A stretch of DNA of 64,000 nucleotides from assembly GCA_965207885.1 (NCBI GenBank), contig OZ242311.1, positions 5,184,001 through 5,248,000 on the forward strand. The letters run 5' to 3'. Positions 1-64,000 of this stretch are shown here, in pieces. The position numbers and the translations under genes are program-made. Origin of the DNA: Candidatus Latescibacterota bacterium. GTDB lineage: Bacteria > Latescibacterota > UBA2968. A model generated the notes under the pieces. That model did not search any database, was not told the DNA's origin, and saw nothing but the letters and a program-made list of their open reading frames with translations. How positions within the stretch are numbered: position 1 is the stretch's first letter; each line of letters opens with the position of its first letter.

Positions 1-763
1 GGCTTTTTCAACCGATGCACCACGCGGTACTCATCCCACACCTCGTCATCGTGCAAAAACGCAAGCCGCATATCTCGCTCGGGGCAACCCTTAGCACTCA
101 CAGAAAGATAGAGCGCGTCCCCCATCGGAGATAGTCCCGTAACGCGCTGCCCCCACTCATTGATCACGATATCGCCATCGTATTCTTCATTATACGCCAC
201 AACCCGATCTTCCCACGGATGATTCATCTCATTCGTAATTGGTGGACGCCGGAACATCCGCTTCACAAACTGCCAGTGATCCCTGTGTGCATCGTACCGC
301 CACAACTCGGACCACGGCCAAACGCCCACATAGAGATCCCCACCGTAAAACCCTGTTGTTTGCGCCTCTCGCGCCCTATCCGACACACCCGGCATCACAG
401 GCGGCCAATCCTTCAGATGGCGAACCTCCTCCCCATCGTAAATAAACAAATTACCCGTTGGATACTGCGCCATCAACAGCTTATCATACCAATTCAACAT
501 CGAATAAAGCTGAAAACTCACCCCCTCCAATGATGCGCGCAACACCTTCCACCTCGACCCGTCAAACGCATATATCCCGCCCATATTGGACGAATTTACA
601 ATCTCATTCCCAAGCTGCCCAATGGCAAACGGCGTCTCCCGATCATACTTCAGATCGAGCACCACCGCTTTCTCCAGATCAACCGCCCCATCTCCCGGCA
701 CATAGGGCACTGCGTACAATCTCGTGTACGGCTGTTCCACCTCCTCATTCTTATAGAAAAACG
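1..763 (-). pseudogene. 3' portion of IS-interrupted secreted protein gene (continues off left edge)
   Basis: Removing the IS and one TSD copy joins ...YALGYLTFF to YKNEEVEQPYTRLYAVPYVPGDGAVDLEKAVVLDLKYDRETPFAIGQLGNEIVNSSNMGGIYAFDGSRWKVL... in frame; no stop found in the part translated by hand (down to ~420). Confidence 0.85.
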
Positions 764-1960
764 TAAAGTACACGACAAAAAATAAAAGACCTGTGCAAAA
801 CGTGAAAAAGAGTTAGGTTTGAATGTGTGAAAACGAACCTTCTCATCTCAACAAGGCACAGGTCTATGTCTCGTCAAGTTATACAACTTCACCATGTATT
901 GCAAGGCCATTTTGGGTGGCATAAAGCACGCATCACTTTCACAGCGGCCTTCATCTTGTCTTTGGTCAAGCTGAGCAGGGTCAACTTCGCCAAATTGGCT
1001 AATGCGCTAAATGGACAGGTCAAACCGCAATCAAATTACCGCAGGATACAGCGTTTTTTCGCTGAGTTTGACATTCCTTATGAAGCCGTGACGCGACTGA
1101 TCTTGCACTTATTACCTATAAAGACCGATTTTGCAGTCTCAATAGATCGCACTAATTGGAAGTTAGGCAAATTCAATATCAACATCCTAACCGCAGGCAT
1201 TATCTATGAAGGGGTCGCCTTTCCTATGTGTTGGCACTTGTTAAAAAAACGAGGCAATTCCAATAGTGATGAGCGTATCAATTTGATGAAACAGGTGCTT
1301 ACGCGCATTCCCAAGTCTCATATCCGCGTTGTATTGGCAGATAGAGAATTCATTGGAAGAGAATGGTTTGCGTGGTTAGACACACAAAACATCCCTTTTG
1401 TCATCCGCATCAAGGAAAATGCCCTTGTCTCAAGGGCAGATAGAGAGATACCCATAAAAAAACTCTTTGAAAATTTGCACATCCATCAGCAGGTCAGCCT
1501 ACAAAGACCTCGCCGCGTTTATGACCTACCTGTGTATGTGTCTGCGCTAAGATTGAAGGATCAATACCTCATTCTTGCAAGCAACCAACAACGTCAAGTC
1601 GCATTGGAGGTGTATAAAAAACGTTGGGGCATTGAAGTCCTTTTTGCAAATTTGAAAAGTCGAGGATTTAATCTGGAAGAGACCCACCTTATACATCAAG
1701 ATCGCATTGAAAAACTCATCGCGCTTTTGGCTATTGCCTGCACCTGGGCCCATATCATCGGCGAATGGATCGCCCTTACAAAACCTTTGAAGGTCAAAAA
1801 CCACGGACGGATGGAAAAAAGTCTCTTCCGATATGGGTTGGACTATTTGCAGTATGTCCTGCTCAATATACACCAACAAGCCCAGCAGTTCCTCAAATGC
1901 ATTCGTTTACTGATTAATCCGCCAGATTTTAACCCGATTTAGGTTTTGTCGTGTACTATG
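764..1960 (+). mobile_element. IS4-family (IS10-like) insertion sequence, 1197 bp
   Basis: Left IR TAAAGTACACGACAAAA (764-780), right IR TTTTGTCGTGTACTATG (1944-1960; revcomp CATAGTACACGACAAAA); 9-bp direct repeat AGAAAAACG at 755-763 and 1961-1969; single transposase inside. Confidence 0.93.
866..1942 (+). CDS. IS4-family DDE transposase
   Basis: SIDRTNW (D), LADREF (D), YKKRWGIEVLFANLKSRGFNLE (YREK motif with catalytic E); ATG 866 preferred over GTG 827. Confidence 0.93.
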   Translation: MSRQVIQLHHVLQGHFGWHKARITFTAAFILSLVKLSRVNFAKLANALNGQVKPQSNYRRIQRFFAEFDIPYEAVTRLILHLLPIKTDFAVSIDRTNWKLGKFNINILTAGIIYEGVAFPMCWHLLKKRGNSNSDERINLMKQVLTRIPKSHIRVVLADREFIGREWFAWLDTQNIPFVIRIKENALVSRADREIPIKKLFENLHIHQQVSLQRPRRVYDLPVYVSALRLKDQYLILASNQQRQVALEVYKKRWGIEVLFANLKSRGFNLEETHLIHQDRIEKLIALLAIACTWAHIIGEWIALTKPLKVKNHGRMEKSLFRYGLDYLQYVLLNIHQQAQQFLKCIRLLINPPDFNPI

Positions 1961-2528
1961 AGAAAAACGTCAAATACCCCAGCGCATAATAAAAATGATG
2001 GTAATATCCAGACACCGGTTTGGCGAGAACCCGCTCCCCATCATACCACGCCTCACCCCTCTTAAACTGAAGCACCTTCCCCCCAACCCGCATCTTGCCC
2101 TCCCCGCTCACCGTCTCACCCACGCCAAAACTCTCATCCACCTGCCAGGCACCTGCTACATCGTCCCACGCTCTCGCAGTCCGGTCCTGATGGTAGCTAC
2201 ACGCGTACACCCGACCATCCAGATCGAACAAATAACTCCCCCCATCCTCCGTCGAGGCTGGCAATGTCTCAAATTTCATCTCTGCTTCATCATCCCGCAC
2301 AAAAAACTGCAACGTATATCGATCCATGCGAAACGCCGTATTATACACACCTGTAAACCCCGCACCCAAAACCACGCGACCCTCTGCATCTCGCGCCTCA
2401 AACAGCGTACCCCAGTTCTGCCCCACATCTTTGCCAAAATCAATCGTCGTCGCAATCTGCATCAATATTCTCTCCTCAGCCTGCCCACACAGGGGCCACA
2501 GCAACAATACTATTAAAAACCATCTCAT
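1961..2528 (-). pseudogene. 5' portion of IS-interrupted secreted protein
   Basis: Signal peptide MRWFLIVLLLWPLCGQA at ATG 2528; frame runs into the IS right IR and stops at 1956. Confidence 0.85.
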
Positions 2529-2530
2529 CT

Positions 2531-3796
2531 TCACCCATCCCAAATCGGTGCATCTTGCGCCTGCAACTGGGTCCAAAGCCTGTCAAATTCCTCGCTCCCA
2601 TCGTCCTCCCACTCATCCAGACGCACGCCCGGCGCAAACGACTCATCCACCCCCTGTTTCATCAGCCGCTCTGCCTGTTGCAAATTTTTATAAAAATGTT
2701 TGATACCACCCGGCAGCGTCACCACCGAAACATGTCGGGGCCATTCCACAGCAGGAGTCTCCAGGTACTTCGCCACGGCATCCTCATCCAACGCCACACC
2801 CAGACCAGGTCCCTCTGGAACCTTCATAAACCCGCGCTGCACCGAATGTGCATCCACAATCAAATCGTCCTCATAAGAATGGCTCGCCGTCACCCCCGGC
2901 AGCGTCGCTGTCGGCATCACTGCGCCCAACTGAAGCGCAAACGCCGTCGTAATTCCCGTTCCCACATACTGCAACAAAATCGGCGTATTCGCCGCTGCAA
3001 AAGTCCAGGCCGACGCCAGTGCATCCCGCACACACTCGTGGCTGCAAAGCGCCCCATCAAAATCGCCCGCTCGAAGACCTGTCCACGGTCCCGACGGCTG
3101 CCGCGACGCCGCCTCACACAGCACCCGCACCCCGTGCAGATAGAACGGTATTCGAATCGCCTCATGTAGCCTGCGCCACCCTTCAACATCATACGCAAAA
3201 ATTGGCTCCTCAACCCCCTTCACCACCGGAATCTTTTCCAACTCCCGCAACACTGGCAACGCTTTCTCCACACAAATCAGCGCCCCGTTAAAATCGAACT
3301 CCACCCGAAGATCTACCGGCGCAACATCCTGGATCGCCTGCGCGCATGCCACCACATCGTAAAACGCCCGCGCCTTGCACTTCAACCCCCGGAATCCCCG
3401 CTCTGCCGCCACCTGCACCTCCGCCGCTGTATCCTCCACCGACATACACGGCATCCACCACCCCATAGACACCCACTGACGCACCTGCTGCCCCATCAGC
3501 TTCCACGCCGGCAATCCCAGATGCTTGCCCATCAAATCATAGCACGCCATATCCAGATTAAACCGCCCCTGCCCCATCACCTGGTCAAATGGATCCGTCC
3601 CGATATAGGCATCCAGCATCTCCTGACCGAACGGCGAACCCACATTCTCCCCCAACCCTATCAACCCCGTATCCGTATGAAACTTATACACCGTCACCTC
3701 TTCCCGCATCGCAAAATGATAATACGCCTTCCGGATACGCGCCTCATACGGGACCCGAAGCGGAATCACCTCGATCTCTGTAATCTTCATCGCCAT
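2531..3796 (-). CDS. Mandelate racemase/muconate lactonizing enzyme family (enolase superfamily)
   Basis: MKITEIEVIP start, TDTGLIGLGE, LDMACYDLMGKHLGLP, KCK, DFNG, VEEP, VPEGPGLGV. Confidence 0.85.
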   Translation of the reverse strand: MAMKITEIEVIPLRVPYEARIRKAYYHFAMREEVTVYKFHTDTGLIGLGENVGSPFGQEMLDAYIGTDPFDQVMGQGRFNLDMACYDLMGKHLGLPAWKLMGQQVRQWVSMGWWMPCMSVEDTAAEVQVAAERGFRGLKCKARAFYDVVACAQAIQDVAPVDLRVEFDFNGALICVEKALPVLRELEKIPVVKGVEEPIFAYDVEGWRRLHEAIRIPFYLHGVRVLCEAASRQPSGPWTGLRAGDFDGALCSHECVRDALASAWTFAAANTPILLQYVGTGITTAFALQLGAVMPTATLPGVTASHSYEDDLIVDAHSVQRGFMKVPEGPGLGVALDEDAVAKYLETPAVEWPRHVSVVTLPGGIKHFYKNLQQAERLMKQGVDESFAPGVRLDEWEDDGSEEFDRLWTQLQAQDAPIWDG

Positions 3797-3819
3797 CCTC
3801 CTTAATCAATGACGCGCAC

Positions 3820-4875
3820 TCACCAACCCTCCCGTCCCACGTACAGTTCTCGGTTCTCCATTGGCAAACTTACCCGCACGCCGCCCAATCTATGCGACTC
3901 AATAAACCCCATCACCATCTCCTGGCTCCGTCGCGCCAGATGAACCGGACCCTTTGTCTCCCGCCCTGTATCCAGCGCCTCCGCGATATCCCGAATCCCA
4001 TTCACCGTACCACTCTCGCACGGAACCTCTGGAAATGCCTGCTCCTCCAGCACATACCGCACGTCGCTTGCCTTTCGAAACTGATAGGCAAGCGCATTAT
4101 TAAACGTTCTCAACTTTCCCTCCGAACCACAAATCTCAAACTCTGAGCCACTGCCCGCCGTTGTATATCCGTGAACCCCATTGGCAAACCGAACGTACCC
4201 GCTGGCTATGCCCGGATCCACATTCAGGCGGTTGCCCTCCCAATCCTCATCCTCACACACAATGGTTCCCTGCACGTACTCAACCTCGGCATCTCCGGCT
4301 AATAACAACATCATATCCGCCCCATGGGTTAACCCCCACAACGCCGCTGTCACCCCATCCTGCACAATGACAGCCTGCACCGTACCCAATTCCCCGGCAT
4401 CCGCCAGTTCCCGCATCTTCCGATAAACCGGAATATATCGCCGCTGCGTACCGTAATTGAACTTCACGCCGTACTTCTCAACCGCTGCTACCATCGCGTC
4501 TGCCTCTGCCATCGAACAGCACAACGGCTTCTCGCAATAAATCCCCTTCACCCCATGTTCGGCTGCAAAAACCGTTATCTCTGAATGGGTCGCTGGACGA
4601 GTCGCGATACACACGATATCCGGCTTTTCTTCCTCAATCATCTCCCGATAATCCGTATAACAAACCGCAACCTCGTACCGCTGGCGAATCGCCTCTGCCT
4701 TGTCTGCTATCACATCCGAAACCGCTACGAGCTCCGTCCGCTCACACGCCACAGCCGCTGCTGCATGTGAATACGGGAGCCACAGATGACGGTCGGGACG
4801 ATCCTGCACCTCATCATCAATCGTCGCCCCCATCCTGCCGCATCCGATTAACACGGCTCTATATCGCTTCGCCAT
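3820..4875 (-). CDS. Gfo/Idh/MocA family oxidoreductase
   Basis: IGCGRMG Rossmann motif, CEKP motif, PDIVCIATRPATH. Confidence 0.9.
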   Translation of the reverse strand: MAKRYRAVLIGCGRMGATIDDEVQDRPDRHLWLPYSHAAAAVACERTELVAVSDVIADKAEAIRQRYEVAVCYTDYREMIEEEKPDIVCIATRPATHSEITVFAAEHGVKGIYCEKPLCCSMAEADAMVAAVEKYGVKFNYGTQRRYIPVYRKMRELADAGELGTVQAVIVQDGVTAALWGLTHGADMMLLLAGDAEVEYVQGTIVCEDEDWEGNRLNVDPGIASGYVRFANGVHGYTTAGSGSEFEICGSEGKLRTFNNALAYQFRKASDVRYVLEEQAFPEVPCESGTVNGIRDIAEALDTGRETKGPVHLARRSQEMVMGFIESHRLGGVRVSLPMENRELYVGREGW

Positions 4876-5009
4876 TGTCTCAATCCTCTCTTTCGGTTTA
4901 TAGTTCGACCTCCGTGACCTCCATCGCCATCCTCACTTGAATTTCAAAAAAATTGTCGTATATATAACAACCCATTGCCCAATCTTCGACTCTCACGAAA
5001 GGTCTCCCC

Positions 5010-5948
5010 ATGCCCCAGCGCCTCGTCTATTTCAACGGAACCTTCGTTCCCGAACGCAAAGCCCGTATCTCCATCTTCGACTCCGCCCTGATGTTTGGAG
5101 ACATGGTATTTGAAATGACCCGCTCCTTCAAGCAAAAACCCTACTGCCTTCGCAACCACCTGAAACGCCTGTACGCCTCCATGAAATACGCCGAAATCGA
5201 CTGCGGCCTCAGCATCGACCAGATGGAAGACGCCACGCACAAAACCATAAAAAAAAATCTGCCCGCCCTGGAAAATCTGGACTTTCAGATCATGCACAAC
5301 GTCACCCGGGGTGCCCTGGGTTTTTACGACACCCTCGTCACAGAAGGTGCCAGCCCCATCGTCACCATCAACGTCATCCCGCTCGTGCGCCACATTGGAG
5401 GCAGTGCCCACTATTACGAACAAGGCACTCACTTTGTCATCACGCCTCAGCAATCCGTACCCGCCCGGTACATTGACCCCAAAGCCAAAAACCGCAGCCG
5501 CATCTACTACCAGATTGCCAACCTCCAGGCTCAACGCATGGACAAAGGTGCCAACGCCCTCCTCACCGACGAACGCGGCTTTATCACCGAAGGCACTGGC
5601 ACCAATTTCTTCATCGCCCGCAATGGCGAAATCCACACACCCAACCCACACGATATCCTGCGCGGCGTCTCCCGGCAGGTCTGCATGGACCTCGCCGCAA
5701 GACTGAACATCCCCGTCTATGAGACCGACATCGAACCCTACGATGTGCGAGAAGCCGACGAAGCCTGGTACACTTCAACCACCATCTGTATGGTACCCAT
5801 CACTCGCTTTAACTTCCAACCTGTCGGCACCGGCAAACCCGGCCCCATCTATCAACAGCTTCTCGCAGCCTGGTCCGCAGAAGTCGGCGTAGATATCCCC
5901 GCCCAGGCCCGGGACTACGCCGAACGCGCCAAAACCTGGACCCCCTGA
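5010..5948 (+). CDS. Class IV PLP aminotransferase (BCAT/D-amino-acid AT/ADC lyase-like)
   Basis: ISIFDSALMFGDMVFE, HLKRL, KAKNRS, ITEGTGTNFF, ILRGVSR. Confidence 0.88.
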   Translation: MPQRLVYFNGTFVPERKARISIFDSALMFGDMVFEMTRSFKQKPYCLRNHLKRLYASMKYAEIDCGLSIDQMEDATHKTIKKNLPALENLDFQIMHNVTRGALGFYDTLVTEGASPIVTINVIPLVRHIGGSAHYYEQGTHFVITPQQSVPARYIDPKAKNRSRIYYQIANLQAQRMDKGANALLTDERGFITEGTGTNFFIARNGEIHTPNPHDILRGVSRQVCMDLAARLNIPVYETDIEPYDVREADEAWYTSTTICMVPITRFNFQPVGTGKPGPIYQQLLAAWSAEVGVDIPAQARDYAERAKTWTP

Positions 5949-5955
5949 AAAAACA

Positions 5956-7002
5956 CTACACCGCATAAGCCGTCCACGTTCCCGTGCAACCCAATCCCCG
6001 CCGAACGTGAAGCAATCCCTTTGCGGGTTCGGCAATATAACCCGAAATAGAAAACATATCTACAGCACCGTGGCGGCATATCGCTGCGGGATCGCCATCG
6101 TGATCCGAGAGAATGACCTTCATCGTATCCACCGTGATATCGCCCCAGTGTTCTTTGACCAGATCGCGCATCCTATCGCGTCGAGGGCAGGAATCCGCAA
6201 GACTATTGGTTTCGCAGGGTGCAAATTCGGGCGTGAGATAGTGATTGGCGTGAACAATCGCATCGGGATGTGTATCGGTAAATTGCATCACACCTTCGGG
6301 ACGGATTTCGAGATCGGCAATCTGCCCATCGCCAAAACAAAAAACCATATTTCCAGCCGAACAGGTAGTATGCTGTCTGAGAATCCGAAGACAGGTATCC
6401 AGACCCTTCTGCTCGAGCATAATGCGTTTGAGCGGATAGTGAGGCAAGCCCATCTGCCAGGGACAATCGTAGAGCGCATTGGCAAAATGAGCCAGACCGT
6501 ACTGATTCATACCCGAATAACCCAATTGTCCCGCAAAAGTGAAGAGCAATGCTCTGGGCCGACCATCAGAAGGACAGACATGCAAAAGAATGGCGACATC
6601 GGCGTATTCGACCGCGAGATCCTGATTTTGACCGGCCAGGGGATACCCATCGGCAGTCGCAGAGCCAGTAAGCGCGAACGCCGTACACCCCTCGGGCGGA
6701 ACACTGGCGGCCTCGCCCCGCGCCTGACACAAGAGAGCTTCATCAAAAGAAATATCCGCACCATCGGCAAGCCCGTGAATCTCTTCCATAAGCAACGGAC
6801 TCAGCTTTTCAATTAAGGGATAAAAAGCACGCGCATTCTGGCAGAGTTCATCGCGAGATTTGCCTGTAAGTTTATCAATCCACACGAGATATTTGTGAAC
6901 GAGATCTGCGGCCTGTTTGCCGTGTTGATAACCCATATCGTACGCCGTACCAGAAACTTCGATAAAGGGAAACGCATGACCGGTTATCGCAGTATTATCC
7001 AT
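5956..7002 (-). CDS. C45 family Ntn-hydrolase (acyl-CoA:6-APA acyltransferase-like)
   Basis: YDMGYQHG, EG|CTAF autocleavage site, GQNQD, GMNQYGL, HANHY. Confidence 0.87.
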   Translation of the reverse strand: MDNTAITGHAFPFIEVSGTAYDMGYQHGKQAADLVHKYLVWIDKLTGKSRDELCQNARAFYPLIEKLSPLLMEEIHGLADGADISFDEALLCQARGEAASVPPEGCTAFALTGSATADGYPLAGQNQDLAVEYADVAILLHVCPSDGRPRALLFTFAGQLGYSGMNQYGLAHFANALYDCPWQMGLPHYPLKRIMLEQKGLDTCLRILRQHTTCSAGNMVFCFGDGQIADLEIRPEGVMQFTDTHPDAIVHANHYLTPEFAPCETNSLADSCPRRDRMRDLVKEHWGDITVDTMKVILSDHDGDPAAICRHGAVDMFSISGYIAEPAKGLLHVRRGLGCTGTWTAYAV

Positions 7003-8536
7003 GGGATAACCCTTCGCGGTTCATCCACAGGCGCATAATCGTCGGCGCCTCGCGGAGGAGATGAAGGTAAACGTTCCCCGTTTGGCGTCGCCTGGCGAGA
7101 TGTTTTTTGCCAAAGGGTTTGAGATTGAATTTGCCAGCGTTTTGCTCGACGGCTTTTTTCTTATTATTGACCGCAATGGTGAGAACGTGTTCCTGCACCT
7201 GATTTTCCTCAGCAGCGTCGAGGTCCAGCGCGCGCAAAGACCAGAGAGATTTCTCACCCGAGGCACAACGTCTGGTATAAGACCCCGCACAGTGATGCAT
7301 AATGCGTCCCTCGGCGTAGAGTTGCTGCGAGGTGATAAGTTCGTGAACTGTCCACTGGACATTGCGTTTGAGCTTGGGATCCAGCGCAACGTGTTCAAAT
7401 TCTCTAAAACCAGAGGGCTTCCAGATTTCCAACTCGACATCTTCCAAACCCGTAAGCTCTTGATGCCACACATCGACCTGGCGGAGAAGCTTATTGATAC
7501 TGCGGCCCTTCATACAAAAATTGGGATGTGGCGGCGGACCTTCGATCTCCGTGCCATCGGGTTGCGGCATGCGCTGAGGCGTGAATTTTTGATTGCGGAT
7601 ATAGTCGATAATGGGATTGATATAGCTGCGTTCGAGAAAAGCCTGATTGGCGAGAAAATGGACAACAGTCTCCCAAAAATCTTCGTTCTCGAATCCTTCC
7701 CCCAGAGGTCCATGGGCAATTTCCCAGGCACTTTTCGGGTTGCCGCCATAAGCTACGTACTGAACCTTGCGAAGGCACTGAACAACGGTGTGATAACTGC
7801 GTTTTTCTTGCAAAAGCAAATGCGCCATGCGCTTTGTAATCCGCATAGGCACACCGGCTGTGCGGATATTTTGCCCCATGCCAACGTGAATGAACCACGC
7901 TTGTTCCTGTCGCGCCTGTGGTGTGCTGCCCTGTAAAAATGCCGTATCAAAAAATGCGGGCACATCGTATTGTGCCAGAAGATGACGCGCAAGGCTGTAG
8001 AATTGATGCGCTGGTTTATAGCTATTAGGTCGCCAATCCTCAACGGGCCGAATCCAATCTGTGTGATTGCGAGCGAGTTGTTCAAGAGCGGCAATATAGG
8101 TATTGACAACCGTATGACCAAAACGCTTGCAGGCGCGTGCGGGCCGCATCAAATCGCCGTATTTTTCAACGTGCAGAACGAGGCCCCCCAGTGCTTGTTG
8201 CGCGTCGGGATCACCGTCGAGATTATTGTAAATCGCGCGAATGCGAAAGAGCAAATCAGAGACAGTCTCATCCTGAAGCTCGCCTTTGAAGATCCGGGCG
8301 ATAAATTTGGCGCGGTGGGCATTGTGTCTCGGGCTAACATCGGGATCGCGCTGCTCAACCTCGCGTTGAAGAAGATCAATCTCTGCCTGACGCTGAGCAG
8401 CAGATTTATCCAGACCAGTATCCAGCCCATTGCGATAACACCAGAGTTTATAAGCGAGCACCCTGTCAAAGCCGAGCGCTTTAAAATGAGATTCGAGATC
8501 GGGTTTATCGGGTTTATCGAGAAGAATATTTGACAT
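6995..8536 (-). CDS. PcfJ-like domain protein
   Basis: C-terminal QLYAEGRIMHHCAGSY...SLWSLR...LTIAV matches the PcfJ EGxxMxHCVxxY motif; overlaps next gene by 8 nt. Confidence 0.75.
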   Translation of the reverse strand: MSNILLDKPDKPDLESHFKALGFDRVLAYKLWCYRNGLDTGLDKSAAQRQAEIDLLQREVEQRDPDVSPRHNAHRAKFIARIFKGELQDETVSDLLFRIRAIYNNLDGDPDAQQALGGLVLHVEKYGDLMRPARACKRFGHTVVNTYIAALEQLARNHTDWIRPVEDWRPNSYKPAHQFYSLARHLLAQYDVPAFFDTAFLQGSTPQARQEQAWFIHVGMGQNIRTAGVPMRITKRMAHLLLQEKRSYHTVVQCLRKVQYVAYGGNPKSAWEIAHGPLGEGFENEDFWETVVHFLANQAFLERSYINPIIDYIRNQKFTPQRMPQPDGTEIEGPPPHPNFCMKGRSINKLLRQVDVWHQELTGLEDVELEIWKPSGFREFEHVALDPKLKRNVQWTVHELITSQQLYAEGRIMHHCAGSYTRRCASGEKSLWSLRALDLDAAEENQVQEHVLTIAVNNKKKAVEQNAGKFNLKPFGKKHLARRRQTGNVYLHLLREAPTIMRLWMNREGLSHG

Positions 8537-8626
8537 CGCACAATCCTGTTATTTAGAGCTATAGAGGTCTTAATTTCACTACATACAAAGACAAAACGCT
8601 CCGCAATGAGGTTTCATCGTAAAAAA

Positions 8627-9424
8627 TCAAAACCCTCGCAAAACCGTGCTCTCTCTGCGGGGCAATCCCTCTTTTGGCGCGCGTTTTAACACGACGTATT
8701 CCAGACCGTGTTCCTCGCAAAAAACTCTCTTCTCCGGCTTATCGCCATCTTCATTCACCGCATAAATATCCGGTTTAATAACCGCAATCTCCGGCGCGGC
8801 ATCCATCCATCCATCGCCAGAGGAAATAAGCCCCTGTTTGACAAAGCAAACGGATTGCACCACATATCGGCGTTCGTCTTCACCGAACATCGGATGATGT
8901 TCGCCCTTGAGCAGACGGACATTTGCATCGTGCCCCACAACAACGTACAAATCGCCCAACTCCGACACCTCTTCAAAAAATCGGACATGCCCTGAATGAA
9001 ACCAGTCAAAACACCCCGTAACAATCACTTTTTTATTATTCGCATCCCCACCCGCTGTCTCCCCTATCGGAAACCCCCTCACATCGTCTGCGGTCAAAAC
9101 GCGATATGCGATATTGTGCGCCTCGCAAAAATGTCGTCTCTGCGACGTATCGTCTCGTTCATCCACCACCCACATATCGGCCTGGACCGCATCGGGAAGA
9201 CCGTCTTTATCCACCAACTCCGTAATAAGCGTGGCGCAATCCACATAGCGAATCGCATCCATCATATACATGCGTTCTTCTTCCGGAAATTTAGGTCGCC
9301 CCTCAATGGCATCATCCCCCCATACCAGCGCGTGAAGATAGCCATATCGGGAAGCCTCCTGCAAAAAACGGATATCGCGCGCCCTCATATCGTCAAAACT
9401 GCCTGAAACAATGACCGTCTTCAT
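8627..9424 (-). CDS. Tandem-domain cytidylyltransferase-like nucleotidyltransferase
   Basis: Two CTP_transf_like repeats: GSFDDMRARD (degenerate) and GCFDWFHSGH (intact HxGH); C-terminal RREST. Confidence 0.85.
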   Translation of the reverse strand: MKTVIVSGSFDDMRARDIRFLQEASRYGYLHALVWGDDAIEGRPKFPEEERMYMMDAIRYVDCATLITELVDKDGLPDAVQADMWVVDERDDTSQRRHFCEAHNIAYRVLTADDVRGFPIGETAGGDANNKKVIVTGCFDWFHSGHVRFFEEVSELGDLYVVVGHDANVRLLKGEHHPMFGEDERRYVVQSVCFVKQGLISSGDGWMDAAPEIAVIKPDIYAVNEDGDKPEKRVFCEEHGLEYVVLKRAPKEGLPRRESTVLRGF

Positions 9425-9430
9425 AATCAC

Positions 9431-10222
9431 TTACCCTTTGTCATATCGGACATCCACGCGAAGAGCGCCCGGCACGGGCTCTTCAGACACAACGTAAATA
9501 TACCCACCGCCACACCCCGAAAACATCGCCCCGACATATCTCGACTGATAATATTCCAAAATACCCATCAAATCAATCCGAATAGTCGGATGACGCACCG
9601 TATGAGGCAAAAGAGTCTCCCAACACACCATACACTCATTCAGAGACGCGCCCAAACCCCGGATATCCCTGGCAATAATCGCATCATAACAATCCTTGCC
9701 CGACTGACTCAATCTATCAATCCATATCGGATCTAAATTCTTCTCACCCAACGGCTCATAGCCATCGGGACGCGGCGCAACCGGAACCATATAGACCACA
9801 TCCTCGAGCCAACGCGCGACAGCGGAATCGTTATTGGACTCGATATGAACCGGAAAATACCCCCCCTCGTACTCGCAATCGTAGTCGAGCCTGCTCACGC
9901 CCGGATAAAGCAACCCGACCATATCCTGTGACCCCGACGGCTCGGCCTTGCCCTCATTTTCCACCGTGTACAATTCCTTCACCAGATCAGACGGCGCGCG
10001 ATCGGGAAACGTAGAACCCCAGAGCTTCATCGCAACATCTCGCGTACTCGTCGCCATACCGCAGCGATTCATAAAACGACTGGTCGGCTCGAGCGAAACC
10101 ACAACCATAGACCCGGGAGGCGATGGATTGTACTGAGACAAAAAAGGCTGATCAATCCACCCACCGGCAAAAGCCATGCGAAAGGGAATACTGCCAATAA
10201 CGCTCGTAATATCTTTGCCCAT
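9431..10222 (-). CDS. GHMP-superfamily sugar kinase-like protein
   Basis: PFRMAFAGGWIDQP, CGMATST, SGSQD, FSGCGGGY (HddA/galactokinase-like motifs). Confidence 0.75.
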   Translation of the reverse strand: MGKDITSVIGSIPFRMAFAGGWIDQPFLSQYNPSPPGSMVVVSLEPTSRFMNRCGMATSTRDVAMKLWGSTFPDRAPSDLVKELYTVENEGKAEPSGSQDMVGLLYPGVSRLDYDCEYEGGYFPVHIESNNDSAVARWLEDVVYMVPVAPRPDGYEPLGEKNLDPIWIDRLSQSGKDCYDAIIARDIRGLGASLNECMVCWETLLPHTVRHPTIRIDLMGILEYYQSRYVGAMFSGCGGGYIYVVSEEPVPGALRVDVRYDKG

Positions 10223-10238
10223 ATAATAAATACCCTGC

Positions 10239-11276
10239 TTAACTCACTGTCCACTTACCCGCCTTGCGGTCCGCATATTGCTGTGCAATCCAGGCATAAG
10301 TCTTAGCCATACCGTCGCGCAAAGAGGTATCTGGCTCCCAGTCGAGAATCTCTTTAATCATCGCATTGTCACTATTGCGCCCGGCAACGCCCTGAGGTGC
10401 CGTGAGATCATACGTACGCTTGAGTTTAATACTACCGATCTCCTCAATAACACTGACCAGTTCATTGATAGAAACCAGTTCACTCGAACCGAGATTAATA
10501 GGCGTTGCAACCAGGTCCTCACTGTGCATAATCATATCGACGCCTTTAATACAATCGTCAACGTACATAAAACTGCGCGTCTGATTGCCATCGCCCCAAA
10601 TATCAATCTCGAGTTTGCCGTTATCTTTGGCTTCAATCGCCTTGCGGCAAAGCGCGGCGGGTGCCTTCTCTCGCCCGCCATCCCACGTCCCATAAGGACC
10701 ATACACATTGTGAAACCGCGCAATCGCCGTCTTCATGCCGCGCTCTGACCAGTACTCCTCGCAAAACATCTCCGAAACCAACTTCTCCCAACCGTATCCG
10801 CGCTCTGCCATAGCCGGATACGCATCTGATTCTTTCAGAGCGCGCACATTGGGATCCTCCTGTAATTCGGTATTATACGCACAGGCAGAAGAAGAAAAGA
10901 AATACCGATCAACACCCGCCCAATAAGCCGCTTCAATCAGATGGGTATTGATGAGAATACTCCGCAAACAGTCGATCCTGAACCGCTCGATAAACCCCAT
11001 CCCACCCATATCTGCCGCGAGATTGTACACTTCAGCAGCACCCTCAACGGCGCGTTTGCAATTATCTTCATCGCTCAAATCCAAACACAGATTCTCCACC
11101 CCCGGCACGCGCTGGTACCATTCGGGCAAAGGCTTCTTATCAACGGCGCGAAGCCGCACAAACCCCTGATCGTGAAAATATCGCGTCAGCGCACCAGCAA
11201 TAAAGCCGCCCGCCCCACAGATGACAATCAAATCGTCTTTGTTGAGCATTGTTGCTGCTATTTGCTGCTTTCCCAT
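10239..11276 (-). CDS. GDP-mannose 3',5'-epimerase-like extended SDR
   Basis: GAGGFIA, NLAADMGGMGFI, SSSAC, YGWEK, RFHNVYGPYGTWDGGREKAPAALCRK, WGDGNQTRSF. Confidence 0.85.
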   Translation of the reverse strand: MGKQQIAATMLNKDDLIVICGAGGFIAGALTRYFHDQGFVRLRAVDKKPLPEWYQRVPGVENLCLDLSDEDNCKRAVEGAAEVYNLAADMGGMGFIERFRIDCLRSILINTHLIEAAYWAGVDRYFFSSSACAYNTELQEDPNVRALKESDAYPAMAERGYGWEKLVSEMFCEEYWSERGMKTAIARFHNVYGPYGTWDGGREKAPAALCRKAIEAKDNGKLEIDIWGDGNQTRSFMYVDDCIKGVDMIMHSEDLVATPINLGSSELVSINELVSVIEEIGSIKLKRTYDLTAPQGVAGRNSDNAMIKEILDWEPDTSLRDGMAKTYAWIAQQYADRKAGKWTVS

Positions 11277-11480
11277 CGTATTCCTCCAAAGTAAATAGCC
11301 CGTATTCTGATATTATGCATCTGGTCAGTGGAGATATTACAAAAGAGAGAGACAAGACGCAAGAAATGAGAGGCAATTAGCTATATTGTGCGTCCATTCT
11401 TTGGTTAGACACAAAGTCTATTTCTCAATATATTGCAAAAAGTAAAAACCATAAGATCAACGCGTTCCACAGGAGCACCC

Positions 11481-14195
11481 ATGCCGCTACTCAACGTCGA
11501 AAACGCCCGTGAAAACCTCAGACGCTACCCCTGGGCGCAGGCCATTCTCGAAAGCTGGAAACAACAGGTCGCCTACCTCATGGACCAGAACCGCGACTTT
11601 ATAGACGCCATGATGCCCGAACTCACCCCCTGGCCCGAATACGGCCAGAACTGTCCCGCCTGCGTCAACCGCCTCTCCTCCATGGGTGAAACCGGCCTGT
11701 ACGAATGGGATCCCACTGATCCGGATAAACTCATCTGCAAATACTGCAAAACCGAGTACCCCAACGCCAACTATCCCGAAACCGGCAGCATCACCGCGCC
11801 CAGAATGAACCAGACCTTCACCTTCTACCTCACCGACGAAGAACGCGCCCACCCCGAAGACAAATCGGGCAAACACGCCTTCAAATGGGTCCGGTGGCCC
11901 GTACACACGAGCTGGTCCGGCATCATCCGCACAAAAAAAAGCCGCTGGTGCTTCGAACAAATGCTACCGCTTGCCAAATTATACGCCCTCACCGATGACG
12001 TATTATACGCCCAGTGGTGCGCCTATATCATGGATTGCATGGCGCGGCGATACCCCAACTGGCTCTTCCACTCCTACGACGGCACCATAGCGGATTGTCC
12101 GCCGGCCGAAGTAGGCATCTCCCTCGGCAAATATCCCCGCGCCGGGCGTTTTCCCGTCGAAACCATCATCACCGCCTTTGAAGGCCGCCATCGAGAAGGA
12201 GACCATGCGGTCCTCAACAACGGCTTCTGGGGCGCTGGACGCTTTGGTTGCAGTGGCTCCGATGGCGGAAGCATTCTCCAGATCACCCTCGCCTACGACC
12301 TCATCCGAACAGCCCAATATCAGGATGGCTCCCCCGTCCTCACACCCGAAATGAATCAACGCATCGTCAACGACCTCATCCTCGCTGGCTGTGCAGACAC
12401 CGAAAACTGGAGCGAAATCAACAACAAATGTGGTCCTGGCCGCGCACTAAGCGCCGCCGTCGGCATACTCTTTAACAAACCGCAAAGCGTGCGCCGCGCC
12501 ATCAAAGGCCTTGAAACCCTCCTCGAAGATGCCTTCCACTTCGACGGCTTTTGCACCGAATCTCCCTCCTATTCCGCCATGCACCTCAACCTGTTGCGCG
12601 ACATCCCAGAACTGCTCGTCGGATACTCCGATCCCGACGGCTACGAACCCGAAATCGGTCCAGCCCTCAAAAACCTGGACCCCTTTCAGCACTTCGACCG
12701 CTACCGCCTGGCTCTGGAAAGCATGGCCCGCATGCTCGACCCAAACCTGCAAGACCCCGTCATCGGAGATTCCCGAGAAGGCCGAGGCATTGACCCCATC
12801 TACGCCGAAATCCTGAGCGCCCATTACGGCAACCGCTACGCTGGCCTGCTGGAAAAATCGCAGAACGCCCCGCTCTCACAAAAAGGCGACGAATACGCCC
12901 TCTGGCACCGGGATCCCGATATAGTATCCGAACAAAACACCGACCTGCCCCACCACACCGAATGGTTCCCCGGCTGGCACGTCGCCGTCCTGCGCGGCGG
13001 AAACCCAAAAGGTCACACAGCCTTCTACCTCAACGGTTATGGCTTTGGCGGCCATCGCCACTACGACAGCCTCGGCATCATCTACATCGCCCAGGGGCGA
13101 GAAATGGCCGCAGACAGGGGTTATATATGGGACGACCCCAGAAATGCCTGGACCAAAAGCACCCTCTCCCACAACATCGTCACCGTTGACGCCCAAAACC
13201 AGAGCGGCAACCCAAAACCCGCCACCCTGGAACTCTTTGGCACGGGCGCAGGCGTCGAAATCATCCAGGCATCCGCCACCCCGTACGAGCAATGCGACCG
13301 CTACCAGCGCACCTGTGCGCTCATCCAGATCCCCGGCGAACAGACCTACGCCATCGACTTCTTCCGAATAAACGGCGGCAAGCTCCACCAGTATGGCTTC
13401 CACTGCAACGGGCATCTCACGGACATTCGCGGCGCCGATCCCCAACCCGTAAACGAAAAAATCGAATGGCTCGACAACATCCGCGCCGACCATCCCCAAG
13501 CCCCCTTCACCGCCACATGGCAAAACCAGGACCTGCGAATGGACCTCACCCTGCTCAACCCCATCCATCGCCTCCTGCTCGCAGACGCGCCCGGCTGGCG
13601 CTCGGACCTGGGCGACCAGCTCAACGCCCCACCCGTTCAGCAAATCCTGGCCGAACGCAAAAACGACGCGAACACAAATAGTCAGTACGCCGCCGTCATC
13701 ACACCCTACACCAACAAATCACCCATCCAATCCGCACACCTGATCCTGAACGACCCCGACACCAGCGCCATGGCAATAGCCGTAAAACGCGACAGCTATA
13801 CCGACTACATCCTCTCAGCCCCAGAAGGTACAACCCATGACCTCGGACCCGTCTCCATCACAGGTCAATTCGCATATGCATCCATCGACAATCAAGGCAA
13901 TCTCCAACGGGCTTATCTGCTCTGCGGCACCGAACTCCGCTGCGGCAGTCACACCCTCACACTCTCGCAGGCACAGACCCCACTCGACGTCACCTCAGTT
14001 GACAATCGCACCTATCACATATCGCAAACCGTGCCCGCCCCCAACAACCTCCCCGAGACCTATCTCCTGTGCGCAGACACCGGCTACGAAATCGAATCCG
14101 CCTCGGAAAAAACCATCACCGTACGGGATTACCCCGCCATCGCGTGCGACCGCATTGTTCTCCTCAACGCCGCAACCTTAAATCCTGCGATATAG
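11481..14195 (+). CDS. Heparinase II/III-like polysaccharide lyase
   Basis: DGFCTESPSYS, GGHRHYDSLGI, DRGY, STLSHNIVTVD; AGGAG RBS before ATG 11481. Confidence 0.75.
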   Translation: MPLLNVENARENLRRYPWAQAILESWKQQVAYLMDQNRDFIDAMMPELTPWPEYGQNCPACVNRLSSMGETGLYEWDPTDPDKLICKYCKTEYPNANYPETGSITAPRMNQTFTFYLTDEERAHPEDKSGKHAFKWVRWPVHTSWSGIIRTKKSRWCFEQMLPLAKLYALTDDVLYAQWCAYIMDCMARRYPNWLFHSYDGTIADCPPAEVGISLGKYPRAGRFPVETIITAFEGRHREGDHAVLNNGFWGAGRFGCSGSDGGSILQITLAYDLIRTAQYQDGSPVLTPEMNQRIVNDLILAGCADTENWSEINNKCGPGRALSAAVGILFNKPQSVRRAIKGLETLLEDAFHFDGFCTESPSYSAMHLNLLRDIPELLVGYSDPDGYEPEIGPALKNLDPFQHFDRYRLALESMARMLDPNLQDPVIGDSREGRGIDPIYAEILSAHYGNRYAGLLEKSQNAPLSQKGDEYALWHRDPDIVSEQNTDLPHHTEWFPGWHVAVLRGGNPKGHTAFYLNGYGFGGHRHYDSLGIIYIAQGREMAADRGYIWDDPRNAWTKSTLSHNIVTVDAQNQSGNPKPATLELFGTGAGVEIIQASATPYEQCDRYQRTCALIQIPGEQTYAIDFFRINGGKLHQYGFHCNGHLTDIRGADPQPVNEKIEWLDNIRADHPQAPFTATWQNQDLRMDLTLLNPIHRLLLADAPGWRSDLGDQLNAPPVQQILAERKNDANTNSQYAAVITPYTNKSPIQSAHLILNDPDTSAMAIAVKRDSYTDYILSAPEGTTHDLGPVSITGQFAYASIDNQGNLQRAYLLCGTELRCGSHTLTLSQAQTPLDVTSVDNRTYHISQTVPAPNNLPETYLLCADTGYEIESASEKTITVRDYPAIACDRIVLLNAATLNPAI

Positions 14196-14924
14196 CGAAA
14201 TTAGCGCACGTATAACCAGATCTGGCTCCACGCGATGAGGGTAGTTTATAAACGGCGCAATCAACTCGGCATCGCCCCCGGTCAAGACAAGCGTCGCACA
14301 CCCGTCGGGAGCCAATTCACCAAACAGTCGCTCTACGGCACCAGCAGCCCCATAAATAACACCCGCCCGGATACAAGAATCCGTATCCGTCCCAACAGCC
14401 GAATCGGCCGGTTGAAGCGCCACATGGGGAAGCAAACTCGTTTCATCGTGCAACGCGCGCAACCCCATACCCAAACCAGGCGCAATCGTCCCCCCGCGAA
14501 AAACACCATCTGCTGTCACCAGATCCACAGTCAGCGCAGAGCCAAAAGCGGCGACAACCACACGCCCCGCGCAAACGCGAAACGCCTCACTCGCTTGCAA
14601 TAGCCGATCAATGCCAACATGGTCGGGACGAGACACAGCGACATCAATCCCCAGATCCATATCCGTATCGACCACCCGTGGCATTAACCCCCATACCATC
14701 TGAACCGCCTTGTGGATCACCTCATCTGCGCCGCGCACTACAGAAGCAACCAAGCAGTGGTCGGGCGTTTCTCTCGGGGCAAAACGCGATTCGAGAACAT
14801 TCACGACCTGTGTCGCATCTTGAACTCCGCTAAGAGATGCACGCACAATCGGGCGGTCGCCATCGTATAACGCCGCCTTCAAACGCGAATTGCCCACATC
14901 AAAAACCAGCAGCTTTCGCCCCAT
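14178..14924 (-). CDS. coaX: Type III pantothenate kinase
   Basis: FDVGNSRLK, ASVV, GIDRL, GSALTVD, GGTIAPG, LTGGD. Confidence 0.92.
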   Translation of the reverse strand: MGRKLLVFDVGNSRLKAALYDGDRPIVRASLSGVQDATQVVNVLESRFAPRETPDHCLVASVVRGADEVIHKAVQMVWGLMPRVVDTDMDLGIDVAVSRPDHVGIDRLLQASEAFRVCAGRVVVAAFGSALTVDLVTADGVFRGGTIAPGLGMGLRALHDETSLLPHVALQPADSAVGTDTDSCIRAGVIYGAAGAVERLFGELAPDGCATLVLTGGDAELIAPFINYPHRVEPDLVIRALISLYRRI

Positions 14925-14945
14925 TATTCACTTCCTGTTTAGCGA

Positions 14946-17108
14946 TTAGCCCTTCACCTCTCGCCGCCGCGCGTGTAAAACCAACTCAGTATATCCATTG
15001 GGCACTTCGCGGCCCTTGAAAACCAGATCGAGCGCCGCTTGAAACGCAATACTCTCATCAAAATTTGGCGCCATATTGCGATATTCCGGATCCCCCTCAT
15101 TCTGCCGATCCACAACCGCGGCCATCTTCTCAAACGTCTCGCGGACTTGCTCTGCACTCACAATCCCGTGATGCAGCCAATTGGCGATATGCTGGCTCGA
15201 AATACGCAAAGTCGCGCGATCTTCCATCAGACCCACATCGTGAATATCGGGCACCTTGGAACAGCCAACACCCTGATCAACCCAGCGCACCACATAGCCC
15301 AAAATACCCTGGGCATTATTATCCAATTCCTGTACAATCTCCTCAGCCGTCAGATCTCTATCCAGCAAAGGCGGCGTCAAAATCGCATCCAGACTCGCGC
15401 GTTCTCGCCTCGCGAGTTCTGCCTGCCGCGCCGAAACATTCACCTGATGGTAGTGCATCGCGTGCAACGTGGCCGCAGCTGGCGACGGAACCCACGCGGT
15501 TGTCGCCCCCGCCTCGGGGTGATTCATCTTCGTCTCCACCATCTCTCGCATCGCATCGGGCATCGCCCACATCCCCTTGCCAATTTGCCCTTTGCCGATC
15601 AACCCCGTCTCAATACCCACATCCACATTCCAATCCTCATAAGCCGTCAACCAAGGCTGCGCCTTAATTTCATTCTTGGGAAGCATAGCACCGGCTTCCA
15701 TACTCGTGTGCATCTCATCACCCGTGCGATCCAAAAATCCCGTATTGATAAAAATGACGCGTTCACGGGCTTCCCACATAGCGCGTTTCAAATTGACAGT
15801 CGTGCGCCGTTCCTCATCCATAATCCCTATCTTTAGCGTATTTCTCTCAAGTCCAAACACATCTTCCACGCGCCCGAATAATTCTACTGTCGCTGCCACC
15901 TCTTCAGGCCCGTGCATCTTGGGTTTTACAATATATACGCTACCCGAGCGGCTATTTTGAAACGCGCCATTGCCCTTCAAATCGTGAATAGCCGCCAGCG
16001 ACGTTACCATCGCATCCAAAAACCCCTCGGGAATCTCCTCTCCATCTCCAGTCGTCACTGCATCGGTGTACATGTGAATACCCACATTTCGCACCAGCAG
16101 CGTGCTTCGCCCCGGCAATGTCAACGCACCGCCATCTGGACGGATATAATTCCTATCGGGATTCAATTTGCGATTCAGGGGTTGTCCATTCTTTTCAAAA
16201 GTCGTCTCCAGCGTCCCCTTCATCAAACCGCACCAGTTGCGATACACGAGCACCTTGTCCGCGGCATCCACAGCCGATACGGAATCCTCACAATCCTGAA
16301 TCGTGGTAATTGCCGCCTCCAGCACCACATCTTTCACCCCTGCCGGATGGTCTTTGCCAATGGGATGGTCCGAATCAATCTGAATCTCAACATGCAATCC
16401 ATTGTGCGCCAACAGCACACTGGACAGTGCCCCATCTCGCTCCGCATAGCCCACAAACTGATGCGAATCTGATAACCCTGTATCCCGACCATCAACCTCT
16501 GCCACAAGCACCTTCTGCCCACCCTCTTCACCCAGAGCAAACGCCGTCACACCTGCGTAAGACCCAGTGGACAGCGGCACAGTCGCATCCAAAAAATCAT
16601 TCGCACTGGCAATCACCTTCTCGCCGCGCACGGGATTATAAGCCGTACCCTTATCTGCGCCATCATCCTCTGGAATCACATCTGTCCCATACAGCGCATC
16701 GTACAAACTACCCCAGCGCGCATTGGCCGCATTCAAACAATAACGCGCATTATCCACCGGCACGACCAATTGCGGTCCAGCCACTGTCGCAACCTCTGGA
16801 TCAACCCCATTTGTCAACACCTGAAAATGATCTCCTTCGGGCAACAAATACCCGATCTCCTGCAAAAATGCCCTGTAAGCTGCCCCATCAATAGATTCGC
16901 GCCCCTCGTGCCAGGCATCGATCTTCGCCTGCAAGACATCGCGCCTTTCCAATAAACGCCGATTCTTCGCCCCCAAATCTCTTACAATCTCTTCCAACCC
17001 CTGCCAAAAAGCCTCTGCATCCACGCCCGTATCGGGCGCGATTTCATCTTTAACCAATGCGTAAAGCGCGGCATCTACATTCAATTCTCCAACGGCTACC
17101 ATACTCAT
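14946..17108 (-). CDS. glcB: Malate synthase G
   Basis: [71 protein letters not shown]; AAGGAG RBS before ATG 17108. Confidence 0.97.
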
Positions 17109-17127
17109 ATATCGCTCCTTTAGAAAT

Positions 17128-17967
17128 TCAAGTATATCCACCTTTGCCCAACAAAATACGCGCCTCTTCGTCATCGCCTTCTAAAATCGCCTGCGTCAAC
17201 CCGTCACCGGGAGGCGGTCCCCCATGAGGTGATCGGCGCAGCCAGGTCGGCGTATAACTCAAAATCAACATCCTGCGCTTTGTCCTCAACGTCGGCAATC
17301 CGCGATGCCAGAGATTGCTGTGAATCAACACGCCGCCCCCGGCCTTCACGCGAACCACAAGCTCACCTTCAACCGGCTCATAAGTATCGGGAGGCGGTGC
17401 TCTATCCAACCAATTGTGCGACCCCGGCACAATTCCCACGGGTCCCGTATCCTCATTCAAATCATCCAGATAAATCAGAGCATCTATCCCATGTGGTCTG
17501 GAAAACCACGGCGGCAAAGGATTGGAAACCACGCGCAAATGCTGGTGCCAGGGGGTCTGATGAGGCGTTTCAGCCGGATAACTGATCCGCGCGCTCAATC
17601 CCCGAAGCCTGACCAGTGGCCCCATCATCGCCCGCGCAATAGATAACACAGGCGGAAATTTCAACAAATCCAAAAACACCGGATCTTTATCCATCAAATG
17701 CCGCGGGATACGTCCCCAGGACCGCTTTCCCGTATCTCGAAACACGCCCGATTCCCGATCCTCCAACCGATCCAGCGCGGATTGCAATGCTTTCAAGTCC
17801 TCGCCCACAAACAACCCCTCGCGCACCAGATACCCTTCCCGGTCAAATTGCTGCAACTCCTCTGGCGATGCACAGACATCTACTTCGTAATAGTGATCTG
17901 ATCCGCGGGTATTGGGACCGAGAACCTTATAAGACACCGTGCAATTCTGTTCAAAAGTGTGATCCAT
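17128..17967 (-). CDS. Phytanoyl-CoA dioxygenase (PhyH) family protein
   Basis: [37 protein letters not shown]. Confidence 0.85.
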
Positions 17968-17976
17968 ATCATCTCC

Positions 17977-19581
17977 TCATGCCAAAACCAGAAGCCAATC
18001 GCCATCTCCCGGTGCTTCGTAAACGCGCCTACCATCGGCCTCATGCGATTCTGCTGCATCGACATCGCCATCGCGCGGATTGTACCAAATACCCCGCAGA
18101 TGTGGTGACAAACCCGCCATCTTCACCACCACCGCCTCGCCCTGTGGTGTATAGGCAACCACAAGATCATTTGCCACAGATTTAGAAATCAAAATGTGAT
18201 TGTGTACATCTCGCCCGCCGGGCTGCGCGCCCAACAACTCTGGCGCCGGGCGCAAATTCCACCACCCGATAGAATCGAATGCATCGACGAGATGCCGCAC
18301 TTGCTCTGCCCCATCCATCATCAGCGCGTCATGCCAGGGCAATGGCGTTCCCGAATTGGGATGATCGACGGGAGGACCGCTGCCATCGTCCCACCCCCAC
18401 ACGCCGTGTCCCCCATAAGTCACGCCAGCGGTTGGCGCGTTGAGCAGGCTCCAGTACATCGCCCTTCTAACCGACGCTGCATCGTGTGGCCGCTTTGAAT
18501 GATAGGCCACGTGATTTTCATAAGCAGGCTCCATGTTAATATAAAATTGGCGCGGCGTCTTTTTCCAATCTTCCGAAGGCGGCCCCGTCACAATCCACTG
18601 CAAAGTCTCGTCGCTGTCGCCGTGACCACTTTGATAACCCACCACATCGAGCCAATTTTCAGACCGAAATTCATCAGTCGGGAATCGCCGCCCCGAACTG
18701 TGCATCGCCACAGGCGCGTGGGGACCTTTCCCGAAAACCGCGCGCCCAACGCGCTGCCATCGCTCGGCATTCTCGCCATCGTAATTGCCATCCCCACCCA
18801 AAATCCACACCACGGGATAACACGCCCATCGCGCGACCATATATTCAGCCAGCAGGATCATCTGGTCCTCTGATAACGAGGCGCCCGGACTCTTTTCCGG
18901 ATGACTGCGCCCTCCCAGTGCCCACAACATCACGGGCGCATTGACCAGGCCTGCCTGAAAAGTCATCTCCACCCAGTCATCCAAACGCTGAAAAAAAGCC
19001 GGATTTATTGCGATCTTTTCCACACCGGAAAACGCCTGATTGCCCTCGACATCGCCATCTGGAGCCGCACGCCACTGCGTAGCCACCCATTGCACGGTAT
19101 TAAATCCCTGCCGCACGCGCTCGCTGAGATAATAGCACCATTCATCCCGCGTCGCCCGCAAACAGCCATTCCACGCCGTATCTGCCATATAGAAAAACGG
19201 CTTCTCATCCGCATAAACAAAATGCCGCCTGTTTGCAGACAGCGCGATAGGACCGTGTACATCAAATTCACTGCTCGTCTGAGATGACCCGCACGTAAAA
19301 CGCCCCTCGCGATTGTGCAAACCCGTGTTTTCCGCATCTGAAAAAAACGTCGCATACGACCACTCGCCCTCTTCATCTGGACAAAAACGCACGCGCCATT
19401 GCCGTCCGCCATCCCAGAATCCCATCACATTATAGACCGATCCAAAAGGCGATGTAAACACCACCTGCAATGCCGCTTCTTGAATGGGATTTCCGTAATC
19501 TTTATCACTCTCGAAATCGATCTCAATGCGTCCCCATTTTGTCACAACCGGCTCACGGCCATTTTGATCTATTTCGCTCAT
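17977..19581 (-). CDS. DUF5060/DUF4038 glycoside hydrolase (GH140 apiosidase-like)
   Basis: GFWDGGRQWRVRF, PFFYMADTAW, WILGGD, QSGH, EPAYE, GVTYGGHGVW, WYNPRDG. Confidence 0.8.
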   Translation of the reverse strand: MSEIDQNGREPVVTKWGRIEIDFESDKDYGNPIQEAALQVVFTSPFGSVYNVMGFWDGGRQWRVRFCPDEEGEWSYATFFSDAENTGLHNREGRFTCGSSQTSSEFDVHGPIALSANRRHFVYADEKPFFYMADTAWNGCLRATRDEWCYYLSERVRQGFNTVQWVATQWRAAPDGDVEGNQAFSGVEKIAINPAFFQRLDDWVEMTFQAGLVNAPVMLWALGGRSHPEKSPGASLSEDQMILLAEYMVARWACYPVVWILGGDGNYDGENAERWQRVGRAVFGKGPHAPVAMHSSGRRFPTDEFRSENWLDVVGYQSGHGDSDETLQWIVTGPPSEDWKKTPRQFYINMEPAYENHVAYHSKRPHDAASVRRAMYWSLLNAPTAGVTYGGHGVWGWDDGSGPPVDHPNSGTPLPWHDALMMDGAEQVRHLVDAFDSIGWWNLRPAPELLGAQPGGRDVHNHILISKSVANDLVVAYTPQGEAVVVKMAGLSPHLRGIWYNPRDGDVDAAESHEADGRRVYEAPGDGDWLLVLA

Positions 19582-19596
19582 ATTTACACCTCTATT

Positions 19597-21558
19597 TCAT
19601 TTTTCAGGTCCCTGATCCAGCACATCTTCTACAAAAGCGCGCAAGACTTCGGCAGTACTCCACGCCTGGGCAAAACAACCGCGAGATGCATGGGGCGGGT
19701 CGCCATCGAAAATTTCAGAAATATGTCCCAGACCCGACGCTTCAACATGGCGCAACAAAGGGCGCAACATATCTCTTGCAGAAGTACGAACATCTGCCTC
19801 CTTGCCGCGAATGCGAACCCATGAAGTAATAAACGGACCCATAAGCCATGCCCAAACCGTTCCCTGGTGATACGCGCTATCGCGACTATACGGATCGCCG
19901 CCATAAGTGCCCCTGTATGCCGCGTCGGAAGGCGACAGACTTCGCAAACCATAAGGCGTGAGCAACTCGCGTTCGAACACATTGAGAATACTGCGTTCAC
20001 GCGCGACATCGAGCATGCGATGCGGCAAGCTGAGAGCAAAAATCTGATTCGGGCGAATAGCGGCATCCGGCTCCGTATCGGTCAGGCAATCGTACAAACA
20101 TCCGGCATCGGAGTTCCAGAATGCCTCGGCAAAGCGCGCGGCTGTTCTTTCCGCAAGGCCGGCGTATTCGACACTGAGATCGGATTCGCCATATCTGTCA
20201 GCCAAATTCCGCATCACACACAGCGCATTGTACCACAGCGCATTGACCTCAACGGGCTTGCCCTGCCGCGGGGTAACGACCCAATCTCCCACCTTAGCAT
20301 CCATCCATGTCAGTTGCACACCGGGTTCCCCAGCATAGAGCAACCCATCGCAATCCACATGGATATTATAGCGCGTTCCCGAAACAAAATAACTGATAAT
20401 CTCCTGTAGCACGGACCAAAGGGACTCACGCACAAACGCATAATCATCTGTGTACGCCAAAAAGCGATCCACTGCATAGACGTACCACAGGGTTGCATCC
20501 ACGCTATTGTACTCGGGTATATCACCGCAATCGGGAAATCGATTTGGCATCATCCCCTTGTCGCAAAAATGTGCATAAGCAGCGAGAATATCGCGGGCTT
20601 CGTCAAATCGTCCGGTCACCAGTGCGAGACCGGGCAGCGCGATCATCGTATCGCGCCCCCAATCCGTAAACCAGGGATAACCCGCGATAATGGTAGCGCG
20701 TGCGTCGCTGCGTTTGACGAGAAAGGCATCTGCACTCAAACTGAGACCAGTGCATTTGGGAACTGATTGAACAATTTTATTTCTTCGATCTAACTCAGCC
20801 TGCCGAAGCGCATTCACCTGATCGCATGTGCCGCGTTCAAGGCTGACGAGCAAATGCGCGGATTCGCCCGCTTCGAGATCAAAGGTAAATTCTCCGGGGC
20901 AATACAGGTCTTCCCGACTATCCAGGCCGCGATAGGCTTCAACAGCATATTCAAAATTGTAATACCAATCGCCTCGCGCTTGAAATTCTCCATTGTGCGC
21001 GATATACAAAGGCGGGTATTTCGAATAAGGCTGAAAACTCACCAGACCATCGCAAATATCGACATCGCCATTGAGCATATCATTCTGGCGCGTCAGGTGA
21101 TGATAATCTCGGCAAGCCGCGAGCGGACGCAACGTAAGCATAACAGGGCGATCAAAGGGACCGTAAGTAATCACAGTGGTATTCTGACCATAAACCATAA
21201 AAATTTGCTTTTCAAAACACAAATCGTCAGTACAATAGGTAAAGGTGGGAAAGGGATCCAGTCGGACGTGTTCGAGATGGCGATAACCGTGCGGGTGGAT
21301 ATCGCCAGCATAGCAATTGTTACTCAGTTCAAAAGTCCCCATATCGGGTACAATAAGCGTCTCTTCAAATTTGGACAGTGCCACAAACCGGCCATACGAC
21401 GCACTTTGTGCGGGAATGAGCAAACCGTGGTACCGCCGCGTATTCATCCCAATAATCGTAGAACACGCAAATCCACCCAGACCATTGGTCTCAAGCCACT
21501 CCCGTCCCATCGCCTGACCGAGGTCTCGGCATATTTCTTTTTTAACGAAAATATCCAT
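19597..21558 (-). CDS. Glycogen debranching enzyme (amylo-alpha-1,6-glucosidase, GDE_N + GDE_C)
   Basis: REWLETNGLGG, TRRYHGLL, AGYPWFTDWGRDTMI, LTWMDAK, IRPNQ, YHQGTVWAW, QAWS; start could be 21606. Confidence 0.92.
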   Translation of the reverse strand: MDIFVKKEICRDLGQAMGREWLETNGLGGFACSTIIGMNTRRYHGLLIPAQSASYGRFVALSKFEETLIVPDMGTFELSNNCYAGDIHPHGYRHLEHVRLDPFPTFTYCTDDLCFEKQIFMVYGQNTTVITYGPFDRPVMLTLRPLAACRDYHHLTRQNDMLNGDVDICDGLVSFQPYSKYPPLYIAHNGEFQARGDWYYNFEYAVEAYRGLDSREDLYCPGEFTFDLEAGESAHLLVSLERGTCDQVNALRQAELDRRNKIVQSVPKCTGLSLSADAFLVKRSDARATIIAGYPWFTDWGRDTMIALPGLALVTGRFDEARDILAAYAHFCDKGMMPNRFPDCGDIPEYNSVDATLWYVYAVDRFLAYTDDYAFVRESLWSVLQEIISYFVSGTRYNIHVDCDGLLYAGEPGVQLTWMDAKVGDWVVTPRQGKPVEVNALWYNALCVMRNLADRYGESDLSVEYAGLAERTAARFAEAFWNSDAGCLYDCLTDTEPDAAIRPNQIFALSLPHRMLDVARERSILNVFERELLTPYGLRSLSPSDAAYRGTYGGDPYSRDSAYHQGTVWAWLMGPFITSWVRIRGKEADVRTSARDMLRPLLRHVEASGLGHISEIFDGDPPHASRGCFAQAWSTAEVLRAFVEDVLDQGPEK

Positions 21559-21636
21559 GAACCTTTTCCATTCACCGAATGGAATATTCCCTCCCATCCT
21601 TGACACCAGGCAGTTTTGTATCTATAAATATTTGCG

Positions 21637-21800
21637 TTGACGTACTCCCAAATCTAAAGCATTGGGAGTATAGAATCTTGTTGCTTCAGCAGGGATTGTG
21701 GGATCAACAGTAGATGCTTGCTTCCCCGAAGTTCGGCAAGTCTTACGCTACCTCCGCCAGAGGTGGACGCCCCCACCTGTGAATGTTTATCGCCGCGTTG
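21637..21800 (-). ncRNA. Predicted TnpB omegaRNA/reRNA scaffold (5' boundary approximate)
   Basis: Overlaps tnpB 3' end and runs to RE TCAA; 9-bp stem 21643-21651/21662-21670; position typical of TnpB reRNAs. Confidence 0.6.
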
Positions 21801-22849
21801 AGGTCTCTATCCATCTCAAGGCCACATGCGCAACAATGGAATGTTCTTTCTCGCAATTCGAGATTCTCTTTCACTGTATCACAAGCCGAGCATGTCTTTG
21901 ACGACGGCAGCCATTGGTCAATTTGTTTGACAACTTTGCCAGTCTTTTTTGCCAGATACTTGAGAATGTTCAAAAAGTCTGAGAAGCCCAAATCGCTAAT
22001 CTTTCTGCCCCACAACGCTTTCATGGCGTCAATGTTCAAAGTCTCAAAGAACATAACGTCATAGTCTTTACACAGTTGATGGGCAAGTCGCCAATGATAG
22101 TCTCTACGCTGATTAGCAATGCGCCTATGCACTCTGGCATGATTTACTCTTGCCCTGTGACGATTGTTGCTCCCTTTCTTCTTGCGAGAAAGATTGCGAT
22201 TAGCCTTTTTGACTTTTCTCGAATTACGATTGAAGAACAATGGCGATTGTGTCCTTGTGCTGTCTGAGGCTGTTAGATATGTTTGCAAGCCAAAGTCAAA
22301 ACCTGCGGTTTTACCGTTCTTGATAATGAATGACTTGATACCCTCAGCCTTTGCAACAACACATAGCCACAAATCGCCTACGCGGTCACGTTTGATTGTG
22401 ACCATCTTGATACGCTCTACATCGAACTTTCTGCTCTTATGGTATCTGAATATACGCTTGCCAATACGCACTTTGTTACGCTCAAGGAATTTGTATCCTG
22501 CTTGCTTCAGCGTATAGGACTGATACCGAAAGCGAGACCTGAATGTGGGCGGACGCTTATTATCTCTGGCAAAGAATTTCTGATAGCCAAAGTCTATGCG
22601 CTCAACCACATTTTGCAATGCCTGTGACGGCAACAAACGCCAATGTGCAAAGCGTGTTGTTCTTTTTAGCTTTGCCAAATGGTTAATCATTGTGAACTTA
22701 CTCGGATATTTGCCAAAACGCCGATAGTATCGCTTGTGCAAGGCAATGAAATGATTATACACCTCAGCAAAAGAATCTATATCCCTATGGATATACATAT
22801 TGCGATCACAGCGACTATACATTTTGTATTTGTATGTTAAGTATTCCAT
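21743..22849 (-). CDS. tnpB: RNA-guided endonuclease TnpB
   Basis: RuvC D-E-D: AGFDFGL, FFETLNI, DRDLNAAINI; zinc ribbon CSAC...CCAC; SQALQ helix. Confidence 0.93.
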   Translation of the reverse strand: MEYLTYKYKMYSRCDRNMYIHRDIDSFAEVYNHFIALHKRYYRRFGKYPSKFTMINHLAKLKRTTRFAHWRLLPSQALQNVVERIDFGYQKFFARDNKRPPTFRSRFRYQSYTLKQAGYKFLERNKVRIGKRIFRYHKSRKFDVERIKMVTIKRDRVGDLWLCVVAKAEGIKSFIIKNGKTAGFDFGLQTYLTASDSTRTQSPLFFNRNSRKVKKANRNLSRKKKGSNNRHRARVNHARVHRRIANQRRDYHWRLAHQLCKDYDVMFFETLNIDAMKALWGRKISDLGFSDFLNILKYLAKKTGKVVKQIDQWLPSSKTCSACDTVKENLELRERTFHCCACGLEMDRDLNAAINIHRWGRPPLAEVA

Positions 22850-23171
22850 AATGTAAATATACACAAAAACAGTAATTTATGCAAATTTTATGTAGTCAGT
22901 GAACGGATGATTTTGGTCGATGAAGTGCTGGCGCACTTGTACACCGCTCCACCGTCCACATTGCCTTGAGCAATGTGCCACCATACTAAGCATGTTCCGT
23001 GATGATTTTACACGGAAGCACCGCACCATAAGCATGTCCCTGCGAAAGCAGGGATTCGGAAGCCCTTGCAAAACAACGCTCGCTAACTCGCGTCTGCTTC
23101 CCAACGCTAAAGCTCTCTGCGAGTGGGTCTTACGGGCTGTAAGATAAACGCCTCTAACACGAACACATATC

Positions 23172-24419
23172 ATGACCGCGAAGCAACTGACACTATCGAT
23201 AGAATCCCCTGCATCTGACCAGCTCAGAAGGGAACTGGCGGACTTCAACGCATTTGGCAAAAATACAATTGTGACCTCTACGGAAACAGAGCCGATTCGC
23301 CTTGAAACTTACGTAAACGAATTTTGGACCGCCAAACAAAGAGCAGCCAATGCACTCCACGAAATATCATATCGAGCGTGCTTCAAACCCCAACTTCCCA
23401 GATTCTTTATCGAACGACTAACCACACCGGGCGACGTGGTTTATGACCCTTTTGCCGGGCGAGGTACAACACTCATCGAATCTGCTCTTTTGGGACGCGT
23501 TCCCATAGGATGCGATATTAATCCGTTGAGTTCCATTATGACGCTCCCCCGCCTGAATCCACCTACAACCGAACAAGTCGCCGACAGGCTATCGCGTATA
23601 GAACTCAAAGATGTCGATGAATATCCGGAAGAATTACTGGTCTTTTATCACCCGGAAACATTGAAGCAGATTTGCGCTTTAAAAAAATATCTAAACGAAA
23701 AAACCGACAACCTTGATCAAGTCGATCAATGGATTTGCCTGGTCGCACTGAGTAGATTGACGGGACACTCATCCGGCTTTTTCTCTGTTTATACCCTGCC
23801 ACCCAATCAGGCTGTCTCTGTTGATTCACAAAAAAAAATCAATGAAAAAAGAAATCAAGAACCACCATTAAGAGATGTCAAAAACCTCATTTTAAAAAAA
23901 ACGCATGCCCTTTTGAAACACTGTGACAATCAAACTCGGCATACCCTGACAGGCGTCTTTTCCCAGGCAAAGTTTCTCACACAACCCTCAGATAGCATTC
24001 CCGAAATCGCGTCCAACTCCGTCTCCCTTGTCGTAACCTCCCCACCATTTCTCGATGTTGTCAACTACGCGCAGGACAACTGGTTGCGATGCTGGTTTTG
24101 CGGGATAAACCCTGCAACTGTCCCCATCACCATAGCGAGAAAAGTCAAACAGTGGCAACGCGAAATGACAAAAATTTTTCACGAATTAGCGCGCGTCTTG
24201 AAACCTGGCGGACATATCGCCTTTGAAGTCGGCGAAGTCAGACACGGCAAAGTAAAACTCGAAGAAGCGGTTATCCCGTGCGGCATCGAAGCGGGACTCA
24301 CGCCATTGCTCGTCTTAATCAACGACCAGGAATTCACCAAAACCGCTAATGTTTGGGGCGTTGATAACAGAAAAAAAGGTACAAACACCAACCGAGTCGT
24401 CGTGTTTAAAAAAGAATAA
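23172..24419 (+). CDS. Orphan amino-DNA methyltransferase (probably m4C)
   Basis: YRACFKPQLP, YDPFAGRGTT (motif I) preceding VVTSPPF (motif IV), RVLKPGG. Confidence 0.88.
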   Translation: MTAKQLTLSIESPASDQLRRELADFNAFGKNTIVTSTETEPIRLETYVNEFWTAKQRAANALHEISYRACFKPQLPRFFIERLTTPGDVVYDPFAGRGTTLIESALLGRVPIGCDINPLSSIMTLPRLNPPTTEQVADRLSRIELKDVDEYPEELLVFYHPETLKQICALKKYLNEKTDNLDQVDQWICLVALSRLTGHSSGFFSVYTLPPNQAVSVDSQKKINEKRNQEPPLRDVKNLILKKTHALLKHCDNQTRHTLTGVFSQAKFLTQPSDSIPEIASNSVSLVVTSPPFLDVVNYAQDNWLRCWFCGINPATVPITIARKVKQWQREMTKIFHELARVLKPGGHIAFEVGEVRHGKVKLEEAVIPCGIEAGLTPLLVLINDQEFTKTANVWGVDNRKKGTNTNRVVVFKKE

Positions 24420-24482
24420 TTGAACGATCTATAACCAACTCATTGGTCTGTCAAAGAAATTTGCTAATATTTTTCTGATAGA

Positions 24483-24557
24483 CTGGATTGCGGCTAACCC
24501 CCTGCCGCAATGACAACCGTCGTTCGTCACGCCTGCATGTTTTAAGCAGGCGTCCAG
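24483..24557. repeat. Inverted pair of REP-like palindromes
   Basis: CTGG-ATTGCGGC..GCCGCAAT-GAC (24483-24514) and GTC-ACGCCTGC..GCAGGCGT-CCAG (24526-24557) between convergent genes. Confidence 0.6.
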
Positions 24558-24591
24558 TGGATTCAAGTAAGAAACTTAGTTGACATACCAC

Positions 24592-25782
24592 TCATTCAAA
24601 CTGTTTTTTACTCTGATTACACGCCTTGCCCTTGCCGCGGATAATATCTGCTCGCTGCCATAGATCAACAGTGCGACTAATCGCATCGCTCTCGCCGAGA
24701 TGTTGTTGTATCTGTGTTTTAGTGAACCAGTCGCAGTGCCCATTTGCCAGCGCATCGGCGTCTATATTCTCATCCGAGAAACCATAAACGCGACAAATAC
24801 CCTCTTCCTCTTCCACATCTTCGATATAGGACATCCACGGCACCTCCAGCCCGAGTTGCGTTCTGGTAAGTTCTTGCAAAGACCCGACCCGCGCGCCGAC
24901 ATCCCAGCCCACCAACTTTTCCTCTTCCCATCCCTCGCCACCCGGCAACTCCCAACAACCCGTCTCCTCATCGCGCCGCAACAAGAACCCTGGTTCTCCG
25001 CCATTCGGACACTCGATAAGCAAACGGGTCGTCTCAATCGGCTTGTCAAAACACACGGGAATAAGCCGTTTTCCATCATCGCTCAAAGCCTCAAGAGCGG
25101 CGGGATTGTAAGGATAATATCCCGCGGCAGGAGGCGCGTTTACCGCACAATACTTATTGAAAATACCACAACGGTCTTCTGTACTCGTACCCGCAGGAGC
25201 TTCATGCCAGACATGCTCGTTGACAATCAGCAAATCCCCCGCTTTAAGTTCCGGATCGATAAAATCCGGCAATTGGCTCCTATCGGGCCGATTGACATCT
25301 AATATATGTGCCTCCTCGTCGATTACCCGCGTCAGTTTATGCGATTTAGGCGACACCAGAAAAGGACCGTACACCGGATCAAAGTCAGTCAGCGGAATAA
25401 TGGCAAACACCCAGTTCATCGACGAACCCACGGGGCGCCACCGTTTGTAATCGCAGTGAGCACCACCCCCCTTATCACCCGGCGTTCGCAAATACGCCAC
25501 AAAAGCCGTCAAATGCGCGGGTTGCCCCAGCACGGACTCTACCGCACCAATAACCGTCGGATGCTCCGAAATCGAAGTAAGTCCCGATTCTGATAGCCTA
25601 TTGCCACTAACGGTGTACTTCGCCGGCTCTGGATACGAAAGCTTTGGTGGATACGCACCGCGTTTGACCTTTTCTTGCACGGTACGACGAAGGTCATTCG
25701 CTTCATTCTTAGATAACACATTGCGAATAATCACATAACCATCCTCATGATAGCTCGAAATCTGTTGTTCACTAAGGGTCAT
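24592..25782 (-). CDS. PhyH-family dioxygenase fused to a Nudix-like C-terminal domain
   Basis: YHEDGYVII, AHCD, SPKSH, LKAGDLL, WHEA; then FLLRRDEETGCWELPGG...QELTRTQLGLEV. Confidence 0.8.
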   Translation of the reverse strand: MTLSEQQISSYHEDGYVIIRNVLSKNEANDLRRTVQEKVKRGAYPPKLSYPEPAKYTVSGNRLSESGLTSISEHPTVIGAVESVLGQPAHLTAFVAYLRTPGDKGGGAHCDYKRWRPVGSSMNWVFAIIPLTDFDPVYGPFLVSPKSHKLTRVIDEEAHILDVNRPDRSQLPDFIDPELKAGDLLIVNEHVWHEAPAGTSTEDRCGIFNKYCAVNAPPAAGYYPYNPAALEALSDDGKRLIPVCFDKPIETTRLLIECPNGGEPGFLLRRDEETGCWELPGGEGWEEEKLVGWDVGARVGSLQELTRTQLGLEVPWMSYIEDVEEEEGICRVYGFSDENIDADALANGHCDWFTKTQIQQHLGESDAISRTVDLWQRADIIRGKGKACNQSKKQFE

Positions 25783-25822
25783 AATGAGAACTCCTGTCAA
25801 CGGGTATTTCAATCATGAACAG

Positions 25823-25851
25823 CAAAGCCTCTTCCAGACGAAGAGGCTTTG
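25823..25851 (-). terminator. Probable intrinsic terminator/hairpin downstream of redoxin gene
   Basis: Perfect 12-bp stem CAAAGCCTCTTC / GAAGAGGCTTTG with 5-nt loop. Confidence 0.55.
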
Positions 25852-25873
25852 GGGCATTTTGATACAAGCAGTC

Positions 25874-26485
25874 CTACGAATCCTCGTTGAATTTGATACT
25901 ACAACCGAGGGCTTTGGTCTCAGATACTGAAATCGCTTCTCCGGCCAACAATGCATCGAGCGCGTCTTTGAGATAGGCCGCTTCCACGGCATTGGCATCC
26001 GAAGCATTATCGTCAATCGCGCCGTGATACGCCAGCTTGCCTTTGGCGTTAAAAAGAAAAGTTTCTGGCGTACGGCTGGCGCCAAATGCGCGGGCGACCT
26101 GGGATGCGGAATCAACCACATAGGGAAATTCGTAAGATAGCGCTTTGGCGCGTGTGACCATCTCATCAAAACCATCTTCTGCAGCACGCCTGGGATCATT
26201 GGGATTAATCACAATAACACCAAAACCCTTGCCGCGATACGCATTGCCAATACTGGCTACGCGGCTTTCCCATTTGACGGCCCACGGGCAGGAATTGCAC
26301 GAAAAAATTACCAGAGTGCCCTTCTCGCCCTGCACACTATCCAGAGTGTACATCTTACCATCCGTGCCCTTCATCTCCAGGTCGGTTGCCGGTGCTTCCG
26401 CGCCCAATGCGAGAGTTTCGCTTTTGCCCGCCTCGGCATTGAAACCCATCGCTGCGACAAGTGCAATCGCTAATAATTTACGCAT
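25874..26485 (-). CDS. Exported thioredoxin-fold (AhpC/TSA-like redoxin) protein
   Basis: Signal peptide, FSCNSCPW, INPND, YHGAIDD, GCSIK. Confidence 0.88.
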   Translation of the reverse strand: MRKLLAIALVAAMGFNAEAGKSETLALGAEAPATDLEMKGTDGKMYTLDSVQGEKGTLVIFSCNSCPWAVKWESRVASIGNAYRGKGFGVIVINPNDPRRAAEDGFDEMVTRAKALSYEFPYVVDSASQVARAFGASRTPETFLFNAKGKLAYHGAIDDNASDANAVEAAYLKDALDALLAGEAISVSETKALGCSIKFNEDS

Positions 26486-26558
26486 AGGATCCTCCTGTAT
26501 TTGGTGGTATGAGAGTATCTATAGTCTTAATGTCGGATAGACACGCCCCAAGTATCCC

Positions 26559-27095
26559 TTAACCGCCCTCCATCAATACATCGCGTATTTTCTTCTCAAA
26601 TTGCTCGCGCGAGGTCTTCCCGAGCCAAAAATGGCGTTTATTGCCCGCGCTGTCGTATAGCCAGGTAGCGGGTATTGCGCCCCACCAGTCGGGGTCTAAT
26701 GTATTGATAAACGCCCCATCGCTCTTCAACTTGATATAGCTTGGAAAATCAACACCATGCGCTTTCAGAAAGGCAATTGCCCCATCGGCCTGACCTTCGG
26801 AATCAGCAGAAATAAAGACGAGCTTTAACCCCTGGTCTTTGTACTGATTATAAACAGCCATCAAATCGGGAAACTCTTCAACACATGGTGGACACCACGT
26901 TGCCCAGACATTGACAAGAACGACCCTGGCATCGGCTTCTTTAACATTTTTGAGAATCTCCTCTGCCGTCGCGGGAATGAGAAACTGGTCGGTACTCGAT
27001 GCGCGATCTGTTTCGGGTGCGTCGCAACTTACAAAAATAAAAGCAATGAAAACAAATATATGACGTTCCAAAAAGACCTCCGTGTTAAAACGCAA
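26559..27095 (-). CDS. TlpA-family thiol-disulfide oxidoreductase (lipoprotein)
   Basis: NVWATWCPPC, AIPAT cis-Pro loop, lipobox FVSC. Confidence 0.88.
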   Translation of the reverse strand: MRFNTEVFLERHIFVFIAFIFVSCDAPETDRASSTDQFLIPATAEEILKNVKEADARVVLVNVWATWCPPCVEEFPDLMAVYNQYKDQGLKLVFISADSEGQADGAIAFLKAHGVDFPSYIKLKSDGAFINTLDPDWWGAIPATWLYDSAGNKRHFWLGKTSREQFEKKIRDVLMEGG

Positions 27096-27100
27096 AGGTA

Positions 27101-27556
27101 TTATCCCCCCAGAGCATCTTTATAGGCTTGCAGGCGCTCTTGTATGTCCTCGTCTGAAAGCGCGAGAATTTGCGCTGCCAGCACAGCGGCATTGCGCGCA
27201 TTGTCAATACCCACAGTCGCAACGGGAACTCCCGGCGGCATCTGGACAATAGCGTATAAAGCATCAACGCCGTTGAGCGCACCCGAAGCGCATGGAACGC
27301 CAATAACCGGCAAAGTAGTATGCGCTGCCACCACACCGGGCAGTGCTGCGGCCAAACCTGCACCTGCAATGATCACCTTCAAACCACGCGCCTTTGCCGT
27401 ACTGGCGTATTCAGCGGTACGCTCGGGGTTGCGGTGGGCGGAGCATACGATCATATCGTAGGGAATCTGGAGTTCGTCGAGAATGGCGCAGCCTTTTTCC
27501 ATCGTGGGTTCATCCGAAGAACTGCCCATAATAATGCCAACAACTGGATCTGCCAT
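27101..27556 (-). CDS. purE: N5-CAIR mutase
   Basis: IMGSSSD, SAHRNP, AGAGLAAALPG, PVIGVP, VQMPPGVPVATV. Confidence 0.97.
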   Translation of the reverse strand: MADPVVGIIMGSSSDEPTMEKGCAILDELQIPYDMIVCSAHRNPERTAEYASTAKARGLKVIIAGAGLAAALPGVVAAHTTLPVIGVPCASGALNGVDALYAIVQMPPGVPVATVGIDNARNAAVLAAQILALSDEDIQERLQAYKDALGG

Positions 27557-27584
27557 AAAAATCTCCTTTGGTATTTAGATTTTT

Positions 27585-28682
27585 CTACTGATTCAACCGG
27601 CGCACGCGCGCAGGTGTGTGGTCTGCTTGCGTCTCACTGGAAAAAATTTTGAGTGACCTGTCTTCAATGGGCAGGTCAATGCGGACGCCACCACGGCGAT
27701 GGGATTCCCGAAGAGCAATCGCAACCTCGAGAGCATCGCGACCATCGGCTCCCGAGCAACGCGGCGGTCGGTTGTTCTCCATAGCATCAATCAGATCATC
27801 CACAGTGGTAATACCCTGACCCACGGGACGCGCTGGCTGCGGGAAAGGAGACCGCGCAGGGACGCCCCGGTTCCCCAGGCCGCCTGAAACTCTTTGAAAA
27901 AACTCAAACTCAAGCGCATCCGATAAGGTGCGAACCCTGCCCTCTGTCCCAATAATATCAAATTCCCACGAAGCAACACCTGTCGATGTCCCGCGGAGAT
28001 ACGCCCGAACGCCATTGTCAAAAGCGAGATATCCATTGCCCATCAGATCGTCATCAGATGCGGTATCTTCATCCGACGCCATCTCTCCAAAAACCCATGA
28101 AACATCGCCACCTGCGAGATAGCGAATCGTATCAATCGCGTGACTGCCATTGTGCGACAAACCACACTGGGCATAAGCCGTGATCTGGAGAATATCGCCG
28201 AGCTCCCCCGCTTCGATCATGCGACGGGCTTCACTGAAATAGGGATTGTAACGGCGCGAACAATACACGGCGATGGGAACGCCATTTTCCCTACAAGCAT
28301 TGACCATAGCATCGGCTTCTTCAAGACTAAAGGCAATGGGTTTTTCCACCCACAAGGCTTTGACACCAGCATCAACAGCGTCCATTACAATTTGTGGACG
28401 ATAACGCGCCGTGGTAGTCACACTGACGATATCGGGTTTTGCATCTTCGAGCAGATCGCGATGATTGGCATACAAATGATCGCTATCAAGACCCCACCGC
28501 TCGCCAAACAGAGCACGCTGCTCATCGTGGGGATCAGCCCCCGCAATGAGATCAGTCTGCGGATGCGCGCAATAAGTGGGACCGTGACAATAGGGCAAGA
28601 AAATGGACCCACCCTGCGTGATTTCATCGTCAAATGTACTGCCCATACGCCCCAGACCAATAACCGCTGCTTTGTAAGACAT
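27585..28682 (-). CDS. Gfo/Idh/MocA family oxidoreductase
   Basis: IGLGRMG, VEKP, HNGSHAID. Confidence 0.9.
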   Translation of the reverse strand: MSYKAAVIGLGRMGSTFDDEITQGGSIFLPYCHGPTYCAHPQTDLIAGADPHDEQRALFGERWGLDSDHLYANHRDLLEDAKPDIVSVTTTARYRPQIVMDAVDAGVKALWVEKPIAFSLEEADAMVNACRENGVPIAVYCSRRYNPYFSEARRMIEAGELGDILQITAYAQCGLSHNGSHAIDTIRYLAGGDVSWVFGEMASDEDTASDDDLMGNGYLAFDNGVRAYLRGTSTGVASWEFDIIGTEGRVRTLSDALEFEFFQRVSGGLGNRGVPARSPFPQPARPVGQGITTVDDLIDAMENNRPPRCSGADGRDALEVAIALRESHRRGGVRIDLPIEDRSLKIFSSETQADHTPARVRRLNQ

Positions 28683-28771
28683 CGTATGCCTCCAGAAATA
28701 TACACGTTATAACGCTTAGTCGTCAAATTGGTTGACAAAGATCAGAAAATCAGCATCGCAAGATCGGTAGC

Positions 28772-30046
28772 TCAAACATTTGTCAAAGCGCGATGCCCAA
28801 TATCCCTTCGGAAATAGGCCTTGTCAAAATCAATTTTGCCCACGGCTTCGTAAGTGCGATCAATAGAAGACTTGATCGTATCGCCCATTGCAGTAACGCC
28901 GAGAACCCGTCCGCCATTGGTGACGAGTTGACCGTCTTCGCGTCCCGTACCAGCGTGAAACACCATCACATTGCCCGGTGCCTCGGCGAGATCAACCCCG
29001 GAAATGGGAAAGCCGGTATCATAGTGTTCGGGATAGCCCCCCGATGCCATAACCACGCAGGTCGCCGCCCGGTTGTCGAGTTCGATATCGAGATCCGCCA
29101 CCGAACCATTGCACACAGCCTCAATGATATCGACGAAATCGGTTTTGATCAACGGGAGAACCACCTGCGTTTCCGGATCGCCCATGCGGCAATTAAATTC
29201 GATCACCTTTGGACCATCAGCCGTGACAATAATACCACCGTAGAGAATGCCTTTGTACGGACGGCCTTCTTGTGCCAGAGCGTGTACCGTGCGTTTCATA
29301 ATGCGCTGAACAATATCGTCAAAAAGCTCCGGCGTAATAACCGGGGCAGGAGCATACGCACCCATACCACCCGTATTGAGCCCCACATCGCCCTCACCAA
29401 TCGTCTTATGGTCTTGCGAAGGCACAACACAAACAACATTTTCCCCGTCTGAAAATCCAAATATCGACGCCTCTTCTCCCTCGAGCAACTCCATTGCAAC
29501 CAGCTTATCACCCGAATCGCCGAAGGCGCGTTGCACCATCACCTCATCCACAGTTTTGTAGGAATCTTGCAGCGTCTCACAATAAATCGCCCCTTTGCCC
29601 GCAGCGAGACCGCTCACTTTGAGATAGAGCGGGTGTTGCCACTCCCCGAGCCGTTCTCTGGCTATTTCCGCATCCACAAAAGTTTCGTAAGCCCCGGTTG
29701 GAATATCGTATTTGTGCATAAGTTCAAGCGCAAAGTCTTTATCCGCTTCAATTTGCGCCGCTGCCTGTGTGGGGCCAAAAACAGCGAGACCCCGTTCCGC
29801 GAAAACATCGACAATACCATCAGCAAGAGGGGCTTCGGGACCAATAACCGAAATATCAATACCCTCCCGTTGTGCAAAATCTGCCAGACCATTGAGATCG
29901 CTATCCGAAATATCGACACATTCGGCATATTGCGCCATACCCGGGCTTCCGGGCGCTGCGTATAACCCCGTAATCTTATTGCTCTGGGCGAGCTTCCAGA
30001 CAAAGGCGTGTTCGCGCCCGCCTCTACCAACGACGAGGAGTTTCAT
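28772..30046 (-). CDS. purD: Phosphoribosylamine--glycine ligase
   Basis: GRGGREHA, GPEAPL, GLAAGKG, QDHK, NTGGMGAY, EFNCRMGDPETQ, GGRVL. Confidence 0.97.
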   Translation of the reverse strand: MKLLVVGRGGREHAFVWKLAQSNKITGLYAAPGSPGMAQYAECVDISDSDLNGLADFAQREGIDISVIGPEAPLADGIVDVFAERGLAVFGPTQAAAQIEADKDFALELMHKYDIPTGAYETFVDAEIARERLGEWQHPLYLKVSGLAAGKGAIYCETLQDSYKTVDEVMVQRAFGDSGDKLVAMELLEGEEASIFGFSDGENVVCVVPSQDHKTIGEGDVGLNTGGMGAYAPAPVITPELFDDIVQRIMKRTVHALAQEGRPYKGILYGGIIVTADGPKVIEFNCRMGDPETQVVLPLIKTDFVDIIEAVCNGSVADLDIELDNRAATCVVMASGGYPEHYDTGFPISGVDLAEAPGNVMVFHAGTGREDGQLVTNGGRVLGVTAMGDTIKSSIDRTYEAVGKIDFDKAYFRRDIGHRALTNV

Positions 30047-30804
30047 GTGGCGTTCTCCTGGGCGATTGTTTCTTCAAGCACATCTTCCGGTGTTTGGGTA
30101 ATCAGGGTACCGACATCCTCGCCCTCTACAATGCGGCGCATCATGCCTTTTTGTTCAAAATCGAAAACGTGAATCGGCAAATGATGGTCACGTGCGAGAA
30201 TCACTGCGGACTGATCCAGAGCACCCAGATTCTTTTGAATAATTGTATCGTGACTGATGCAGCGATAGAGTTTGGCATCGGGGTTTTTGTTCGGATCGTC
30301 TGTATAAATGCCATTGGCTTTGTGCTTGGCAAACAAAATAGCTTCTGCGCGAACCTCAAGCGCGCGCTGTACACCGGGATAGTCAGTCGTGAGAAAGGGA
30401 TTGCCAATACCACCGGCAAAAATGACAATATACCCCTTATCGAGATGCCGAGCAGCAACCAGGCGAATAAAGGGTTCTGCAACTGCGTTAATGGGAATCG
30501 CGGTCATCACGCGCACCTCGGCATCACTTTTGGCATTGAGCACACCGCGCAGCATCAGGCTGTTGATAATGGTGCCGAGCATGCCGATATTATCGGCTTC
30601 GGAGCGTTCAATGCCCCACCTCACACTCTGTTCGCCCCGAAAAATATTGCCCCCGCCAATAACAATACCGATTTCAATACCCCGGCTGTGAATATCGAGA
30701 ATTTCGTCGGCAATATGTTCGAGGGCCTCCGGGTCAAATCCCGATTCCAAAGCACCTGAAACAGCACCACCACTGAGTTTGAGAACAACGCGTTTGTACC
30801 GCAT
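30043..30804 (-). CDS. pyrH: UMP kinase (atypical paralog type)
   Basis: LKLSGG, GGGNIFRG, ADNIGMLGT, GNPFLTTD, DPNKNP. Confidence 0.9.
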   Translation of the reverse strand: MRYKRVVLKLSGGAVSGALESGFDPEALEHIADEILDIHSRGIEIGIVIGGGNIFRGEQSVRWGIERSEADNIGMLGTIINSLMLRGVLNAKSDAEVRVMTAIPINAVAEPFIRLVAARHLDKGYIVIFAGGIGNPFLTTDYPGVQRALEVRAEAILFAKHKANGIYTDDPNKNPDAKLYRCISHDTIIQKNLGALDQSAVILARDHHLPIHVFDFEQKGMMRRIVEGEDVGTLITQTPEDVLEETIAQENAT

Positions 30805-30982
30805 ACAATCTGACTCCTCTAAAAAAATAATAAATGTTGATGATAGCTTCTAAAATATATAGCGAAGCGAGATATGGCGAAAGAGGAAAGACGTTGACAT
30901 TTGAGTAATTTTGAATTTACTTCACACCACGATCCGCCAGCTTGTTGATCTGTATTTTCTGGACCCTGGATAGGACAAACTA

Positions 30983-32092
30983 ATGCTCTCAAAAGATAAA
31001 GCCTACGTCGAATTTGAGAATGTCTGCAAAAGTTACGACGGACGCACACTAATTGTCCAAAACGTCAACTTCAGCGTCCACAAGGGCGAATTTCTGACCC
31101 TGCTCGGCCCATCCGGATCGGGGAAAACGACCTGCCTGATGATGCTCGCTGGCTTCGAGACACCCACATCGGGCGACATCCGCATTGACGGGCGTTCTGT
31201 ACACGCACTGCCCCCGCGCAAGCGAGGCATTGGCATGGTATTTCAGAACTACGCGCTCTTCCCACACATGACAGTGGGCGGCAACCTGGCTTTTCCCCTT
31301 GAAGTACGTGGATTTGACCGCGAGCAGTGTCGCGAACGCGTGGCGCGTGCCCTGGACCTTGTTCGCCTCAGCGGCATGGAAGACCGGCGCCCAAACCAAC
31401 TCTCTGGCGGTCAGCAGCAGCGCGTGGCAATCGCCCGCGCGCTGGTATTTGAACCCGACCTGGTGCTGATGGACGAACCCCTCGGCGCACTTGACCGGCG
31501 CCTGCGCGAAGAGATGCAATACGAGATCCGCCGTATCCATCAGAGCCTCGGCGTAACCGTCGTTTACGTCACGCACGACCAGCAAGAGGCCATGGTAATG
31601 TCGAACCGCATCGCTGTCCTGCGCGGAGGAGACATCCAGCAAATTGCCGAACCCGAGGCTCTCTACGAAGAACCAGAGCGTTCATTTGTAGCGCGTTTCA
31701 TCGGCGAAAACAATCGCCTGAAAGGCCGCGTAACAAAAGTAAATGGGGACATCTGCGAAGTGGAAACCGGTGGCCAAATCATCCAGGCGTTGCGCATTGC
31801 ACCCTGCCAGAGCGGCGACGCCACCACGCTATCGATTCGCCCAGAGCGCGTCGCCATTGAACCCGAACCGGGCCTGTACACCAATGAACTCGAAGCAAAA
31901 GTCGAGGACATCACCTTTTTAGGCGACCATCTGCGCCTTCGCCTGAACGTGTGCGAGTCCTTGGAATTCATCGCAAAAATACCCAATACTGTGGGACACG
32001 GAGCCGTGCTGAAAGGCGATAAAATTCGCATCGGCTGGACACCAACAGACTGCCGGGTACTCGACCCGGACGACGAGGAGGAAATGACATGA
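30983..32092 (+). CDS. PotA-like ABC transporter ATPase
   Basis: GPSGSGKT, FQNYALFPHM, LSGGQQQR, LMDEP, TOBE tail. Confidence 0.93.
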   Translation: MLSKDKAYVEFENVCKSYDGRTLIVQNVNFSVHKGEFLTLLGPSGSGKTTCLMMLAGFETPTSGDIRIDGRSVHALPPRKRGIGMVFQNYALFPHMTVGGNLAFPLEVRGFDREQCRERVARALDLVRLSGMEDRRPNQLSGGQQQRVAIARALVFEPDLVLMDEPLGALDRRLREEMQYEIRRIHQSLGVTVVYVTHDQQEAMVMSNRIAVLRGGDIQQIAEPEALYEEPERSFVARFIGENNRLKGRVTKVNGDICEVETGGQIIQALRIAPCQSGDATTLSIRPERVAIEPEPGLYTNELEAKVEDITFLGDHLRLRLNVCESLEFIAKIPNTVGHGAVLKGDKIRIGWTPTDCRVLDPDDEEEMT

Positions 32093-33192
32093 ATACCAAA
32101 CAGAGAAAGACATTATGCACCGCGATAATAACCGCGCTGGCGATGTTGACTCTGGGCTGTGATTTTTCGGAAGACCGACCGCTGACTGTGGTCTCCTGGG
32201 GCGGATCTTATGCGCGCGCCTGCGTCAAAGGCTACCACGAGGCATTCACCGCTGAAACAGGCATTAAAATCAACCTCGAAGACTACAACGGCGGGCTGGC
32301 ACAAATCCGCGCACAGATTCAGGCGGGCAATGTGCATTGGGACGTCGTCGATTTGAGATTCCCGACATGGGCGCAAGGCTGCGATGAGGGTCTGCTCGAA
32401 CACGTTGAGATCGACTCGCTGCCACCGGGAGCCGACGGAACGCCTGCGGAAGAGGATTTTCTGTTCGGGACATCTACAGACTGTGGCGTAGCAACACTGT
32501 TTTACTCCACCATATACGCGTACAACAAGGAGAATATCCCGGGCGAAAAACCCACCACAATAGCCGATTTCTTTGACCTCGAAAAATTCCCCGGACGACG
32601 GGGCATGCGCCGCTCTCCCCAGGAGAACCTGGAATTCGCACTGATCGCCGACGGCGTACCGCTCAACAAGGTATATACCACCCTCGACACGCCCGAAGGC
32701 GTGGATCGCGCCTTCCGCAAGCTGGGCACCATCAAAGACCACATCGTATGGTGGGAAGCCGGGGCACAGCCACCGCAGATGCTCGCCGATGGCGAGGTGG
32801 TCATGACCACGGCTTACAACGGGCGCATCTTCAATGCTCAGGTATTGGAAGATCAGCCCTTTGTCATCGTGTGGGACGGACAAATACTGGATCTATCTGG
32901 TCTCGCCATTGTCGCGGGAACGCCGAATCTCGAAGCCGCAAAGAAATTTCTCAATTTCGCCTCAACAGCGGGGGCCATGGCCGGTGTCGGTAGCTACATT
33001 GCCTACAGCCCCACGCGCCACTCTGCGGAGGCACTGATATCGAAACATGCCGAAAAGGACATCGATATGAAACCCCACATGCCCAACAGTCCGCAAAATT
33101 CTAAGCGCGCCCTGCGAAATGCCTGGGAATGGTGGAGCGTTCACATCGACGAAATGAACGAACGCTTCAGCACCTGGCTGGCTACTCAGTGA
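32089..33192 (+). CDS. PotD/PotF-like ABC substrate-binding lipoprotein (copy 1)
   Basis: Lipobox LTLGC, VVSWGGSY, WDVVD, ALIADGV, AYNGR. Confidence 0.9.
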   Translation: MNTKQRKTLCTAIITALAMLTLGCDFSEDRPLTVVSWGGSYARACVKGYHEAFTAETGIKINLEDYNGGLAQIRAQIQAGNVHWDVVDLRFPTWAQGCDEGLLEHVEIDSLPPGADGTPAEEDFLFGTSTDCGVATLFYSTIYAYNKENIPGEKPTTIADFFDLEKFPGRRGMRRSPQENLEFALIADGVPLNKVYTTLDTPEGVDRAFRKLGTIKDHIVWWEAGAQPPQMLADGEVVMTTAYNGRIFNAQVLEDQPFVIVWDGQILDLSGLAIVAGTPNLEAAKKFLNFASTAGAMAGVGSYIAYSPTRHSAEALISKHAEKDIDMKPHMPNSPQNSKRALRNAWEWWSVHIDEMNERFSTWLATQ

Positions 33193-33248
33193 GGAATATG
33201 TCTGAACACCTATAGACAGATCTTCTACTCAAATGAGGAGGAAATAAC

Positions 33249-34355
33249 TTGAAGTGGAAAAACAAGTGTAAAACGGCGTTTTATCTAACTGTACTGACCG
33301 CGCTGGCGATATGGACCTCAGGTCTTGCAACTGCCAACGATAGACCTCTGACCGTGGTCTCCTGGGGCGGATCTTATGCACGCGCCTGCGTCAAAGGCTA
33401 CCACGAAGCGTTCACCGCTGAAACAGGCATTAAAATCAACCTCGAAGACTACAACGGCGGGCTGGCACAAATCCGCGCACAGGTCGAATCGGGCAATGTG
33501 CATTGGGACGTCGTCGATATGGAAATTCCCGACATGGTGCGAGGCTGTGACGAGGGCCTGCTCGAACCCATCCCGGTAAACTCGCTGCCAGCGGGAGCCG
33601 ATGGAACACCTGCGTCACAGGATTTTCCGATCGGAACGATGACGGATTGCGGTCCGGCAACGATATTTTACTCCACCGTATATGCGTACAACGAAGAGAA
33701 TATCCCGGGTGAAAAACCCACCACAATGGCCGACTTCTTTGACCTCGAAAAATTCCCCGGACGCAGGGGCATGCGCCGCTCACCCCTGGTGAACCTGGAA
33801 TTCGCGCTAATCGCCGACGGCGTACCGCTCAACAAAGTATATCCCACGCTCAATACACCCGAAGGCGTGGACCGCGCCTTTCGCAAGTTAGACACCATCA
33901 AAGACCACATCGTATGGTGGGAAGCCGGGGCACAGCCGCCGCAGATGCTCGCCGATGGCGAAGTCGTGATGTCCACAGCCTACAACGGACGCATCTTCAA
34001 TGCCCAGGTATTGGAAGATCAACCCTTTGTCATCGTGTGGGACGGACAAATACTGGACACAGGCGGGCTTGTCATTGTCGCTGGAACGAAGAACCTCGAA
34101 GCCGCAAAGAAATTTCTCCATTTCGCCGCAACAGCGAAAGCCATAGCTGGCGTCGGCCGTTACATCGCCTACAGCCCCACGCGTATCTCCGCAGAGGCAC
34201 TGATATCGACGCACGCCGAGAAAGGTGTGGAAATGAACCCCCACATGCCCAACAGCCCGCAAAATTCTAAGCGCGCCCTGAGAAATTCCTGGGAATGGTG
34301 GAGCGATCACATCGACGAAATGAACGAGCGCTTCAGCGCCTGGTTGGCGCAGTGA
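33249..34355 (+). CDS. PotD/PotF-like ABC substrate-binding protein (copy 2)
   Basis: Near-identical paralog of 32089-33192; TTG start after GAGGAGG; SPase I-type signal. Confidence 0.9.
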   Translation: MKWKNKCKTAFYLTVLTALAIWTSGLATANDRPLTVVSWGGSYARACVKGYHEAFTAETGIKINLEDYNGGLAQIRAQVESGNVHWDVVDMEIPDMVRGCDEGLLEPIPVNSLPAGADGTPASQDFPIGTMTDCGPATIFYSTVYAYNEENIPGEKPTTMADFFDLEKFPGRRGMRRSPLVNLEFALIADGVPLNKVYPTLNTPEGVDRAFRKLDTIKDHIVWWEAGAQPPQMLADGEVVMSTAYNGRIFNAQVLEDQPFVIVWDGQILDTGGLVIVAGTKNLEAAKKFLHFAATAKAIAGVGRYIAYSPTRISAEALISTHAEKGVEMNPHMPNSPQNSKRALRNSWEWWSDHIDEMNERFSAWLAQ

Positions 34356-34380
34356 GAGAGGTATCGCGGTGTACTAAAAA

Positions 34381-35595
34381 ATGAAACCAAATATAGACAT
34401 CAAAACCACCATCCTTCGTCCGCGGCTGCGCGCTACGGGACTGGTATTGCCGCTGCTGGCATTCATCGGCGTCACCTTTATCGCGCCGCTGGCGACAATG
34501 CTCGTACACAGTGTGTACGATCCCACAGTAGGCAATGCCCTGCCCGAAACTCTCAAACTGCTGAGGGAATGGGATGGAAAGAGCATACCCGACGAAGCAG
34601 TGTATGCAACGGCTGCGCGCGAGCTATTAAAAGCGCGCAAAGATCGCTCACTGGGTCGGGTCGCCACCCGAGTCAACCGCGTGCATCCGGGCCTGCGCAG
34701 TGTTTTCACGCGCAGCGCGAGATCGTTGCAAAACGTCCGAGAAGGTCCTTATCGCGATGCCATGATCGGCCTTAATACCGCATGGGGCGATGTACAAACC
34801 TGGCACGCGATCCGCAGTGCTGGAGATCGTTACACCACGCGGCACTATCTCAATGCCCTCGACCTGCAACCCCTGCCCGACGGATCCATCGCTCGCCAGC
34901 CCCCAGAGCGCCGCATCTACCTGTCCCTCTTGTGGCGCACCTTTATCGTGAGCCTGAGCATCACCGCGATCTGCCTGCTGCTCGGCTACCCCATCGCCCA
35001 CCTGATCGCGCATTCGCCTCCGCGCATTGCAAACCTGCTCCTCATCCTCGTACTCGTGCCCTTCTGGACATCGCTCCTCGTGAGAACCACATCCTGGATC
35101 GTACTGCTCCAGACCCAGGGCGTAATCAACGACTTGCTCGTCACAATTGGGCTGATCGGCGACGACGGACGCCTCGCCATGATATACAACATGACTGGCA
35201 CACTGGTGGCAATGACCCATGTGCTCCTGCCCTTTATGATCCTGCCTCTTTATTCGATCATGCGCGCCATCCCACCGAGCCAGATGAGTGCCGCTGCATC
35301 GCTGGGTGCAAACTCCTTTCAGTCATTTTGGCGCGTGTACTGGCCACAGACTCTCCCCGGCGTAGGTGCCGGATCACTGCTGGTATTCATCCTCGCCATA
35401 GGCTACTACATCACCCCCGCTCTGGTAGGCGGCAGCACCGGGCAACTCATCTCCAACATGATCGCCTACCACATGCAGACCTCGCTCAACTGGAGCCTGG
35501 CCGGAGCACTTGGCGGCATCTTGCTGGTATGCGTGATCGCGCTCTATCTGCTCTACGACCGCATAGTCGGCATTGACCGCATGAAATTGGGCTAA
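34381..35595 (+). CDS. PotB-like ABC permease
   Basis: LLLGYP, PFWTSLLVR, HVLLPFMILPLY, AAASLGA. Confidence 0.92.
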   Translation: MKPNIDIKTTILRPRLRATGLVLPLLAFIGVTFIAPLATMLVHSVYDPTVGNALPETLKLLREWDGKSIPDEAVYATAARELLKARKDRSLGRVATRVNRVHPGLRSVFTRSARSLQNVREGPYRDAMIGLNTAWGDVQTWHAIRSAGDRYTTRHYLNALDLQPLPDGSIARQPPERRIYLSLLWRTFIVSLSITAICLLLGYPIAHLIAHSPPRIANLLLILVLVPFWTSLLVRTTSWIVLLQTQGVINDLLVTIGLIGDDGRLAMIYNMTGTLVAMTHVLLPFMILPLYSIMRAIPPSQMSAAASLGANSFQSFWRVYWPQTLPGVGAGSLLVFILAIGYYITPALVGGSTGQLISNMIAYHMQTSLNWSLAGALGGILLVCVIALYLLYDRIVGIDRMKLG

Positions 35596-35596
35596 C

Positions 35597-36424
35597 ATGA
35601 TCTCGACACAACACATTGGCCGGGTCGCGTACCTGGCCTCCTGTACCCTGATCTTCGCATTCTTAATCGCGCCAATTCTGGTGATCGTACCCCTGAGCTT
35701 CAATTCCGAACCCTACTTCACCTTCACCGAAGGCATGCTGCGCCTGGACGCCGAAGCGTATTCTCTGCGCTGGTATCGACAAATCATCGAAAACGAACTG
35801 TGGACGCGCGGGCTGATCAACAGCCTGATCATCGGCATCGCTTCTACCGCGCTGGCAACTGCGCTGGGCACACTCGCTGCGCTGGGTCTATCCAGCCCCG
35901 CCATGCCCGGTCGTCGCATCGCAATGGCGCTATTGATCTCGCCGATGGTCACGCCAGTGATCATCTCCGCGGCGGGCATGTTCTTTTTTTACTCAACCCT
36001 GGGCCTCGCACAAACCCACATCGGATTGATCCTATCCCACGCCGCACTGGGCACGCCATTTGTCGTAATCACTGTAACCGCTACCCTATCCGCCTTTGAT
36101 ACAAACCTGACGCGCGCTGCCGCAAGCCTTGGTGCCTCACCGATCCTCACGTTTCGCAGAGTACAACTGCCGCTAATCGCACCGGGCGTTATTTCTGGCG
36201 CGCTCTTCGCATTTGCAACATCTTTTGACGAAGTAGTAGTCGTCCTTTTCATGGGCGGTATAGAACAGCGCACCATTCCGCGCCAGATGTGGGCGGGCAT
36301 CCGCGAGCAAATCAGCCCGACCATCCTCGCCGTCGCAACATTTTTGATCGCCTTCGCCGTGTTGCTACTGCTCACCGTCGAATGGCTGCGCCGACGCTCC
36401 GCCACCTCTTCTCAAGCAGACTGA
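35597..36424 (+). CDS. PotC-like ABC permease
   Basis: SLRWY, AAASLGA, FATSFDEVVV. Confidence 0.92.
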   Translation: MISTQHIGRVAYLASCTLIFAFLIAPILVIVPLSFNSEPYFTFTEGMLRLDAEAYSLRWYRQIIENELWTRGLINSLIIGIASTALATALGTLAALGLSSPAMPGRRIAMALLISPMVTPVIISAAGMFFFYSTLGLAQTHIGLILSHAALGTPFVVITVTATLSAFDTNLTRAAASLGASPILTFRRVQLPLIAPGVISGALFAFATSFDEVVVVLFMGGIEQRTIPRQMWAGIREQISPTILAVATFLIAFAVLLLLTVEWLRRRSATSSQAD

Positions 36425-36431
36425 GGTCAAA

Positions 36432-37754
36432 ATGGCCGATTTACAGACAACAGTACGCGATATTTTGATCTTTATCCAGGATCGGTTGTATTTTAACCGG
36501 GCAGACCTGGAGATCGAAGGACAAAAACACAATGCCGCTTTGCTGCTCAGCGCCCTGACGGGATTATTAGGAGGCAAAATTCTGATCGTGGGCGAACCCG
36601 GCCTGGGCAAAACAACATCGGCTGAATATATCGGAGCGCTACTATATCGCATGCCATTGGGGGCTGTGTGGGAAGCCGAAGTAAGTGGCCATCCCGAACA
36701 GACCGAAGAAAAAATTGTCGGGCGCCCAAACCTCGGCGCACTCAACCGCGGCGAAGAAGATGTGGTGTGGTCGGCATTTTCCGTCCTACCCGTCAAAGTC
36801 GTAGATGAAATCAACCGCCTGCCGGAAACCAAGCAGAGCTTGATCCTCAATGGCGTGGATCGCGGCAACTGGTCCTACTTGAACCAGATGCAAATCAACG
36901 ATGAATACTGTTTGTTCGCAACGGCCAACTATCAGGACCGCGGAACAAATACCATCGTTGTCCCCCTTTTGGATCGCTTTGACGTAATGGTGGAATCCAA
37001 ATATCCGGGCGCGAATTTGTCCTGGATGATCGGCACCGAATCCTCTCCTGCACATCTCCTGCGAGATCCCCAACGCGAGCAAGCACTCCAGGCCTGTCTG
37101 GTCAACCCCAACGCCGAAGCAGAGATAGAAGAGATTTGCGAAGATTATGGAAAAGCGATCTCTGAGCGTTTGTCCGTACCAACCCTGGGGAGAACTGAAC
37201 GCGAAACGATTCGCAGTGAAATGAGCGCATTGCCTTTCCAGGCCGATGCCAGTGCCTATATTCGAACCTTTTTGGCCGAACTGTCTTTCTGCTGCAAATA
37301 CGGACAAAAACGCACAAATGAAGTCTGTGGCGAAGGCTGTCATTACACGGGCTACCTGTGTTATGAAGTACAAACATGCCCGTCCAATCGCCTGCCCATC
37401 TCCATCCGGCGCTACGCACAGGCACTCGCCTGGGTGCTGCGCGACAAAGAAGTGGATATCGAACATATCCGCACGATATTGCCATACACCTGTGCTCACC
37501 GCATCCAATGGCGAGATGAGGAAGAAACGCGAGACCACCGGGATGATGTATTGCCCATTCACAGAGCGCGAGAAGCGGTGCGACAAGTCTTTCGGCGCTA
37601 CACCGAGCAAAGCGAGCGCATCCAAACAGCTCTGGTAACTGCCAATCGCATCTTGAGTGGCGCCGACGAGAAACCCATTCAGGGCGAACACCCCATTTAC
37701 ATGGAAATTATGCGAGATCTGGGACAAGAGCCTGTACGTCCAGAATTTTCGTAA
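36432..37754 (+). CDS. MoxR-like AAA+ ATPase with Cys-rich insert
   Basis: Walker A GEPGLGKT, Walker B VVDEINR, sensor I FATAN, R-finger LLDRF, HRI. Confidence 0.88.
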   Translation: MADLQTTVRDILIFIQDRLYFNRADLEIEGQKHNAALLLSALTGLLGGKILIVGEPGLGKTTSAEYIGALLYRMPLGAVWEAEVSGHPEQTEEKIVGRPNLGALNRGEEDVVWSAFSVLPVKVVDEINRLPETKQSLILNGVDRGNWSYLNQMQINDEYCLFATANYQDRGTNTIVVPLLDRFDVMVESKYPGANLSWMIGTESSPAHLLRDPQREQALQACLVNPNAEAEIEEICEDYGKAISERLSVPTLGRTERETIRSEMSALPFQADASAYIRTFLAELSFCCKYGQKRTNEVCGEGCHYTGYLCYEVQTCPSNRLPISIRRYAQALAWVLRDKEVDIEHIRTILPYTCAHRIQWRDEEETRDHRDDVLPIHRAREAVRQVFRRYTEQSERIQTALVTANRILSGADEKPIQGEHPIYMEIMRDLGQEPVRPEFS

Positions 37755-37776
37755 TTCCAACTTGACAGAGCCAGAC

Positions 37777-38553
37777 ATGCGACAAAACCCATTTCGAGAA
37801 TTTGACCGGATTGCACCATCCGATTTGAACCCTGAAAACGCAGAACGCGTCAACGGCTTACTATCTCCAAAGCGCAATCCCTTCGCCGAATTTGTCGAAG
37901 ATGCACACAAAAAGCGCGCCCTGCCCATGGATGAAATTCTCGCATCTCACACCGAGACAATGGATCGGTTAACAGCAGCTTATCGCTCACTGATCGACGA
38001 ATGCGTCGGCGAGGGACTCTGGCAAGCCGACCGCAAAACCATTGAATCGACCTATGCTGCGGCATCGCAGATGGTGGGACAAATCGATTGGGAAATGACC
38101 GATATCGAAGCGTTTTGCGCGCACGCCTTGCAAAGCAATGACACGGCTTTCTTTGTCATGGAACCCCTCGGCTTGTTCTTATCGGCCTTTTGCAACGCAT
38201 CGTCCCAGTCGGATATTCATCTCGATCTCACGGGTCACGACTTGCGCCTATCCCTTATGGGATATCGCCTTCGCAAAGACATCACACTGACAATTGTGGG
38301 AGACCTGGGCGACCTCACGGGCATTTCGCTCATGGGAGGCTGTCTGAAGATCGAGGGAAATGTCCGACATTATCTGGGCGCGGGTATGATCGACGGACGG
38401 ATTGAAGTCTCGGGAGACGCGGGCAGATCCATCGGAGAACAAATGCGAGCCGGCGAAATCCACATTGGCGGACGCCTGGGAGGTGTGGGCAATACCGAAG
38501 GCGGCGCGATTTATCACCGCGAACAAATGCTCAGAGGAACAAAAACAAAATGA
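37777..38553 (+). CDS. GXGXG (FwdC/GltB C-terminal-like) beta-helix protein with helical N-terminus
   Basis: Repeats IVGDLGDLTGISLMGG / IEGNVRHYLGAGMIDG / VSGDAGRSIGEQMRAGEIHIGG. Confidence 0.75.
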   Translation: MRQNPFREFDRIAPSDLNPENAERVNGLLSPKRNPFAEFVEDAHKKRALPMDEILASHTETMDRLTAAYRSLIDECVGEGLWQADRKTIESTYAAASQMVGQIDWEMTDIEAFCAHALQSNDTAFFVMEPLGLFLSAFCNASSQSDIHLDLTGHDLRLSLMGYRLRKDITLTIVGDLGDLTGISLMGGCLKIEGNVRHYLGAGMIDGRIEVSGDAGRSIGEQMRAGEIHIGGRLGGVGNTEGGAIYHREQMLRGTKTK

Positions 38554-40073
38554 ACTTCAACGACATCATCCAGCGCGTTTGGCCCGCTGTTCGCAAGCGC
38601 CATCTATTTCCCGAATTGCCGACGCCAGAAGTAATCGAAACAGGCGACGAAGCCGCGAGCATTCAAATGACGGACAAAGTAATCCAATTGAATGCCAATC
38701 GACTAACCGCCCTCGCGCAAGTAATGGACATAGAAGACGCCACCTCTGCACTACTGGATCACGGCGTGGGGCATCACACCGTTTGTCCCTGGGATTTTGA
38801 GACGCATTTAAAGCTATATGCCGCGCTCAAACCCGTGTTATTGGATGGAGCACTGGTCAAGCAGGTAGTCGAATATTTCTCGGACGTGGTGGTCGATACC
38901 CATGCCGTGCGCGAGCGCGAATCGAAATTGCCCGAAGTGTATCGCCAGGCTGAATCGAGTGAAGTGACAGACGTAATTCGGGCATTGTATCAGCGTCTCT
39001 GGGGAGAAAATTTGGGCGTGGAAGATCGCGGCGAAGTAGATCGGCTCGCCCGCATACCCTATCTGGACGCCTCACAGTGGGGCGATAGTCTTCGATCATT
39101 TGCACAGGTAATTGCCCCGTTGATCCAAAAAGAAATGGACGATGGAAATGGACAGGGTGGCATGATGGGCGATACCCAGCAGTATTCCGCAGGCGAACTC
39201 GCGGAGGGAATGGCGCAATTTGCCGAGCAGGGATTTTACGCCTTTCGAGAAATGGTGCGCGATTTTGCCGACGAGCTACAAGACGCCAACATGATGCCCG
39301 ATATGGGCCGGGGCAAAGGCACGCCCTCGGATGCCGACCTCTTGTTTTACATGGCGCGCGCATCCGCATTTCGCCTGCCCGTACAAACCATGCCCCTGGA
39401 AAAAGTGGGCGGATTACATCCGCATTCACATTCGCCCTGGGAAATTGGCAAACCCGTTCAGCACATCGATGTATGGACGAGTTTTGGGCGCGTCATGCCG
39501 GGCATTTCCCAGATGTGGAACTGGCGAGATGGCGAAACCCACGGCGATGGCGATGGCATACCCGATTGTGTGGTCATTGTCGATTCCTCGGGCAGTATGG
39601 TCGATCCGTGTCGGGAAATATCCCACGCCGTCTTAGGCGCCGGATGCGCCGCCGATGCGTATTTGCGACGGGGCAAGCGCGTGGCTGTTTACAATTTTAG
39701 CGATGCACAGGCCGGCGGGAAAGAAGTGCTGGATTTCTCAAGAGATCGCAAGCGCGTATTCTTTGCACTGTGCCGCTACTTCGGAGGTGGAACAGCATTG
39801 CATCTGCCGGATCTGGAACCCCTCCTCAAAAATCATGTGGATATTTTTCTCATAACAGATATGCAGATCACCAACCTCGATGCACTGATGCAATTTCTGA
39901 TCCAAAAAGAAAATCGGGTAACCGCTGTTCACGTAGCGCAAAACCGGGATGCCCAACGATTTCGCCAGCGGGCTGCTGCTGCGGATCACATCTGTGTTTA
40001 TGCAGTTGAACGCACAGAGGATATTCCAGATATTGTAATATCTGAAGTAAAAACGCGATTTCAGGCTATTTAG
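38550..40073 (+). CDS. vWA domain protein with zincin-like N-terminal domain
   Basis: MIDAS DSSGS...GGGT...ITD; N-terminal HGVGHH and FSDVVVD; ATGA overlap with upstream gene. Confidence 0.82.
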   Translation: MNFNDIIQRVWPAVRKRHLFPELPTPEVIETGDEAASIQMTDKVIQLNANRLTALAQVMDIEDATSALLDHGVGHHTVCPWDFETHLKLYAALKPVLLDGALVKQVVEYFSDVVVDTHAVRERESKLPEVYRQAESSEVTDVIRALYQRLWGENLGVEDRGEVDRLARIPYLDASQWGDSLRSFAQVIAPLIQKEMDDGNGQGGMMGDTQQYSAGELAEGMAQFAEQGFYAFREMVRDFADELQDANMMPDMGRGKGTPSDADLLFYMARASAFRLPVQTMPLEKVGGLHPHSHSPWEIGKPVQHIDVWTSFGRVMPGISQMWNWRDGETHGDGDGIPDCVVIVDSSGSMVDPCREISHAVLGAGCAADAYLRRGKRVAVYNFSDAQAGGKEVLDFSRDRKRVFFALCRYFGGGTALHLPDLEPLLKNHVDIFLITDMQITNLDALMQFLIQKENRVTAVHVAQNRDAQRFRQRAAAADHICVYAVERTEDIPDIVISEVKTRFQAI

Positions 40074-40147
40074 CCTGTACACGTCCCGCACAGATCTGCC
40101 GGGACAGACCTGGCAGGCGGACATTTACCTATTATCCAGGAGAAAAC

Positions 40148-40846
40148 ATGAAGCGTCTTTTTGCAGTATTCATTGCCACTGGCTTATTGGGTTGCCAGAC
40201 TCAGGAAAAACCCCAATTTGTAGAAGTCAACCTCGAGGACAAGCAACACAAGCTGAGTTATGCACTCGGCTTAAATCTGTCTGAGCAATTGAAAAAGCAG
40301 CAGGGCATGGCAATTGATCTGGATGTATTTGTACAGGGATTCAAAGATGGTTATAGCGGGGAATCCCCCCTGCTTTCCTCAGACGAAGCACTAAAAACTC
40401 TAATCGAGATACAGGAAGAACAAAGGGCACAACAACTTGCGGAGAAAAACAAAATGGCAGCAGAAAACAAAAAAGCCGGCGAGGCTTTCCTCGCGGAAAA
40501 CAGGAAAAAAGAAGGCGTGATGACATTGGACAGCGGCTTGCAATACAAAGTGATCAAAGCCGGTGATGGACCGAAACCCAAAAAAACCGACTCAGTAGTA
40601 TGCCACTATCGCGGAACATTGCTTGACGGCACGGAATTTGACAGTTCTTACAGCCGCGGAGAACCAGCGCAATTTCGCGTCGATCAACTCATTCCCGGCT
40701 GGACAGAAGCCCTGCAACTCATGCCCGCGGGATCGAAATGGGAACTCTATATTCCATCCTATCTGGCTTATGGCGCGCGGCAAGCCGGGCAAATTAGCCC
40801 CAATTCAACGCTTGTATTCGAATTGGAATTGCTCGAGATCAAGTAG
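40148..40846 (+). CDS. FKBP-type peptidyl-prolyl isomerase (FkpA/Mip-like lipoprotein)
   Basis: LSYALG, SGLQY, HYRGTLLDGTEFDSSY, IPGWTEAL, LAYG, PNSTLVF. Confidence 0.95.
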   Translation: MKRLFAVFIATGLLGCQTQEKPQFVEVNLEDKQHKLSYALGLNLSEQLKKQQGMAIDLDVFVQGFKDGYSGESPLLSSDEALKTLIEIQEEQRAQQLAEKNKMAAENKKAGEAFLAENRKKEGVMTLDSGLQYKVIKAGDGPKPKKTDSVVCHYRGTLLDGTEFDSSYSRGEPAQFRVDQLIPGWTEALQLMPAGSKWELYIPSYLAYGARQAGQISPNSTLVFELELLEIK

Positions 40847-40852
40847 CGGGAA

Positions 40853-41563
40853 TTGGTTTTGAAGCTGGACATCCTGTATCGCGACGACGACCTGGTCGCC
40901 ATTCAAAAACCGTGTGGCTGGTTTGTACACCAGACCCACCTGGACAGGTCGGCCATGTGTTGCATGCCCGTATTGCGAAATCAACTCGGGCAGTGGGTTT
41001 ATCCGGTTCACCGCCTGGACCGCGGGACATCGGGCGTTGTGCTATTCGCACTTCACCCTGAAATCGCACGCACATTGGGTGCTGCATTTTCAGCGCGACA
41101 AATAAAAAAAGAATACCTATCCGTAGTGCGCGGGTACTTGCCAGACAAAGGGCGGATACACCACGCCTATCGCCCGCCCAACACATCGTCGCCCGTCGAA
41201 GCCATCACCGATTTCCACTGCGAAGGCACTGTTGAATTACCATACCCCGTGGGGCGATATGAAACCGCGCGATATTCGCTCATGCGCGCAATGCCAGTAA
41301 CAGGTCGGCAACATCAGATCCGCCGCCACTGTGCGCATCTGCGCCACCCAATCATCGGCGATGTGCGCTATGGCGACCGCCATCACAATCAATTTTTTCA
41401 ATCCCATTTTGAAATTAGCCGATTGCTACTAATGGCTACCCGCATCGGTTTTGCACACCCCACATCGGGAACATGGACCGAAATCTCCGCGCCAATTCCC
41501 GGCCCAATTCAGCGCTTATGCCAGCAATTTGGCTGGGAATCTGATCTGGAGGACAAATTATGA
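40853..41563 (+). CDS. truC: tRNA pseudouridine synthase C (RluA family)
   Basis: KPCGWFVH, HRLDRGTSG, KEYLSVVRG, GRYETARYSL, TGRQHQIRRH, HPIIGD. Confidence 0.8.
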   Translation: MVLKLDILYRDDDLVAIQKPCGWFVHQTHLDRSAMCCMPVLRNQLGQWVYPVHRLDRGTSGVVLFALHPEIARTLGAAFSARQIKKEYLSVVRGYLPDKGRIHHAYRPPNTSSPVEAITDFHCEGTVELPYPVGRYETARYSLMRAMPVTGRQHQIRRHCAHLRHPIIGDVRYGDRHHNQFFQSHFEISRLLLMATRIGFAHPTSGTWTEISAPIPGPIQRLCQQFGWESDLEDKL

Positions 41564-42327
41564 ATGTACTGATAACAGGAGCCGAGAGCCGTTTGGGACA
41601 GGCCATCGCCAGAGAATTGGCACCGGATAACCGGTTGCGACTCTGGGGAACGGGCGATCCGCCTTCTGAACTGGATGAAAACATCACCTATTTTGAAGGC
41701 GACATGCGCGACCCAGACGTAGCGTGGCGTGCCGTTCGAAACATGCAGGCTATTATCCACACAGGTGAGCCACCACCCAATCTGCCCGAGGACGACCTCG
41801 CCTGCGAACAAGAATTACTCGATCTGGCAACCCGGGGCACCCATGTCCTATTCAAAGCTGGTATAGATGCCGGTATAAAGCGTTTTGCATACGGAAGCAC
41901 ACTCCAAATATTCGAATCCTACCCCGATGATGTATATATCAGCGAAATGTGGCGACCTATGCCATCGACAGACAAATTTCAGCTCACGCGCTATCTCGGC
42001 GAAATGACAGCGCGCGAATTTGCGCGCGATTTTCCCGTAGCCGTCACAGTATTGCGCCTGGGCAAGCTAATAGCAGAAGAAGACGCTTCCACTCAAGAGC
42101 CAGACCTCATGTGGGTCGATTATCGCGATGCAGCGCGGGCATTTCGCCTATCTCTCAATCGCGATGCACAGTCCGAACTGAAGTGGAACCGGCGATTTGC
42201 CCTCCATCACATTTGTGCGGACATTCCAAACCCAAAATATCTGGTCGGCCAAATTAGTGGACCTCTGTTGCGAGGATTTCAACCGCAACACAATTTTGAA
42301 GCCATCTGGCGTGGAGGTGACGCGTGA
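41560..42327 (+). CDS. NAD-dependent epimerase/dehydratase family (atypical SDR)
   Basis: VLITGAESRLG, GDMRD, RFAYGST. Confidence 0.75.
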   Translation: MNVLITGAESRLGQAIARELAPDNRLRLWGTGDPPSELDENITYFEGDMRDPDVAWRAVRNMQAIIHTGEPPPNLPEDDLACEQELLDLATRGTHVLFKAGIDAGIKRFAYGSTLQIFESYPDDVYISEMWRPMPSTDKFQLTRYLGEMTAREFARDFPVAVTVLRLGKLIAEEDASTQEPDLMWVDYRDAARAFRLSLNRDAQSELKWNRRFALHHICADIPNPKYLVGQISGPLLRGFQPQHNFEAIWRGGDA

Positions 42328-43037
42328 AAAAAGTACTTTTGCTGGGCGCTTCGGGACTAATTGCCCCCAATATCATACCGGATATGGAATCGCATTGCGA
42401 TTTCACATTGGCCGATATAAAGCCCTATCCCGATGGCAGACCTATCGAACATGTGGATATGCGCGAGTACGACCAGGTGCGCGATGCCATGCGGGGCACG
42501 GACGCGGTGATGAATTTCACTGTAAATCGTCCCGATCCCATCTTGAGCTTTCACGTCAGTACACTGGGCGCACTGCATGTCATGAAAGCCGCCGCCGAAT
42601 TGGGCATCAAAAAAGTGGTACACACGGGACCGCAACTGGTGCGAAATTACTACGATCAGGATTTTGAAATCACCGATGTCCCCCGCGCCCCCGGCACCGG
42701 GTATTACGGCATAACCAAAATGCTCAGCTACGAAATTTGTCGCACATATGCGCGGATTTACGATATACAGACAATTTGTTTTGTATTCAACGGTCTGGGC
42801 CCGGAGCCGAGTGAGCCGATCAAAGACGAGGACTTCCCCCCATTTCGCATATTCTGGAAAGACCTGGCCCATGCGTGTTGTCTCGCACTGGACATCGAAT
42901 CCGTACCGGATAATTATCAGGAATTCAACATGGTGAGTATGACAGCGCACCAGAAATACACCACGGAAAAAGCACAACGCATTTTGGGCTACAAACCGGC
43001 TGAACGCTGGGAAAATTATTACAAACGCGAGGTGTGA
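42324..43037 (+). CDS. NAD-dependent epimerase/uronate dehydrogenase-like SDR
   Basis: LLGASGLIA, YGITK (YxxxK). Confidence 0.8.
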   Translation: MKKVLLLGASGLIAPNIIPDMESHCDFTLADIKPYPDGRPIEHVDMREYDQVRDAMRGTDAVMNFTVNRPDPILSFHVSTLGALHVMKAAAELGIKKVVHTGPQLVRNYYDQDFEITDVPRAPGTGYYGITKMLSYEICRTYARIYDIQTICFVFNGLGPEPSEPIKDEDFPPFRIFWKDLAHACCLALDIESVPDNYQEFNMVSMTAHQKYTTEKAQRILGYKPAERWENYYKREV

Positions 43038-43044
43038 TAAAGCT

Positions 43045-44349
43045 ATGTCGTCTTCCAAAACAATTTTCCAAAAAAACCGCAAAGTCATCCCCGGCGGCGT
43101 AGTATCAGTCAACCGCGCTGTCGCGCCGGAAATTGCCTTTGTGCGCGGACAGGGCAGCCATGTGTGGGATGCAGACGGCAATGAATACATCGACTATCAC
43201 GCGGCATTCGCGCCATTTATTCTCGGACACAACGATCCGGATGTAAACGCGGCAGTGGCAAAAGTAATCGCCGACGGCACAACACTGATGGGATCGGGCA
43301 CCAATCCATGGGAAGGGCATTGCGCCGCATTAATTGTAAAACACGTACCGTCCGTCGAAAAAGTCATGCTCACAAATACGGGATCGGAAGCCACCTATCA
43401 CGCTATTCGAATCGCGCGGGCGCACACGGGGCGCAATGGCGTCATCGTAATACAGGGAGGATATAACGGCTGGCACAACGACGTAGCGTTGAATGTAATG
43501 ACACCAATAGACGCAATAGGACCGCGGGTCTCGCCGGGCGAATACAAAAAAATACCGCTCTCTGCTGGCGTACCCAATAGCGCGTTAGACGATATACATG
43601 TAGTAAATTTTAACGACCTCAACTCCGTGCGCTGGGCAATGGATCAATACGATATTGCCGCGTTAATTCTCGAGCCAATATTGCAAAATATCGGCATCGT
43701 ACATCCGCAAGCGGGCTATTTACAGGGACTGCGCGATTTGTGCGATGCGCGAGGGGTAGTGCTGATATTCGACGAAGTAAAAACGGGATTTCGCCACGCG
43801 ATGGGAGGCTATCAAAGCATATGTGGCATCATGCCAGACCTGTCCGTATTTGGCAAAGCAATAGCCAATGGCTACCCCATTGGCGCGATTGGCGGACGGG
43901 CGTCGCTCATGGATTATTTTGTCCACAAAGAGCCCGCAAAGCGCGTGTTAATTGCTGGAACGTACAACGCCCATCCCATATCATGCGCGGGCGCCATTTC
44001 CACAATGGAAAAACTCGCATCGGCAAATTTTGAAGAACTTTACGCAATAGGCGAACAATTGGAAACGGAATTGACCGCATTATTCAAAGAATCCGGAATA
44101 GAAGCGTCCATTGTCCGACAGGGATCGGCTTTTTGCGTTTATTTTATGGACCACGCGCCCGTTGATTGGCACGATATTGCCGAACACCACGATTTCGCGC
44201 TTGACGAACAGTATCGTCGCGCATTGATTGAAAAAGGCATTTATCACTTTCCACTGGCAACAAAGCAAGGCAGTATTTCGTTTGCACATTCACGATCAGA
44301 TATAGATGAGACGCTCTCAAAAACGCGAGACGTTCTTCAATCACTTTGA
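43045..44349 (+). CDS. Class III PLP aminotransferase (GSA-aminomutase-like)
   Basis: IPGGV, DGNEYID, NTGSEA, FDEVKTGFR, FGKAIANGYP. Confidence 0.87.
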   Translation: MSSSKTIFQKNRKVIPGGVVSVNRAVAPEIAFVRGQGSHVWDADGNEYIDYHAAFAPFILGHNDPDVNAAVAKVIADGTTLMGSGTNPWEGHCAALIVKHVPSVEKVMLTNTGSEATYHAIRIARAHTGRNGVIVIQGGYNGWHNDVALNVMTPIDAIGPRVSPGEYKKIPLSAGVPNSALDDIHVVNFNDLNSVRWAMDQYDIAALILEPILQNIGIVHPQAGYLQGLRDLCDARGVVLIFDEVKTGFRHAMGGYQSICGIMPDLSVFGKAIANGYPIGAIGGRASLMDYFVHKEPAKRVLIAGTYNAHPISCAGAISTMEKLASANFEELYAIGEQLETELTALFKESGIEASIVRQGSAFCVYFMDHAPVDWHDIAEHHDFALDEQYRRALIEKGIYHFPLATKQGSISFAHSRSDIDETLSKTRDVLQSL

Positions 44350-44359
44350 GGAGGAGTAT

Positions 44360-46255
44360 ATGGGAAGTCCAGCAAAGAAGGCGATTGTCATAGGGATGGA
44401 TGGGGCGAGCATGGAAATTGTGAAAAACCTGGCCGACTGGGGGCACATGCCCAATATCGCAAAACTTATGGAACGCGGGGCATGGCGCCCCATGATTGGC
44501 GTGTTTCCCACCCTCACGCCGCCGGGATGGACGGCTATAGCCACGGGATCATGGCCCGGCAATCACGAAGTAATGGATTTTAACATTCGCGCCCTGGGCA
44601 AACGGCTGGATCAGACCGTCTGGGGCATCAATACGGAACTATCCAAATCCGAATACATCTGGAATACTTATGAGCGTGCGGGTAAAATGCCGATTCTGGT
44701 CAAATGGGAAATGTCGTGGCCGCCCACCGTCACGACCGGAATCCAGGTAGAAGGCACGGGACCCGGCGTATCCAATCACCATCAGGTCGCGGGCTATCAC
44801 TTATTTGTAGGAGGTAAGTGGGCACCTCGACGACTGGTCGTACAGCGCGACCCTGAAACACTGGACCCGAGCGCCCTGCAAACCGTATCGGAATTTGACC
44901 CCGTCACCCTCAAAGCGGCAGATGGGTGGACAGCACTGCCCGACTCCGAAAAGCCACCGCTTGAAGTCGAAATGGTGATCACGCCTCTGGCGCGCGGACG
45001 CGCGCCCATGAACCGGGGAAAGAAAGGCACGCCCAAACCATTTTACGGTTTAATCTACGCGACAACCGCAAAGGGATACGATCGCATATCCGTCTGTAGC
45101 ACGCGAGACGGAGATTCAAAAGTGTGTGACCTCGGCGTGGGCGAATGGAGCGATTGGTGGCTCGACACATTTGAAATAGACGGCGAACAGGTAAGCGGCT
45201 ACGTACAGATGAAATTGATCGCACTGACCGAAAATGCCGATATGTTCGAGCTATTCGTACCGCAAATCTGGCCTCCCGACGACTATACCAAACCGGCTTC
45301 AATCGCGCGGGAAATCGACGAAAACGTCGGTAATTTCTTGCAAAACCCCGGCCGCGATGCCCTGGGCGTAATTGACGACGACACGTATTTTGAATTGCTG
45401 GAGTTCCACCACCAGCGACTGGCCGATGTCGCGCAGTACCTGACGGGATCTCGCTCATGGGATCTGCTGATGATTGAAACACACGCTTCGGATTATACGA
45501 GCCACTTCTTCCTGGGGCAGGCCGATCCCACCAGCGGTGCCGAGCAATCGGTCCTCGAGCGGTCGCGCGAAGGCGTCTTCCGCACCTATCAGTCAATTGA
45601 TCGCATGATCGGGCGCATCGTTGACGATATTGCCGACGATGATACCGTCGTCGCAGTTGTGGCCGATCACGGCGGTACATCCAATCAATTCCCCGCGGTC
45701 AACATCCGCAAAGTCCTCACAGAAACGGGATTTGTGAAATACCACGAAAATGGACAAATCGACTGGAGCAAAACGCGCGCATGCGACGTGGGATTGGTGC
45801 ATATCTTCATCAATCTGGAAGGACGCGAACCCGACGGAATCGTTTCTCAAGAGGATTACGAAACCGTGCGCCGAGAGCTAATCGCCGCGCTGATGGAATA
45901 CAAAGACGAAGCCACCGGACGCCACCCCTTCGCGCTGGCTCTGAGCCGCGAAAATGCCGAAATGGTCAACTTGTGGAGCGACCTGGTTGGCGATGTGGTC
46001 TATGCACTGCATCCCGAATTTGACGGCGCGCACGGCAAGCAATTGCCCTCGGTGAGCTTTGGCATGGCCGGGCAGCATTCGACATTTGTGATTGCAGGCG
46101 CGGGGATTAAGCAGACCGGCATGCTCACAAAACAAGTGCGCTCAATCGATGTCGCCCCCACAATCTGTTATCTCACCGGAGTACCCATGCCGATGCAGGT
46201 CGAAGGCGGCGTGGTCTATGAAGCTCTCGAAGATCCCGATTGGCATATAAAATAA
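44360..46255 (+). CDS. Alkaline phosphatase superfamily, nucleotide pyrophosphatase/phosphodiesterase-like
   Basis: IGMDGA, PTLTPPGW..ATG, VADHG, GAH, IDVAPT. Confidence 0.85.
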   Translation: MGSPAKKAIVIGMDGASMEIVKNLADWGHMPNIAKLMERGAWRPMIGVFPTLTPPGWTAIATGSWPGNHEVMDFNIRALGKRLDQTVWGINTELSKSEYIWNTYERAGKMPILVKWEMSWPPTVTTGIQVEGTGPGVSNHHQVAGYHLFVGGKWAPRRLVVQRDPETLDPSALQTVSEFDPVTLKAADGWTALPDSEKPPLEVEMVITPLARGRAPMNRGKKGTPKPFYGLIYATTAKGYDRISVCSTRDGDSKVCDLGVGEWSDWWLDTFEIDGEQVSGYVQMKLIALTENADMFELFVPQIWPPDDYTKPASIAREIDENVGNFLQNPGRDALGVIDDDTYFELLEFHHQRLADVAQYLTGSRSWDLLMIETHASDYTSHFFLGQADPTSGAEQSVLERSREGVFRTYQSIDRMIGRIVDDIADDDTVVAVVADHGGTSNQFPAVNIRKVLTETGFVKYHENGQIDWSKTRACDVGLVHIFINLEGREPDGIVSQEDYETVRRELIAALMEYKDEATGRHPFALALSRENAEMVNLWSDLVGDVVYALHPEFDGAHGKQLPSVSFGMAGQHSTFVIAGAGIKQTGMLTKQVRSIDVAPTICYLTGVPMPMQVEGGVVYEALEDPDWHIK

Positions 46256-46256
46256 T

Positions 46257-48221
46257 ATGGCAGAAGCATCGACATATCGGGCAACAGAGGTTCAAAGCGG
46301 TCGCGCCGTAACACCCCGGGCCATTTTTGTAGCCATCGTAATCATCGTCGCAACCGTCTTGTGGGACGAGTGGATGGCCTACTACATGAGCGGCTCTAAT
46401 ATCAGCCGCAGCCATTTCCCCCTGGCACTGCTCTTTCCATTCTTATCGCTGGCCGTATTGAACATCATCGCGCGCCGTGCCCTGCCCTCTCTCGTACTCA
46501 CACCACCGGAATTGCGCGTGGTTTTGGGGATGGGGCTCGTCGCCGCGATTGTGCCTTATGACGGCGTTACCGGGCACCTCATCGGTGTCTTAGCCGGGGT
46601 GTACTATTTTGCAACGCCAGAAAACGGATGGAATTTTTATCTCCATCACAATATCCCAACCTGGTTGGCACCGCAAAATGATACGGGCGCGATGAACTGG
46701 TTTTACGAGGGCACGCCCGCAGGCCATGTCCCCGCACTCGGCGCGTGGGTAACCCCGCTTTTCTGGTGGACCTGCTTCCTCGGCGCAGTCGCATTTGCCG
46801 TCTTTTGTGTGGTCGTCATGTTGCGCCGACAGTGGGTAGATCACGAACGCTTGACCTATCCCATCGTAGAAGTGGGCACCTTATTGACCGAGACTCAGCA
46901 AGGGGGCAAGCTATCTCAGGTTTTTTCGTCGCCGCTGTTCTGGATCGCGTTTGGACTTGTGATGCTGCTAAAAGTCTGGAACATCGGGTCGTACTTCACA
47001 CCGATTTTTCCGCACATTCCGTTTGAAGGCGGACAGTTTCGGTTCTATCCCGACTTTCCTTTTTTAATTCGCAGAGTCAGTTTTTATGCCATTGGCTTTG
47101 GTTATTTTGCGCGATTGGACGTACTGTTCAGCGTTTGGGTATGGGTCCTTTTATCTGGCTTTGAGGTCTTTTTATTCAACAAATTTGGGTACACACCCGG
47201 CGCAGCAGACCGCCAGTGGCAAAGTCCTGCCCTGGGTTGGCAAAGCGGTGGCGCACTCATTTTTCTCGCAATCTGGAGCCTGTGGATGGGCCGCGCACAC
47301 CTCACAGATGTCTGGCGAAAAGCCGTGCAACCAGATTGCGAAGTCGATGACAGCGGCGAATTGCTATCGTATCGCACGGCTGTAATCGGCCTGATCGTCT
47401 CCCTGTTATTTGTCGCTACCTGGTTATACGCCGCGGGCCTGGCACTATTTGTCATTCTCACATTTTTGCCAATTGCCCTGTTGACATTTTTGGGACTCTC
47501 TCGCGTAGTTGCCGAACTCGGCCTCGTGTACGTGTACTATCAGGTACAGCCGTTTGACGCAGTATTGCAAATTTGGGGCACGCCAACAATCAACGGGCAA
47601 AGTGTCACAATCCTATCGTTTATGCGGATATTTAACAGCGCTGGCAAAGGCTATGTCATGCCCGCCATGACACAATCCGTCAAAGCCGTAGATCGCGTGG
47701 TAAAACCCAGACAAATTGCCCTGATGATCGGGATATCACTCATCCTGGGTTATATGGTTTCCGTCGCCAACACACTGTACCTGGGATATGCTTATGGCGC
47801 GTACAACCTGGGCAACATGGGGCTCAAAAACGCCGCGCCGGGCGCATTTAATAAAGCGATCAACTCCATCCGCAACCCAATACCAATGGGTGGCAAAGGC
47901 GGATTGGCAATATGGGCTTTAATCGGTGCAGCAGCTATGGCCGCGTTCACACTCGCGCGCTATTGGCTCCCCTGGTGGCCCCTGCACCCCATTGGCCTGG
48001 CCATCCAGGGCAACTACGGCGTCACAAAAGTCTTCTTTTCAATTGTGATCGTCTGGGCAATCAAATCGCTACTGATGAGAATAGGCGGCGTGGATCTCTA
48101 CGAACGCGGCAAGCCCTTTTTCATCGGATTGATCGTCGCCCAAGCTTTGAGCACGGCCCTGGTCTTTGCCATTGATTGGGTGTGGTTCCCCGCACGCGGG
48201 CACAATGTACACAATTATTAA
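46257..48221 (+). CDS. DUF6785/DUF6784-type polytopic membrane protein (putative transporter)
   Basis: Many TM helices; RRQWVDHERLTYP, DVLFSVW, WWPLHPIG, PFFIGL. Confidence 0.7.
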   Translation: MAEASTYRATEVQSGRAVTPRAIFVAIVIIVATVLWDEWMAYYMSGSNISRSHFPLALLFPFLSLAVLNIIARRALPSLVLTPPELRVVLGMGLVAAIVPYDGVTGHLIGVLAGVYYFATPENGWNFYLHHNIPTWLAPQNDTGAMNWFYEGTPAGHVPALGAWVTPLFWWTCFLGAVAFAVFCVVVMLRRQWVDHERLTYPIVEVGTLLTETQQGGKLSQVFSSPLFWIAFGLVMLLKVWNIGSYFTPIFPHIPFEGGQFRFYPDFPFLIRRVSFYAIGFGYFARLDVLFSVWVWVLLSGFEVFLFNKFGYTPGAADRQWQSPALGWQSGGALIFLAIWSLWMGRAHLTDVWRKAVQPDCEVDDSGELLSYRTAVIGLIVSLLFVATWLYAAGLALFVILTFLPIALLTFLGLSRVVAELGLVYVYYQVQPFDAVLQIWGTPTINGQSVTILSFMRIFNSAGKGYVMPAMTQSVKAVDRVVKPRQIALMIGISLILGYMVSVANTLYLGYAYGAYNLGNMGLKNAAPGAFNKAINSIRNPIPMGGKGGLAIWALIGAAAMAAFTLARYWLPWWPLHPIGLAIQGNYGVTKVFFSIVIVWAIKSLLMRIGGVDLYERGKPFFIGLIVAQALSTALVFAIDWVWFPARGHNVHNY

Positions 48222-48233
48222 AAAGGAAACCCA

Positions 48234-49247
48234 ATGATCGGAGTGGCAATTCAAGGCGCGGGAAATGTATCCACCGAACATATCAAAGCATACCAGAACA
48301 ATCCCCATACCCGGGTCGTAGCCATCGGCAGTCGCACGTTGGAAAGCGCGAAAAAAAAGGCCATCGCCTGCGGTATAGATTGTGAACTATTCGACTCTTA
48401 CGACCGCATGCTCGCCTATCCCGGCGTAGATCTGGTATCGATTTGCACCCCCCCGGATTTACACGCAGCAGAAACCATCGCAGCAGCCGAAGCCTGCAAA
48501 CACATTCTAATCGAAAAACCCGTGGCTCTGAACCCAGACGAACTTCACGCCATGGATGCTGCGGTTCAAAAAGCCGGGGTAAAAACCGTCGTGAGCTTTG
48601 TCCTGCGGTGGAACCCAATGGTCCTATCCATCAAACAAGTCATTGAAAAGGGATGGATCGGACAGCCACTTCTCGTACAGGCCGATTACTGGCACGGACC
48701 AACCCATCAGCGCCCCAAAAAATTTGAACGACCCCAGTGGAATCCCATGACTGCCGGGGCTATTGTACACGGAGGCTGTCACGCAATGGATGCTGCGCGA
48801 TATGTGCTGGATAATGACCCCATCATTCAGGTATCGGGCGTCTCTGCTCGCAATTCCAGTCATCCCGAAACATATCTCGCAACAACCGCAGCCGCGGTTC
48901 AATTCGAACGCGGCACCGCGGGAAAAATTTCCGGATCGACCGAATTTTTTATGCCCTATGTATTCAATCTGGAAGTATTTGGCGACGAAGGCATAATCCG
49001 CAACAATCGGTTTTATACAAAACAAATCCCGGGACAACGCGACCTATCTGAAATACCAACCGTATTGCCAGACAGCGGCGCAGTATCGCACCATCCCTTC
49101 CAGGAAATGATCGACCATTTCATCGACTGTATCACAACCGACGTGGAATCCCACGATAATCTATCCGTAGCGGTCAACACCCACCTGGCCTGCTTTGCCG
49201 CTGAAGCATCAGCGCGGGATCGGGGCGCACCTGTTCACTTGAGGTAG
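48234..49247 (+). CDS. Gfo/Idh/MocA family oxidoreductase
   Basis: QGAGNVS, ICTPPDLH, IEKP, GCHAMD. Confidence 0.9.
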   Translation: MIGVAIQGAGNVSTEHIKAYQNNPHTRVVAIGSRTLESAKKKAIACGIDCELFDSYDRMLAYPGVDLVSICTPPDLHAAETIAAAEACKHILIEKPVALNPDELHAMDAAVQKAGVKTVVSFVLRWNPMVLSIKQVIEKGWIGQPLLVQADYWHGPTHQRPKKFERPQWNPMTAGAIVHGGCHAMDAARYVLDNDPIIQVSGVSARNSSHPETYLATTAAAVQFERGTAGKISGSTEFFMPYVFNLEVFGDEGIIRNNRFYTKQIPGQRDLSEIPTVLPDSGAVSHHPFQEMIDHFIDCITTDVESHDNLSVAVNTHLACFAAEASARDRGAPVHLR

Positions 49248-49260
49248 GAGGAGATACCAC

Positions 49261-50265
49261 ATGGCATCAGACCAAACACTCAAAATAGGACTCGTCGGCT
49301 GTGGGGGATTGGGATCGCGTCACGCCGCCCATGTAGAGAGCATAGAAGGCGCAGAACTGGTGGCAGTCTGCGATCAGGACCGGACTTCAGCAACGGCTCT
49401 ATCCGATAAACTCGCGTTCCAGCCGGCTGTTTACGACAATCACCGAACCATGCTATCGGAGCAATCTCCAGACGCCGTGCTCGTAGTAACACCCAATTTT
49501 GTACACAGCCCCATTACAGTTGATGCCGCCACAGCAGGCGCGCATGTCTTCTGCGAAAAACCAATGGCACTCACAGTTGAAGATTGCGACGCAATGATTG
49601 AAGCGGCTGATAACGCCGGTGTCTTTTTAATGATCGGGTATGTGCGGCGATTTCAAAATGCCTACCGCGAAATGAAACGATTGATCGCTGAAGGACAAAT
49701 CGGCGAGATTCGCATGGCGCATACCGTGCGTTTGGGCACAGGAGCACCTGGAGGCGTAGCGGGATGGCAATTGGATCGGGAGAGATACGGCGGGCTTTTT
49801 TCAATGCACAGCCACGAACTGGATCAACTGACCTGGATGGCTGGCGAAGTGCGCGCTGTTCAGGCAGTGATGCGATACGACGATGCGTCAGATAACACCG
49901 TAGAGGAAAGCATTTTTATCAATCTGGAATTCGGTTCAGGTGCAATCGGATCTCTGAGCAGCAGCCGAATTTATCCAGGCGGAAGCTATGAACTGGGCGT
50001 GGCTGGCACTGAAGGCTCAGTAAAAATCACCAGTGGAACGGGTGCGCAACTCACACTCAACCAGGTAGGCGAAAAACCCGAACACATGACTTATGAGCGG
50101 AACAATGGCCTGCTGGAAGAAATGACCTATTTTTTAAATTGTATCCGAACAGGCGAACAACCGCAGTCCAACGGCCACGACGGTCGGCGCACCATTGCGA
50201 TTTCTCTCGCCGCGCATGAATCTGCTCGCACAGGTGAAAGGGTAGAAGTACAAGAATATAGTTGA
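49261..50265 (+). CDS. Gfo/Idh/MocA family oxidoreductase (IolG-like)
   Basis: VGCGGLG, VTPNFVH, CEKPMA, HELD. Confidence 0.9.
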   Translation: MASDQTLKIGLVGCGGLGSRHAAHVESIEGAELVAVCDQDRTSATALSDKLAFQPAVYDNHRTMLSEQSPDAVLVVTPNFVHSPITVDAATAGAHVFCEKPMALTVEDCDAMIEAADNAGVFLMIGYVRRFQNAYREMKRLIAEGQIGEIRMAHTVRLGTGAPGGVAGWQLDRERYGGLFSMHSHELDQLTWMAGEVRAVQAVMRYDDASDNTVEESIFINLEFGSGAIGSLSSSRIYPGGSYELGVAGTEGSVKITSGTGAQLTLNQVGEKPEHMTYERNNGLLEEMTYFLNCIRTGEQPQSNGHDGRRTIAISLAAHESARTGERVEVQEYS

Positions 50266-50276
50266 TGGAGGCCTCA

Positions 50277-50972
50277 ATGGCAAAATTCGAACAAGTACAG
50301 GCATTGACATTTGACCTATTTGGCACGATTTTGGATCTGGGTGGCAGCTTGACCCCATTTATCGCCGACATGTTGCGAGAGAAAGGTGCCGACACCACAG
50401 CAGAACAGTTCTGGCAACAATGGCGTTATCGGCAGCGACTGGAGCAATTTCAGGACACAATCATGATGCTCGGACATGGAGGCTACCTGGAGACAGTGCG
50501 ACGGGCATTTGTATATGTACTCGCCCTGAATAAAATTGAAATGTCAAAAGAGGAAGTACAGACATTCCTCGCATGCTGGCAGAAATTATCCCCCTTCCCC
50601 GAAGTCAGAGCAGGGCTGGAAAAACTGGCCACGCGTTACAAACTCGTCGGACTATCCAATGGCGACCCCGCCTTTCTCGATCACCTGGCGAAAAACCGGA
50701 TCCAGTGGGATTTTGACGACGTCATCTCCGTAACGACAATGGGCGCATTCAAGCCTCATCCCGCCGTGTATCGCCGCGCCGCGCAAATCCTCAGCCTGGA
50801 AGTAGGCGAATGCATGATGGTATCGGCCAACTCGTTTGACGTGGTAGGCGCTCGCGCCTGCGGTATGCGAGGTGCGTACGTGAACCGCTACAACTTGCCC
50901 TACGAAGACTCCCCGTATCGCACAGATGTAACCGTCGCCGATTTTACAGAATTGGCCGAAGCAATCGCATAA
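50277..50972 (+). CDS. Haloacid dehalogenase type II (L-2-haloacid dehalogenase-like)
   Basis: FDLFGTILD, LSNG, FKPHPAVY, VSANSFDVVGA. Confidence 0.88.
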   Translation: MAKFEQVQALTFDLFGTILDLGGSLTPFIADMLREKGADTTAEQFWQQWRYRQRLEQFQDTIMMLGHGGYLETVRRAFVYVLALNKIEMSKEEVQTFLACWQKLSPFPEVRAGLEKLATRYKLVGLSNGDPAFLDHLAKNRIQWDFDDVISVTTMGAFKPHPAVYRRAAQILSLEVGECMMVSANSFDVVGARACGMRGAYVNRYNLPYEDSPYRTDVTVADFTELAEAIA

Positions 50973-50982
50973 AAGGCCCAAT

Positions 50983-52128
50983 ATGGATAAAGACCTCAAA
51001 ATCACCCTTGGCGTCGAAGAAGAATTCTTTCTCGTTGACCCCAACACCCGCGACCTGCTTGCCGACCCCGACCCGGGCATCCTCGCCGTTTGTGAACAGA
51101 ACAGCGGATCGCACAAGGTCGTAACGGAATTTCTGCGCTCCCAAATAGAGACCAACACCCGCGTCTGCACATCAATAGCCGAAGTCCGCACAGCACTGAT
51201 AGAGACCCGCCGGATAGTCATTGATGCCGCTGTAAAATACGGTGCCGCATTGATAGCTGCCTCCACCCATCCCTTCGCGTCGTGGTCTGCACAGATGCCC
51301 ACACCACAAAAGCGCTATGAGGAATTTGAGGTCACGTACCAGGAATCCGTGCGGCGGTTGCTCATCGGGGGCATGCATATCCACGCCAGCTTCGGCGACT
51401 CAGAAGAACGCATTCGCGTCATGACCGCACTTCGCCGGTACCTGCCCTTGCTCCACGCGCTATCCACCTCATCGCCATTCAGCGGCGGAAACCTCACCGG
51501 CTTCAAGTCCTATCGCCTGAACATCTTCAGTGCCCTCCCGCGCACCGGCCTTCCCGGGCCCCTGTACTCCCAGGCCGAATACGAGCAACTCGTAGAAGAC
51601 TACCAGCGCCTGAACTTTATCGGAGACGGCAGCGAACTGTGGTGGGACATCCGTCCCGGCAATGCTTATCCAACAGTGGAAATACGCATCTGCGACACCT
51701 GTTCGCGCGTTGAAGACGCAGTATGCATAGTCGCACTCTACGCATCCCTCATCCGCATGCTGCTGCGACGGGCGCGGGCAGGCACCCTGCCTCCGGAGCC
51801 GCGCACCGAAATCATCGCCGAAAATCGCTGGCTTGCACAGCGCTACGGGGTATTTGCGTTCCTGGGTGATACGCGCGACGGCGGACGCATGGACATCGAC
51901 GACTACGCATGCGGACTAATTGAACAGTTAGACGAAGATGCCCGCGCACTCGGCTGCGAAGACGAATTACACCGCATATCCGAAATCATCCGCGACGGCA
52001 GCAGTGCGGACCGACAGGTTGACCACTTTCGCATCTGCCGCCTGGAAGGTGCCACTGAAATAGAGGCATTGCGCGCCGTCGTCGATCTGCTGATCGCCGA
52101 AACCCAAGAGGGAATTGATAAAGTCTGA
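50983..52128 (+). CDS. YbdK-family carboxylate-amine ligase (GCS2)
   Basis: TLGVEEEF, QIETNT, STHPF, GMHIH, SSPF, WWDIRP, VEIRICD. Confidence 0.92.
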   Translation: MDKDLKITLGVEEEFFLVDPNTRDLLADPDPGILAVCEQNSGSHKVVTEFLRSQIETNTRVCTSIAEVRTALIETRRIVIDAAVKYGAALIAASTHPFASWSAQMPTPQKRYEEFEVTYQESVRRLLIGGMHIHASFGDSEERIRVMTALRRYLPLLHALSTSSPFSGGNLTGFKSYRLNIFSALPRTGLPGPLYSQAEYEQLVEDYQRLNFIGDGSELWWDIRPGNAYPTVEIRICDTCSRVEDAVCIVALYASLIRMLLRRARAGTLPPEPRTEIIAENRWLAQRYGVFAFLGDTRDGGRMDIDDYACGLIEQLDEDARALGCEDELHRISEIIRDGSSADRQVDHFRICRLEGATEIEALRAVVDLLIAETQEGIDKV

Positions 52129-52141
52129 GATAGAGGGCCCC

Positions 52142-53533
52142 ATGAAAAAAAACAAACCAAATGTATTATTCATTCTCGCAGACGACCTGGGCTGGCGCGA
52201 TACGTCGTTATACGGCAGCGCATTTTGCAAAACCCCAAACATCGACGCCCTTGCCGCGCGCGGCATGATGTTTACCAATGCGTACGCCGCCAACCCGCTG
52301 TGTTCCCCCACTCGCGCGAGCATCATAACGGGATTGTGGCCCGCGCGCGTTGGCATTACAACGCCGGGATGCCATCTGGACCACATTGTACTCGAATCCT
52401 TTTTGAGCGAAAAAGGACCGCCGCATAACAAAGCCCTGATCGCACAAAGCGTCACCCGCTTAAGCACGGAATACCAAACTCTATCATCGGTATTTCGCGA
52501 TGCGGGATACAAAACCGCGCACATTGGGAAATGGCATCTGGGCGCAGAGCCTTATAGCCCATTTGAACACGGATTCGACATCGACATCCCGCACACACCT
52601 GCCCCCAGCCCATTGGCCGATGGCTGGTTTGCGCCGTGGAAAGTCTATCCCAATAAGGGCGAACCGGGCGATCACCTGGAAGATCGCATGGCGCAAGAAG
52701 CCGTTGAATTTATTCGCGAAAACAAAGACACACCTTTTTATCTCCATTTCTGGCAATTTTCTGTACATTCTCCCTGGCACGCCAAACAGGATGTAATAGA
52801 AAAATACGCGCAAAAAGTCGATATCGAAGATCCCCAGCACAACCCCGTTTACGCAGCCATGGTTGAAACAATGGACGACGCAGTAGGGCAATTAATGGGA
52901 ACACTTGAAGAAGAAGGGATTTTAGACAATACCATCGTAATCTTCTTTTCGGACAATGGCGGAGTACACTGGAGCGCGACAGACAATGTCCATCCCGATT
53001 ATATCGATGTACCCATAACGAGCAACGCGCCCCTGAGAGGCGGAAAGGCAAATACCTACGAAGGCGGCACCCGCGAACCGTTGATTGTCACGTGGCCCGG
53101 TCAGATTGAAGCGGGCAGCCGCAACGATCAGGCAATCGTGCAAAGCATCGATTTCTTCCCCACCCTGACCGAACTCTGCGGCCTCGAAGCACCTGCATCG
53201 GTTGACGGCATCAGTTTTGCCCCCGCACTTCGCGGCGAACCCCTTGCGCGGGACACCATTTTCTGTCACTTTCCGCACTATACGCCGGCAGCAGATGGCC
53301 TGCCATCGACTTATATTCGCAAAGGCGATTGGAAACTCATCCGATTCTATTGCGACAACGACGACCAGACCGACCGCGTGGAACTGTACAATCTGGCAGA
53401 AGACATTGGCGAAACAAATAATCTGGCGGACGAATATCCCGACCGCGTATCTGAATTGAATGACCTTATCGATCAATTCCTGACAGATACCGGCGCTGTG
53501 ATACCCACACCCAATCCCGCGTATCAGGGATAA
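52142..53533 (+). CDS. Arylsulfatase (Cys-type FGly sulfatase)
   Basis: KPNVLFILADDLG, CSPTRASIITG, GKWHLG, FSDNGG, YEGGTR. Confidence 0.95.
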   Translation: MKKNKPNVLFILADDLGWRDTSLYGSAFCKTPNIDALAARGMMFTNAYAANPLCSPTRASIITGLWPARVGITTPGCHLDHIVLESFLSEKGPPHNKALIAQSVTRLSTEYQTLSSVFRDAGYKTAHIGKWHLGAEPYSPFEHGFDIDIPHTPAPSPLADGWFAPWKVYPNKGEPGDHLEDRMAQEAVEFIRENKDTPFYLHFWQFSVHSPWHAKQDVIEKYAQKVDIEDPQHNPVYAAMVETMDDAVGQLMGTLEEEGILDNTIVIFFSDNGGVHWSATDNVHPDYIDVPITSNAPLRGGKANTYEGGTREPLIVTWPGQIEAGSRNDQAIVQSIDFFPTLTELCGLEAPASVDGISFAPALRGEPLARDTIFCHFPHYTPAADGLPSTYIRKGDWKLIRFYCDNDDQTDRVELYNLAEDIGETNNLADEYPDRVSELNDLIDQFLTDTGAVIPTPNPAYQG

Positions 53534-53549
53534 ATCTAAGGAGCAACAC

Positions 53550-54092
53550 ATGACTGTTCAATACAACGGAATTTTACGCGCACTCGTCGCCGCGATCATA
53601 CTCGCCGCGCTCAGCACGCTGGGCGATTTTCTGTGGGCGCATCACGGGATCAAACACCGCATGTTCACCGGCATCCTTCACGGCGCACTATTGTGCCTCT
53701 GTTTGGGCGTTGTTCTCGGATATGGTGGCAAAACGCTACAAACGATTTTATTGGGCGCACTCGGTGGCCTCGCCATTGGCATATTATCCGCTGGCGGATA
53801 TTATCTCATGCGCCCGATCATTCGCTCTGACGCGGTGATCGTCGCGTGGATGGAACTGTGGATCCTTGCAGCCCTGCTCCACTGGTGGGTGAACACCATC
53901 TCCGAAAGCCTGAAACGCACATTGCTCCGGGGTATTCTGGCCGCCGTGACTTCTGGTCTCGCCTTCTTGATTTTGGGCATTTGGACCAAACACGCGCTCG
54001 GCGGGCCGCATTATGTCTATAAGCTGCTTTCCTGGACCATCGCCTTTTTACCTGGATTTCTCGCGCTATTTGTCACGCGGAAAACCGACTAA
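53550..54092 (+). CDS. Hypothetical membrane protein
   Basis: About six hydrophobic segments; AAGGAG RBS. Confidence 0.7.
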   Translation: MTVQYNGILRALVAAIILAALSTLGDFLWAHHGIKHRMFTGILHGALLCLCLGVVLGYGGKTLQTILLGALGGLAIGILSAGGYYLMRPIIRSDAVIVAWMELWILAALLHWWVNTISESLKRTLLRGILAAVTSGLAFLILGIWTKHALGGPHYVYKLLSWTIAFLPGFLALFVTRKTD

Positions 54093-54110
54093 CACCTGTG
54101 GAGGTCTCTT

Positions 54111-54965
54111 TTGATCAAACTCGTCTGTCTAACACTGCCTTATGCAAACTATCCTCTCGAGCGAGGGATTGAAGGCGTTGCCCGCGCGGGATATTCCCAT
54201 GTGGGCTTGGGCTGGTCGCACGAAGGCGAAGACACGCTCGGTTTTGATCCCGATGGGCCCCTTGTGCACCGCACAAAAACCCTGTGCGAACAAGCGGGTT
54301 TAACCCCTGTCGTAATCGGACTTGGATCCACCCCGGCAAGGGATAACGCGCGTTATCTTATGCGCAGAATTGATGTGTGTCGGGCACTCGGCGCCGAAAC
54401 AGTTCAGATGGCCGGAGTGGGTGGGTATCGGCGATTTCCCGATGAACCGCTCGCCCCCGAAGTCTTTCAATCTGCCCACGAAGCCTATGTCGCAGACCTG
54501 AAAGAAGCGGGAACCCATGCCCAGAATCAAAACATTATCCTCGCACCCAAACCACATACGGGCAATACCGCAACCGCAAAACATCTGGCCCGCTTATTGC
54601 CCGAAATTGATCGGACCTCGGTACGAGCCTGTTACGACCCGGGAAATGTCCATTATTACGAAGGCATATCTCCCGAAGACGATTTTCCCCATATTGCGGA
54701 CCAAACCTGTAAAATAATCGCCAAAGATCACATTGGTCCCAAAGCAGAAAACAACTTCCCCATTCCCGGCGAAGGAGATGTGGATTTTGAGCGCATCTTT
54801 GCCACGGCATTAGAAGCGGGCTTTGATGGCCCAGTGGTCGTCGAGCGCGTAAATGGCACGGGTGGTGCTTTTACGGCTGAAGAAATCGATATTCGCATCC
54901 GACGCGCACGCGAAAATGTGATAGATTTACTGAATAGTGCAGGATTTTCTTTAGATGAAGGATGA
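54111..54965 (+). CDS. Sugar phosphate isomerase/epimerase (xylose isomerase-like TIM barrel)
   Basis: KPH, YDPGN, AKD, PGEGDVDF, GFDGPVVVE. Confidence 0.82.
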   Translation: MIKLVCLTLPYANYPLERGIEGVARAGYSHVGLGWSHEGEDTLGFDPDGPLVHRTKTLCEQAGLTPVVIGLGSTPARDNARYLMRRIDVCRALGAETVQMAGVGGYRRFPDEPLAPEVFQSAHEAYVADLKEAGTHAQNQNIILAPKPHTGNTATAKHLARLLPEIDRTSVRACYDPGNVHYYEGISPEDDFPHIADQTCKIIAKDHIGPKAENNFPIPGEGDVDFERIFATALEAGFDGPVVVERVNGTGGAFTAEEIDIRIRRARENVIDLLNSAGFSLDEG

Positions 54966-56212
54966 AAACTATGACGCTTAATGAACTGCGCGGAAAAACA
55001 GTCGCACTTGCATCGTCGGGAGGATTGGACAGTTGCACCGTGACAAAATGGCTGGCTGACCGCGGCGTAAATGTCGTGAGTTTAACCGCCGATATTGGAC
55101 AACCCGATGAGGAAAATATCGATGACATATCCAAACGCATGCTCGCCTGTGGCGCGCGTGAAGCCGTGCTGATCGATCTAAAGACCGACCTGGCAGAAGC
55201 AGGCATAGCAATGCTGATTGGACAAGCGCGTTACGAAGGTGGATATTGGAATACAACGGGCATCGCGCGATATGTCACCACGCGGGGATTATTGGAGGAA
55301 ATGGACCGGCGCAACATCGACGTACTCGCGCACGGCGCAACCGGACGCGGCAACGATCAGGTGCGATTTCAACTCGTCGCCAATATGCTCAAACCCAGCG
55401 TAACCGTATATGCCCCCTGGCGAGACCCCGCATTTCTCGACATATTTGGCGGACGCAAAGAAATGATCGACTTTTGCAATTCATACAATTTGCCGATCAC
55501 AGCGACGTATGAAAAACCCTATTCTACCGACGCCAACTTTTTGGGCTTAACACATGAGGCAGGCAAACTCGAATACCTCGATGTCGCAGCCGATTTTATT
55601 GAACCGGGCATGGGCGTATTGCCCGCGCAGGCACCGGATAAACCCGAATCATTTACCGTCAGAATAGACGCGGGCCTCCCGGTGCAAATCAATGGTACGG
55701 ATACCGATTCTGTAACCGCAATCCTGAAAGCCAATGAAATTGGCGGACGAAACGGCGTGGGCATTGGGATTCACACCGTGGAAAACCGCTTTGTCGGCAT
55801 CAAATCGCGCGGCGTATATGAAAGCCCGGGACTTTGCCTGCTCGGCGCGTGTTACGAGTTCTTGCTCCAACAAGTTCTGGACCGGCGCGCGCGAAAATTT
55901 TACGATTCGATATCTTCATCCCTCGCCGAACAAATCTATCAGGGATATTACTGCGATTTATCCACTCAAATGATGCAGGGCGCGCTCGCGCCCGTGGCAA
56001 AATTATTGACGGGCACAATCACAGTCGCCGCATACAAAGGCACAGTATTATTTCAATCATCGGAAAATGTGCCGCACTCTCTCTACTCCGAAGAAACCGC
56101 TTCAATGGAAGACGTGGGCGACTACGACCACCGCGATTCCGAGGGCTTCTTAAACGTCCTCGGCGTCGGCGCAAAAGCCCAACACGCAGCGGGACAAAGT
56201 GCTGACTTATGA
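54962..56212 (+). CDS. argG: Argininosuccinate synthase
   Basis: SGGLDS, HGATGRGNDQVRF, YSTDAN, VENRFVGIKSRGVYESPG. Confidence 0.95.
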   Translation: MKTMTLNELRGKTVALASSGGLDSCTVTKWLADRGVNVVSLTADIGQPDEENIDDISKRMLACGAREAVLIDLKTDLAEAGIAMLIGQARYEGGYWNTTGIARYVTTRGLLEEMDRRNIDVLAHGATGRGNDQVRFQLVANMLKPSVTVYAPWRDPAFLDIFGGRKEMIDFCNSYNLPITATYEKPYSTDANFLGLTHEAGKLEYLDVAADFIEPGMGVLPAQAPDKPESFTVRIDAGLPVQINGTDTDSVTAILKANEIGGRNGVGIGIHTVENRFVGIKSRGVYESPGLCLLGACYEFLLQQVLDRRARKFYDSISSSLAEQIYQGYYCDLSTQMMQGALAPVAKLLTGTITVAAYKGTVLFQSSENVPHSLYSEETASMEDVGDYDHRDSEGFLNVLGVGAKAQHAAGQSADL

Positions 56213-56273
56213 GTGATGTTCAATTCCGATAGCAGTTCAATCCATCCCCAAATTATCAAATCAAGAGTACCCC

Positions 56274-59200
56274 ATGTCACAAAATAACCTTTCTTTGCAA
56301 ATATCAGGAATCCGAGATAACCACCACCGGGGTACAGTGGGCAATTTCCTCAAGTCCAAAATCCAGAATGGCTCATCACTTTCAATCGTATCTGCGTACT
56401 TTACAATTTACGCTTTTGAAGCCTTAAAAGCATCGCTGGTAGATATTAAAGACCTGCGATTTTTGTTTGGTGAGCCGCGTTTTGTCAAAAGCCTTGACCC
56501 GGAAAGGACGGACAAAAAAGCCTTCAAGATCGAAGACGAGGGCTTGCAACTTCAGAATCGGCTTGAGCAAAAGCGCGTTGCCAAAGAATGCGCCAAGTGG
56601 ATCAAAAAAAAGGTACAGATACGGTCGATCAGAGCACTGAATCTATTACACGGAAAAATGTACCATATTGCCCATAACGGCGTGGAAGAAGCCATTATGG
56701 GCAGTTCCAATTTTACAGTGCGTGGCCTGGGGCTGAGCCAGACGAGCAACAATATTGAACTCAATCTGGAGGTAGATAGCAACCGTGACCGCCGCGATCT
56801 GAAAACATGGTTTGATGAACTCTGGAATAACCAAGAACTGGTCGAAGATGTCAAAGCGGAGGTGCTATTATACCTTGAGCAACTCTATCAAAATCACGCG
56901 CCGGAATTTATCTACTACAAAACCCTGTTTCATATCTTTGAGCAGTATTTGGATGAACAGGAGAGTAGCGGGTTGCTCGCCGAGCAGATGCAACTCGTCG
57001 ATACAGAGATTTGGAACGCCCTGTTTGAATTTCAGAAAGACGGCGTAAAAGGCGCGATCAACAAAATTCGTCAACACAACGGCTGTGTCATTGCCGACAG
57101 TGTTGGCCTGGGTAAGACCTTCGAAGCCCTGGCAGTGATCAAATACTTTGAACTACAAAATGACAAAGTCCTTGTTTTGTGTCCTAAGAAATTGCGCGAC
57201 AACTGGACGATTTACCAGGCGCAGAATAACAGCGAACTGAATCCCTTCCTCAAAGATCGCTTTGGATACACAGTCCTATCACATACCGACCTGAGTCGCG
57301 ATGGAGGCAGGTCTGGAGATATTGATCTGGCAACTATCAACTGGGGCAACTACCAGTTAGTTGTTATTGATGAATCGCACAATTTCCGGAACAACACACC
57401 AGGCAAGCGAGACGAGGACGGCAATCTGATTCGCAAAAGCCGTTATCAACGTTTGATGGAAGATATTATCCAGAGTGGGGTCAAAACCAAAGTTCTATTG
57501 CTTTCCGCCACACCGGTGAACAATGATTTGAAAGATTTACGCAATCAGATTTATTTTTTTACTGAAGATAGCGATGACGCTTTCCGCGAATCACTTGGTA
57601 TTGGCAGCCTGAAAGACACACTGGCAACAGCACAGCGCACGTTTACAGAATGGGCGAAGCAGAGGGGTGTACACCGACAAACTTCTACTTTGTTGGAACA
57701 ACTGAGTTCTGCGTTTTTTAAGTTACTTGACGCATTGACCATTGCCCGTTCTCGAAAACACATAGAGAAATACTACCGGAATTCACTTAAAGAACTCGGT
57801 GGATTCCCAGATCGAGGTACGCCTATATCTGTTTCTCCCGATATTGATTTGAAGAAGCAGTTTATGTCTTACGACGAGTTGAACGAGGAAATCTCTAAAT
57901 ATCAACTTTCCTTGTTCAATCCCTCAAAATACGTCCTTTCAGAACACCAATCCCAATACGATACTCAGCAGATCCGAAACTTTACACAAAGTGACCGCGA
58001 ACATTATTTGATTGGCATGATGAAGGTGAACTTCCTCAAGCGGTTGGAAAGTTCCGTTCATTCATTTGCCATTACAATGCAGCGTACGATTGAAAAAATT
58101 GATGCACTGGAAGGACGAATCAGACGGTTTCAAAAGGTCCGCGATGACAACCCTGATTTGGATTTGGAAGAGATCGAAATTGAAGCCCTTGAAGACGAAG
58201 AATTGCAGGAAGCAATGCAGGTAGGAAAAAAACTCGTCTTTAATATGGCGCATCTCAATGTTGATACGTGGCTGAAAGATTTGAAGCGCGACAAAGAGCA
58301 ACTCACGTTGCCTTACCTTTTCGCAAAAGACATCACCCCTGACCGCGATGCCAAACTCGCCAAACTAAAAGAACTCATCGCTGAAAAAGTCAAAAATCCG
58401 ACAATCACCAAAAATGATCAGCCGAATCGCAAGGTGTTGGTTTTTACCCACTTTGCCGATACTGCCACATACCTCTATAACGCCTTGCGTCAATGGGCAA
58501 CCGATGAATTGAGGATTCATATTGCAATGGTATCGGGGGGTTCCGAGAATAAGACGACCTTTGGCAGAAATGAATTTAGCCACATTCTGACAAATTTTTC
58601 TCCCGTTGCAAAGAAACGCGCTCAGATGGAATCCATGCCACAAGACAGTGAGATTGACTTGCTAATTGGCACGGATTGTATCTCCGAAGGGCAAAACCTG
58701 CAAGACTGCGATTATTTGATTAACTACGATATTCACTGGAATCCAGTGCGGATTATTCAACGGTTTGGGCGGATTGACCGCATCGGTAGTATCAATGATC
58801 GTGTCCAACTTGTCAACTTTTGGCCGACATCTGACCTCAACCGCTATATCAAACTGAAAAATCGCGTTGAAGCACGGATGGCACTGGTAGATATTGCCGC
58901 TACACAGGGAGACAATCTGTTGGAGCCAGAGGAAATTCAAGACGTAATTTCTGATGAACTCACATACCGCGACCAGCAACTCCGGCGCTTGCAAAAAGAA
59001 GTGTTAGACCTTGAGGAGTTCAACGAAAGCATTGCACTCAATGAATTTACCCTCGACGACTTCCGCATCGAATTGATGAAGTATATTGAGAGCAATAGGC
59101 AAATCCTCGAAGACGCGCCGTTTGGACTTTATGCCGTTGTTCCAACACATCCGGAGTATCCAATGATTACCCCCGGTGTTGTTTTCTGTCTGCGGCAGAA

Positions 59201-59591
59201 AGGGGATTCAACGGAAAACGAGAAGCTCAATCCATTGCAGCCCTATTTCCTCGTCTATATTCGGGAAGATGGCGAAGTGCGCTTTACCTTTGCCCAACCC
59301 AAGCAGATTCTCGAGATGTACCGCCTGCTCTGCGAGAATGCGAAAAACCCTTATGAGGAACTGTGCGCCTTATTCGACAAGCAGACAGACAACGGCGCAA
59401 ACATGGCGCAATACAACGACCTGCTTGAGAAAGCGGTTCGTTCACTCAGTCTCACCTATAAGAAACGCGCTATCGGTAACCTATTATCTGGTCGTAGTGG
59501 CACCCTGCCTAAAAAACAACAACAGGTCAGCCAAACTACAGATTTTGAACTCATAACTTGGCTGGTGATTAAATCGGAAAATCAACAATGA
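56274..59591 (+). CDS. PLD-nuclease/SNF2-family helicase fusion (restriction-like subunit)
   Basis: VSAYFT, LHGKMY...GSSNFT (PLD HxK/GSxN), ADSVGLGKT, IDESHNFRN, LSATP, SEGQNLQ, QRFGRIDR. Confidence 0.9.
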   Translation: MSQNNLSLQISGIRDNHHRGTVGNFLKSKIQNGSSLSIVSAYFTIYAFEALKASLVDIKDLRFLFGEPRFVKSLDPERTDKKAFKIEDEGLQLQNRLEQKRVAKECAKWIKKKVQIRSIRALNLLHGKMYHIAHNGVEEAIMGSSNFTVRGLGLSQTSNNIELNLEVDSNRDRRDLKTWFDELWNNQELVEDVKAEVLLYLEQLYQNHAPEFIYYKTLFHIFEQYLDEQESSGLLAEQMQLVDTEIWNALFEFQKDGVKGAINKIRQHNGCVIADSVGLGKTFEALAVIKYFELQNDKVLVLCPKKLRDNWTIYQAQNNSELNPFLKDRFGYTVLSHTDLSRDGGRSGDIDLATINWGNYQLVVIDESHNFRNNTPGKRDEDGNLIRKSRYQRLMEDIIQSGVKTKVLLLSATPVNNDLKDLRNQIYFFTEDSDDAFRESLGIGSLKDTLATAQRTFTEWAKQRGVHRQTSTLLEQLSSAFFKLLDALTIARSRKHIEKYYRNSLKELGGFPDRGTPISVSPDIDLKKQFMSYDELNEEISKYQLSLFNPSKYVLSEHQSQYDTQQIRNFTQSDREHYLIGMMKVNFLKRLESSVHSFAITMQRTIEKIDALEGRIRRFQKVRDDNPDLDLEEIEIEALEDEELQEAMQVGKKLVFNMAHLNVDTWLKDLKRDKEQLTLPYLFAKDITPDRDAKLAKLKELIAEKVKNPTITKNDQPNRKVLVFTHFADTATYLYNALRQWATDELRIHIAMVSGGSENKTTFGRNEFSHILTNFSPVAKKRAQMESMPQDSEIDLLIGTDCISEGQNLQDCDYLINYDIHWNPVRIIQRFGRIDRIGSINDRVQLVNFWPTSDLNRYIKLKNRVEARMALVDIAATQGDNLLEPEEIQDVISDELTYRDQQLRRLQKEVLDLEEFNESIALNEFTLDDFRIELMKYIESNRQILEDAPFGLYAVVPTHPEYPMITPGVVFCLRQKGDSTENEKLNPLQPYFLVYIREDGEVRFTFAQPKQILEMYRLLCENAKNPYEELCALFDKQTDNGANMAQYNDLLEKAVRSLSLTYKKRAIGNLLSGRSGTLPKKQQQVSQTTDFELITWLVIKSENQQ

Positions 59592-62500
59592 ACGATATAG
59601 CATACAAACAGAAAATCGCTGAAGCCCTACAACGCTTCCGAAGCGGGAACCTCGCCCAGAATGCCCGAGATCTGCTTAACACGCTCGGCTACCATAGCGA
59701 TTTAGAGATGGATATCGAACCAAATACCGCAAAGGGGTTTATTGCGGAGTTCGATCTGTCTGATAAGATGAATCGAGAGCGGGCACAGATAGATGATTGG
59801 GTGTCAATTGATCTTCTCTTTCAATTGCGGGAAGAGGAAATCACCGAGAGTGATAAGATACAAATCCCTTTTGATAACCGGCAGATTGATAACACCCGTA
59901 TTGAGTCATACCTATTCTTTGCGCTGAAACTACAGAATGGCAATTACACCCGCACACAACTCTCCAATATTACCCGCGAAATCAACAAGCTGACCCCAAT
60001 GCCCGCGATGATGCTTTTCCAGCACGGCCAGACCCTGACCTTCTCGATTATTGACCGGCGTCTGCACAAACGCGACGAATCCAAAGATGTTCTCGAAAAG
60101 GTGACGCTAATCAAAGACATTGATTTCAATGATCCTCACCGCGCACATATTGAAATCCTATTCGACCTTGCCCTCGAACAATTGCACAAAACACAGGGCG
60201 TTCACAACTTTGTCGAACTGCATCGAGCATGGGCAAAGACGCTGGATACCGAGGAACTCAACCGACAGTTCTACCTCAAACTATTCGACTGGTTTGAATG
60301 GGCGGTGTCTGAAGCGAAATTTCCCTCTACTTTGCCAGTTGAGCAACACGTCATCCGTCTAATTACTCGCATTCTGTTTGTCTGGTTTATTAAAGAAAAA
60401 CACCTCGTCGCTAAAGAGTGGTTTGTCCGATCTGAAATGGACAAACTGCTGAAAAATTTTGGGCAATCGGATTACTACCGTGCAATATTGCAAAATTTGT
60501 TTTTTGCAACCCTCAATACCGAGATGAAACACCGTCAGTTTTCCCCGCAGAAACGTAGTGGACACCGTATGTTTTCAAAGTACCGCTACCGCTCACTGAT
60601 TGCCAATGAAACGCGGTTTATGGAATTGATGAAGCAAACCCCTTTTATCAATGGCGGTTTATTTGATTGTCTGGACAGCGAAGAGGCGACTCGAGATGGT
60701 GGCTACCGCATTGACATGTTTAGCGATCCCGATCCTATCGAATACCCAGCCGCACGACGCAAGGCGTGGCGAGAACTACACATTCCCGACGATTTGTTCT
60801 TTGACGAACAGCGCGGTTTGTTCCCCTTGCTCAAACATTACAAATTCACGGTGGAGGAAAATACACCTATTGAGCAGGAAGTCGCGCTGGATCCAGAATT
60901 GCTCGGAAAAGTGTTTGAGAACTTGCTGGCGGCTTACAACCCTGAGACACGCGAGACCGCACGCAAGCAGACCGGTTCTTACTATACCCCGCGTCCCGTA
61001 GTAGATTATATGGTAAATGAGGTTCTGGTAGCGACACTGGCGGAAAAGTACCAGCCGACCGATGGCGATATGGCGTACTGGCAAGAACGCTTGCGTTATC
61101 TTTTGAATTATGAGAGCATATTCGACGACGCTAATGAACTTTTTGAGCAAGAAGAAGCAGAGGGCATTGTGCGGGCGATTGCAGAAATCAAAGTGCTGGA
61201 TCCCGCAGTAGGTTCTGGCGCATTTCCGATGGGCATACTACATACACTCACCCTGGCGTTACAGCGGCTTGACCCCGACAACAAACGCTGGGAAGCACTG
61301 CAAAAAGAACGTGCGAGAACAAAGGCAGGCGCGGCATTTGACACTGAAGACGATAACGTACGACGCGAGGAGTTACTGGAAATCAACAACACTTTTAAGC
61401 GTTATCGGGATTCAGATTTTGGGCGTAAACTCTACCTGATTCAAAACAGCATCTTTGGCGTGGACACTCAGCCTATCGCTTGCCAAATCGCTAAACTGCG
61501 ATTTTTCATTTCACTGGCAATCGAGCAGGAAACAGACGAGAAAACAGAAAACTTTGGCATCAGGCCCTTGCCGAACCTGGAGATGCGTTTTGTCGCGGCA
61601 GATACGCTGATCGGTCTCAAAGGAGATCCGATGCTGACAAGCAAGAAAGCGCAGGATTTGGAGCAGGAACTGAATGAAAATCGCGAGCATTATTTTCATG
61701 CGACCACACGCGACAAAAAACTTGCGTGCAAAAATAAGGATAAAGCACTGCGGAGAGAATTGGCGAGAGAGTTAGAAAATTTTGGACTTCCTGCCGATGA
61801 CGTCCATAAAATTGTGCAATGGGATGCCTACGACCAAAATGCAAAAGCGGAGTGGTTTGACGCTAGAAAAATGTTTGGCATTTCTAATGGATTTGATATT
61901 GTAATTGGAAATCCACCGTATGTCGAGTCAAGAAACAGCTTACTATCGACAGAACTGAAGAATTCTTACGGCAATCAAGTCCTAACCGATTGGAACGAAA
62001 CACTACAGCGTGGGAGCGATTTGCTCATCTATTTCTACGCTCGTTCTCCAAAATTCTTAAATGATTCAGGTTATGGCTGTTTCATTACTCAAAACGCTTG
62101 GCTCAGCACGGACTATGGGCAAAAATTCCAAAAGTTTTCGCTCGGAAAATTCTCGTTCCAGAAAATCATCGATACTTCCGCCAAGTTCTTTTCTGACGTT
62201 AAAAGCCAGAATATCAATGCCATCATTACAACTTTCACCAAGAACCTGTTGCAAAACATAGAATACGGGGTTGCAAACAGTGATATGAAGATTACCCCAA
62301 AGAGAATCATTGATCCGAAACAAACGATGAAGTGGGGACATCTCTTTTCTATGCCCGAATTCTATTTGGATATACTGTCAAATATATCTGCAAATGCTGA
62401 CATGGGAAACAAAATCACTTTTGGTCAAGGGTTAAACTTTTCTAAGAGCAAACTAAATGAGCCTGGGGCCAATGTGCCCGTAATTGTCAAAGACGCAAGT

Positions 62501-63034
62501 TTTGTTGCTGTTGCTGCTGATGGAACCATACAAACGGTTAGTGCCCGCAGAAAAAAGAAAATACCGGCACTCATTATGCCACGAGGCATCGGAGATCGCT
62601 ATTATTGCACATTTAATTTGTGCAGGGCATTTTCATATAGCCATGTAGAGCTATATATACCGAATGATCTTTGGGAATCAGAAATGCACTACTGTCTATG
62701 GGCTTATCTAAATTCATCATTCGTTTGGCTTTTTCGAGAGATCACAGGAAGAAAAAATCTTGGAGGGGGTATGTTAAAAGCCGAAGCGACTGACATGAAG
62801 GCGTTGCCCGTAAATTTTGATTTCGACTTCGCCGACGCCGCGAAGGAAGTGTTCGACAGCATAAAACATAGAGAACCAATGTCTGTTGCTGAAGAAATTT
62901 CTACGGAAGAGCATTTGCTCATAGACGAGATGGTCGCTGAATATTTTGGTTTCTCAGACGTGCTGGAGAATATCAGAGTAGCTCTGGTTGACCAAGTAAA
63001 TTTCCGTCTGAACAGAGCGCGACCAGAAAAATAA
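59588..63034 (+). CDS. Eco57I/type IIG-like N6-adenine DNA methyltransferase with C-terminal TRD
   Basis: PFINGGLF, DPELLGKVFENLL, TGSYYTP, DPAVGSGAF, IGNPPY; ATGA overlap with helicase. Confidence 0.9.
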   Translation: MNDIAYKQKIAEALQRFRSGNLAQNARDLLNTLGYHSDLEMDIEPNTAKGFIAEFDLSDKMNRERAQIDDWVSIDLLFQLREEEITESDKIQIPFDNRQIDNTRIESYLFFALKLQNGNYTRTQLSNITREINKLTPMPAMMLFQHGQTLTFSIIDRRLHKRDESKDVLEKVTLIKDIDFNDPHRAHIEILFDLALEQLHKTQGVHNFVELHRAWAKTLDTEELNRQFYLKLFDWFEWAVSEAKFPSTLPVEQHVIRLITRILFVWFIKEKHLVAKEWFVRSEMDKLLKNFGQSDYYRAILQNLFFATLNTEMKHRQFSPQKRSGHRMFSKYRYRSLIANETRFMELMKQTPFINGGLFDCLDSEEATRDGGYRIDMFSDPDPIEYPAARRKAWRELHIPDDLFFDEQRGLFPLLKHYKFTVEENTPIEQEVALDPELLGKVFENLLAAYNPETRETARKQTGSYYTPRPVVDYMVNEVLVATLAEKYQPTDGDMAYWQERLRYLLNYESIFDDANELFEQEEAEGIVRAIAEIKVLDPAVGSGAFPMGILHTLTLALQRLDPDNKRWEALQKERARTKAGAAFDTEDDNVRREELLEINNTFKRYRDSDFGRKLYLIQNSIFGVDTQPIACQIAKLRFFISLAIEQETDEKTENFGIRPLPNLEMRFVAADTLIGLKGDPMLTSKKAQDLEQELNENREHYFHATTRDKKLACKNKDKALRRELARELENFGLPADDVHKIVQWDAYDQNAKAEWFDARKMFGISNGFDIVIGNPPYVESRNSLLSTELKNSYGNQVLTDWNETLQRGSDLLIYFYARSPKFLNDSGYGCFITQNAWLSTDYGQKFQKFSLGKFSFQKIIDTSAKFFSDVKSQNINAIITTFTKNLLQNIEYGVANSDMKITPKRIIDPKQTMKWGHLFSMPEFYLDILSNISANADMGNKITFGQGLNFSKSKLNEPGANVPVIVKDASFVAVAADGTIQTVSARRKKKIPALIMPRGIGDRYYCTFNLCRAFSYSHVELYIPNDLWESEMHYCLWAYLNSSFVWLFREITGRKNLGGGMLKAEATDMKALPVNFDFDFADAAKEVFDSIKHREPMSVAEEISTEEHLLIDEMVAEYFGFSDVLENIRVALVDQVNFRLNRARPEK

Positions 63035-63127
63035 CGCAAACCGTGGGGTGGAAAGGGAGATAGACCGGCTAGGTCTATGCGCTCTATGCCTGATGGCGAA
63101 AAAAATTGATATTGTGAGGAAAAGAGA

Positions 63128-64000
63128 ATGAGTGAACCCCTAAAAGTATTTATTACTTATTCGCATAAAGACAAAGCTGCAAAGAACACATTGATAGATC
63201 GCCTTGCTGTAATGGTACGACAAGACTTGATAACGATTTGGCACGATAACGAAATCCTCCCAGGCGACAGGTGGTATGAGGACATTTCCAACAACCTTAC
63301 TGATTCGGACATTCTACTCTACCTCGTCTCCGCTTCAAGTCTTGCATCTGAAAACTGCAACAAGGAATTGGCAGACGCATTAAGCGGAAAGATGAGAATC
63401 CTCCCCATTATCCTTGAGGATTGCGATTGGCAAGATCATCAACTCGGAGACATTGAAGCTCTTCCTGACAAAGGCAGAGCCATTAACGAATGGCAACCTG
63501 AGAGCAAAGGCTGGCAAAATGTGGTAGCGGGTCTCCGCAGGATCGTTGGTGAAATGCGAACTCAAGCATCTGATAGTGTCCAAAAAGAAACATTACATGA
63601 ATGGATGTTTCAACAGGGTAACTTTCTGATGATGATAGGGCAAATCGACAAGGCGATAGAAGCCTACTCACATTTAACTGAACGCAACACACACTCTGCC
63701 ACTACCTATAACAATCGCGGTGCTGCTTATCTCAACAAAGGCGCGTATGACCAAGCTATAGCAGACTGCAATAAGGCCATAGAACTTGAACCAGAGCTTG
63801 CCGATGCCTATAACAATCGCGGCATTGCGTACTTCGGTAAAGGCGCGTATGACCGCGCTATCGCAGACTACAACAAGGCCATAGAACTGAACCTAAAATC
63901 TGCCGAAGTCTATAACATCTTCGGTATTGCTGTTTCGGTGCAAGCTCATGTTCATATCCTTCTGCGCCTAAAATTTGCTAAAGCCTATAACAATCGCGGC
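63128..64000 (+). CDS. TIR-domain + TPR-repeat protein (partial, runs off window; not in ORF track)
   Basis: Hand translation: MSEPLKVFITYSHKD...IWHDNEILPGDRW...LYLVSASSLASENCNKEL...LPIILEDCDW...ALP; then TPRs YNNRGAAYLNKGAYDQAIADCNKAIEL. Confidence 0.9.
   Translation, partial: MSEPLKVFITYSHKDKAAKNTLIDRLAVMVRQDLITIWHDNEILPGDRWYEDISNNLTDSDILLYLVSASSLASENCNKELADALSGKMRILPIILEDCDWQDHQLGDIEALPDKGRAINEWQPESKGWQNVVAGLRRIVGEMRTQASDSVQKETLHEWMFQQGNFLMMIGQIDKAIEAYSHLTERNTHSATTYNNRGAAYLNKGAYDQAIADCNKAIELEPELADAYNNRGIAYFGKGAYDRAIADYNKAIELNLKSAEVYNIFGIAVSVQAHVHILLRLKFAKAYNNRG

Follow-up and report, generated by a model that had tools for sequence, protein, structure and literature searches.

A MoxR-class ATPase, a GXGXG beta-helix protein and a vWA adaptor are encoded together across bacterial phyla and are neighbors in DPANN archaea

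A conserved three-gene unit

A divergent MoxR-class AAA+ ATPase, a beta-helix protein with GXGXG repeats and a vWA adaptor protein are inherited together in a fixed order across bacterial phyla, and the same three families are neighbors in DPANN archaea. We propose that the three proteins form one ATP-driven MoxR/vWA machine that remodels N-terminally tagged beta-helix proteins, and we give this proposal about an even chance of being right. We found no description of the trio in the literature that we searched.

The genes were found in a 64,000-nucleotide stretch of a Latescibacterota genome (the window), all on the plus strand:

36432..37754, +, divergent MoxR-class AAA+ ATPase, 440 amino acids (Pfam AAA_5 and AAA_lid_2)
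37777..38553, +, GXGXG beta-helix protein, 258 amino acids (family profile and AF2 model)
38550..40073, +, adaptor with a helical N-domain, a conserved linker and a vWA domain, 507 amino acids (homologs and AF2 model)

A sequence-only reading of the window had described three co-oriented genes with 22 nt between the first two and an ATGA overlap between the last two, and the junction sequences agree. The TAA stop of the ATPase gene (37752–37754) is followed by 22 nt and the ATG of the middle gene at 37777, whose TGA (38551–38553) overlaps the ATG of the vWA gene (38550). On the upstream side, 7 nt separate the stop codon of an ABC permease from the ATG of the ATPase. (For the middle gene we use the start codon that is supported by homologs; its longest open reading frame begins with a GTG at 37657.) The downstream neighbor is an FKBP gene. 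The same reading viewed the trio as inserted between the permease and FKBP, but its GC content matches that of the flanks, and 14 of 14 close relatives share synteny over the whole neighborhood. Housekeeping genes make up the flanks, mobile-element genes are absent from them, and the trio is single copy in the source genome.

Around distant homologs of the vWA protein, the order ATPase, GXGXG, vWA on one strand recurs at 54 of 61 loci (L034–L094); the other seven, one of them labelled Spirochaetales, are interrupted by contig ends. Among the loci with enough upstream DNA, the GXGXG gene lies between the other two in 54 of 54. This conservation beside MoxR and vWA homologs bears out the earlier view of the GXGXG protein as a dedicated third component. 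The linked loci cover Latescibacterota, Gemmatimonadota and Thermodesulfobacteriota (Syntrophaceae, Desulfarculaceae and Syntrophorhabdus). The flanking genes vary between phyla and are housekeeping-like, so they do not explain the linkage. Only 37 of 168 Latescibacterota genomes carry the trio, so it is not essential. Identity between phyla is 58% for the ATPase (median, against Thermodesulfobacteriota orthologs), 45% for the vWA protein and 36% for the GXGXG (GX) protein, which is therefore the fastest-evolving of the three. RNA-library contigs from one sponge study cover all three genes at ~99% identity and bridge each junction; this is a weak hint that the trio is expressed, as DNA carry-over is possible.

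The ATPase

36591..36614, +, Walker A GEPGLGKT, residues 54–61 (invariant in alignment A4; kept in DPANN homologs)
36798..36815, +, Walker B VVDEIN, residues 123–128 (D125 and E126 invariant in alignment A4 and the DPANN comparison)
37290..37379, +, Cys/His cluster C287, C299, C303, H304 and C316 in the lid region (invariant in 19 of 19 bacterial members)

The ATPase matches AAA_5 (6.9e-6) and AAA_lid_2 (9.4e-6), each above cut-off, and both models also match 19 of 19 members of its family. FATAN (residue 162) and LLDRFD (residue 179) complete the MoxR motifs that had been noted from the sequence. The ATPase lies outside the characterized subfamilies: we found no NCBIfam equivalog, and the nearest solved structure is the MoxR-like 2r44 (E = 0.01). 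The Cys/His cluster falls in a gapped stretch of the alignment to 2r44 and may bind a metal.

The beta-helix protein

37786..37803, +, first NPFxEF tag, NPFREF, residues 4–9 (an extra copy, in Latescibacterota sequences of alignment A1)
37876..37893, +, second NPFxEF tag, NPFAEF, residues 34–39 (the copy common to the whole bacterial family)
37927..38199, +, four-helix domain ending in the PLGLFLSAFCNAS motif, residues 51–141 (AF2 model)
38212..38535, +, right-handed beta-helix of GXGXG coils with a GGAIYH cap, residues 146–253 (alignment, model and VIA)

The middle protein matches Pfam GXGXG (7.8e-4) and NCBIfam FwdC (1.3e-9), both below cut-off, and TIGR03122 gives it 37.7 bits against a cut-off of 130.65. 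Its family profile matches solved FwdC/FmdC chains (9sw6_K, 4e-19; 5t5i_C, 3.6e-16). The AF2 model is a right-handed beta-helix (mean pLDDT 79), and structural comparison with VIA finds the CAP C-terminal domain (Z 9.9), FhcC (9.4), FwdC (9.3), GltS (9.1) and bactofilin (6.4).

The N-terminal tag and the helical domain are specific to this family; the G-x-FLSA-x-x-N motif at the end of that domain is common to the wider GX family. Near the N-terminus, 54 of 55 bacterial orthologs have NPFxx[FY], and 52 of 55 have [IL]P[LM][DEN]. The tag lies in a low-confidence tail that is modelled as disordered, NPFREF included, and the profile alignment of distant members begins at NPFAEF. Many ortholog start codons are uncertain, as only 24 of 55 have a methionine 0–3 residues before NPF, and the tag may not be truly N-terminal. 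We also considered a simple model in which the glutamate of the tag binds the MIDAS, but it fails because this residue varies, for example in NPFVRF, NPFLDF and NPFFHF.

The adaptor

38757..38795, +, DHGVGHHTVCPWD, the zincin-type HExxH site in which Gly takes the place of Glu, with CPWD after it (20-sequence alignment)
39375..39554, +, conserved linker, residues 276–335 (HPHSHSPWE ... WTSFG ... PGI; modelled without structure)
39555..40070, +, vWA domain (Foldseek and VIA matches to vWA domains)
39582..39596, +, MIDAS DxSxS, here DSSGS, residues 345–349 (completed by T415 and D437)

The adaptor has more than 949 homologs across phyla, at roughly 45–50% identity, and its AF2 model has a pLDDT of 79. 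A 20-sequence alignment shows no variation at D70, H71, H75, C79 and W81, and D82 is conserved in at least 90%; the invariant histidines and cysteines also include H18 and HPHSH at 290–294. All 93 bacterial open reading frames have H[G/A]xxH, including DHGVGHH in the window, and none has the glutamate, while 3 of 3 Micrarchaeota homologs have HEIGH at the aligned position. So, the label "zincin-vWA" from the sequence-only reading is right as a statement of homology, but not as a description of an active zincin here. As the bacterial domain has lost the peptidase glutamate, we infer that it can at most bind.

The linker is modelled with pLDDT below 50, yet many of its columns are invariant. In VIA, the vWA domain matches best to the NorD VWA of the NorQ-NorD complex (9qh8_G; Z 13.4, rmsd 3.3 over 179 residues), and other vWA domains tie with it to within 1 Z. 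The MIDAS was correctly called intact: DSSGS (345–349), GGGT (412–415) and ITDM (435–438) are invariant in 20 of 20 homologs, and DxSxS is retained in a DPANN homolog. No effector domain is fused to the adaptor, which ends with the vWA domain.

Homologs in DPANN archaea

The statement in that reading that GLFLSA plus GXGXG proteins occur in DPANN archaea proved accurate: they are abundant and adjoin homologs of the same ATPase and vWA protein. In Micrarchaeota, about one ATPase/vWA pair per genome adjoins tandem arrays of GXGXG paralogs. The gene orders are ATPase, vWA, three GX (L183); ATPase, two GX, vWA (L184); and ATPase, vWA (L181). Each of four Micrarchaeota genomes has a single ATPase locus (one is reported as two overlapping hits), and these genomes have 6, 37, 48 and 59 matches to the GX family. 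Among archaeal GX paralogs, 82 of 104 have a related motif, F-x-x-[FY]-[KRG]. Members of the wider GX family also occur apart from the motor: one Altiarchaeota genome, with 117 GX matches, has none to the ATPase or vWA profiles, and a 12-gene GX array (L095) has no ATPase or vWA neighbor within 11.5 kb. C79 of the adaptor and the Cys cluster of the ATPase are missing from the archaeal homologs; of the cluster, only H304 is retained in three DPANN homologs.

Relationship to known systems

NorQ is a MoxR-class AAA+ protein that works with its VWA partner NorD to insert FeB into nitric oxide reductase. As in that system, an AAA_5/AAA_lid_2-type ATPase gene adjoins a gene for a protein with an N-domain, a linker and a C-terminal VWA with a MIDAS, and the NorD domain is the top structural match to our vWA domain. 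However, the trio proteins match no NCBIfam or Pfam model for NorQ or NorD, no nitric oxide reductase gene is near the trio, and the trio always has a beta-helix gene between the ATPase and vWA genes. Also, our adaptor has a zincin-derived N-domain and our ATPase has the Cys cluster. The linker of NorD is functionally essential, according to the available text of PMC13036017; the conserved linker of our adaptor may be comparable.

Uncharacterized pairs of MoxR and DUF2201 proteins (a putative metallopeptidase N-domain, PF13203, and a vWA-like domain, PF09967) have the same gene order and adaptor layout; for instance, at L096 an AAA ATPase gene precedes that of a protein containing HEMLH and DQSGS. 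Profile-profile alignment of DUF2201 with the adaptor is collinear over 361 columns and places DHGxxH on HExxH and DSSGS on DQSGS, but at an hhalign probability of just 1.7%. A protein atlas lists a DUF2201_N cluster for the adaptor at 0.89, which we treat as a lead only. On the other hand, the Pfam models match 0 of 20 adaptor family members, bacterial trio adaptors lack the catalytic glutamate, and the L096 pair has no intervening beta-helix gene.

The middle protein has GXGXG coil repeats in a right-handed beta-helix, as do FwdC/FmdC/FhcC and the C-terminal domain of glutamate synthase (Pfam GXGXG, PF01493; VIA Z 9.1–9.4). The beta-helix of our protein is far shorter, however, and the protein adds a helical N-domain of its own (with GLFLSA), an N-terminal tag and a GGxIYH cap. 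It scores under the family cut-offs, and at the loci examined it is never beside fwd or glt genes.

Alternative explanations

The trio might instead be a chaperone that inserts a metal or cofactor into an unlinked enzyme, like NorQ/NorD, CoxD/CoxE or CobS/CobT, with the beta-helix protein as a targeting subunit and not a substrate. The many invariant histidines and cysteines of the adaptor, the invariant four-Cys-plus-His cluster in the ATPase lid, and the NorD-like architecture (as far as the available text on NorD goes) are consistent with this, and, going by PDB titles, beta-helices of the FwdC type serve as structural subunits in metalloenzyme complexes. But we found no candidate client conserved next to the trio in the phyla examined, and because archaeal homologs lack the Cys cluster and C79, these cannot be the core function. 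One archaeal motor for dozens of GX paralogs also fits substrates better than a targeting subunit, and we consider insertion unlikely. Rather less probable still is that the beta-helix proteins are blocks of a polymer or scaffold that stack end to end, with the AAA+/vWA pair controlling assembly or disassembly. The fold resembles beta-helices that dimerize or stack (the CAP domain and bactofilin), the helical N-domain and the conserved GGxIYH motif sit at opposite ends of the beta-helix, and small DPANN genomes have very large paralog arrays. However, those Z scores are usual for unrelated beta-helices, the bacterial gene is single copy, and such a polymer would be a special case of our remodelling proposal and not an alternative to it.

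The sequence-only reading named a conflict system as one candidate. In a conflict or defense system of the MoxR-vWA ternary type, the GXGXG protein would be a sensor or effector. In the available text of PMC7159879, such systems do have three components that include a MoxR-type ATPase and a vWA protein; furthermore, the trio is patchily distributed in its phylum, and archaeal GX genes form diversified tandem arrays. But the four third components described there (VMAP, iSTAND, FtsH and a beta-propeller) have other folds, and "GXGXG" and "FwdC" do not occur in that text. Unlike those systems, the trio has no effector domains and no variability in architecture (identical at 54 of 54 loci), and is single copy and very highly conserved between phyla, with housekeeping flanks and no PADLOC model match above noise. 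We think that a conflict role is improbable. We give even less credence to the idea that the ATPase/vWA pair matures a one-carbon or glutamate-synthase-like enzyme of which the middle protein is a true FwdC/GltB-type subunit. There is sequence homology to FwdC, and the genome encodes one canonical GltB (1528 amino acids, with a full GXGXG domain), but the protein falls well short of the equivalog cut-offs, fwd and glt genes do not adjoin the trio in the clusters examined, and the protein's tag and helical domain are its own.

Proposed role of the trio

In the remodelling machine that we propose, the ATPase would form a hexamer, as MoxR ATPases do, and the adaptor would couple to it through its vWA domain and its conserved unstructured linker, like NorD with NorQ. 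(The available text of PMC13036017 provides a precedent, with a VWA that inserts into the pore and a remodelled linker.) As direct partner or substrate, the beta-helix protein would be recognized by its NPFxx[FY] tag and by [IL]P[LM]D, which follows the tag; either the putative metal site in the adaptor's N-domain (H71, H75 and C79) or the adaptor's MIDAS might read the tag. Hydrolysis of ATP would power the remodelling, loading or assembly of the beta-helix protein. It is equally conceivable that this protein serves as a stable subunit, or as an adaptor to an unlinked client. A single archaeal machine of this kind may serve dozens of paralogous beta-helix proteins. Its adaptor still resembles an active zinc peptidase; the bacterial adaptor has lost the peptidase glutamate.

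The gene unit and hints of its expression

Three genes on the forward strand (36432–40073) encode a AAA+ ATPase, a GXGXG beta-helix protein, and an adaptor with a von Willebrand (vWA) domain:

36432–37754, + strand: ATPase gene, 440 amino acids (stop TAA at 37752–37754)
37777–38553, + strand: beta-helix gene, 258 amino acids (start ATG at 37777, stop TGA at 38551–38553)
38550–40073, + strand: adaptor gene, 507 amino acids (start ATG at 38550)

Reading the junctions directly, we found 7 nt between the stop of an ABC permease gene and the ATPase start, 22 nt between the ATPase stop and the ATG of the beta-helix gene, and an overlap of the adaptor's ATG with the TGA of the beta-helix gene. The ORFs and junctions thus bear out the layout that had been described from the sequence alone, with three co-oriented genes separated by a 22-nt gap and then a start/stop overlap. 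The longest ORF of the beta-helix gene begins with GTG at 37657. The supported start is at 37777, because all homologues start at the Met of M-x-(K/Q)-NPF. The GC content of the unit (0.53–0.54) is the same as that of its flanks, which encode an ABC transporter, FKBP, an RluA-like protein, NAD-dependent enzymes, and an aminotransferase. A scan for sigma-70 promoters and terminators gave counts no higher than in shuffled sequence.

RNA-library contigs from three runs of one sponge-metagenome study match the trio at about 99% identity, with cover on each gene and across the junctions between permease and ATPase (contig 36284–36791), between ATPase and beta-helix gene (36800–37834 and 37548–38023), and between beta-helix gene and adaptor (38517–38759). 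These contigs hint that the trio is expressed, with the caveats that DNA carry-over is possible and that contigs cannot prove a single transcript.

We also noticed that, in the contigs of these three runs, 2 nt (at 37763) are missing from the 22 nt that separate the ATPase and beta-helix genes, which is probably a strain difference. In a close relative (L011:4946–6001), about 1 kb of extra DNA lies between these two genes, instead of 22 nt. Elsewhere in the window, two tandem and visibly similar genes (32089–34355; 367 and 368 amino acids) lie upstream of two ABC permease genes. Judged by their position, they probably encode substrate-binding proteins; their copy content varies among relatives. 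The 2-kb bins of 1–20000 have a strongly negative GC skew (−0.17 to −0.41; about 0 at 6001–8000), while in the second half of the window the skew is about 0.

Conservation in bacteria

More than 949 homologues of the adaptor, from several phyla, share about 45–50% identity with it over the full length. The genome collection contains 206 confirmed relatives, and we fetched 80 loci. At 54 of the 61 loci around distant vWA homologues (L034–L094), genes for the ATPase, the GXGXG protein, and the vWA protein are found in this order and on one strand. These 54 loci are from Latescibacterota outside the window's genus, from Gemmatimonadota, and from Thermodesulfobacteriota (including Syntrophaceae, Desulfarculaceae, and Syntrophorhabdus). 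Two of the remaining seven have GXGXG and vWA genes with the upstream DNA cut off, and in five (one labeled Spirochaetales) the DNA upstream of the vWA gene is shorter than 200 nt. Wherever the DNA of the 61 loci was sufficient, the whole trio was present. The GXGXG gene, which the sequence-only reading had taken to be a dedicated partner of the other two, is indeed conserved beside MoxR and vWA homologues. (The 14 closest relatives are uninformative about linkage because they are fully syntenic.)

The genes around the trio differ between phyla: FKBP and a pseudouridine synthase in Latescibacterota, and guanylate kinase, YicC, an HD-domain protein, and a methyltransferase at loci of the Syntrophaceae type. 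Across 41 orthologous loci, mostly from Thermodesulfobacteriota, the ATPase is the most conserved of the window's three proteins (median identity 58%), ahead of the adaptor (45%) and the beta-helix protein (36%).

Of 168 genomes from the window's phylum, 37 contain the adaptor (18 of the 52 that are of high quality). It is present in 29 of 30 genomes from the window's family, in 4 of 22 from a second family, and in 0 of 76 from the largest family. In one Latescibacterota genome (L036, which is G042 C1:3742959–3746471), about 1.9 kb separates two pieces of the adaptor gene, which match positions 1–114 and 111–515 of the profile. This suggests an insertion into the gene.

The ATPase

The ATPase matches the Pfam models AAA_5 (26.6 bits, above the cut-off of 22) and AAA_lid_2, the ChlI/MoxR-type lid (25.7 bits, above the cut-off of 22.7), and both models match 19 of 19 members of its family. 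The AAA+ core is complete, with Walker A, Walker B, the sensor-1 Asn, and the Arg in the DRF box. Four motifs are invariant in the 19 sequences: GEPGLGKT at residue 54 (Walker A), VVDEIN at 123 (Walker B), FATAN at 162, and LLDRFD at 179. Furthermore, the operon includes a gene for a vWA-MIDAS partner. Pfam's AAA_3 (PF07726), the canonical model of MoxR, scores below its cut-off (19.3 bits instead of 27) and matches just 10 of the 19 members at E ≤ 0.01, so the family is a divergent branch rather than canonical MoxR. When we searched the PDB with the 19-member profile, the only hit was the MoxR-like protein 2r44 (E = 0.01), and the lid aligns to it. No NCBIfam equivalog came near its cut-off (the best was BchI, with 20.1 bits versus 466.95), and client genes of the characterized MoxR subfamilies (NorQ/CbbQ, RavA, CoxD, or MRP) were not found in the trio's flanks. 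Profile comparisons with Pfam, NCBIfam, and the PDB thus place the ATPase in the MoxR class in the broad sense, as a putative divergent member outside the characterized subfamilies, in agreement with the earlier view.

C287, C299, C303, H304, and C316 of the ATPase are invariant in the bacterial family, and this stretch aligns to 2r44 only with gaps. The cysteine cluster is found only in bacteria. The ATPase is single-copy in the window's genome.

The beta-helix protein and its tag

The middle protein scores below the cut-offs of both Pfam GXGXG (PF01493; 19.5 bits versus 32.5) and NCBIfam FwdC (TIGR03122; 37.7 bits versus 130.65). The profile of its family matches solved FmdC/FwdC chains with E values from 4e-19 (FmdC) to 4e-10, and the invariant Gly columns of the family alignment are the GXGXG coil repeats. 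The AF2 model (pLDDT 79) has a low-confidence tail (residues 1–47), four helices (51–141), and a beta-helix (146–253). In VIA-align, this model matched the CAP C-terminal domain (Z = 9.9), FhcC (9.4), FwdC (9.3), and glutamate synthase (9.1). By profile scores and model, the protein is a right-handed GXGXG beta-helix of a distant branch and is not an orthologue of FwdC.

Near the N terminus, 54 of 55 bacterial orthologues have a motif, NPFxx[FY], that we call the tag. About 15 residues further on, 52 of the 55 have [IL]P[LM][DEN]. The window's lineage has two copies of the tag, NPFREF at residues 4–9 and NPFAEF at 34–39. Archaeal paralogues have a related motif, with the consensus RFxxYKPE (F-x-x-[FY]-[KRG] in 82 of 104). 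As a short conserved motif within a tail that is modeled as disordered, the tag looks like a docking or recognition peptide. Complex prediction for the adaptor and the beta-helix protein, using family alignments, gave run scores of 0.02, 0.68, and 0.00, which count neither for nor against binding.

We also considered that the bacterial proteins might start exactly at the tag, versus a cleavable leader in the archaeal ones. We dropped this idea: a Met is found 0–3 residues before NPF in only 24 of 55 bacterial ORFs, and several have extensions of about 25 residues.

The adaptor

The sole Pfam hit for the adaptor is a weak match to VWA_2. Its AF2 model (pLDDT 79) has a helical N-domain (1–275), then 60 residues without predicted structure (276–335), and then a vWA domain (336–507). 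With this model, Foldseek found 106 matches at E ≤ 1e-3, and among the matches listed nearly all are vWA domains. In VIA, matches over residues 334–507 had Z scores of 11–13.4. The top match was the VWA domain of NorD in the NorQ-NorD complex, with 179 residues aligned at an rmsd of 3.3 (Z = 13.4); other vWA domains were tied with it within 1 Z. Furthermore, 20 of 20 adaptor sequences share all the residues of the metal site (MIDAS), namely D345, S347, S349, T415, and D437. From Foldseek, VIA, and this conservation, the C terminus of the adaptor is a vWA fold with a complete MIDAS. Much of the "unstructured" linker is also invariant across the 20 sequences.

For the N-domain, Foldseek and VIA are uninformative, since with the full-length model their lists were taken up by vWA matches. 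The N-domain contains the motif LLDH[GA]xxHxxxCPWD, in which D70, H71, H75, C79, and W81 are invariant in 20 sequences and D82 is nearly so. The window's adaptor has DHGVGHH in place of HExxH. But at the aligned position, all three Micrarchaeota homologues with a recovered N-domain have HEIGH, which argues that the N-domain is of zincin descent. The earlier description of the adaptor as a zincin-vWA protein is therefore right about descent, while the HExxH itself is gone from the bacterial proteins: in all 93 bacterial ORFs that cover the region, the position of the Glu is occupied by Gly (84) or Ala (9). Judging from these alignments, the N-domain of bacterial adaptors, including the window's, is a predicted zincin derivative that lacks the catalytic Glu and that gained a Cys in the CPWD motif.

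We compared the adaptor to DUF2201 proteins as well. Pfam's DUF2201_N (PF13203) matches 0 of 20 members of the adaptor family; the protein atlas score for DUF2201_N on the adaptor is 0.89. Using hhalign, the adaptor family and a DUF2201 alignment are collinear over 361 columns, with DH-G-x-x-H on HExxH and DSSGS on DQSGS, at a probability of 1.7%; against a single DUF2201 protein, only the vWA part aligned (probability 2.4%). PF13203 had no match in the genomes of 41 relatives and matched 1 of the phylum's 168 genomes, which gave the comparison sequence. A canonical pair from another Latescibacterota family (L096, at G109 C42:1–2669) has a AAA ATPase and then a DUF2201 protein with HEMLH and DQSGS. 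Between these two genes there is no ORF of 150 amino acids or more, whereas the window has the beta-helix gene there.

The wider family and its archaeal members

When we searched exhaustively with the profile of the beta-helix family, 3861 proteins matched at E ≤ 1e-3. We will call this wider family GX. Proteins of the operon type have 220–260 amino acids, and many others have 260–600 amino acids with 2–5 repeated matches. Common to them are the GXGXG coils and a helical domain that bears a G-x-FLSALIN motif; a C-terminal GGKIYHKGKL motif is also frequent (30 of 149 GX proteins among the matches listed).

Scans with single proteins found nothing in genome contigs and one locus in metagenomes (L095). 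On that contig (110–9459), at least 12 co-oriented genes of 232–365 amino acids, all from the GXGXG family, are arranged head to tail and abut or overlap at start and stop. The 11.5 kb of sequence that include this array contain no MoxR or vWA gene. Running a degenerate motif pattern on the genome collection gave 81 stretches, of which 80 were fetched, and 58 of these encode GX proteins. Nearly all of the 58 are from Candidatus Micrarchaeota and other archaeal MAGs (Altiarchaeota and Hydrothermarchaeota). The other 22 stretches (from Bacillus, Bacteroidales, and other bacteria) have no GX ORF and are chance matches.

Some archaeal GX arrays lie directly next to genes homologous to those of the window's ATPase and adaptor:

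Genes at four loci with ATPase homologues
L183 (Micrarchaeota): ATPase, adaptor (full-length match, E = 1e-44), three GX genes
L184 (Micrarchaeota): ATPase, two GX genes, adaptor
L181 (Micrarchaeota): ATPase, adaptor
L185: GX genes near ATPase

In each of four Micrarchaeota genomes (1.0–1.4 Mb), the ATPase is found at just one locus (E = 2e-41 to 2.5e-69; in one genome it is reported as two overlapping hits). These genomes have 6, 37, 48, and 59 GX matches, which are not exact copy numbers. An Altiarchaeota MAG (G172) has 117 GX matches, mostly on one contig (the ones listed are all on C15, at about 27–104 kb). Because the ATPase and adaptor profiles had no match in the G172 genome, linkage to the motor is not universal in the wider GX family. 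The three families are co-inherited across two domains, Bacteria and Archaea. The sequence-only reading had already placed similar proteins in DPANN archaea, and the Micrarchaeota arrays confirm it.

Proposed role of the trio

Few AAA+ machines are as poorly understood as MoxR/vWA pairs, most of which have no known client. We regard the trio as a probable MoxR/vWA machine with a new putative partner, a tagged beta-helix protein that is encoded within the operon; machines of this kind are themselves known. We found no literature that combines GXGXG with vWA (supplements were outside the search). GXGXG was absent among the matches listed for MoxR/vWA/GXGXG and for GXGXG/AAA+/von Willebrand, and literature on DUF2201, PF13203, or PF09967 gave incidental mentions only. 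For GXGXG with DPANN, the results were only unrelated SAM-utilizing enzymes, as judged from titles and the starts of abstracts. Among the matches listed for Micrarchaeota/DPANN/FwdC there was no description of the GX family; supplementary gene-family tables may mention it.

In the NorQ/NorD system, an extension of the VWA domain enters the pore of NorQ, and NorQ remodels the linker of NorD (according to PMC13036017). By analogy, a hexamer of the ATPase would act on the adaptor's conserved linker or on its vWA domain, and the tag of the beta-helix protein would be bound by the adaptor, via the metal site of the N-domain or the MIDAS. We put the chances at about even that the trio works in this way, as a MoxR/vWA machine with the beta-helix protein as its substrate or exchangeable partner. 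The presence of about one motor versus many GX genes in Micrarchaeota, together with the faster evolution of the beta-helix protein, favors a substrate or exchangeable partner over a fixed catalytic subunit. More tentatively, the trio could be the bacterial, single-client form of an ancient system for tag-directed processing and assembly, in which the motor and a zincin-vWA adaptor recognize the N-terminal tag on a family of capped beta-helices. The adaptor of DPANN archaea would then have kept its peptidase activity, and their clients would have expanded to dozens or over 100 genes per genome of 1–1.7 Mb. This broader proposal is possible but doubtful.

Other roles seem less probable. The trio might be a chaperone that inserts metal into an unlinked enzyme, which we consider unlikely. 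That it controls a polymer of beta-helices, as a special case of the machine with a substrate or exchangeable partner, is quite unlikely. It would be more surprising still if the trio were a conflict system, one of the options raised from the sequence alone. In the MoxR-vWA ternary conflict systems, the third component is VMAP, iSTAND, FtsH, or a beta-propeller (according to PMC7159879, where "GXGXG" and "FwdC" have 0 occurrences), whereas in the window it is a GXGXG beta-helix. The vWA components of those systems carry variable effector domains, but the window's adaptor ends with its vWA domain and has no effector domain behind it. Also, ternary conflict systems diversify rapidly and have several paralogous systems per genome, but the window's genome has a single copy, the same architecture recurs in 54 loci, and identity between phyla is high (36–58% across the trio, and 45–58% for the ATPase and adaptor). 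In PADLOC-DB 2.0, the ATPase has only P-loop-level hits to IetA (E = 0.003–0.05 over 24 residues), and the other two proteins have no hits. The diversified GX arrays of archaea leave the conflict reading with a small probability. We find it hardest to believe that the trio is a helper of an Fwd- or GltB-type enzyme; the only other GXGXG match in the window's genome is a glutamate synthase of 1528 amino acids.

If the trio is a MoxR/vWA machine, then its likely partner is encoded inside the operon, with a short conserved tag and with linkage from bacteria to archaea, and the recognition step is directly accessible with three proteins. With the intact HExxH of the archaeal adaptors and the Glu-less site of the bacterial ones, nature provides a test of whether the cycle involves proteolysis. 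The GX family, for which we found no description in the literature, fills tens of kilobases of very small DPANN genomes and would be served by about one motor. If our broader proposal of a tag-directed system is true, then the expansion of GX would point to a major unrecognized structural or host-interaction apparatus of DPANN episymbionts.
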